Origin: Geotalea uraniireducens Rf4
GTDB taxonomy: Bacteria; Desulfobacterota; Desulfuromonadia; Geobacterales; Geobacteraceae
NCBI RefSeq assembly: GCF_000016745.1
Contig: NC_009483.1
Span: 2,100,001 to 2,132,000, forward strand
DNA length: 32,000 bases
Reading direction: 5' to 3'
Below, one piece after another: positions 1 to 32,000 of the stretch. Below the pieces are notes generated by a model. It was not told the DNA's origin and did not search any database. It worked only from the letters and a program-made list of their open reading frames with translations. The number at the start of each line of letters is the position of its first letter. Within the stretch, counting starts at the first letter, position 1. A program made the translations under genes and the position numbers.

Positions 1-89
1 GCCGGACGACGTTAAAAGTCAATTGCCTTGCCACTACCTTCCGCTTCATTGACAAGAAAGAGATAAAAGATGAAAAGAAAGGAAAATAG
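1..89 (+). CDS. pilO: 3' end of an upstream ORF, probably type IV pilus assembly protein PilO (partial)
   Basis: Frame 3 is open from the window edge to TAG at 87-89 (...RTTLKVNCLATTFRFIDKKEIKDEKKGK*). It overlaps the pilP ATG (70) by 20 nt. Its position just upstream of pilP-pilQ fits the conserved pilMNOPQ order. The fragment is too short for a real homology call. Confidence 0.4.
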   Translation, partial: RTTLKVNCLATTFRFIDKKEIKDEKKGK

Positions 90-621
90 ATTACGTGTAA
101 TTACTCTGCTTTTTATTGTGTCCGGGCTGGTATTTATTGGATGCAAAAAGAAAGAAGATATTACTGTGCAGCAGGCGGCGCAACCAAAAGTTGCAACAAA
201 GCCAAATGTGCCTGTGCAGAAACAGCCTTCATCAGCTAAAGGCACTGCTTCAGGTGTCATGAATTATGACTTCAAAAATAAAAAAGATCCTTTTAAGGCT
301 TTCTTGATGCCGACTGAGCCGTCTGCGTCCAAAGCAAAGACGGTTAAAGCAAGAACATCAGAACTCTTGCCGATACAAAATTATGATGTTAGCAAGTTCA
401 CCGTTTCCGGGATAATTACCGGGCTTAAGGAAAACAAAGCTTTAATAATAGACCCGACCGGCAAGGGATATGTCGTCAGACAGGGGATGCTGATCGGAAA
501 TAACGATGGTCGCATCACCAGGATATCACCGTCGTCTATCGAAATTTCTGAACAGTTCCGTGACGATAGCGGTCATGTAAAGAAAAGAAAAATTGTGCTG
601 CCACTGGCCAAGAAAAAGTAA
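70..621 (+). CDS. pilP: type IV pilus assembly lipoprotein PilP
   Basis: 183-aa ORF with a signal peptide ending in a lipobox-like FIGC (Cys25). The C-terminal region is beta-rich (YDVSKFTVSGIITGLKENKALIIDPTGKGYVVRQGMLIGNNDGRITRISPSSIEI), which is typical of PilP. It lies 12 nt upstream of the secretin gene. Confidence 0.75.
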   Translation: MKRKENRLRVITLLFIVSGLVFIGCKKKEDITVQQAAQPKVATKPNVPVQKQPSSAKGTASGVMNYDFKNKKDPFKAFLMPTEPSASKAKTVKARTSELLPIQNYDVSKFTVSGIITGLKENKALIIDPTGKGYVVRQGMLIGNNDGRITRISPSSIEISEQFRDDSGHVKKRKIVLPLAKKK

Positions 622-633
622 GGAGATTTCCAG

Positions 634-3468
634 ATGAGAATGTATTCAAGCAGAATCATTTGCCATGCACTGATACTCATCTTTATCATGGCTGTTTCTG
701 GTTGTGCAAAAAGAATGGTAGCGGCAAAAGATGTGAACCAGATTGAAACGGCAGGTGTCGCTGCTGTTCAGGCAATCAATGTTAAAGACGACACCTCTCA
801 GATAGAAATTTCCACTAACCGGCCGTTAACATATACATCCTATAAGACAAGTGATCCGCCGAAGGTTTTTATCGACCTTGCTCAGACGGAACCGGGTGCA
901 GTGACCAAGCCGTTAGAGTTCGCTTCAGGCAATGTAAAAAGTGTCAATTTGTCCAGGCAGGATTTTGGCGGTGGTTTTCTCACACGTGTTGAGATCGCAC
1001 TGAATAAAGACGTGGATTTTTCAGTAAGCACAGATCCAGCGGATCGGGGCAAATTGCTGGTTACTTTCGCTAAACCCCAGGTTGAAGAAAAGTCGTCCAA
1101 AGCCGAGGTTGAAAAGCAGGGGCAGGTAGCGTCAAATGTCGAGGAAAATGCAGCCAAACCCGATGTGAAGCCGGAAACGAAATCTCTGAACGCGGAAATG
1201 TATAAACAGGCCGCTGCTGAAGTGGCTGCCGGAGTAAATGTTGTAACCCATGAGACGAAGCCGGAAGTTGTTGCCGAGGTCAAGGAAGGAGCCAAGATTG
1301 CCACGCCGGGGTCTAATCCTGTCGAACTACAGACAAGCGTCGAAGTAAAAGAGCCACCCAAGGCCGAAGCAGAGGTTAAATCTGAAATTGCTCCACAGTT
1401 AAAGACGTTAGATGCCATCAACATAGTGAACGATGGGGTTGAAATTATCGTGAATGGTGGCGTGGACTCCTTTAACACATTCAAGTTGAACAAGCCGGAC
1501 CGTCTGGTTGTGGATATTTTTGGCGCTAAGAATTCGATCTCTGCAAATTTTATAAGTATCAACCGTTTTGGCGTCGGTAAAGCCAGAGTCGGCGTAACAC
1601 CGGAAAAGGTACGTATCGTCTTTGACGCGGCCGCTGAAGCGCTCCCTGCTTACGAAGTGGCAAAGACTGACAATGGTTTAAAGATACATTTGTCTGATAT
1701 ATCCGCAGAGCAGCCAGCAAAGAACGTCAACGAGCCTCTCGACGAGCCGGCAAAGCCGGCATCTGAAGCAAAAAAAGTCGTAAAGACTGAAACAGGTTCG
1801 ATAGAGTCGATTGACTTTAATGTCGTGGATGGAAACTCCAGGATTGCCATAAAGCTTAACGGAGACTGTATTTCAGGTAAGCCGATTAAGACAGCCAAAG
1901 GTCTGTCGTTTACAATCAAGAATTGTCGGATTCCGAAAAAACTTCAGAGAACGCTGGACACGAGAGGTTTTGCAGGCCCAGTCCAAAGCATTACTCCTTA
2001 CCAGGTAAAAGTAGCTGGCGGGATGGATGTAAGAATTCTCGTAAAGCTGCGAGGAAAGGCGCCTTACACGATCAATCAGGATGGCGATATTCTCCTTTTG
2101 GATATCAAGAACCCGGAAGTGACAGAAACCCCGGCGCTTGTTTCCGGGGTAACAAGGGAAAAAGCTGCACCTGCCGCACCTAAAATCGAGGAAGAGTTCA
2201 TGGCTGCCCCGGCGAAGGAACCGGAAGCTTTTGCCGAACTTCCCTCGTCTGCTGTTTCCAAACAGGTAACGAAAAAGGTATATACGGGCAGGAAGGTTAC
2301 CCTGGAATTTTCCGATGCCGATATTAGAAAGATTTTCCAGCTTATTGCCGAAGTCAGTAACCTGAATTTTCTTATAGCTGACGATGTCAGTGGTACGATC
2401 AGCATCAAACTGGTCAATGTGCCATGGGACCAGGCGCTTGACGTGATACTCGATACCAAGGGCCTGGGCATGCAGCGCGAAGGCAACATTGTCCAGATCA
2501 AGCCGAAGGCCAAGATGCAGTCGCAGGCGGACGAAGAAATTGCCGCAAAAAAAGCCCGTGAAAGGGCCATGGAGCTGCGTACCGAGGTCTTTGATGTCAA
2601 CTACGCCGCTGTTGCCGATATTGTCACACAGTTCAACACTTTGAAAAGCGAGCGGGGTATTATTACCTCTGATGTGCGTACCAATAGGGTTATCGTCAAG
2701 GATATCGCAACCGCCATCGAAGACATGAAGTCGCTCCTTAAAAATCTTGATTCGCCCGAGAAGCAGGTGATGATTGAGGCGCGAATCGTAGAGGCTCAAA
2801 CATCATTCGTCCGCGACCTGGGTGTTCAGTGGGGACTGCATTACGTTGATGGCTCGGCTTCCGTTGCAGGAATAAGCCGGTTCGACACAGGTTTCGGCGG
2901 CGTTGTCACTCCGCCGCCAACCTCTGGCACTTCCGGTCCGGGGGCAGCTGCCGGCATGTCATTCGGTAAATTAGCCAGCAACATCCAGATTGATATGCGG
3001 CTTTCGGCTGCTGTCACTGCTGAGCAGATAAAGATCATATCTTCGCCGCGAGTGGTTACGCTCAACAACAAGCCCGCGAAAATATCCCAGGGCGCGTCTA
3101 TTCCGTATCAGACCACTTCTGCTGAGGGGACAAAGACGGAATTTGTCGAGGCTGCCCTTACTCTTGAGGTGACACCACATATTACATCTGATGGCAGCAT
3201 CGGCATGAAGATCAAGGCATCCAACAACTCAGCCGGCACCGGTTCACCGCCACCTATCAACAAAAAAGAGGCGACTACCGAACTGCTGGTGAAAAACGGC
3301 GAGACCACGGTCATTGGCGGGATATACGTTGACAGTGAAACGGATAACGATAAAGGGGTCCCTTTCCTGCAAGATATTCCACTGCTTGGTTGGCTATTTA
3401 AATCTAATACCAAAAATAAATCCAAGAACGAACTGCTTATTTTCATTACGCCGAAGATAATCAGTTAA
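634..3468 (+). CDS. pilQ: type IV pilus secretin PilQ with N-terminal AMIN-like modules
   Basis: 944-aa ORF with AGGAG (621-625) 8 nt before the ATG. It has an N0/N1-like segment (VTLEFSDADIRKIFQLIAEVSNLNFLI...VPWDQALDVIL). The C-terminal secretin core reads VMIEARIVEA...KIISSPRVVTLNNKPAKISQG..IPYQT...GVPFLQDIPLLGWLFK...ELLIFITPKII. Three AMIN-like beta modules occupy about aa 45-147, 258-354 and 389-490. Confidence 0.95.
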   Translation: MRMYSSRIICHALILIFIMAVSGCAKRMVAAKDVNQIETAGVAAVQAINVKDDTSQIEISTNRPLTYTSYKTSDPPKVFIDLAQTEPGAVTKPLEFASGNVKSVNLSRQDFGGGFLTRVEIALNKDVDFSVSTDPADRGKLLVTFAKPQVEEKSSKAEVEKQGQVASNVEENAAKPDVKPETKSLNAEMYKQAAAEVAAGVNVVTHETKPEVVAEVKEGAKIATPGSNPVELQTSVEVKEPPKAEAEVKSEIAPQLKTLDAINIVNDGVEIIVNGGVDSFNTFKLNKPDRLVVDIFGAKNSISANFISINRFGVGKARVGVTPEKVRIVFDAAAEALPAYEVAKTDNGLKIHLSDISAEQPAKNVNEPLDEPAKPASEAKKVVKTETGSIESIDFNVVDGNSRIAIKLNGDCISGKPIKTAKGLSFTIKNCRIPKKLQRTLDTRGFAGPVQSITPYQVKVAGGMDVRILVKLRGKAPYTINQDGDILLLDIKNPEVTETPALVSGVTREKAAPAAPKIEEEFMAAPAKEPEAFAELPSSAVSKQVTKKVYTGRKVTLEFSDADIRKIFQLIAEVSNLNFLIADDVSGTISIKLVNVPWDQALDVILDTKGLGMQREGNIVQIKPKAKMQSQADEEIAAKKARERAMELRTEVFDVNYAAVADIVTQFNTLKSERGIITSDVRTNRVIVKDIATAIEDMKSLLKNLDSPEKQVMIEARIVEAQTSFVRDLGVQWGLHYVDGSASVAGISRFDTGFGGVVTPPPTSGTSGPGAAAGMSFGKLASNIQIDMRLSAAVTAEQIKIISSPRVVTLNNKPAKISQGASIPYQTTSAEGTKTEFVEAALTLEVTPHITSDGSIGMKIKASNNSAGTGSPPPINKKEATTELLVKNGETTVIGGIYVDSETDNDKGVPFLQDIPLLGWLFKSNTKNKSKNELLIFITPKIIS

Positions 3469-3479
3469 GGAGATTCTGT

Positions 3480-4058
3480 ATGAATATAAGATTTTTATTG
3501 GCAGTTGTCGGTATATTATGTAACTCAATCTTGTTGTCATGTGGCAGCGATTTAGGAGGTGGATCGTCTGAATTCAACTCTGTCTTCCTTACCTCAAATA
3601 TTGGTGAATCAATTGTAGAGTCAGACATTGCCAAGCACAAGGCTGCGCCGGATTTTTGTACGTCCACTGATGATATTTCGATACCAGCTGCTGAAACAGT
3701 TGATATTGATGTAACTTCAAATGTTTATCCTAATAATTCAAATGCTGGCTTACTTTCGTCTGTAGAAATCAAATCTGCCACTATCAGTTATTCTCCAGTT
3801 ACATCTAACATACCTGTCATTCCTGTCCAATATGAGCCTTTAGGGGTTACTATTGCTCCTGGCGCCACTGCAACTATACCGATAACAGTAGCAAAGATGG
3901 AGATTAAACAGAGTTTGTTTAACGCATTGGTGTGTACAGGAACTATTTTCTCATATTATGTAACTATCAAAATTGATGCTTTAGAAACTAAAACTGGGAA
4001 GACAGCAAGTTTCGAAAAAATATTAACAGTATCTTTTTCAGATTGGGTGGATAAATAA
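3480..4058 (+). CDS. hypothetical lipoprotein (192 aa)
   Basis: The ATG lies 11 nt after the pilQ stop, preceded by AAGGAG (3467-3472). The signal peptide ends in lipobox LLSC. The mature part is beta-rich with no motif I recognise. The DNA is visibly more AT-rich than pilQ or the downstream giant gene. Confidence 0.7.
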   Translation: MNIRFLLAVVGILCNSILLSCGSDLGGGSSEFNSVFLTSNIGESIVESDIAKHKAAPDFCTSTDDISIPAAETVDIDVTSNVYPNNSNAGLLSSVEIKSATISYSPVTSNIPVIPVQYEPLGVTIAPGATATIPITVAKMEIKQSLFNALVCTGTIFSYYVTIKIDALETKTGKTASFEKILTVSFSDWVDK

Positions 4059-4143
4059 TTAGTTCTGAATGAATATTGCAATGTTTGCACCTGGCTTAGT
4101 GAATTAATTGTGAAGCTTCCAGTTAAGTGCCAAAGGGGATTGT

Positions 4144-7100
4144 ATGAGTATGTATAAGTTTTTGAGAAATCTGCTGATTGTCACGATGTTTGGTACTGTT
4201 ATCGGCTGTTCCGGTAGCGGCAACGGTCTGACTGGCTCAAACGGAGCAGCAGACGGCAAAAGGATGGCGAAACTTGCAGGCAGTGAAATCATCATAAGTG
4301 GTCAAGGACTTAATGCCTTCGGCAGTTATACATCCGCTACAAAGGAAGACCAGCAGAATCCACAAACCATATATCTGGCTGACAAAAATGTGTATTTTGT
4401 CGTTTGGGAGGACTATAGCAACAGAAACACGTCCGGATCCGACATCTACGCACAATATCTTGCGCCGGATGGGAAAACCATTGGACTGTCTTTCCCCGTC
4501 TCCATTGACCCTGGCAATCAGACAGTGCCACAAGTTGCCTATAAAATGGACCCGGCAGGAGCCGACAGCAAGATCGTCATTGCCTGGCAAGATACCAGGG
4601 GAACCGTGAACAATGGTTATGTTTACTTCACCCACATTCCACAGGGAGACATCCCCGCCAGCACTGCAGGGGCAGCTTTTCCCCCCCCCGCAGTGGCTGC
4701 CTCAACTGCGGTCAATTTCAATGCCGTTGAAATGAATACCGTCATCGCGAATGATTCGGTGACTCCGAATTCCAAGTTGGTCGGCAATGGCGACGGTACT
4801 AATACATTATTTACAGCTTCTCTTTTAGCTCCAGTCATTGGTGGAACCGTCCAAGTTACAGTAACAGGTCAAGCCGCCTTAACCTTGGACGACAACGGTT
4901 TCGGCGGTCTAATAGGGACAAACGGCAGCGGAACTATCGACTACAGCACGGGTAAATTGTCACTTTCGTTTTCTACACCACCAAACTTAAATGCGCAGAT
5001 TGTTGCCACTTACTCATACACTCGCCGCACTTATATTAACGGAACTCAGGTTGATAATAATGATACACTTTTGTCTCGCAAACTACCCAAGGTCGTCTAT
5101 GACTCAGTCGGGGACCGCTTCTGGCTGGCCTGGGTTGAATCGAGGAGCCTGCTGAACAGCGTCGATGAAATTGCATTTGAAGGTCCCGGATTACGCAATT
5201 ATCGGACCAAATGGAATGTAGGGGACAATTCTCTCCCCGGCTATGTGATTCTCAAGGGAGATGACCTGACGCAAACCACCTCAATGATGGGGAAAAGCGG
5301 GGCCGATGTTTTACGGAACGGGCTGACCAGAAAAAACAGACTGATAACAAACAGCTCAACAGGTCTTCAGGAGTCATATCAGTACGATTTCTATACCGAT
5401 ATCAACAATCTTACAATTGCCGTTGATTCGACTTCTCCCGAAGTCCTGTTCAGCTGGGAAGGAATAAAGCAAAACGGGACGCTTGAGATTGGCTGCAAGG
5501 ATGAAAACACTAATAGCGTTTGTGATACATTTGAAGCGATTACGACCGATAAGTTCATTTCGACCCCGCAAAATGGTGGCGTTTCACATATTTACGCGAT
5601 ATTTGGCAAGGAGGTAAACCAGGCGGTCATTCCCTCTAAATGGCTTGACAGCGGCAACAGTTCCGGCACGGCCTATAAGCCGACCGCAGCATTCGATCCC
5701 ATAAGCAAGAAGTTTTTGGTCGCATGGGAAGACCTGCGCGGCGGCGTTAACACCAAAATATTCGGGCGGCTGATCTATTCGGGCGGCGGTGTTTACAACA
5801 CGGACTTTAATATAACCAGCTCAACAGATCCGACGGTAACCGGCTCCAAGCAGACCAGCCCTACAATCGCCTATGATTCTGTCAACCAGCGATACTTCGT
5901 TGCTTGGCAGGACGGTCGGGCCGGGACGGTTTCCACGGAAAACCTCGACATATACGGTCAATACGTGGATGCCGACGGATCGCTACGTGGCGCCAACTAC
6001 GCCATATCGATTGCGCCTGGGAGCCAGTATTCTCCGTCCATTGCCTACAATTCCGCCACCAATGAGTTCCTTGGGGTATGGAAAGATTCCAGGAATCAGG
6101 CGATATCCGGTGCGGATGTGTATGGCCAGCGTTTTACACTGGGACAGCCGCAGCTCACGCTGCTGAATCTGGACAATACACCGTTCACTCCTGCACTCCT
6201 CGATTTCGGCTCGGTCACTGTCGGTAAGTCTGCGTATAAATCATTCAAGGTGCGAAACACCGGTGACGTTGCATTGAATATCACATCTGTATCAACGCCA
6301 TCAGGCCCTTTTACTGTCACGCCGCAGTCCACTGCAACCCTGGCGCCCAATGCGGAACAAACCTTTACGGTTACTTACATCCCTGTTTCCGGCAGCGCCA
6401 ATTCAAGCTTTGTCATCAGTTCTGATGCGGAAACCAAAACCATCAGCCTGAGCGGTCTCGGAGTCTCCCCAACCCTTACTCCCGCTTCCAATAATCTGCA
6501 ATTCGGCGACGTCAGTGTGGGACAGAGTTCGGACCAGATTCTGACCATATCAAACAACGGTACGGCAACTGTCAACATTACGAATATCACCGGGTTTTCT
6601 GCGCCCTTCTCTATCGTAACCCCACCGGCACCTCCAGTTCCACTGGCGCCTGGTGATAGCATCCAACTGACTGTCAGGTTTTCTCCGACACAGGCGGGGA
6701 CGTTTACCAGCAACATCAACATAATGACCGACCTGCCATCGATAAATCAGACTATTCAACTGGGTGGGACCGGAAGGCAGCCGCTGCAGACGGTCTCAAC
6801 TACCACCATTGACTACGGAATTGTCACCAACGGCGCCACGAAGGATCTGGCGTTCAATATCGGTAATTCCGGAAATACCGACTTGACGGTCAATTCGTTG
6901 ACATTGTCGGGTACTTCCGCATTCACCCTCGTTTCGCCGCCTGCTCTTCCATTAACTGTGGCATCGGGAGCTGTGCAAACAATAACGATAAGATTTTCGC
7001 CAACGGCTCTTACCACATATAACGGGACTCTCAACGTGGTAAGTAATGGGGGGACCCAGGCGATAACCTTGACTGGTCAGGGGGCAGCGGGATTGATCAG

Positions 7101-9024
7101 TGTAGCTCCCACGGCGCTTGATTTCGGTACCATAGCCTTAAGCAATTCGAAGACAATGCCGGTGACCATTACCAATACCGGTAATGCCCCATTAAGTATT
7201 ACAGGAATTACCAATCCGGCAAATCAAGCATTCACGGTTTCCTATATCGGGACAGTACCGTTAACCCTCTTGCCGAACACAAGCTTTACGGTAATGGTTA
7301 CCTTTACATCCAATGTTGCCGGTGCATTCACCTCAAGCTTCATTATCAACACGGATGCTTCCAATGGTAATCAGACGATCAATCTGCAAGGAAACATGTC
7401 TAATTTTACAATTACGACGCCCTCTCTTCCCCAGGCGCAACTAAACGCTGCGTATAGCCAGACTTTGGCTGCCACGGGCGGACGAGTCCCTTATGCATGG
7501 TCGATTTCACAAGGTGCTCTGCCGACCGGACTGAAGCTTGCTTCCGCAACCGGCGTAATCAGCGGCAAGGTAACTGAGCCGGGAAAATATGACTTTACAG
7601 TACAGGTGACCGACTCCGATGGCAGCATTGCAACAAAGACGCTCTCAATTGCCACGGCAACAGCTGCGACGCCTCTATCCGTAACGACTATTAATATGCA
7701 AAGCGTGAACAATGGGGCTACCTACAGTCAACCGCTTTCCGCAGCCGGCGGCAATCTACCTTACAGCTGGTCTATAGTTAGCGGTACGCTTCCACCAGGT
7801 TTGAACTTGGACTCTGCAACAGGGAATATCAGTGGAACGGCTGGAGGCGGGGGAGACTATAACTTTGTTGCCCAGGTTATCGACAATAATCTGTCGTCTG
7901 CAGTCAAGCTACTTACCATAACGGTAAATAACAGTGCGGTGAGTTCAGGCACGGTGATTTTTACCGATGTGAACAGTGCGCAGATAAATAGTTGCGACTT
8001 CGGCAGCGTTCTCAGGGGGACAACAAGCCAGATAAAAACATTCAGACTACAGAATAACGGCGCAACGGATCTGGTCATTTCCGACTATTCCTTTGCTGAC
8101 CCTGCGTTTATGGCAATTATTGTCAAGGGCTCTACCTTAAAAGTCGGCCAATCGCTGCTGATTAACGTTTCATTCACTCCCCAGTCACTTAAGACCTATA
8201 CCGGCGATCTGACTATAACCACGCAGGTAGGAAGCAGTTACAAACTGCCGATCACAGGAACAGGCGCTACTGCAGTCGCCTCGGTTGCTCAGGGAAGCAG
8301 CGGCTCGACGTCCACAACTGCCGCATATTCTTTTACCTTGGACCCGACTACACCGTTGCTCAATACCACGGCAAAACCAACCGGTTTCACCATTGCCAAT
8401 GCTATTGCCACGCGGGTGGATAATGTTGTCCCATCGGGAACGGTAAATATCGATGTCGACTTTGAGTCGTTGCCTGCAAACCCTGTATTCTACAAGGTGG
8501 TCAACAATGTCTGGACTCAGGTCACACCTGTCAGTCAGAGTGGTAATAAGGTTACCATAGCACTCACTGACAATAATGCCCTGCTGGATGGGGACCCGAC
8601 GCCAGGAATCATCCAGGACCCGCTTGTGGTCGGCACTACCGAAGGTATAATTCCAGACCCTGTCGGCCCCCCAGGGGTAAACAACCCACCACCGTCATCT
8701 GGGGGCAAGAGCGGATGCTTTATTGCGACTGCAGCTTATGGCAGTTATCTTGATCCGCATGTCATGGTGTTGCGGCATTTCAGAGATAACGTGTTGTTGA
8801 AGTCTAAAGCCGGTACAGCATTCGTAAATTTCTACTATAAATACAGCCCGCCTGTAGCCGATTATATAAGAGACCACAAGGCATTGCGGATTCTTACACG
8901 TTTGGCTCTTACACCTTTAATTATTTCTGTAGAATATTTCTGGAGCTTTTCGTTTATAGTACTTGGAGGGATTTGTCTTACTTTATTCAGAATCAAACGG
9001 CGGCGCGAAATTTTGAGCACTTAG
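4144..9024 (+). CDS. giant surface lipoprotein (1626 aa): propeller-like repeats, choice-of-anchor-D/ASH-like domains, putative Ig (He_PIG-like) domains, and a C-terminal CFIATAAYG-box membrane anchor
   Basis: One uninterrupted 4881-nt ORF with lipobox VIGC (Cys22). Repeated blades (YFVVWEDYSNR..DIYAQY, IVIAWQDTRG, FLVAWEDLRGG, YFVAWQDGRAG..DIYGQY, FLGVWKDSRN..DVYGQRF) span about aa 75-665. Four tandem ~95-aa LDFG.V.VG....F.V.N.G...L.I modules span aa 672-1084, and a fifth spans aa 1268-1374. Two LP.A..NAAYSQ.L.A.GG..PY.WS...G.LP.GL.L....G.ISG modules span aa 1088-1261. The C-terminus reads CFIATAAYGSYLDPHVMVLRHFRDNVLL...FYYKYSPPVADYI, followed by a hydrophobic helix and RIKRRRE. Confidence 0.9.
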   Translation: MSMYKFLRNLLIVTMFGTVIGCSGSGNGLTGSNGAADGKRMAKLAGSEIIISGQGLNAFGSYTSATKEDQQNPQTIYLADKNVYFVVWEDYSNRNTSGSDIYAQYLAPDGKTIGLSFPVSIDPGNQTVPQVAYKMDPAGADSKIVIAWQDTRGTVNNGYVYFTHIPQGDIPASTAGAAFPPPAVAASTAVNFNAVEMNTVIANDSVTPNSKLVGNGDGTNTLFTASLLAPVIGGTVQVTVTGQAALTLDDNGFGGLIGTNGSGTIDYSTGKLSLSFSTPPNLNAQIVATYSYTRRTYINGTQVDNNDTLLSRKLPKVVYDSVGDRFWLAWVESRSLLNSVDEIAFEGPGLRNYRTKWNVGDNSLPGYVILKGDDLTQTTSMMGKSGADVLRNGLTRKNRLITNSSTGLQESYQYDFYTDINNLTIAVDSTSPEVLFSWEGIKQNGTLEIGCKDENTNSVCDTFEAITTDKFISTPQNGGVSHIYAIFGKEVNQAVIPSKWLDSGNSSGTAYKPTAAFDPISKKFLVAWEDLRGGVNTKIFGRLIYSGGGVYNTDFNITSSTDPTVTGSKQTSPTIAYDSVNQRYFVAWQDGRAGTVSTENLDIYGQYVDADGSLRGANYAISIAPGSQYSPSIAYNSATNEFLGVWKDSRNQAISGADVYGQRFTLGQPQLTLLNLDNTPFTPALLDFGSVTVGKSAYKSFKVRNTGDVALNITSVSTPSGPFTVTPQSTATLAPNAEQTFTVTYIPVSGSANSSFVISSDAETKTISLSGLGVSPTLTPASNNLQFGDVSVGQSSDQILTISNNGTATVNITNITGFSAPFSIVTPPAPPVPLAPGDSIQLTVRFSPTQAGTFTSNINIMTDLPSINQTIQLGGTGRQPLQTVSTTTIDYGIVTNGATKDLAFNIGNSGNTDLTVNSLTLSGTSAFTLVSPPALPLTVASGAVQTITIRFSPTALTTYNGTLNVVSNGGTQAITLTGQGAAGLISVAPTALDFGTIALSNSKTMPVTITNTGNAPLSITGITNPANQAFTVSYIGTVPLTLLPNTSFTVMVTFTSNVAGAFTSSFIINTDASNGNQTINLQGNMSNFTITTPSLPQAQLNAAYSQTLAATGGRVPYAWSISQGALPTGLKLASATGVISGKVTEPGKYDFTVQVTDSDGSIATKTLSIATATAATPLSVTTINMQSVNNGATYSQPLSAAGGNLPYSWSIVSGTLPPGLNLDSATGNISGTAGGGGDYNFVAQVIDNNLSSAVKLLTITVNNSAVSSGTVIFTDVNSAQINSCDFGSVLRGTTSQIKTFRLQNNGATDLVISDYSFADPAFMAIIVKGSTLKVGQSLLINVSFTPQSLKTYTGDLTITTQVGSSYKLPITGTGATAVASVAQGSSGSTSTTAAYSFTLDPTTPLLNTTAKPTGFTIANAIATRVDNVVPSGTVNIDVDFESLPANPVFYKVVNNVWTQVTPVSQSGNKVTIALTDNNALLDGDPTPGIIQDPLVVGTTEGIIPDPVGPPGVNNPPPSSGGKSGCFIATAAYGSYLDPHVMVLRHFRDNVLLKSKAGTAFVNFYYKYSPPVADYIRDHKALRILTRLALTPLIISVEYFWSFSFIVLGGICLTLFRIKRRREILST

Positions 9025-9064
9025 ATATAGTGGTGTTTAAGTCAATTGTTTAGCTATGAACTGA

Positions 9065-9107
9065 AGACCTTGCAGGTTTTGAAACCTGCAAGGTCTGGCT
9101 TTTTTTA
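9065..9107 (+). terminator. rho-independent terminator after the giant lipoprotein gene
   Basis: Perfect 15-bp inverted repeat AGACCTTGCAGGTTT (9065-9079) / AAACCTGCAAGGTCT (9082-9096), followed by GGC and TTTTTTT (9100-9106). Confidence 0.85.
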
Positions 9108-9138
9108 TCAAGGTGTTTGACAAGTACGAGGAAAAGTA

Positions 9139-9465
9139 ATGAGTTTATTCTCAAAATGGTTAAAAGTTTTAATCTTTGGTGTTATGATTATGGCACTTCT
9201 TGCAGCGTGTAGCGGCGGGACTCCAAAAAAGGAAGAAGTAACTGCATCGATAAAAAAAATCTTGCCGGTAAATTTCGAAGTTCTTGAGATAAATAAGCTA
9301 AAGGATATTCCGGGACTTTGCGAGGTTGTGGTTAAAGTGGATAAACAACCGGTTGTTTTTTATATTGATAATAAGGCGAAGTACGTAGTTTCCGGCAGCA
9401 TAGTCGCTGTCGACACAAAACAGAATTTGACGTTGGAAACCCAAAAGAAGTTTGCACAGAAATAG
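9139..9465 (+). CDS. small lipoprotein resembling a stand-alone DsbC N-terminal (dimerisation) domain
   Basis: 108-aa ORF with lipobox LAAC. The segment DIPGLCEVVVKVDKQPVVFYIDNKAKYVVSGSIVAVDTKQNLT matches the pattern I recall for the DsbC N-terminal domain (GL.EV......v.Y...dgkyvi.G...d......NlT). No thioredoxin domain or CXXC motif is present. Confidence 0.55.
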   Translation: MSLFSKWLKVLIFGVMIMALLAACSGGTPKKEEVTASIKKILPVNFEVLEINKLKDIPGLCEVVVKVDKQPVVFYIDNKAKYVVSGSIVAVDTKQNLTLETQKKFAQK

Positions 9466-9542
9466 ATATCGTTCCGGGTTATGTTGGTTTGTAATTTGTT
9501 TGCCATCTTATTTCAGGTTTTCATCACAATATAGGAGTGAAG

Positions 9543-10724
9543 ATGTTTCGTTACCTAACCGCCGGAGAATCCCACGGACCACAATTGACGGCCATTATCG
9601 AAGGGATACCTGCCGGACTATCTTTGTCCGAAGAACAGATCAACATCGACCTTGCACGTCGTCAGTGCGGTTACGGCCGCGGCGGCAGAATGCTCATCGA
9701 GAAGGACCAGGTGGAGATCCTTTCGGGGGTCCGCTGGGGCAAGACTATCGGCTCCCCCATTACCCTTTGTGTCAGGAACCGTGACTGGGAAAACTGGCAT
9801 GAGAAGATGTCGCCCCATGAGCGGTTTCATGACGATAAGATTCGCGTAACCCGATCCCGTCCCGGTCATGCCGATCTGCCGGGGGCGATGAAATATAACC
9901 ACCATGATGTGAGAAACATCCTGGAGCGTTCCAGCGCCCGTGAAACCGCAGTCCGTGTCGCCGTCGGTGCTGTCGCCAAGGCCCTCCTTAGCCAGTTTGA
10001 GATCGAGGTATGCGGTTTTGTTGCCGAATTGGGGGGGATCAAGGCAATTCGCCCCTCACTCCCCCTTGCAGCACTCAAAGATATGGCGGCAAAATCGGAA
10101 CTCTTCACTTATGACAAGTCTGTTGAGGAGGAGATGAAAAGGCTGATTGATACCGTTCGCGATGAAGGCGATACTGTCGGTGGTGTAATCGAGGTGAATG
10201 CAGTCGGTGTTCCTCCTGGGTTGGGAAGTCATGTGCAGTGGGATAGGAAGCTGGATGCACGTCTGGCAATGGCTGTTCTGAGTATCCAGGCCTTCAAGGG
10301 GGTGGAGATCGGCATAGGTTTTCAGGCTGCGGCAAGTACTGGCTCCAAGGTCCATGATGAAATCTTCTACGACTCTGCTCGCATTGCCCATGGAGAGCAA
10401 AGCGGCTTTTATCGGAAGTCGAACAATGCCGGCGGCATCGAGGGGGGGATCAGTAATGGTGAGGAGATAGTCGTCAGGGCGGCCATGAAGCCGATTCCGA
10501 CCCTGTACAAGCCGCTCCGTTCCGTGGATATCGTCTCCAAGGAGCCATATGAGGCTACCGTTGAGAGATCGGATGTCTGCGCCGTCCCTGCTGCATCTGT
10601 TGTTGCCGAGGCTGTGGTAGCCATTGAACTGGCCGATGCCTTTATGGTAAAGTTCGGCGGCGATTCCATTACGGAGATCAAGCGCAACTATCAGAGTTAC
10701 CTCGACTATTTGAGAGCTTTTTAG
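9543..10724 (+). CDS. aroC: chorismate synthase
   Basis: The N-terminus [26 protein letters not shown] is the chorismate synthase signature. Further signature segments are RPGHAD, GGGRSSARET-like ([13 protein letters not shown]) and [15 protein letters not shown] prefer ATG 9543, 5 nt after AGGAG at 9533-9537, over the in-frame GTG at 9537. Confidence 0.95.
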
Positions 10725-10725
10725 C

Positions 10726-11235
10726 ATGAAGAATGTTTTCCTGACCGGCTTTATGGGGACCGGTAAGAGCAGTGTCGGTAAAATCCTTGCCGAAAGGCTC
10801 GGCTGTCAATTCATCGATCTTGACGCGCTTATCGTTGCTGAGGCTGGGATGTCCATCAAGGAAATATTCGCCGCGCATGGGGAGCCGTATTTCCGTGCGT
10901 TGGAAGCAGATTTAGTCAGGCGGCTTATTTCTGAGAAGGGTGCGGTCGTTTCTACCGGCGGCGGCGTGGTCATTGACCCTGAAAACCGTCGACTGATGAG
11001 GGAAAATGGTGTTGTCGTAAATCTTACCGCAACTGTGCACGCAATACGCGAACGTCTTGCTGCTGATAACGAGCGGCCACTCTTGCAGGATGACAATTCC
11101 CTGGAAAAGATTGTTTCCATGCTGGCTGAACGTGAACCTTTCTATCGTGATGCCGACATCAGAATCGACACAACCGGTAAGGGTGTGGAAGATATTGTGC
11201 TGCAAATTTTAGTCTGGCTAAAAAGGGAATCCTGA
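10726..11235 (+). CDS. aroK: shikimate kinase
   Basis: 169 aa with Walker [19 protein letters not shown], then GEPYFRALE and VSTGGG motifs. It starts 1 nt after the aroC stop. Confidence 0.93.
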
Positions 11236-11236
11236 T

Positions 11237-12319
11237 TTGGAAACCATAACCGTAGGACTCGATGAACGAAGCTACCCGATTTTTTTCAATGTGAATGAGC
11301 TTTCCATGCTTGGTTCACTCTGTGCTGATCAAAAACTGGGGCAACGCGTGGCTGTGGTGACAAATCCAACAGTCGGCGCATGGTATTTTGAGCCGGTCAG
11401 GGAATCTCTCGTTTCTGCAGGTTTTTCCGTGCATAAGATAGAGGTCCCTGACGGTGAGGAATACAAAAACAGCGATACGCTGAAAGACATCTACGACTGG
11501 CTCATCGATTTCGGACTGGATCGCGGCTCTTTTATTGTGGCGCTTGGCGGCGGCGTAATCGGCGACATGGCCGGATATGCGGCGGCTACCTATCTGCGCG
11601 GCATTCCCTTTGTCCAGGTACCGACAACGTTGCTGGCGCAGGTGGACAGCAGTGTGGGCGGAAAAACCGGGATCAACCATGAAAAAGGAAAGAACCTTAT
11701 CGGCGCGTTTTACCAGCCCAGACTGGTCATGATTGATGTGGCGGTTCTGGATACCCTGGCAGAGCGGGAATATCTCAGTGGCCTGGCAGAAATGGCCAAA
11801 TATGGGGTTGTACTGGATGCCGAATTCTTCCGGTTCATGTATGACAATGTTGAAAAATTGCTTTCCCGGGACAAGGAATGCCTGCTGGCTGCGGTAAAGC
11901 GCTCCTGCGCACTGAAGGCTTCGGTTGTTGAGCAGGATGAGAGAGAAGGGGGCCTGCGAGCGGTCCTCAACTATGGCCATACGATCGGCCATGCCGTCGA
12001 GACCCTGACCGGTTACAGGCAGTATCTGCATGGCGAGGCTGTGGCCATCGGCATGGCGCAAGCGGCGAAGATTTCTGAGTCCATGGGTTTTTCCAGCAGT
12101 GACGACACCGAGAGGGTGCTTTCTTTGTTGAGTAAGCTGAAGCTGCCGCAGGATTTGCCACCTTTCAGCCCTTCCGAATACATCGAGGCCATTTGTCATG
12201 ACAAAAAAGTGCGGGATGGTGGTTTGAACTTTGTTTTTAACAAAAATCTGGGGAGTTTTACTATTGCCACTGTGGCTGATGTTTCTCAATTGCTGAGAAT
12301 CTGCGGAATTGGAGAGTGA
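11237..12319 (+). CDS. aroB: 3-dehydroquinate synthase
   Basis: 360 aa with a TTG start 1 nt after the aroK stop. Motifs seen: [50 protein letters not shown], and [12 protein letters not shown]...HGEAVAIGM. Confidence 0.93.
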
Positions 12320-12321
12320 CT

Positions 12322-13314
12322 ATGGCACAAGAATCTACCTCCTTCTGGGCTGATATTAAGAAGTATGAAGACATGCTTGCCAAGGACCCGCGCTCTTATT
12401 GTTTTGCGCCGCTTGCTGAGCTTTACCGCAAGCTGGGGCTTTTGGACGACGCAATTAATGTGGCTGTAAAAGGGTGTGAAGTTCATCCCGACTACGTCGG
12501 TGGATTTATGGCCTTGGGTAGGGCTTTTTATGAAAAAGGTCTGAAGGATGAGAGTAAGGCTGCCCTTGAGAGGGTGATCAGCGGGACACCCGATAACCAC
12601 CTGGCACAAAAATTACTCAGTCAAATATATACCGAGGCCGGGGATACGGCTTCAGCTATAAAATCACTCAGGACCATTCTTTCTTTGTATCCTGATGATC
12701 TTGAAAGCCAGGTCCTTTTGAAGTCACTGGAACGGGAAGACAGGCCTGCGGCGGAGCCGGCTTGCGAATTTCCCAGCGATGATGCAGCATCTATCGAAAC
12801 CGATGCCGGGGATCTGTATAACGAAACTTTGTCGGAAGATAATTTTGATCTGGAATATGCCGAGATAATAGAAGACCTTACCGAAGAAATAGACGCGTTT
12901 GAGGGCGAATATCCGGACGATGCGACTAAGGGTGGGGGAATAACCATCGGCAGTGGATTGGATGATGGTGAACGTAAAGATCCGCTGAGAACAGCCACAT
13001 TGGCGGAACTCTATGTATCCCAGGGGATGTTGACAGCTGCTTTGGAAATATATGGTGAACTGCTGGCAACTGAGCCGGACAATCATGAGTATGGAAAACG
13101 CTTGTGCGAACTCCGGGAAATGTTGGCTAATGAGGCGGAAGTCGATGAGTACATGCAGCCGGCGACGGTTTTGCCATTGAGTGAAGCTTCCGAGACAGTG
13201 GCGGATATTTATGCGTTTGCGGCTACAGAGCACGAACTTGCGCCGACAGGTACTGACACGTCTGTTGTTGCCACATTGGAAAATTGGTTGGAGAATATCA
13301 AGAGGAGGCGGTAA
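12322..13314 (+). CDS. tetratricopeptide-repeat protein with an acidic central linker
   Basis: TPR-like helices at the N-terminus (CFAPLAELYRKLGLLDDAINVAVKGCEVHPDYVGGFMALGRAFYEKGLKDESKAALERV...) and C-terminus (TATLAELYVSQGMLTAALEIYGELLATEPDNHEY). A D/E-rich linker separates them. ATG 12322 follows GGAGAG (12311-12316) and lies 2 nt after the aroB TGA. Confidence 0.75.
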   Translation: MAQESTSFWADIKKYEDMLAKDPRSYCFAPLAELYRKLGLLDDAINVAVKGCEVHPDYVGGFMALGRAFYEKGLKDESKAALERVISGTPDNHLAQKLLSQIYTEAGDTASAIKSLRTILSLYPDDLESQVLLKSLEREDRPAAEPACEFPSDDAASIETDAGDLYNETLSEDNFDLEYAEIIEDLTEEIDAFEGEYPDDATKGGGITIGSGLDDGERKDPLRTATLAELYVSQGMLTAALEIYGELLATEPDNHEYGKRLCELREMLANEAEVDEYMQPATVLPLSEASETVADIYAFAATEHELAPTGTDTSVVATLENWLENIKRRR

Positions 13315-13676
13315 TGTCATTCAGGGAGACCTTGCAGTATATCGTTGAGAATGTTGGTGGAGGGCTGGGCGCGGTTATCATGGGGTACGACGGCATACCC
13401 ATTGATGAGTATGTAAAGGAAGACGGCGCACTGGATGTACAGCTTCTCACGGCTGAATATGCTGCCGTGCTGAAGGAGATCAAGAGGACTGTTGAGGTAC
13501 TGAAAACCGGCGTTCTGGAGGAAGTGGCCATAAATACCGAATTCTCCATTGCCATTGCCAGGGTAATTAATGACGATTTTTTTGTTGTCCTCGTTATGGG
13601 GAGTGAGGGAAACTTTGGCAAGGGTCGTTTTCTCCTGCGGCGTGAGGGTCCGAAATTGGGCGAAGCACTCCAGTGA
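13314..13676 (+). CDS. Roadblock/LC7 (MglB-like) domain protein
   Basis: 120 aa. The pattern LQYIVENVGGGLGAVIMGYDGIPIDEY...DVQLLTAEYAAVLKEIKRTVEVL..GVLEEVAINTEFSIAIARVINDDFFVVLVMGSEGNFGKGRFLLRR fits the Roadblock/LC7 alpha-beta-alpha fold family. Its ATG overlaps the TPR gene stop (TAATG), and AGGAGG lies at 13302-13307. Confidence 0.75.
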   Translation: MSFRETLQYIVENVGGGLGAVIMGYDGIPIDEYVKEDGALDVQLLTAEYAAVLKEIKRTVEVLKTGVLEEVAINTEFSIAIARVINDDFFVVLVMGSEGNFGKGRFLLRREGPKLGEALQ

Positions 13677-13779
13677 CAATCGTTAGAAAGTGACTGGTCT
13701 ATGGTTGATGGTATTTAACCTTCCGCCATCCACCATCCACCATTAACTGACTTTATCAATCATCTGCCGGAGTAATGAT

Positions 13780-14214
13780 ATGAAAATTCTCGTGTTGCAC
13801 GGACCAAACCTGAACATGCTTGGGACAAGAGAGCCTGAAGTCTACGGGAAGATGACTCTCGATGATATTGATTCAACTCTGAAGGAACTGGCTTGTGAAC
13901 TGGGAGTTGAATTGACAATCTATCAGTCGAATTCTGAAGGGGCTCTTGTTGATAAGATTCAATCTGCTGTCGGTTCTTTTGACGGTATTCTTATAAATCC
14001 TGCTGCTTATACCCACACCAGCGTCGCAATCCGTGACGCCATAGCCGCAACTGCCCTGCCGACAGTAGAGGTCCATCTCTCCAATATCCACAGTCGCGAG
14101 GAGTTCAGAACCAAAAGCTTTGTGGCCCCCATAGCCCTCGGACAGATCAGTGGATTCGGCGCTGACAGTTATCTGTTGGGGCTTCGCGCGCTTTTTAACC
14201 ATAATAAAAAATAG
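13780..14214 (+). CDS. aroQ: type II 3-dehydroquinate dehydratase
   Basis: 144 aa: [23 protein letters not shown]...[16 protein letters not shown]...[15 protein letters not shown]. These are classic type II DHQase motifs. Confidence 0.95.
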
Positions 14215-14234
14215 ATTGTATTACGGGTTTGATT

Positions 14235-15305
14235 ATGCTAAAAGACAGAATCTTATCGGCCCAGGGCTTTCTGCAAAGGTTTGACGTTGATGTTCTTATC
14301 TTTGTCAACCTCTGCGATATCCGATACCTGACCGGTTTCACCGGTAGTTCCGGCACACTTGTATTGGGACGGGACGAGGGATGGTTTCTCACTGATTCCC
14401 GCTATACTACGCAGGCTTCCGATGAGGTCAGCGGCTTCAACATTATAGAGTATCGTAGCCAACTGGAGGGTGTGTCGTCCCTTCTCAAGGGTATTTCGGC
14501 ACAACGGGCTGGTTTTGAAGCCGGACATATGACGGTTGCACTCTATAATGAGCTTTCAGCGACGTTACCGGCTGTGCATTTCACTCCTATTGGCGCGGAG
14601 CTGGATCACCTGCGTTCAGTGAAGGATGCAGAAGAAGTCCAACTGCTAGCCTCAAGTGCAGAAATTGCCTCAACCGCTCTTTTGGGTATATTGGACAGGA
14701 TCAGGCCGGGCGCTTTGGAACGGGACGTAGCCCTGGCGCTTGAATTCGCCATGAAAAGCGCCGGTGCGGAAGAGAAGGCTTTTGATTTCATAGTCGCCTC
14801 CGGTAAAAGAGGGGCGCTTCCCCATGGCAAGGCAAGCGATAAGGTCATTAACAGCGGCGAACTCGTGACAGTAGATTTTGGCGCTGTTTATAACGGTTAT
14901 TTTTCCGATGAAACGGTCACGGTCGCTGTCGGGAAACCGGACGAACGTCAGCGGGAAATTTACTCGATTGTCAAGGATGCCCATGACCGTGCTCTGGCAG
15001 CAGTCCGGCCGGGAATAAATTTTAAAGAGCTGGATACCCTGGCCAGGGACTACATTGCGGAAAAAGGCTTCGGCAGTAATTTTGGGCATGGCCTGGGTCA
15101 TGGTGTCGGCCTTGAAGTTCACGAACAGCCGGTTGTTTCATTCCGCAGCGAAGGGCTGGTTGAAGAGGGGATGGTTTTTACCATTGAACCCGGCATTTAC
15201 ATTCCCGGCTGGGGTGGGATCAGAATCGAGGATACCGTGGTTGTGACGGCCGATGGGTACAGGATTCTGACAAAGGTTCCCAAGGAATTACAGATTATTA
15301 CTTAG
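14235..15305 (+). CDS. M24-family Xaa-Pro aminopeptidase/dipeptidase
   Basis: Creatinase-like N-domain followed by a pita-bread metal-site pattern (VTVDFGAVYNGYFSDET, HGLGHGVGLEVHEQP, FTIEPGIY, GIRIEDTVVVT). The start could instead be TTG 14229. Confidence 0.88.
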   Translation: MLKDRILSAQGFLQRFDVDVLIFVNLCDIRYLTGFTGSSGTLVLGRDEGWFLTDSRYTTQASDEVSGFNIIEYRSQLEGVSSLLKGISAQRAGFEAGHMTVALYNELSATLPAVHFTPIGAELDHLRSVKDAEEVQLLASSAEIASTALLGILDRIRPGALERDVALALEFAMKSAGAEEKAFDFIVASGKRGALPHGKASDKVINSGELVTVDFGAVYNGYFSDETVTVAVGKPDERQREIYSIVKDAHDRALAAVRPGINFKELDTLARDYIAEKGFGSNFGHGLGHGVGLEVHEQPVVSFRSEGLVEEGMVFTIEPGIYIPGWGGIRIEDTVVVTADGYRILTKVPKELQIIT

Positions 15306-15367
15306 TTTAATTCTGTAACAGAGCATTGATTGTTACAGGAAGATAAAAGCATAAAAGGAGAAGGTAA

Positions 15368-15841
15368 ATGGATATAAAAGATTTAAAATCATTGATAAAG
15401 ATGGTGACTGAAACAGACATTACCGAGTTTGATCTGGAAAATGCCGATGAAAAGATCAGAATCAAGCGGGGGGTGACCCCTGAAGTGATACATTATCAGG
15501 CGCCGCAGCATGTGGCTCCAATCCAGTATGCTGCGCCTCAGCAGGTAGCCTCGGTTCCAGCTGCTGCTGAATCCGTACCGGCGCCTTCTGCAGCAGAAAA
15601 GGGTCAGACTGTTACCTCTCCCATTGTCGGTACTTTCTACCGCGCACCCGCTCCCGATGCTGCTCCGTATGTGGAAGTCGGGCAGGTCGTTGAAAAGGGC
15701 CAGGTATTGTGCATCGTCGAAGCCATGAAACTTATGAACGAGATCGAAGCGGAATATCGTTGCAAGATCTTAAAGATAAGCAAAGAGAACGCCCATCCGG
15801 TCGAGTTCGGTGAGGCCCTGTTTGTCGTAGAACCCCTGTAA
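15368..15841 (+). CDS. accB: acetyl-CoA carboxylase biotin carboxyl carrier protein
   Basis: 157 aa with an Ala/Pro-rich linker and the biotinylation motif CIVEAMKLMNEIEA. AAGGAG lies 6-7 nt upstream of the ATG. Confidence 0.95.
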   Translation: MDIKDLKSLIKMVTETDITEFDLENADEKIRIKRGVTPEVIHYQAPQHVAPIQYAAPQQVASVPAAAESVPAPSAAEKGQTVTSPIVGTFYRAPAPDAAPYVEVGQVVEKGQVLCIVEAMKLMNEIEAEYRCKILKISKENAHPVEFGEALFVVEPL

Positions 15842-15905
15842 ATCAGTTGCTGGTTTATCGTAGATGGTCGATTTTAACAGTTAACAGTTTCTGGAGACCC
15901 AATAG

Positions 15906-17246
15906 ATGTTCCATAAAGTGCTCATAGCCAACAGGGGCGAAATTGCCCTCCGTGTAATCAGGGCCTGTAAGGAGTTGGGGATAAAAACCGTTGCGGTTTA
16001 TTCCACCGCTGACAGTGAGTCCCTGCACGTGAAACTTGCCGATGAAAGTGTTTGCATCGGACCTGCACCCAGCCTGCAGAGTTACCTGAATATCAACGCC
16101 ATCATCAGTGCTGCCGAGTTGACCGATGCGGAAGCCATTCATCCCGGATACGGATTTCTGTCAGAAAACGCCGCCTTTGCTGAAATTTGCGAAAACTGCG
16201 GCATAACCTTTATCGGCCCTTCCTCTGAGAGCATGCGGCTTATGGGTGACAAGATCAGCGCCCGTCAGGCCGTCATCAAGGAAGGGGTTCCCATTCTCCC
16301 GGGCACCAAGGAGGGGGTGAACGATGTCAATGAGGCTGTCAAGATCGCCAAAAAAATCGGCTTCCCGGTGATAATCAAGGCTACAGCCGGCGGCGGCGGC
16401 AGAGGGATGAAAATCGTCCATTCTCCGGCAACCCTTCCCAATGCATTTGCCACTGCCAGGGCGGAAGCGCAGGCCGGCTTCGGCAACCCGGAAGTGTATA
16501 TTGAAAAATACTGCGAAGAGCCGCGTCATGTCGAGATCCAGATTCTCGCTGATAAGCACGGCAACGTTATTCATCTGGGGGAACGTGATTGCTCGATTCA
16601 GCGTCGTCACCAGAAGATCATAGAAGAGGCCCCCTCAACCGTCAGTACTCCCGAGTTGCGTAAGGCCATGGGAGATGCCGCAGTCCGTGCTGCAAAAGCA
16701 GTGGGTTATAACAGTGTCGGCACCATGGAATTCCTGGTTGATAAGAACAATGACTTCTATTTCATGGAAATGAACACCCGCGTTCAGGTAGAACACCCGG
16801 TTACCGAAATGGTTACCGGCGTGGATATCGTCCGGGAACAGATCCGTTCAGCCGCTGGTCTTAAACTACGTTACAAGCAGAGCGATATCAAGATTAACGG
16901 ACATTCCATAGAGTGCAGGATAAATGCTGAAGATCCTGCCAAGTTCACGCCATGCCCGGGAAAGATAATCTCTTACCACACCCCCGGCGGTCTCGGTGTG
17001 CGTGTGGATTCCTTTGTCTATGATCAGTACTCGGTACTGCCTCACTATGATTCGCTGATCGCTAAACTGATAGTACATGCGGAAACCAGGGATGATGCCA
17101 TAAAGCGGATGGCAAGGGCTCTGGATGAATATATTATCGAAGGTATTAAGACAACCATTCCGTTTCACAAGAGAATCATGGCAAACAAAGACTTTATCGA
17201 AGGGAATATCGACACCGGTTTCCTTGAGAAAATGGTTTTGGAGTAG
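15906..17246 (+). CDS. accC: acetyl-CoA carboxylase biotin carboxylase subunit
   Basis: 446 aa: [24 protein letters not shown]-grasp [21 protein letters not shown], and the C-terminal domain. Confidence 0.96.
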
Positions 17247-17248
17247 TT

Positions 17249-17635
17249 ATGGATTTTCCTGAGGAATTAAAGTACAGCAAAGAGCATATCTGGGTAAGAG
17301 TGGAAGGGAACCGGGGCGTAATTGGGATTACCGATTACGCCCAGCAAGAGCTTGGAACCATAACGGTGATTGAGCTCCCTTCTGTGGGCGATGAATTGGA
17401 ACAGGATGACTCGTTCGGTTCAGTGGAGGCGAGAAAGACCGTAGCAGATCTTTATGCGCCGTTGAGCGGATCGGTTGCGGAAGTCAATGGTGAGTTGCGG
17501 GATGCACCGGAAATTGTAAACGATGATCCCTATGACAGTGGTTGGTTGGTTGTGGTTGACATTGCCGATCATGAAGAGCTTAATCTGTTGATGTCAGCAG
17601 AACTTTACGAGGATTATGTTGCAGAAAGCAGATAA
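17249..17635 (+). CDS. gcvH: glycine cleavage system H-protein family lipoyl carrier
   Basis: 128 aa: YSKEHIWV...GITDYAQQELG.I..IELP..G...........GSVEARKTVADLYAPLSGSVAEVN. The lipoyl-Lys position is conserved. It starts 2 nt after the accC stop. Confidence 0.88.
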   Translation: MDFPEELKYSKEHIWVRVEGNRGVIGITDYAQQELGTITVIELPSVGDELEQDDSFGSVEARKTVADLYAPLSGSVAEVNGELRDAPEIVNDDPYDSGWLVVVDIADHEELNLLMSAELYEDYVAESR

Positions 17636-17662
17636 GTAGAAATGCATTTAACATCATTTGCA

Positions 17663-17689
17663 AGGCGAGATATAATCTCGCCTTTTTTG
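17663..17689 (+). terminator. rho-independent terminator after gcvH
   Basis: Stem AGGCGAGA (17663-17670), loop TATAA, stem TCTCGCCT (17676-17683), followed by a T-run to about 17688. Confidence 0.8.
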
Positions 17690-17718
17690 TTATGCATCCT
17701 GAGACTTGAGAGGAACCG

Positions 17719-18540
17719 GTGAGACTTAGAATAGGACAGATAGATTATGCCAACTGCACACCTATCTTTACCGCATTAAAAAGTAATTTCGATTGTACGG
17801 ACTACTGCTTCGTCAGCGGGGTTCCTTCCACTCTCAATGCCATGCTTGCCACTGGAGAGATAGACCTCTGTCCGTCATCTTCCATAGAATACGGTAAGGC
17901 ATCAGAGAAATACTGTCTTCTGCCGGATATCTCCATAAGCTCCATCGGCGCTGTTAAAAGCGTTTTCCTGTTTTCCCGTGTCCCCATTGAAGACCTTGAC
18001 AATAAGACTGTCGGGCTCACCACCGAGTCCGACACCTCGGTAAATCTTCTTAAGATTATTCTGGCAAAGAAACATGGCCATACCAATCATTTTCAGCGCA
18101 CGTCGCTGCCTTTGGCAGAGGCGCTCAAAAGCTTCAGCGCTTTACTTCTCATCGGCGACGCGGCGTTGAAAACCGCAATGACGCATCATGGACTTTATGT
18201 TTATGACCTTGGTGAGTTGTGGCACGATTTTACCGGGCTCCCGTTTGTTTTTGCCCTTTGGATTGTAAGGCGGGACGCTGCTGCGGAAAAGCATGCCGAG
18301 ATTAAAGCCCTGAGCGGTAAACTTAAGGCGGCCAAACAACTAGCATACGATTCCTACGAGTCAATTGCATCCGATTGCAGTGAACGCGAGTGGATGGGCA
18401 CGGAAGCCCTTGTCGACTACTGGCGGACTATCTCCTACGATCTGACCCCGGAACACTGCGCCGGATTACAACGTTTTTTTCGTTACGCCGCCGAGTTGGG
18501 GATACTATCCCGCGAGCCGGAGATATTGATATTTTCCTGA
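17719..18540 (+). CDS. mqnA: chorismate dehydratase MqnA (futalosine menaquinone pathway)
   Basis: 273 aa with a GTG start after GAGAGG. The N-terminus LRIGQIDYANCTPIF, then IDLCPSSSIEY and PFVFALWIVRRD, match the MqnA / periplasmic-binding-fold VitK2-biosynthesis family as I recall it. Confidence 0.8.
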   Translation: MRLRIGQIDYANCTPIFTALKSNFDCTDYCFVSGVPSTLNAMLATGEIDLCPSSSIEYGKASEKYCLLPDISISSIGAVKSVFLFSRVPIEDLDNKTVGLTTESDTSVNLLKIILAKKHGHTNHFQRTSLPLAEALKSFSALLLIGDAALKTAMTHHGLYVYDLGELWHDFTGLPFVFALWIVRRDAAAEKHAEIKALSGKLKAAKQLAYDSYESIASDCSEREWMGTEALVDYWRTISYDLTPEHCAGLQRFFRYAAELGILSREPEILIFS

Positions 18541-18672
18541 CAAACGCTTTGGGATGGAAGCTTTAACGGGGTGTACTGCACAGGGGAGGTGTACTGCACC
18601 GGGAAGATCCGGGGAATAGATATGCAGATGTCTCAGGAATAGACGCCGGAACATGCTTGTGCAGGTGGTACG

Positions 18673-19125
18673 TTAGATTGCGTCGGTGCTTTTCAATCGC
18701 CGGTAATCTTCGAGTATCCTGCCGTGGTCGAAGCAGAGCGTTGCGGGCAGGGCAGCCAGCGTGAATATTGCCAGCGTTGCGGCATCATCCGCAGCCTTTG
18801 GGGAGCCTTCACCACGAGCCACATAAACTGTAGAAATGGTATGAGCCCGGGGATCACGGTCGGGATCAGAATAGCAACCCAATAGGCGAAGGTTATGGAC
18901 CCGAAGTGAAGTCTCTTCAAGGGCTTCTCTTCTGGCCGCGTCTTCGAGTGTTTCACCGTAGTCCACAAAACCGCCCGGTAAAGCCCAGCCGAAAGGTTCG
19001 TTCTTTCTTTCAATCAGCACAATCCCATCTGCAAGCTCAATAATTATATCTACAGTCGGGAACGGGTTACGGTACGATTTGACTTTTTCGCCGCATCGCG
19101 GGCAGCTGAGGTATTCGAATGGCAA
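18673..19125 (-). CDS. NUDIX hydrolase with an N-terminal CxxC element
   Basis: Nudix box [24 protein letters not shown], and an N-terminal [10 protein letters not shown] prefer TTG 19125 because AGGAGG sits 7 nt upstream, inside the longer ORF. The GTG at 19149 is the alternative start. Confidence 0.85.
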
Positions 19126-19160
19126 CGAGAGCCCTCCTTGCTGGAGCACAAAATTTACAT

Positions 19161-19185
19161 AAAAAAAGGGAGGACGAATCCTCCC
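19161..19185 (-). terminator. rho-independent terminator (minus strand) after the Cys-rich protein gene
   Basis: Read on the - strand: GGGAGGA-TTCG-TCCTCCC followed by TTTTTTT. It lies 28 nt downstream of the stop at 19213. Confidence 0.85.
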
Positions 19186-19212
19186 TTCCAGATGCAGTGT
19201 GAAAACAAACCG

Positions 19213-19506
19213 TTATTTCTTTTTCCCGCCGCCAGAGGCTTTCTTGGAGGCTTTGAGCGGGTTGACTTTAGTCTCTTCGCTCTTGAGTTCCACCTTCACA
19301 TGGGTGGCGAAATTGCATAAACCAGCCGTCCATTTCTTTTCCGGGGCAGGATAGGCGCTGCATACCTTGCCGATGGAACCATTCACTACTCTCTCGCATC
19401 CTTCGCAATTCTCAACGACTACCTGGCATGAGCCTTCTGTAAAGACGCAACCCTGTTTTCCCCAAAAGGTACACTCGGTACCGGGAAGCACTGTTTGACA
19501 CTGCAT
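19213..19506 (-). CDS. small cysteine-rich protein (PxxKW-type motif), Lys-rich tail
   Basis: 97 aa counted from ATG 19506, with AGGAGG 7 nt upstream. It has eight Cys (C3, C12, C20, C27, C34, C37, C49, C64), the motif YPAPEKKW, and the C-terminal tail KASKKASGGGKKK. It resembles what I recall being annotated as the 'PxxKW family cysteine-rich protein' in Deltaproteobacteria. Confidence 0.7.
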   Translation of the reverse strand: MQCQTVLPGTECTFWGKQGCVFTEGSCQVVVENCEGCERVVNGSIGKVCSAYPAPEKKWTAGLCNFATHVKVELKSEETKVNPLKASKKASGGGKKK

Positions 19507-19749
19507 GGTAAATCCTCCTGTTTCTTTTTGCTTCGTAAGCAACGAATTCTATTTACTCTAACAATTTTGAAAGAAAAATGTCAACAGGAAAATCCCGTCT
19601 AAATGTCTGTTCTCCTTGACTCCGTGAACCCTATATATTAACCTTTGTTGAGAGCTGTGGCTCGGATAGCGGTCGAACTGTCCCGATGTTTGATCGGGCT
19701 GGTAAATATTGTAATGAAATGGCGTTAATTCTACTAAAGGAGAGGCTTT

Positions 19750-21168
19750 ATGCAGCGTATTGTTTTCGGCACATCAGGCTGGCGCGGAATTTTATGTGAA
19801 GATTTTATCTTCGAGAATGTCAAGATAGTAACCCAGGCTATTGCCGATCATGTGATTGCCGCTGGAGAAAAGGAAAAGGGCTTGATCGTCGGTTACGACT
19901 CGCGTTTTATGGGGGAGCGTTTTGCCAGGGAGGCGGCGCGGGTTCTTACCGGTGCCGGGATAAAAACGTTTCTCTGCAACAGGGATACCCCGACCCCGGT
20001 TATTGCTTTCGAGATATTGCGGCGCAAGACCGCCGGGGCTATAAATTTCACGGCAAGTCATAATCCACCCGAATATAACGGCATCAAGTTTTCCCCTTCA
20101 TGGGGGGGGCCTGCTCTTCCGGAGACAACCCATGACATTGAACGGCGGGCCAATGAAATGATGGGAGAGGTCTGCTATAAGGAGTGCCACCTGGACGATG
20201 CCGTCCGGGCCGAAATGTTGAGTGAGATCGATCCGATGAAGACCTATCTTGAAGACCTTGCCGGGAAGGTGGATTTTGCCGCCATCGCCAAACTCGGAAC
20301 GATAGCTGTCAATCCGCTCTACGGAACCGGTCGCGGTTATCTGGCAGAGCCGTTAATGGCACACGGCGTGAAGGTGGTACAGTTGAACGCTCATCGCGAC
20401 CCGTACTTTGGCGGGTTCCCACCCGAACCATCAGAGAAGTATATTCAAGATTTCATAAACATGGTGAAGGGTGATCCCGCCATCAAGCTGGGGATAGCCA
20501 CGGACGGCGATGCGGATCGTTTCGGTATTATCGATGATGACGGTACCTTTATTGAGCCCAATTACATAATAGCCCTGCTCCTTGACTACCTGGTAAGGGT
20601 GAAGGGGATGACGGGTGGTGTGGCACGCAGTGTGGCTACTTCCCACCTTGTCGATGCAGTTGCAAAAAAACACGGCATCGAGGTCTTTGAGACACCTGTT
20701 GGTTTCAAATATATAGGTGAACTGATCAGTCAGGATAAGATTATCATTGGCGGCGAGGAGAGCGCCGGACTTACCATAAAAGGGCATGTGCCGGAAAAGG
20801 ACGGCATTCTTGCATGCCTTCTGGTAGCGGAAATGGTTGCTCACGAGGGGCTGCCGGTCAGGAAACTTTTGGAAAGGCTCTATGAACAGGTGGGGCGCTT
20901 TGTCACCAAACGGGAAAACATCACCCTTCCACCAGAAATCGAAGCCGCTTTTGCCGACAAGTTGAAAGTAGCTCCTGCCACTATTGCAGGGGTAAAAATC
21001 ATGGAAAAGGTAACCATTGACGGCACTAAATTCATTCTTGAGGACGGCAGCTGGCTTCTTTTCCGTAAGTCCGGGACCGAGCCGGTTGTACGCCTCTATG
21101 CAGAGGCTCCGTCAGAAGTGCGTCTCAAGGAGCTGCTGGCCGCTGGTCGCGAGTTGATTCTCAGTTAG
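19750..21168 (+). CDS. phosphoglucomutase/phosphomannomutase family (alpha-D-phosphohexomutase)
   Basis: 472 aa with active-site loop FTASHNPPEYNGIKF, metal loop GIATDGDADRFG, sugar loop GGEESAG and phosphate loop FRKSGTEP. AAGGAGAGG lies upstream of the ATG. Confidence 0.9.
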   Translation: MQRIVFGTSGWRGILCEDFIFENVKIVTQAIADHVIAAGEKEKGLIVGYDSRFMGERFAREAARVLTGAGIKTFLCNRDTPTPVIAFEILRRKTAGAINFTASHNPPEYNGIKFSPSWGGPALPETTHDIERRANEMMGEVCYKECHLDDAVRAEMLSEIDPMKTYLEDLAGKVDFAAIAKLGTIAVNPLYGTGRGYLAEPLMAHGVKVVQLNAHRDPYFGGFPPEPSEKYIQDFINMVKGDPAIKLGIATDGDADRFGIIDDDGTFIEPNYIIALLLDYLVRVKGMTGGVARSVATSHLVDAVAKKHGIEVFETPVGFKYIGELISQDKIIIGGEESAGLTIKGHVPEKDGILACLLVAEMVAHEGLPVRKLLERLYEQVGRFVTKRENITLPPEIEAAFADKLKVAPATIAGVKIMEKVTIDGTKFILEDGSWLLFRKSGTEPVVRLYAEAPSEVRLKELLAAGRELILS

Positions 21169-21331
21169 GAGCCTGTCGGACTTAGGAATGAATCTACTGC
21201 GAGGATGGCAAATCGGTCCATATCTCCGTAAATTTTCGACGAATAGGTCCACTATTCGCTCTCAAATTTCCGGAAATCTGTCCTCGATTTTCCATCCTCT
21301 CGCTACGATTCCCTAAGTCCGACAGGCTCCT
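21167..21331. repeat. ~165-bp imperfect palindromic element with perfect 20-bp terminal inverted repeats
   Basis: AGGAGCCTGTCGGACTTAGG (21167-21186) is the exact reverse complement of 21312-21331. The arms stay about 75-80% complementary inward (e.g. CGAGGATGG / CCATCCTCTCG, AAATCG / CGATTT, CGAATAG / CTATTCG) down to a central GTCCAC loop near 21248. The element begins inside the stop codon of the phosphohexomutase gene. Confidence 0.8.
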
Positions 21332-21433
21332 GCTCCAAATTTGCATAATGTAAACTGATGGCAATGCAACGGCGCGAAGCCGCAAAGACAGCCCGTATGA
21401 CGGTGGGCGCAAGCATTTTCGAGCATGCTTTCT

Positions 21434-21462
21434 TTGCGTTCTTTGCGCCTTTGCGTTATAAT
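21434..21462 (+). promoter_or_regulatory. candidate sigma70 promoter of nifU-nifS
   Basis: TTGCGT (21434-21439), a 17-nt spacer, then TATAAT (21457-21462), 30 nt upstream of the nifU ATG. RBS GAGGAGG lies at 21481-21487. Three CTTTGCG heptamers (21432, 21441, 21449) overlap the -35 box and spacer. Confidence 0.6.
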
Positions 21463-21491
21463 GAGCTGCCAATAAAATACGAGGAGGATGT

Positions 21492-22352
21492 ATGTGGGAT
21501 TATACTGACAAGGTTAAAGAACATTTCTTGAATCCAAGGAATGTTGGTGCAATAGACGATGCGGATGCTGTCGGTGAAGTCGGGAGCCTGGCCTGTGGCG
21601 ACGCCCTGAAACTTTTCATCAAGCTCGATGAAAAGAAAGAGCGGATAGTTGACGCCAGGTTTCAGACCTTTGGCTGCGGGAGCGCCATCGCCTCTTCTTC
21701 GGCCTTGACCGAGATGGTGAAGGGAAAGACCCTCGATGAGGCATTGCAGATCACCAACAAGGAGATTGCCGACTTCCTTGGCGGCCTCCCGGAAGAAAAG
21801 ATGCATTGCTCCGTCATGGGGCAGGAAGCACTGGAGGTGGCCATCGCCAAATACAGAGGCGTGGCGGTGCCGAAGCACGATCACGAGCATGATCACGGGG
21901 AGATGGAAGGGGAGATCGTCTGTAAATGCTTTGGCTTGACCGACGTCTTTCTCAAGAAAGTCATCGCTTCCAACAAACTGCACACCGCTGAACAAGTCAC
22001 CCATTTCACCAAGGCGGGGGGCGCCTGTGGCGGCTGCATTCCCAGGATAAAGGAACTGATTGCCGAGGTCATGGGTGAGCAGAAGAGGGAAGAGCAGAAA
22101 AAACCCGAAAAGCTTACCAATTTGCGCAAGATGCAGCTTATCCAGGAAACCCTGGAGAATGAAGTGCGGCCGCAGCTGTGGGCAGACGGTGGAGATCTGG
22201 AACTGATCGACATCGATGGCGGCAAGGTACAGATAGCTTTCCGCAAGGCTTGCGCCGGGTGCGCCTCTTCAGGTTTCACGGCAAAATTCGTCGAGCAGAA
22301 GCTGCGTGATCTGGTCTCCGACGACATCACCGTTGAGGAGGTGCAGGGATGA
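21492..22352 (+). CDS. nifU: NifU-type Fe-S cluster scaffold (three-domain)
   Basis: 286 aa. The N-terminal IscU-like domain reads YTDKVKEHFLNPRNVG..GEVGSLACGDALKLFIK...FQTFGCGSAIASSS...MHCSVMG. A central Cys-rich domain (CKCFG..., GGACGGCIP) and a C-terminal Nfu domain (GGDLELIDIDGGKVQIAFRKACAGCASS) follow. Confidence 0.93.
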   Translation: MWDYTDKVKEHFLNPRNVGAIDDADAVGEVGSLACGDALKLFIKLDEKKERIVDARFQTFGCGSAIASSSALTEMVKGKTLDEALQITNKEIADFLGGLPEEKMHCSVMGQEALEVAIAKYRGVAVPKHDHEHDHGEMEGEIVCKCFGLTDVFLKKVIASNKLHTAEQVTHFTKAGGACGGCIPRIKELIAEVMGEQKREEQKKPEKLTNLRKMQLIQETLENEVRPQLWADGGDLELIDIDGGKVQIAFRKACAGCASSGFTAKFVEQKLRDLVSDDITVEEVQG

Positions 22353-23518
22353 AGGAAATCTACCTGGACAACAATGCCACCACCAAGGTCGATGAGGCAG
22401 TCTTCGAGGAGATGCGCCCCTATTTCTGTGAGCTGTATGGCAATCCCAGTTCCATGCATTTTTTCGGTGGCCAGGTGCAGAAAAAGGTTGATGAGGCAAG
22501 AAACCGGGTCGCAGCCCTTTTGGGCGCCTCGCCGGAGGAAATCATCTTTACCGCCTGTGGCACCGAGAGCGACAACGCTGCCATTCGTTCCGCTCTGGAA
22601 GTTTTTCCGGAAAAGCGTCATATCATAACCACCAGGGTGGAACATCCGGCAGTGCTGACTCTCTGCCGGAACCTTACCAAGCGGGGCTACCGGGTGACGG
22701 AGCTTAATGTGGACGGCGAGGGACGGCTGGATCTGAATGAGCTCAAAGCTGCGATCGATGACAACACTGCCATCGTCTCGGTCATGTACGCCAATAACGA
22801 AACCGGCGTCGTCTTTCCTGTCGAGGAGGTGGCTGCCATTGCCAAGTCAAAGGGGGCGCTGTTTCACACCGATGCAGTGCAGGCCGTGGGCAAGATTCCC
22901 CTCAACATGGCAAACTCTGCTATAGACATGCTTTCCCTGTCCGGGCACAAGCTCCATGCCCCCAAGGGGATCGGTATCCTTTATGTAAGGAAGGGCGTGC
23001 CCTTTCGGCCTCTCATGGTTGGCGGACACCAGGAAAAGGGTCGCAGGGCCGGGACGGAGAACACCGCATCCATAATTGCCCTTGGGAAGGCATGCGAGGT
23101 GGCCGGTGATTTCATGGATGATGAAAACACCCGTGTCAAGGCCATGCGCGACCGTCTTGAAAAAGAGCTGATGAACCGCATCCCCAATGCCCGCATCAAC
23201 GGCGGTGCTGCGGAGAGGCTTCCCAACACCACGTCCATCGCCTTCGAGTTCGTGGAAGGGGAGGCTATCCTGCTGCTTCTGAGCGAGAAGGGTATCTGCG
23301 CCTCGTCCGGCAGTGCCTGCACATCCGGTTCGCTGGAGCCGTCCCACGTGCTTCGCGCCATGGGAGTGCCGTTCACCTGCGCCCACGGCTCAATCCGCTT
23401 CTCCCTGTCGCGCTTCACCACTGATGCTGATATCGATGCCGTCATCCGCGAGCTTCCGCCGATCGTTCAGCGGTTGCGGGAGATGTCGCCGTTCGGGCGG
23501 GAATTCCTTTCAAGGTAA
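22349..23518 (+). CDS. nifS: NifS-type cysteine desulfurase
   Basis: 389 aa: IYLDNNATT, TACGTESDN, PLP-Lys motif SLSGHKLHAPKGIGILY, and catalytic loop SSGSACTSG. There is a 4-nt ATGA overlap with nifU. Confidence 0.95.
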   Translation: MKEIYLDNNATTKVDEAVFEEMRPYFCELYGNPSSMHFFGGQVQKKVDEARNRVAALLGASPEEIIFTACGTESDNAAIRSALEVFPEKRHIITTRVEHPAVLTLCRNLTKRGYRVTELNVDGEGRLDLNELKAAIDDNTAIVSVMYANNETGVVFPVEEVAAIAKSKGALFHTDAVQAVGKIPLNMANSAIDMLSLSGHKLHAPKGIGILYVRKGVPFRPLMVGGHQEKGRRAGTENTASIIALGKACEVAGDFMDDENTRVKAMRDRLEKELMNRIPNARINGGAAERLPNTTSIAFEFVEGEAILLLLSEKGICASSGSACTSGSLEPSHVLRAMGVPFTCAHGSIRFSLSRFTTDADIDAVIRELPPIVQRLREMSPFGREFLSR

Positions 23519-23538
23519 AACATCGTCCCGGATAAATT

Positions 23539-23576
23539 AAAAACCCCCTGCAGCTGAAGCTGCAGGGGGTTTTTTG
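23539..23576. terminator. bidirectional rho-independent terminator between convergent nifS and the cytochrome gene
   Basis: AAAAA, stem CCCCCTGCAGC (23544-23554), loop TGAA, stem GCTGCAGGGGG (23559-23569), then TTTTTT. The A- and T-tracts on either side allow termination in both directions. Confidence 0.85.
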
Positions 23577-23594
23577 ATGTTTTAGCCGGAATTA

Positions 23595-26500
23595 TTACCA
23601 AGAATCGGAACTGTGGTTTTTGCTATGACAAGTTCCCGTACAGCTTCCGGAACCGTTGCCAAGCCGGGTGAAATTCATTCCGGCACCATCCCCACTAAAA
23701 TTGATTATTACATCTGCATCGGTATGGGTAACTCTGTTTCCGGGTCCATGCGCATCTTGCGGACTTCCCGCCGTGCCATGGCATGTTGCGCATGTTACCT
23801 GGTGATCACTTCTGGAATGACCATTTTGTATATCGGGAAATACAGTTCCTGTCGGTCTGCCATCAGCGCCGCCATGGCACGATCCGCAGCCGATGCCGGG
23901 AGCGGCTTTTGTATGGCATCCCTGGCAGTCGGGTGGATTGCCGGAAGTAACAGGGTAGCCTGTTGTTTTGGTATTGCTGTGGCAACCGGTTGTCACGCAG
24001 CTTGGGAATGGCGATGCGCCTGAATCTGTTTTATGCCCGTAGTATGCCGGATAGGAATGGCGCGTAAAGCTGAAAGCTTTGTTGTTGGTAGTGGGGGCAT
24101 CACCATCATGGGTATGGCAGATGGTACAGCGTGTGTTTATGTTGTGAGTGGTATCATAACTGTTGATGTTATAATGAGAGACTCCGCTGCCATGGCAGAC
24201 TTGGCAAATTCCTGTAAAGTCGGCCTTGACGTAGTCTCCGCCGATTGGCGGGTTTGAAGATAAGGTAAATACCGGGTCTTTTGGAGCTGCAAATTCGGTA
24301 GGCACGCCGGCTGTCGGTAAGTAGCCTGTTGATGGGTCGAAGACACTGGAGTTCTTCACTACCTTTTTGTGGATCATGTAGGCGTTGGTGTCACCATGGC
24401 CATCATGGCAGTCCCAACAGAAGAGGCCACCGGATTTAAAACCGAAGCTGTGGCTCGTACCGTTATGTACGGCACCGACTTTTTTGCCGGAGGTCTTCAA
24501 TGCGCCACCGATTGTAACTGTAACCCCCACAGCGTCTGTTTTATGACAGTTCATGCAGGCATCGTTTAACCCCCAACCGGTCCCACCAGTATTCCCCCGG
24601 AGCCGGAAAGGATTTGCCGCGGCGTTGTGGCTAATGGCCGGGTCATGGCAGTATTCACAGGCATTGACAACGACAAGGGCGGCCGCTCCATTGCCGGAGG
24701 CATAAGTCCCGCTGGTCTTGCCGTGACCGGTGGTAGTCCATTCGGTCATGTTTATCTTCGCTACAGGACTTGAGGTGTTGAAAGGGGTAGAGGTAACGTT
24801 TGTGAAGGGGATGGTGAATACATCGAAATCCGCCGTATCCCCATGACAATCCTGGCAGTTCAGAGTTGTGCCCCACGTTACTGTAGTTGGAGAGCCGCCG
24901 CCACCATGGCAACTGACGGTGCTGCATTGAGTCGCTGTGGTGTCGGTTCCCTGACGTGCCAGGGTGAAAGTCACTGAACCGCCGCTCTGCTGAATGTTGT
25001 ATGCCTGATTGACATGCAGTGTCGGGTTTATGATGGCGCCTGCATTGTTTACTACTGAGTTGTGGCACTGGTAGCAGGAATTTATGTTGTTGCCGGTATG
25101 TTTAGCGTGGCTGTTTGCTTTTGAAACGGCGGTTGGTGAACCTGAAGCGGTACCACCGCCATGACAGCTGCCGCAGTTTATCGACGGAGGGGTAGTCCAC
25201 GAAAGAGTCCCATGGGTCGGGGTGGCGAAGACGGCGCCGTCGCTGTGGCAGTAAGTGTTGATGCACTGGGTGCCGGTGCTGGACCAGGTGGTGCGAAGGA
25301 TAGCATTATAGGAAAACGCCACATCCTTAACCCCGTTCGGATGCTGATTTTTCCCTGAAGCGCCGTTGATGGTCGCATTGTCGGAAGCGGTTCCAAAATG
25401 GCAGTTCCGGCAGGTGAAGGTGTAGGTGTTGACATGCTTGGTGTGGGGCGCTGACCAAGTAGGTGAAGCATCTCCCTGTTTGTTGTGGCAGACTCCGCAG
25501 TTGGAGCCGCCGACCTGCGCAGTTCCCCAGTTGACGGCCACTTTGGGGGCGCCGCCGTTGCCGTCTGTGTGGCAGACTGTGGTGCAGGTGCCTGCCGTCG
25601 TGTATTTCATGCCTTTAGGGTCAGTGGCCGGTGTGCCGGCTTCGGTGTATGCAGTTATTTTGAGCCCTCCCACCTCTGCCGCGCGGTTTGCCGTTGCCGG
25701 GCCGTTGGCGTGGCTGTTGGTCGGATGGCAGTTCTTGCAGCCGTAGGCGTAGGCTGATGATGTGTGGGCGTTGCTGCCGGTTATGCTGCTGAACACGGCA
25801 GCAGAGTTGTAGTGAATGGCATGACCGGTGGCTCCTGCAGAGAGATCGCCGTTATTGCTGGCGCCGTGGCAGGAATTGCAGACAAGATGTGCACCGCCCC
25901 AGGTCGGAGCGGCGGAACCGTGGCAGTAGGTCGCCGAGCATGAACCGTAACCTGAGCCGGGGGCGACGTTGTTACCCAGGGAATAGACGGTGTTGACGGC
26001 TGACCCGGTGAATGCCAGGTTGATGACCTGGTTGGCGTGATTGGTCGTACCTGAACCGGCACCGCTATGGCATGTGGAGCAGGGCAATCTGCCATTGCCG
26101 CTGCCGGTAGTGTTGGCGTGCGCCACATGGCTGCCGGGGGCGGAAACGTCGGTGTCCATTTTCACATGACAGCTGCCGCACGGGAAGAGACCGCCCCAGG
26201 TCGGCGTACCGTTTTGTGTCGGGGCTCCGATGCCGTTTGTCCCCTGCACATTGCTGTGGCAGTAGCTGTTGGAGCAGGAGCCGTATCCGTTTCCGGCCGG
26301 GAGATTCGCCTGGGAATAGATTGTTCCTGTTGCTGACGGGCCGCTGAATGAGTTTTCAATGACGCCGTTTGCATGGAGCGCTGTGCCGGCCCCTGCGCCG
26401 TTGTGACAGATTGAGCAGGCAATGCCGGTAGCCTGGGCATGCTTGATATGACTGCCGGTTGCCGAAGCGCTTGAGGACATGTCCACATGGCAACTGCCGC

Positions 26501-28430
26501 AGGTAATGGTCACGCTCCCCCAGACCGGAGATGCAAAAGCTGTTGGCGCACCATTGCCGTTTGCTCCCTGCACATTGCTGTGGCAGTAGATGCCGGAGCA
26601 GGTGGCAGCAGATACGGTCCATGTGCCGCCTGTAGTGAGCGTACCTCCGAACCGTACATCCTTGACGCCATTGGCATGGGTGTTGAAATCCTTGATGGCG
26701 TTGTTGCTGCTGACCGTCCCGTTGTGACAGACAGTGCAGCCGATGGAATCGGCGAGATGCTTGCCGTGGGAATTGGTGGCAAGCGTCGTAGCATCGCCGT
26801 GACACTGCCGGCATTCATCCGGCTGGCCGACTATTGCCCCCCTGCCGTTCGCCCAGCCGGGGATCGTCTTTGTCGTCAGCACCGGCACAAGAGACGCATT
26901 GCGCGGCGCGCCATCGCTGTGACAATAGACGTTTGAACAGGTCGGCGCAGTGGCTGGCGTTCCGTTGAAGGTGGGAGTGGCGCCGAAGGAGGAAGCGATC
27001 CTGCCTGTAGTGTCGATAAATACATCCTGGAAGGTGCCGGCCTGGTGGGTATTACCCTGGTGGCAGTCAACACACTGCTTGCTGTAAACGATCCCGCCGG
27101 AATGGGTGATGTGGGCGCTGGAGGATTCATTGGTGAAGGGTGACGGAGTGCCGTTGAATACCGCATACCCATTCGGACCGCCTGCACTATTGCCGTGGGG
27201 CGGATAACCATGGCAGGTGTTGCATGCGCCGATGGCTGTGAAAGAGCCTTTGGTATTGCCGTGGAAGTGGCAAGCGTTGCAGGTCGTCGTGTCGAGCCTA
27301 GCGTGTTCGTCAGGATAACCTGAGCCGACCGGAACGTCGTGGCATGATTGGCAGACGCCGTTGCCGGAAGCATCCTTGTAGTTCTTGACCGTAGTCGACT
27401 GGAAGTAGACCGGCTTGTTTTTTGCGGAGCGCAGGACAGTCGAGACGTTCATGTAACGCCTGACCAGCCAGACGTTCGGGATTCTTTGCTGTGCTGTTAC
27501 GGCATTGGGGTCGAAATCCACGTGGCCGCCGTGGCAGTCGGCACACTGGATGTTCTGGTTTCTGCCGTTATGGGCCACCTTGCCGGCATGGCAGTTGGTG
27601 CAAATGTTGAGATCGTCGGCATTTGCGCCGTGCAGATCGGTTCTGAGCAGGCTGCCGTCCGACGGTTTGAGTGCGTTGAAGCCGGAATTGTTGTCAAAGG
27701 TGGCGCTGCTGGAGTCGCTGTAATGGACACCGTGGCAGGTGCTGCAAACGAGGGAGCCGCCTGTGCGGGTCAGTCTTGCATTCAGGTCGGAGGTCGGGTT
27801 TGTCGTGTTGGCATTCACCGGCGGGTTGTTGAATTGTGCCGGGTTTGTTTTGACCTTGGAGGTTGCGCCCGTATAGTTGAAGTTTACCGGGTGGGTGCCG
27901 GTCGTATGGCTTTGCTGGTTTCGGCTCCTGTGGCAGTCGAGGCACATCTGGTCCCGGTCGTTCGCCATGCGCAGGAAAGGCTTGTTGGTGTTGTCATGCT
28001 GGTTGTGACAGCGGACGCAGGCCAGGCTGCCGCCGGTCCTGGCACGCAGCTTGTTTCCCGTGCCGGTCGAGGTCATGGCGGCGAATTGAGGGGGCTGCGC
28101 GCCCGCCTCATCGACCTCGTCCGGTCCGTTCCAGTTGTGGGATGTCTGGTAGAGCGTGCCTGTGCGGGTTGCCGTGTAAGTGTTGAACGGATTGGCGAAA
28201 TCTGCCGGGGTAAAGGGTTTGTTTCCGGCCTTCGGCACCCCCGGACGGTGGCAGTTGAGGCAGACGTTGTTATAGCCGGTGCTCCCCAGGTCCAGATGTA
28301 AGGTATGGCAGCTTGCGCAGCTATAGCCGTTGGCCGTGTCATGGGGCGAATCGACTGTTACCGCTGTTGCCAGGGACGGGAACAAGCAGAGGATGCCGAT
28401 CACAAGGCTTTTAATATGCAATCTGTTCAT
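23595..28430 (-). CDS. giant secreted multiheme c-type cytochrome (~1611 aa, ~41 heme-attachment motifs)
   Basis: My hand count gives 32 CXXCH, 7 CX4CH (CSNVYCH, CSGIYCH, CSNSYCH, CSATYCH, CINTYCH, CSTVSCH, CVTTGCH) and 2 CX3CH (CTTVCH, CTGTCH). The N-terminal part has paired-CXXCH spacing. The centre repeats a CX4CH...CXXCH...CXXCH module, the Geobacter 'CxxxxCH...CXXCH' repeat as I recall it. I prefer ATG 28430 (MNRLHIKSLVIGILCLFPSLATA|VTV, a Sec signal, with GGAG 6 nt upstream). The maximal ORF extends to 28475. Confidence 0.93.
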   Translation of the reverse strand: MNRLHIKSLVIGILCLFPSLATAVTVDSPHDTANGYSCASCHTLHLDLGSTGYNNVCLNCHRPGVPKAGNKPFTPADFANPFNTYTATRTGTLYQTSHNWNGPDEVDEAGAQPPQFAAMTSTGTGNKLRARTGGSLACVRCHNQHDNTNKPFLRMANDRDQMCLDCHRSRNQQSHTTGTHPVNFNYTGATSKVKTNPAQFNNPPVNANTTNPTSDLNARLTRTGGSLVCSTCHGVHYSDSSSATFDNNSGFNALKPSDGSLLRTDLHGANADDLNICTNCHAGKVAHNGRNQNIQCADCHGGHVDFDPNAVTAQQRIPNVWLVRRYMNVSTVLRSAKNKPVYFQSTTVKNYKDASGNGVCQSCHDVPVGSGYPDEHARLDTTTCNACHFHGNTKGSFTAIGACNTCHGYPPHGNSAGGPNGYAVFNGTPSPFTNESSSAHITHSGGIVYSKQCVDCHQGNTHQAGTFQDVFIDTTGRIASSFGATPTFNGTPATAPTCSNVYCHSDGAPRNASLVPVLTTKTIPGWANGRGAIVGQPDECRQCHGDATTLATNSHGKHLADSIGCTVCHNGTVSSNNAIKDFNTHANGVKDVRFGGTLTTGGTWTVSAATCSGIYCHSNVQGANGNGAPTAFASPVWGSVTITCGSCHVDMSSSASATGSHIKHAQATGIACSICHNGAGAGTALHANGVIENSFSGPSATGTIYSQANLPAGNGYGSCSNSYCHSNVQGTNGIGAPTQNGTPTWGGLFPCGSCHVKMDTDVSAPGSHVAHANTTGSGNGRLPCSTCHSGAGSGTTNHANQVINLAFTGSAVNTVYSLGNNVAPGSGYGSCSATYCHGSAAPTWGGAHLVCNSCHGASNNGDLSAGATGHAIHYNSAAVFSSITGSNAHTSSAYAYGCKNCHPTNSHANGPATANRAAEVGGLKITAYTEAGTPATDPKGMKYTTAGTCTTVCHTDGNGGAPKVAVNWGTAQVGGSNCGVCHNKQGDASPTWSAPHTKHVNTYTFTCRNCHFGTASDNATINGASGKNQHPNGVKDVAFSYNAILRTTWSSTGTQCINTYCHSDGAVFATPTHGTLSWTTPPSINCGSCHGGGTASGSPTAVSKANSHAKHTGNNINSCYQCHNSVVNNAGAIINPTLHVNQAYNIQQSGGSVTFTLARQGTDTTATQCSTVSCHGGGGSPTTVTWGTTLNCQDCHGDTADFDVFTIPFTNVTSTPFNTSSPVAKINMTEWTTTGHGKTSGTYASGNGAAALVVVNACEYCHDPAISHNAAANPFRLRGNTGGTGWGLNDACMNCHKTDAVGVTVTIGGALKTSGKKVGAVHNGTSHSFGFKSGGLFCWDCHDGHGDTNAYMIHKKVVKNSSVFDPSTGYLPTAGVPTEFAAPKDPVFTLSSNPPIGGDYVKADFTGICQVCHGSGVSHYNINSYDTTHNINTRCTICHTHDGDAPTTNNKAFSFTRHSYPAYYGHKTDSGASPFPSCVTTGCHSNTKTTGYPVTSGNPPDCQGCHTKAAPGIGCGSCHGGADGRPTGTVFPDIQNGHSRSDHQVTCATCHGTAGSPQDAHGPGNRVTHTDADVIINFSGDGAGMNFTRLGNGSGSCTGTCHSKNHSSDSW

Positions 28431-28496
28431 GTTGCGCTCCTGAAAAAGCAAAAAAATCATTGTGTTGCCCGGCACTCGATGAGTCGGTTGCTCATC

Positions 28497-29003
28497 TTAA
28501 ATAATCGACATGGTAAAGGATGCTGTTAATCCTGTTATATCTGCGCCGTTGAGATCTTTGGTCTTAAACGTTGCCTGATTAATGCTGAAATCCGTTGCCG
28601 ATGGAACGCTTCCGGTTATGTTGCAGGTAACGGTGGCAAATTCTCCAGGATCGAAACCTGCTGCTACGACCATTTTTATAGTCAAGGTGGCCTGGCTTCC
28701 GGTTGTTGCCGGTGTGAATATGGAATCAATGATTGGAACAACAGTACCGGTGGCGGTTTGTCCGGAAGGAGAGATAACCCCGGAAAGAACTTTGCCCGTC
28801 GCGTCGGTCGGAACCGTTACCCCTGAGGGCAGAGTTATGGTTATGTTGTCGATTGCACCGATCTTTCCTGTTGCCAAGGTTCCCTGGGTGCTTAATTTTA
28901 GTACCGCGTGCCTGGTCGTCGGCTCGGGGGTTCCGCTGCCACAAGCGGATAACAGAAGGAAGGAGGCTGATAAAAGAGTGAAAAAAAATAAAATGATTCG
29001 CAT
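28497..29003 (-). CDS. hypothetical lipoprotein (168 aa), all-beta-looking
   Basis: The signal peptide ends in lipobox LSAC. The mature ~147 aa is rich in T/G/S/V with alternating hydrophobic residues. It lies 37 nt downstream of the NHL gene and 66 nt upstream of the cytochrome start, on the same strand. Confidence 0.75.
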   Translation of the reverse strand: MRIILFFFTLLSASFLLLSACGSGTPEPTTRHAVLKLSTQGTLATGKIGAIDNITITLPSGVTVPTDATGKVLSGVISPSGQTATGTVVPIIDSIFTPATTGSQATLTIKMVVAAGFDPGEFATVTCNITGSVPSATDFSINQATFKTKDLNGADITGLTASFTMSII

Positions 29004-29040
29004 GGTACCCTCTTTGTTTTATTAAGACTAAGCGCAATGA

Positions 29041-31761
29041 TTAGAAGTTGGTTAAACCCACAACCTTCCTCAGAATGACCAGAACATCACCTGTATCGAT
29101 CTTCCCATCCGGTGTCGGCACGCCGCTTATTAACGGAGCGACATCGCCGCGCAACAGTTCATCGCTGGTTGCCACGTCAAATCCCATGGCTATGCGCATC
29201 GCCTTGAGCGCATCAACGAGGTCGGGTTTACCGCTGCTGCTGTTGATGTCGCCGTTCCGTGTGTTGTTGCCTGCGGCATCGGTTGCGCTGATGTTAAGCG
29301 GTGCTGCTTCGCTGCCGGTCAGGGTTACGCTCCATGAGCCGCTATTGTCGATGGTGGCAGTGGCGACCACGGTGCCGTTTTTGTCTTTTACCGTCAACAC
29401 CGATCCCGTGTCGCCGCTTCCGGTTATGAGCGTCGGTGTCTGAGTTGTGACCACCAGGTTCGGCGGGGTAATCTTGTAAAAGAGGGTGCGGAAGGTCGTA
29501 GTGGAATTGCCGAGCGCATCCACGGCGGTAATAGCCAAGGTGTACTTATCTTCGGTTGATAAGTTCGGAGTTATGCCGAAGTCGCTTCCCTGCGGCTGGA
29601 AGTCGACCGGGATACTGACACCGTCGATGGAGGCCGATACGCTCTCAGCGACGGTAGTGCCGGTTACAGGGAAGTTCGGGTCGTTGGTCATGCGGTCCTG
29701 TGGCGGTGAGGTCACCGCCAGTGGCGGTTTTGTCAGGTCATTGAGGAACACGGTGCTCTTTGCGCCGGCTGTTTTGCCGGTCAGGTTGTCGGTGGTTGCC
29801 GCCTCGATGGTATAAATGCCGACCAACTGGTTAAGGCTGACCGTTGTGGACCAGGTAGTGCTGTTGAGAGAAGCTTGTGCAATTCCGTTAACTTTTACCA
29901 CTGTCGTGCTGTTGGCAGGTGCCGTGCCGCTTACCGTCACGGTAGAAGTATTGATGTTGGCCCCGTCCGTCGGCGCGGTTATGGTCACGGCCGGACTTGC
30001 CGGATCGTAGGTGATGGTTCTCGCGTCGGTTGTCGTATTGCCGAGCGGGTCTGAAGCGATGACGGTTATGGTGTTTGAGCCTCCGCTGAGAAGCAGGGCG
30101 GTGCTGAACACTCCATCCACCGTATTTGCCGTCTGGCCGTTAACCTTGACAGTGGAGACGGCAGGATCGGTCAGGCCGGTGACATTGAGTATCGATGAAC
30201 TGGTCGTGCTGTTGGAGCTTATGGTTGAAACCGTCAGGGACGGAGGTGTGGTGTTCATGGTTATAATTACGCTCGCGACGGCGCTGTCGCTTCCCGCTTT
30301 GGAGGCGGTTACCGTAATCAGGGTATCTCCTGCAATCAGACCGGTAATGGTACTGCTCCAGGTGGTAGGCGTCGGATTTGAAACCGGACCGGGTGTTGCC
30401 GCGGTATTACTGGTTATCGCGATGGTTGCCCCCGCATCCATGGTGCCGGTGATGGTCTGGGTAGGGCTGTTGGTCGGTGTTGTCACCGGGTTTATGGCCA
30501 GCGTTGTCGCCAAGGGGTTGAAGGTGACGGAGACTTTCTTTTGACTGGTATTGGCAGCCCGGTCTGTGGCCGTGACCGTGATTTCGTTTGCTCCGTTGAC
30601 CAGGCCGGAAATGGTGCTGCTCCAGGTTGTAGGCGTCGACAGGACGACCGGTGCGGCTGTGGCGGCTGTATTGGTCGTAATGGTAACGACCGCCTCCGCT
30701 TCCACCGTTCCGCTGATGGTTACGCTGCTTGAGCTGGTGATTGTCGGCGGGGGGGCTACGAAAAGCGTCGGTGGTGTTGTGTCGGCGATTGGAGTGGTTC
30801 CGCCGTTGATGCCGTAAACTGTCAGGTTGCCGAACCCATTGACGACCAGCAGTCGGTTGCCGAGGGAATCGAATAAGACGTCCGACGGAACGACAAGCTT
30901 GCCGTTCGCAGTGCCATAGTTGCCTATGAATCCAAGCTGTGTGCCTGTACCGGCTGGATCGAGTACCTGGACATTGCTTTGGAAGGAATCCACAACGTAC
31001 ATCCTCATTAGTACGGGAGAGGTATCCTTGCTGTATTCGAAGGCTACAGCCTGCGGCGAAGTAAACTTAAGCGGGCCGGAACCGGAGGAGCCTATCGATT
31101 TCAGAAAAGTGCCGGCAGTATTGAAGAATTGAACCCGGCCGTTAAGGGTATCCACCACTGCCAGTTGTTTGGAGCTCTTCTCAAAGGTTATGCCGGTCGG
31201 TATGGAGAACTGTCCCGGAAGTTTTCCCGTGGTGCCGAAACTATTGGCAGGCTTGCCGGTGGCGGCATTACCGGTGGTTACCGTGGTGCCGGCAGCATTG
31301 AATACCTGAATGCAATTGTCGAGGCTGTCCACCACATAAATGAAGCCTGCGGCATCCAGAGCGATGCCGTTGGCCATTTTGAACTGCCCGGCGCCTTTAC
31401 CCAGCTTGAACTTTTCCTTGCCTGTATTGTCCAGTACGGAGACAAAAGTCCCCTGGCCGACAATCAGGTCGCCTCCTTGGGTCACGGCAATTCCCTGGGG
31501 TGTTTTTACCGGGAGGGTGGCGATCAGACTGCCGGAACTGTTGTATTTAAGGATTCCGCCCCCTCTCGGGTCGGTCAGGTAGAAATTGCCGAACTGGTCG
31601 GTGGCGATTTTGATTGGAGCGCTGATTCCCGTCTTTATCGGCGGATCTATGACTTTAACCAGCGGCGCTGTTGCGCTGAATGCCATTTTGACAGGTAAGA
31701 TACACGTGAGCGCAGACAAGATGACGCCCAGAGTTATGAGTTTTCTTGAGACAGCTGTCAT
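29041..31761 (-). CDS. secreted NHL-repeat beta-propeller protein with six Ig-like domains and a C-terminal dockerin-like module
   Basis: I prefer ATG 31761 (AGGAGG 9 nt upstream; signal MTAVSRKLITLGVILSALTCILPVKMAFSA). NHL-like blades span about aa 55-335 of the long ORF (P.GIA.D..G..YV.D...N.IQVF pattern: GNFYLTDPRGGGILKY, GFIYVVDSLDNCIQVFN, QLAVVDTLNGRVQFFN, MYVVDSFQSNVQVLD, RLLVVNGFGNLTVYG). Six ~85-aa Ig-like modules span about aa 345-852 (PP.L.V......T....V.ISGT......V.V). The tail reads GDINSSSGKPDLVDALKAMRIAMG...GDVAPLISGVPTPDGKIDTGDVLVILRKVVGL. Confidence 0.88.
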   Translation of the reverse strand: MTAVSRKLITLGVILSALTCILPVKMAFSATAPLVKVIDPPIKTGISAPIKIATDQFGNFYLTDPRGGGILKYNSSGSLIATLPVKTPQGIAVTQGGDLIVGQGTFVSVLDNTGKEKFKLGKGAGQFKMANGIALDAAGFIYVVDSLDNCIQVFNAAGTTVTTGNAATGKPANSFGTTGKLPGQFSIPTGITFEKSSKQLAVVDTLNGRVQFFNTAGTFLKSIGSSGSGPLKFTSPQAVAFEYSKDTSPVLMRMYVVDSFQSNVQVLDPAGTGTQLGFIGNYGTANGKLVVPSDVLFDSLGNRLLVVNGFGNLTVYGINGGTTPIADTTPPTLFVAPPPTITSSSSVTISGTVEAEAVVTITTNTAATAAPVVLSTPTTWSSTISGLVNGANEITVTATDRAANTSQKKVSVTFNPLATTLAINPVTTPTNSPTQTITGTMDAGATIAITSNTAATPGPVSNPTPTTWSSTITGLIAGDTLITVTASKAGSDSAVASVIITMNTTPPSLTVSTISSNSTTSSSILNVTGLTDPAVSTVKVNGQTANTVDGVFSTALLLSGGSNTITVIASDPLGNTTTDARTITYDPASPAVTITAPTDGANINTSTVTVSGTAPANSTTVVKVNGIAQASLNSTTWSTTVSLNQLVGIYTIEAATTDNLTGKTAGAKSTVFLNDLTKPPLAVTSPPQDRMTNDPNFPVTGTTVAESVSASIDGVSIPVDFQPQGSDFGITPNLSTEDKYTLAITAVDALGNSTTTFRTLFYKITPPNLVVTTQTPTLITGSGDTGSVLTVKDKNGTVVATATIDNSGSWSVTLTGSEAAPLNISATDAAGNNTRNGDINSSSGKPDLVDALKAMRIAMGFDVATSDELLRGDVAPLISGVPTPDGKIDTGDVLVILRKVVGLTNF

Positions 31762-31879
31762 AATGCAACGCCTCCTGGCTTTTCTTTGTAGCACGTCGAT
31801 CCGTAGGGGTAGACACATTCCATTGCAAACAAGGTTCGAGAATCTATGTTTGCGCTAATACGCATGCAGTCATGCATTG

Positions 31880-32000
31880 CTACCAGTTTTTGGTTCCATG
31901 GCAAACGCCGATCGAGAAACCTGATGGAAGTTGACCCGGAGAGCAGGTTGCGGTTGCGCCGTTTTTGGTGTAATTGACCGGACCCCTGATGGTCAGCTGC
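31880..32000 (-). CDS. 3' end of an upstream minus-strand ORF (partial), possibly another heme protein
   Basis: The minus-strand frame is open from the window edge: QLTIRGPVNYTKNGATATCSPGQLPSGFSIGVCHGTKNW*, with the stop at 31880-31882. It contains one CH dipeptide preceded by a Cys 13 residues earlier, and it ends in W like the giant cytochrome. The evidence is very limited. Confidence 0.3.
   Translation of the reverse strand, partial: QLTIRGPVNYTKNGATATCSPGQLPSGFSIGVCHGTKNW

Follow-up and report, generated by a model that had tools for sequence, protein, structure and literature searches.

Porin-cytochrome clusters of the ExtEFG (GSU2726-2724)/Pcc type are the closest described counterparts of the locus analysed here. 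Shi et al. (2014) described Gura_1839/1838/1837 as a Pcc cluster, named Gura_1839 (53% identity to GSU2726, ExtE) a Pcc porin-like protein, and reported atypical heme motifs in Gura_1837. The third gene of ExtEFG encodes a periplasmic dodecaheme cytochrome, and the genes after extEFG in Geobacter sulfurreducens are those of YedY and the Hox hydrogenase. In Gmet_0556-0558 (NHL, OmcP and OmcO) and the GSU2884 region (NHL and OmcA), members of an NHL/Ig/dockerin-tail family of ~900 aa are encoded directly before CxxxxCH/CxxCH cytochromes, the NHL gene and the gene of a 27-heme cytochrome being either adjacent or separated by an OmcE/OmcP-like tetraheme gene. Gmet_0556 is thus an already documented case of an NHL gene beside such a cytochrome. 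A different kind of counterpart are the cohesin-dockerin pairs (Clostridium thermocellum type I/II; the Archaeoglobus fulgidus cohesin 2xdh), where a C-terminal dockerin is found on varied proteins and the cohesin, sometimes in tandem, on a cell-bound anchor, namely an SLH- or sortase-anchored scaffoldin. Giant OmcA/OmcO-type cytochromes, together with the NHL proteins encoded beside them, belong to the least understood components of extracellular electron transfer in Geobacter: mutants do show phenotypes, while to our knowledge there is no account of how the proteins are attached to the cell or arranged.

The window, i.e., the whole 32,000-nt stretch of Geotalea uraniireducens Rf4 contig NC_009483.1 that was analysed, contains on its minus strand three adjacent genes and the end of a fourth. 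The features are as follows:

31880..32000, minus strand: 3' end of the octaheme lipoprotein cytochrome gene (39 codons and stop; 344 aa, ABQ26027)
31762..31879, minus strand: spacer separating the octaheme cytochrome and NHL genes (118 nt; contains the AGGAGG of the NHL gene)
29041..31761, minus strand: NHL/Ig/dockerin-like gene (906 aa, Sec signal peptide, ABQ26026)
30787..31644, minus strand: NHL six-bladed beta-propeller (~aa 40-325; Pfam NHL, SGL and DUF5128 stretches)
29269..30774, minus strand: stalk of ~six Ig-like domains (~aa 330-831)
29044..29268, minus strand: C-terminal dockerin-like module (aa 832-906; predicted fold)
28497..29003, minus strand: cohesin-like lipoprotein gene (168 aa, lipobox Cys21, ABQ26025)
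23595..28430, minus strand: 41-heme cytochrome gene (1611 aa, Sec signal peptide, non-lipoprotein, ABQ26024)
23931..25583, minus strand: variable cassette in the cytochrome (~aa 950-1500, ~14 hemes)
23539..23574, no strand assigned: GC-rich hairpin between the stop codons of the cytochrome gene and nifS (16-bp stem, A/T runs on either side)

The three complete genes are separated by 37 and 66 nt, and a ribosome-binding site precedes each of them. The start of the NHL gene was placed at the ATG after AGGAGG, within a mechanical ORF that extends to 31818, and that of the cytochrome gene at the ATG after AGGAG, downstream of the GTG at 28475 where the mechanical ORF begins. This layout, with Sec or lipoprotein signals on all products, agrees with a preliminary description of the DNA, as do the three products themselves at the sequence level (906, 168 and 1611 aa; 41 heme motifs). 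The terminator common to nifS that had been proposed for the operon end corresponds to the hairpin, which appears terminator-like in both directions. In the 118-nt spacer no minus-strand promoter-like or terminator-like site was detected, and no Rfam family (riboswitch or other RNA element) reached its gathering score in the window, this gap included. An internal promoter could lie in the spacer; co-transcription may well extend across it. At another locus (L002) the equivalent spacer measures 161 nt.

The three genes had been put forward as a module without a porin, a claim that the neighbourhood does not support: a probable ExtE-like porin gene and two lipoprotein cytochrome genes lie just upstream on the same strand. 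The NHL start codon is 239 nt away from the window end, and the last 121 nt of the window are the end of the octaheme lipoprotein cytochrome gene, with a frame reading ...SIGVCHGTKNW*, the C-terminus of the 344-aa protein on a G. uraniireducens contig (L083). Beyond the window end, G. uraniireducens contigs carry genes for a 431-aa porin-like protein, presumably ABQ26029, a 157-aa pentaheme lipoprotein and the 344-aa octaheme lipoprotein; the first two overlap by 4 nt, and the next gaps are 24 nt and, up to the NHL gene, 118 nt. Both small cytochromes have a lipobox: LITA-C in the 157-aa protein, which carries 5 CxxCH motifs, and LWG-C in the 344-aa protein, which carries 8 heme motifs, including the atypical CSNVSCH. 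As an ExtF-like pentaheme and an octaheme, the two provide the lipoprotein multiheme cytochromes of a Pcc/Ext cluster; atypical heme motifs are common to the octaheme protein and Gura_1837. The 431-aa protein carries a signal peptide. A PDB profile search with it returned no match, and the sub-threshold matches of its family were all outer-membrane barrels or porins (OMP_b-brl 10/20, BBP2_2 3/20, DESULF_POR1 6/20, Opr porin 4/20). The upstream genes are probably the published ExtE/ExtF-type cluster Gura_1839-1837. From the consecutive accessions, the gene order and the features we infer the locus tags Gura_1834-1839; a literature search found no papers naming Gura_1834-1836.

Homologues of the 157-aa and 344-aa proteins are kept beside a porin-like gene in ~27 loci, and a relative (L084) that is 97-98% identical has all six genes. 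Among the 63 loci whose flanks were long enough, porin-like and pentaheme homologues were found upstream of the NHL gene in 21. The lipoprotein is present as well in 17 of those 21 (Fisher p=8e-6, phylogeny ignored), and in these 17 the order of the six genes recurs. While in G. sulfurreducens the extEFG genes lead into YedY and Hox genes, at least 17 loci besides the present one have ExtE-type genes followed by NHL/Ig-dockerin, cohesin-like lipoprotein and giant cytochrome genes; a further difference from ExtEFG is the octaheme lipoprotein encoded here by the third gene. The neighbourhood comparison that had been suggested for the three genes bears them out as a recurrent, tightly linked unit. 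The supposed porin-less module would then be the outer half of a porin-cytochrome cluster, which would alter how such clusters are to be delimited in genome surveys.

In the 906-aa protein, Pfam identified an NHL-repeat propeller (PF01436, 40.5 bits, cut-off 20) and ~six Ig-like domains: Big_13 once (341-413), Glucodextran_B three times (best 507-586) and Big_6 twice (best 767-839). The NHL region matched structures of TRIM71, TRIM2, Brat and Pizza in the PDB, with E-values down to 1e-24 (TRIM71 included), and 298 full-length relatives of the whole protein were found. The preliminary description had stated that NHL proteins recur beside very large cytochromes, and this is the case in dozens of Geobacteraceae loci, where giant CxxxxCH/CxxCH cytochrome genes lie directly downstream of NHL/Ig genes; in 78 loci the gene of a related cytochrome, with 22-56 hemes, comes after an NHL gene. 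The hematite-binding motif [ST]-hydrophobic-[ST]-P-[ST] was absent from the three proteins, and none was expected from shuffles.

The cytochrome contains 83 Cys and 41 C(X2-4)CH heme motifs. Of these, 32 are CxxCH, 2 CxxxCH and 7 CxxxxCH, the last spaced ~110 aa apart. It matched TIGR01904 in 7 stretches at 131.2 bits (cut-off 27) and PF09698 at 76.6 bits (cut-off 21.7), as well as Pfam Cytochrome_C7 and MtrC domain II/IV, and is 45% identical to G. sulfurreducens OmcA across 47% of its length. Judged by these matches, it belongs to the curated TIGR01904 family (OmcA/OmcO, OmcH type) and would be a single-chain heme wire; others have already predicted family members to be single-chain nanowires. 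What sets the present locus apart from the Gmet_0556-0558 and GSU2884 clusters is a heme-free cohesin-like lipoprotein encoded after the NHL gene, a cytochrome of 41 hemes and the junction with an ExtE-type conduit cluster.

The tail of the NHL/Ig protein had been called dockerin-like, which stands at the level of the predicted fold and not as Pfam Dockerin_1 sequence membership (PF00404): the 75-aa tail had no Pfam match even at E<=10, and NCBIfam likewise assigned it to no dockerin family. Its AF2 model (pLDDT 90.5; helices at 17-27, 35-41 and 59-70) has the two loop-helix, EF-hand-like repeats and the linker helix of a dockerin of ~70 aa. The best 15 Foldseek matches in the PDB were all dockerins (TM 0.54-0.84), 14 of them with an rmsd of 1.4-3.0 A and one with 8.3 A. 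A profile of 12 tails searched against the PDB gave as best matches almost exclusively dockerins or dockerin-bearing proteins, with E-values of only 0.009-0.09. The first Ca-binding loop is degenerate in the window tail (DINSSSGKPD), while relatives have DxDxDGxxxxxD, e.g., GDLDGDGTVSIRD, and the second loop/repeat carries a conserved insert, GDVAPL-x-NG-x-P-x-PDG. Four aspartates (D7, D19, D42, D61) do not vary across the tails, and a fifth, D58, is retained in at least 90% of them.

The 168-aa protein carries the lipoprotein signal MRIILFFFTLLSASFLLLSA-C21-G with the lipobox LLSA-C21, and Cys21-Gly22 is invariant among 32 relatives. Its AF2 model (pLDDT 81, with 86-93 across the greater part of the folded domain) is rich in beta structure and has 8 strands, and cohesins accounted for 19 of its 20 best Foldseek matches in the PDB, 16 of them at a probability of 0.9-1.0. 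The TM values are modest, at 0.34-0.51 among these matches and 0.37-0.51 for the cohesin match when scaled to a query in which the signal peptide was left, and the Foldseek E-values of both the cohesin and the dockerin matches are only 0.01-0.3. The protein thus resembles a cohesin (a beta-sandwich/jelly roll of ~140 aa with 8-9 strands) at fold level only; neither it nor its 32 relatives matched Pfam Cohesin (PF00963) at E<=1, and no Pfam or NCBIfam family could be assigned to it. The sole match in a PDB profile search with the family was 4peu ("uncharacterized protein", E=3.6e-5), partly over the signal peptide. The unannotated family comprises >900 sequence clusters, and some members have 2-3 tandem cohesin-like domains. 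The window held neither a second cohesin-like protein nor a second dockerin-like tail, and the 41-heme cytochrome has no such tail. With known cohesin-dockerin systems the locus shares the predicted folds of both partners, the C-terminal position of the dockerin on varied proteins and the cell-bound cohesin; it differs from them by the missing Pfam memberships, the insert in the second dockerin repeat, a lipid-modified, single-domain Gram-negative lipoprotein as anchor instead of a scaffoldin, and displayed proteins that would include those of redox clusters. Binding here is a prediction.

In 30 genome loci and 26 metagenome loci, the gene before that of the lipoprotein encodes a protein with the tail. 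The 35 metagenome loci had been selected by lipoprotein similarity alone; all 26 ORFs in them that matched the tail profile lie directly upstream of the lipoprotein gene and carry the tail at the extreme C-terminus, and a tail-bearing neighbour was present for 24 of the 26 lipoprotein genes that could be evaluated. The carriers in the metagenomes are mutually unrelated (Lcl_C/Flg_new proteins, Kelch propellers, TIG/FN3 proteins, an M4 peptidase and a multicopper oxidase). The lipoprotein is found beside dockerin-tailed proteins that are no cytochromes, so that its association is with the tail rather than with a cytochrome. In the genome loci, nearly all of the 63 tail-bearing ORFs are NHL/Ig proteins; 30 of them lack an adjacent lipoprotein gene, the next gene encoding an OmcE/OmcP-like tetraheme protein in 22 cases and a cytochrome with 19-27 hemes in the other 8, and for a further 3 nothing could be called downstream. 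The OmcP-like tetraheme was considered as a substitute for the cohesin at such loci and rejected, being a four-heme protein of the OmcE/OmcP type that does not match the lipoprotein profile. The cohesin-like model of the lipoprotein, the dockerin-like tail and, in the metagenomes, their co-occurrence whatever the carrier appear to be new.

The explanation that we favour, with somewhat more confidence than doubt when taken as a whole, is that the three genes form the distal half of a six-gene ExtE/ExtF-type cluster with a stalk and a wire, the stalk being tethered by a cohesin-dockerin pair. The order would be porin-like (431 aa), pentaheme (157 aa), octaheme (344 aa), NHL/Ig/dockerin (906 aa), cohesin-like (168 aa) and 41-heme protein (1611 aa). 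Electrons would cross the outer membrane by way of the porin with its pair of small lipoprotein cytochromes, and the 41-heme protein, a secreted single-chain wire of the OmcA/OmcO type (TIGR01904) with a 27-heme core and a variable 14-heme extension, would relay them to insoluble acceptors. The NHL/Ig protein would be a stalk of roughly 25-30 nm tethered to the outer membrane because its C-terminal dockerin module would bind the product of the gene that comes next, the cohesin-like lipoprotein; the propeller may then hold or position the wire or, alternatively, the mineral or partner surface. The preliminary description had suggested that the cytochrome could be held at the cell surface by a lipoprotein anchor and the Ig-stalked propeller. 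An anchor is indeed likely to be involved, and from the sequences and models it most likely holds the NHL/Ig protein by a cohesin-dockerin contact, not the cytochrome.

A broader version of this explanation, to which we give a little under an even chance, is a general display system of Desulfuromonadota and metagenome hosts in which a cohesin-like lipoprotein, single-domain and sometimes tandem, anchors tagged exoproteins such as peptidases, multicopper oxidases and adhesins; in Geobacteraceae the cargo would be the NHL/Ig stalk, which would organise wires at ExtE-type conduits. If true, a "cellulosome-style" assembly principle would be at work in extracellular electron transfer. The tether is a concrete and readily testable hypothesis, involving two small soluble domains and a Ca2+/EDTA dependence. 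An unannotated lipoprotein family would gain a name and a likely role, and the tail would be a natural plug-in tag to display proteins on electroactive bacteria.

Other readings of the same observations differ mainly in what the lipoprotein does. It might, together with the tail, form a sorting or secretion pair similar to C-terminal sorting domains, recognising the tag and aiding export or surface release, with the NHL protein then released or attached elsewhere. The constant arrangement in the metagenome loci, with the tail always at the extreme C-terminus and the small lipoprotein always encoded next whatever the carrier, would suit such a pair, and the missing lipoprotein gene beside about half of the tail-bearing NHL proteins fits a shared, catalytic-type partner. 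The predicted folds, however, match both halves of a known high-affinity anchoring pair, and the tandem cohesin-like domains of some members are reminiscent of scaffoldins, so that we regard a sorting pair as unlikely. Less likely still is a self-contained surface module, independent of porin-cytochrome conduits, in which the lipoprotein anchors the cytochrome. The close spacing of the three genes, the terminator at their end, the room for an own promoter in the 118-nt gap and nine of the 63 loci, in which the lipoprotein is present while no ExtE-like porin gene lies upstream on that strand, all speak for it; it is at odds with the porin and the two lipoprotein cytochrome genes found upstream both here and in the 17 lipoprotein-carrying loci, and with a lipoprotein that adjoins dockerin-tailed proteins other than cytochromes, while the cytochrome itself has no tail.

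We give equally little credence to an assembly in the periplasm, where the lipoprotein would face inward and the stalk and 41-heme chain would span or organise the space from the inner-membrane quinol oxidases to the ExtE-type conduit. Gram-negative lipoproteins face the periplasm by default, the three proteins carry only Sec or lipoprotein signals, and the length expected of the stalk and heme chain would be on the order of the periplasmic width. Against this, the other tail carriers are typical exoproteins or adhesins (M4 peptidase, multicopper oxidase, Lcl_C, Flg_new, Kelch), and the relatives OmcA, OmcH and OmcG have been predicted by others to be extracellular. The distal third of the cytochrome is also hypervariable among near-identical strains, as expected of an exposed part: the cassette is only ~44% identical to a relative's allele, while alignable flanking DNA is 97-98% and residues 1-900 are 98.6% identical. 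Finally, the NHL/Ig protein might mainly be an assembly or stability factor for the giant cytochrome and neither adhesin nor positioning stalk. The role of NHL proteins, called uncharacterised in the preliminary description, is not wholly so: for GSU2505, an NHL protein encoded beside omcS, one study proposes a requirement in OmcS assembly or expression. In addition, the NHL/Ig gene immediately precedes the CxxxxCH/CxxCH cytochrome gene in all three locus arrangements. A 500-aa Ig stalk with a dockerin-type anchor would nevertheless be odd for a chaperone, and as the main function this role seems improbable, although it overlaps with the tethered stalk that we favour and does not exclude it.

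Two further systems can be compared with the locus. Like MtrCAB/OmcA of Shewanella, it would combine a porin, lipoprotein cytochromes and an extra surface cytochrome, and the cytochrome has the match to Pfam MtrC domain II/IV; the Shewanella proteins, however, are decaheme lipoproteins, in contrast to the 41-heme non-lipoprotein chain, and the Mtr clusters have neither an NHL stalk nor a cohesin-like anchor. With the OmcS/OmcE/OmcZ polymers and the dodecaheme GSU1996 the cytochrome would share an extended linear array of c-hemes in close succession. Unlike in OmcS, OmcE and OmcZ, the 41 hemes are on one polypeptide, so that polymerisation would not be needed and length would be set by the number of repeats, which in the relatives corresponds to 22-56 hemes.

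ORF calling placed three adjacent genes on the minus strand of the window, separated by gaps of 37 and 66 nt. The features of the trio and its 3' end were:

23595-31818, minus strand: the three ORFs
29041-31761, minus strand: NHL/Ig protein, 906 aa, start codon preceded by an AGGAGG ribosome-binding site
28497-29003, minus strand: small lipoprotein, 168 aa, start after a good ribosome-binding site, classical lipobox LLSA-C21
23595-28430, minus strand: cytochrome, 1611 aa, start after a good ribosome-binding site
23539-23574: GC-rich hairpin with a 16-bp stem, between the cytochrome stop and the convergent nifS gene

The three products exactly matched the deposited Geotalea (Geobacter) uraniireducens Rf4 proteins ABQ26024, ABQ26025, and ABQ26026. 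The preliminary description of the trio was right in every detail that could be checked.

The trio had also been described as lacking a porin. Upstream of the NHL start the window continues for 239 nt, the last 121 of which code for the C-terminal end of another gene (...SIGVCHGTKNW*). On contigs with an identical NHL protein, three further same-strand genes were found upstream, encoding products of 431, 157, and 344 aa; the first two genes share a 4-nt overlap and the subsequent gaps are 24 and 118 nt. The 431-aa protein carries a signal peptide and matched no family in a Pfam search, while outer-membrane barrels and porins were the sole kinds among the weak matches of its family (20 members; OMP_b-brl 10/20, DESULF_POR1 6/20, Opr porin 4/20, BBP2_2 3/20). 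The other two products are a pentaheme lipoprotein (157 aa, lipobox LITA-C) and an octaheme lipoprotein (344 aa, lipobox LWG-C). In L084, a relative with DNA 97-98% identical over alignable stretches, all six genes stand in a row, followed by nifS. A porin-cytochrome (Pcc) cluster of just this kind was reported in G. uraniireducens (Shi et al., 2014), comprising the porin-like Gura_1839 (53% identity to GSU2726, ExtE), its cytochrome partner Gura_1838, grouped with GSU2725 (ExtF), and Gura_1837, an outer-membrane cytochrome whose heme motifs are atypical. The 344-aa protein resembles the published Gura_1837 in having an atypical heme motif (CSNVSCH). As the accessions are consecutive, and given the gene order and the Pcc features, we infer that the NHL, lipoprotein, and 41-heme genes are Gura_1836, Gura_1835, and Gura_1834, respectively.

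Among 63 NHL loci with enough flank, 17 had both a porin-like gene upstream and a lipoprotein gene downstream, 4 only the former, 9 only the latter, and 33 neither (Fisher p = 8e-6, without correction for phylogeny). Since a porin-like gene lies upstream both on the contigs with the identical NHL protein, together with the two lipoprotein cytochrome genes, and in 21 of these loci, the apparent lack of a porin was probably an artefact of the window end. In the related metagenome genome L002 (L002:1-7053), two further CxxxxCH/CxxCH cytochromes precede the six-gene cluster: an 851-aa protein whose gene runs past the end of the locus, and a 741-aa protein with 18 heme motifs. The cytochrome island beside nifS/nifU is therefore larger than the cluster itself.

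The 906-aa protein contains an NHL propeller (Pfam match; TRIM71 NHL structures, E = 1e-24) and about six Ig-like domains. Its ~900-aa family aligns end to end and gave 298 matches in the protein search. A scan with the family alignment, sampling one genome per species, yielded 78 loci, nearly all from Geobacteraceae or Desulfuromonadaceae, with three arrangements 3' of the NHL gene: a heme-free 160-190-aa protein followed by a 22-56-heme cytochrome; a 270-310-aa tetraheme cytochrome resembling OmcP or the filament-forming OmcE, followed by a 27-heme cytochrome (Gmet_0556-0558 type; 22 loci, including L011, L013-L016, and L021); or a large 19-27-heme cytochrome directly (GSU2884 type). In the tetraheme arrangement the NHL protein retained its dockerin-like tail although no cohesin-like gene was adjacent. 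The recurrence of NHL genes beside giant cytochromes, stated in the preliminary description, is thus real. It is also known in part: Gmet_0556 is cited in a preprint for its importance in extracellular iron reduction, and published drawings of cytochrome clusters from Desulfovibrio ferrophilus and 'Ca. Tenderia' include NHL proteins. At L068, L076, and L080 (also L069, L072, L078, and L079) the match was confined to the first ~300-450 residues of the NHL protein, and the ORFs were shorter (375-652 aa). These short forms look propeller-only, with most of the Ig stalk missing, and the tail profile did not match them. They usually adjoin 23-27-heme cytochromes directly downstream, and in three loci an ExtE-like porin gene is still present upstream.

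The cytochrome has a Sec signal peptide, is not a lipoprotein, and contains 41 C(X2-4)CH motifs (32 CxxCH, 2 CxxxCH, and 7 CxxxxCH). Its profile matches (TIGR01904, 131 bits over seven stretches, cut-off 27; also PF09698) clearly place it in the curated CxxxxCH/CxxCH-domain family. Its G. sulfurreducens relative OmcA (GSU2884) shares 45% identity across the first 47% of the protein. OmcA, OmcH, and OmcG were predicted in a 2024 survey of Desulfuromonadia cytochromes to be long nanowires, each a single chain located outside the cell. The first ~1050 residues hold 27 hemes, like its many relatives of 1000-1170 aa, and the remaining ~550 hold 14 more. Compared with the L084 allele, residues 1-900 are 98.6% identical, ~950-1500 (window 23931-25583, minus strand; compared with L084:6532-11397) only ~44%, and 1501-1600 88%; the alignable DNA flanks this divergent stretch, and both alleles keep 41 heme motifs. 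The cytochrome is a mosaic, and its distal third looks like the result of cassette replacement or diversifying selection; no donor of the divergent stretch was matched among the retrieved proteins. The octaheme protein and the giant cytochrome have the CxxxxCH/CxxCH building block in common, which may be relevant to the contact between them. The reading of a new porin-less module was not upheld. Cytochrome, NHL neighbour, and upstream conduit all belong to known kinds.

The 168-aa lipoprotein matched no Pfam or NCBIfam family, and a word-indexed search retrieved only six relatives. An iterated profile identified the 160-190-aa genes 3' of NHL genes as its own, fast-evolving family (about 30 loci), and when 1.84 billion representatives were scanned in full with HMMER, 932 clusters passed E <= 1e-3 and 554 passed E <= 1e-10. 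In a few clusters the domain is present in two or three tandem copies, which would be scaffoldin-like versions; tandem-domain relatives include P0268, P0320, and P0401 (307, 568, and 754 aa). The AF2 model is an eight-stranded beta-sandwich (pLDDT 81 overall, 86-93 over most of the folded domain). Foldseek against the PDB returned cohesin modules in 19 of the top 20 matches, 16 of them at probability 0.9-1.0 (E 0.01-0.07; TM 0.34-0.51, normalised to a query still including the signal peptide), while Pfam cohesin models did not reach the protein by sequence.

Conservation across the NHL family extends to the C-terminal 75 residues. A PDB search with a 12-tail profile gave mostly dockerins or dockerin-bearing proteins as first matches (E 0.009-0.09). 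The AF2 model of the tail has three helices (pLDDT 90.5) and its top 15 Foldseek matches were dockerins only (TM up to 0.84, rmsd down to 1.4 A); Pfam dockerin models did not reach it by sequence.

Gene neighbourhoods provide the strongest evidence that tail and lipoprotein belong together, and this evidence is independent of the tail carrier. At L003 and L004, the distant lipoprotein relatives found first, the gene is preceded by large non-NHL, non-cytochrome proteins ending in the same tail. A metagenome scan with the lipoprotein alignment yielded 35 loci with 951 ORFs, 26 of which matched the tail profile; each of the 26 was the ORF immediately 5' of a lipoprotein gene and carried the tail at its very C-terminal end. 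Conversely, 24 of the 26 lipoprotein genes with a usable upstream ORF had a tail-bearing neighbour. The carriers are mutually unrelated (Lcl_C/Flg_new repeats, Kelch propellers, TIG/FN3/Ig, a thermolysin-type M4 peptidase, a multicopper oxidase); the lipoprotein therefore goes with the tail and not with a cytochrome, which fits a cassette of dockerin-tagged protein and cohesin-lipoprotein anchor. Two observations count against the pairing: among the 63 ORFs with such a tail in the genome loci, 30 lack an adjacent lipoprotein, and the first Ca loop of the window protein's tail, canonical (DxDxDGxxxxxD) in many of its relatives, is degenerate. Two tandem cohesin-like lipoprotein genes at L089:2001-3273 were the sole exception among evaluable metagenome loci, having no tail-bearing gene upstream. 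A second, separate tail and lipoprotein cassette (438 aa + 195 aa) was seen at L064:19791-21695 (minus strand), opposite in strand to the NHL locus.

Cohesin and dockerin modules are known outside cellulosomes and have been discussed as adhesins in ANME archaea and sulfate-reducing partners; a soil transcriptome paper mentions dockerin annotations for Geobacter FN3/multicopper genes. Our literature search found no paper linking a cohesin-like lipoprotein to the NHL proteins with dockerin tails that cytochrome clusters of Geobacter encode, and none naming Gura_1834-1836. The cohesin-dockerin reading would be a new variation on a known mechanism; predicted folds and gene neighbourhood support it well, and it is directly testable. 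Electrons might cross the outer membrane via the ExtE-like porin with the pentaheme and octaheme lipoproteins and then enter the secreted 41-heme chain, which would span some tens of nanometres if its hemes are spaced like those of known multiheme wires, roughly 1 nm apiece. The cohesin-like lipoprotein would tether the NHL/Ig protein, roughly 25-30 nm long judging from about six Ig domains and the propeller, to the outer membrane, where it could hold or position the wire, or a mineral or partner surface.

Elsewhere in the window, the following genes were present:

634-3468, plus strand: PilQ secretin gene
3480-4058, plus strand: 192-aa lipoprotein gene, next after PilQ
4144-9024, plus strand: non-cytochrome surface protein, 1626 aa, ending in a GCFIATAAYGS motif and a hydrophobic helix

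Together the three genes span 634-9024 (plus strand). The surface protein has neither kinship to the cohesin-like family nor a dockerin-like tail. By coincidence, the ORF of the surface protein has the same length as the cytochrome ORF.
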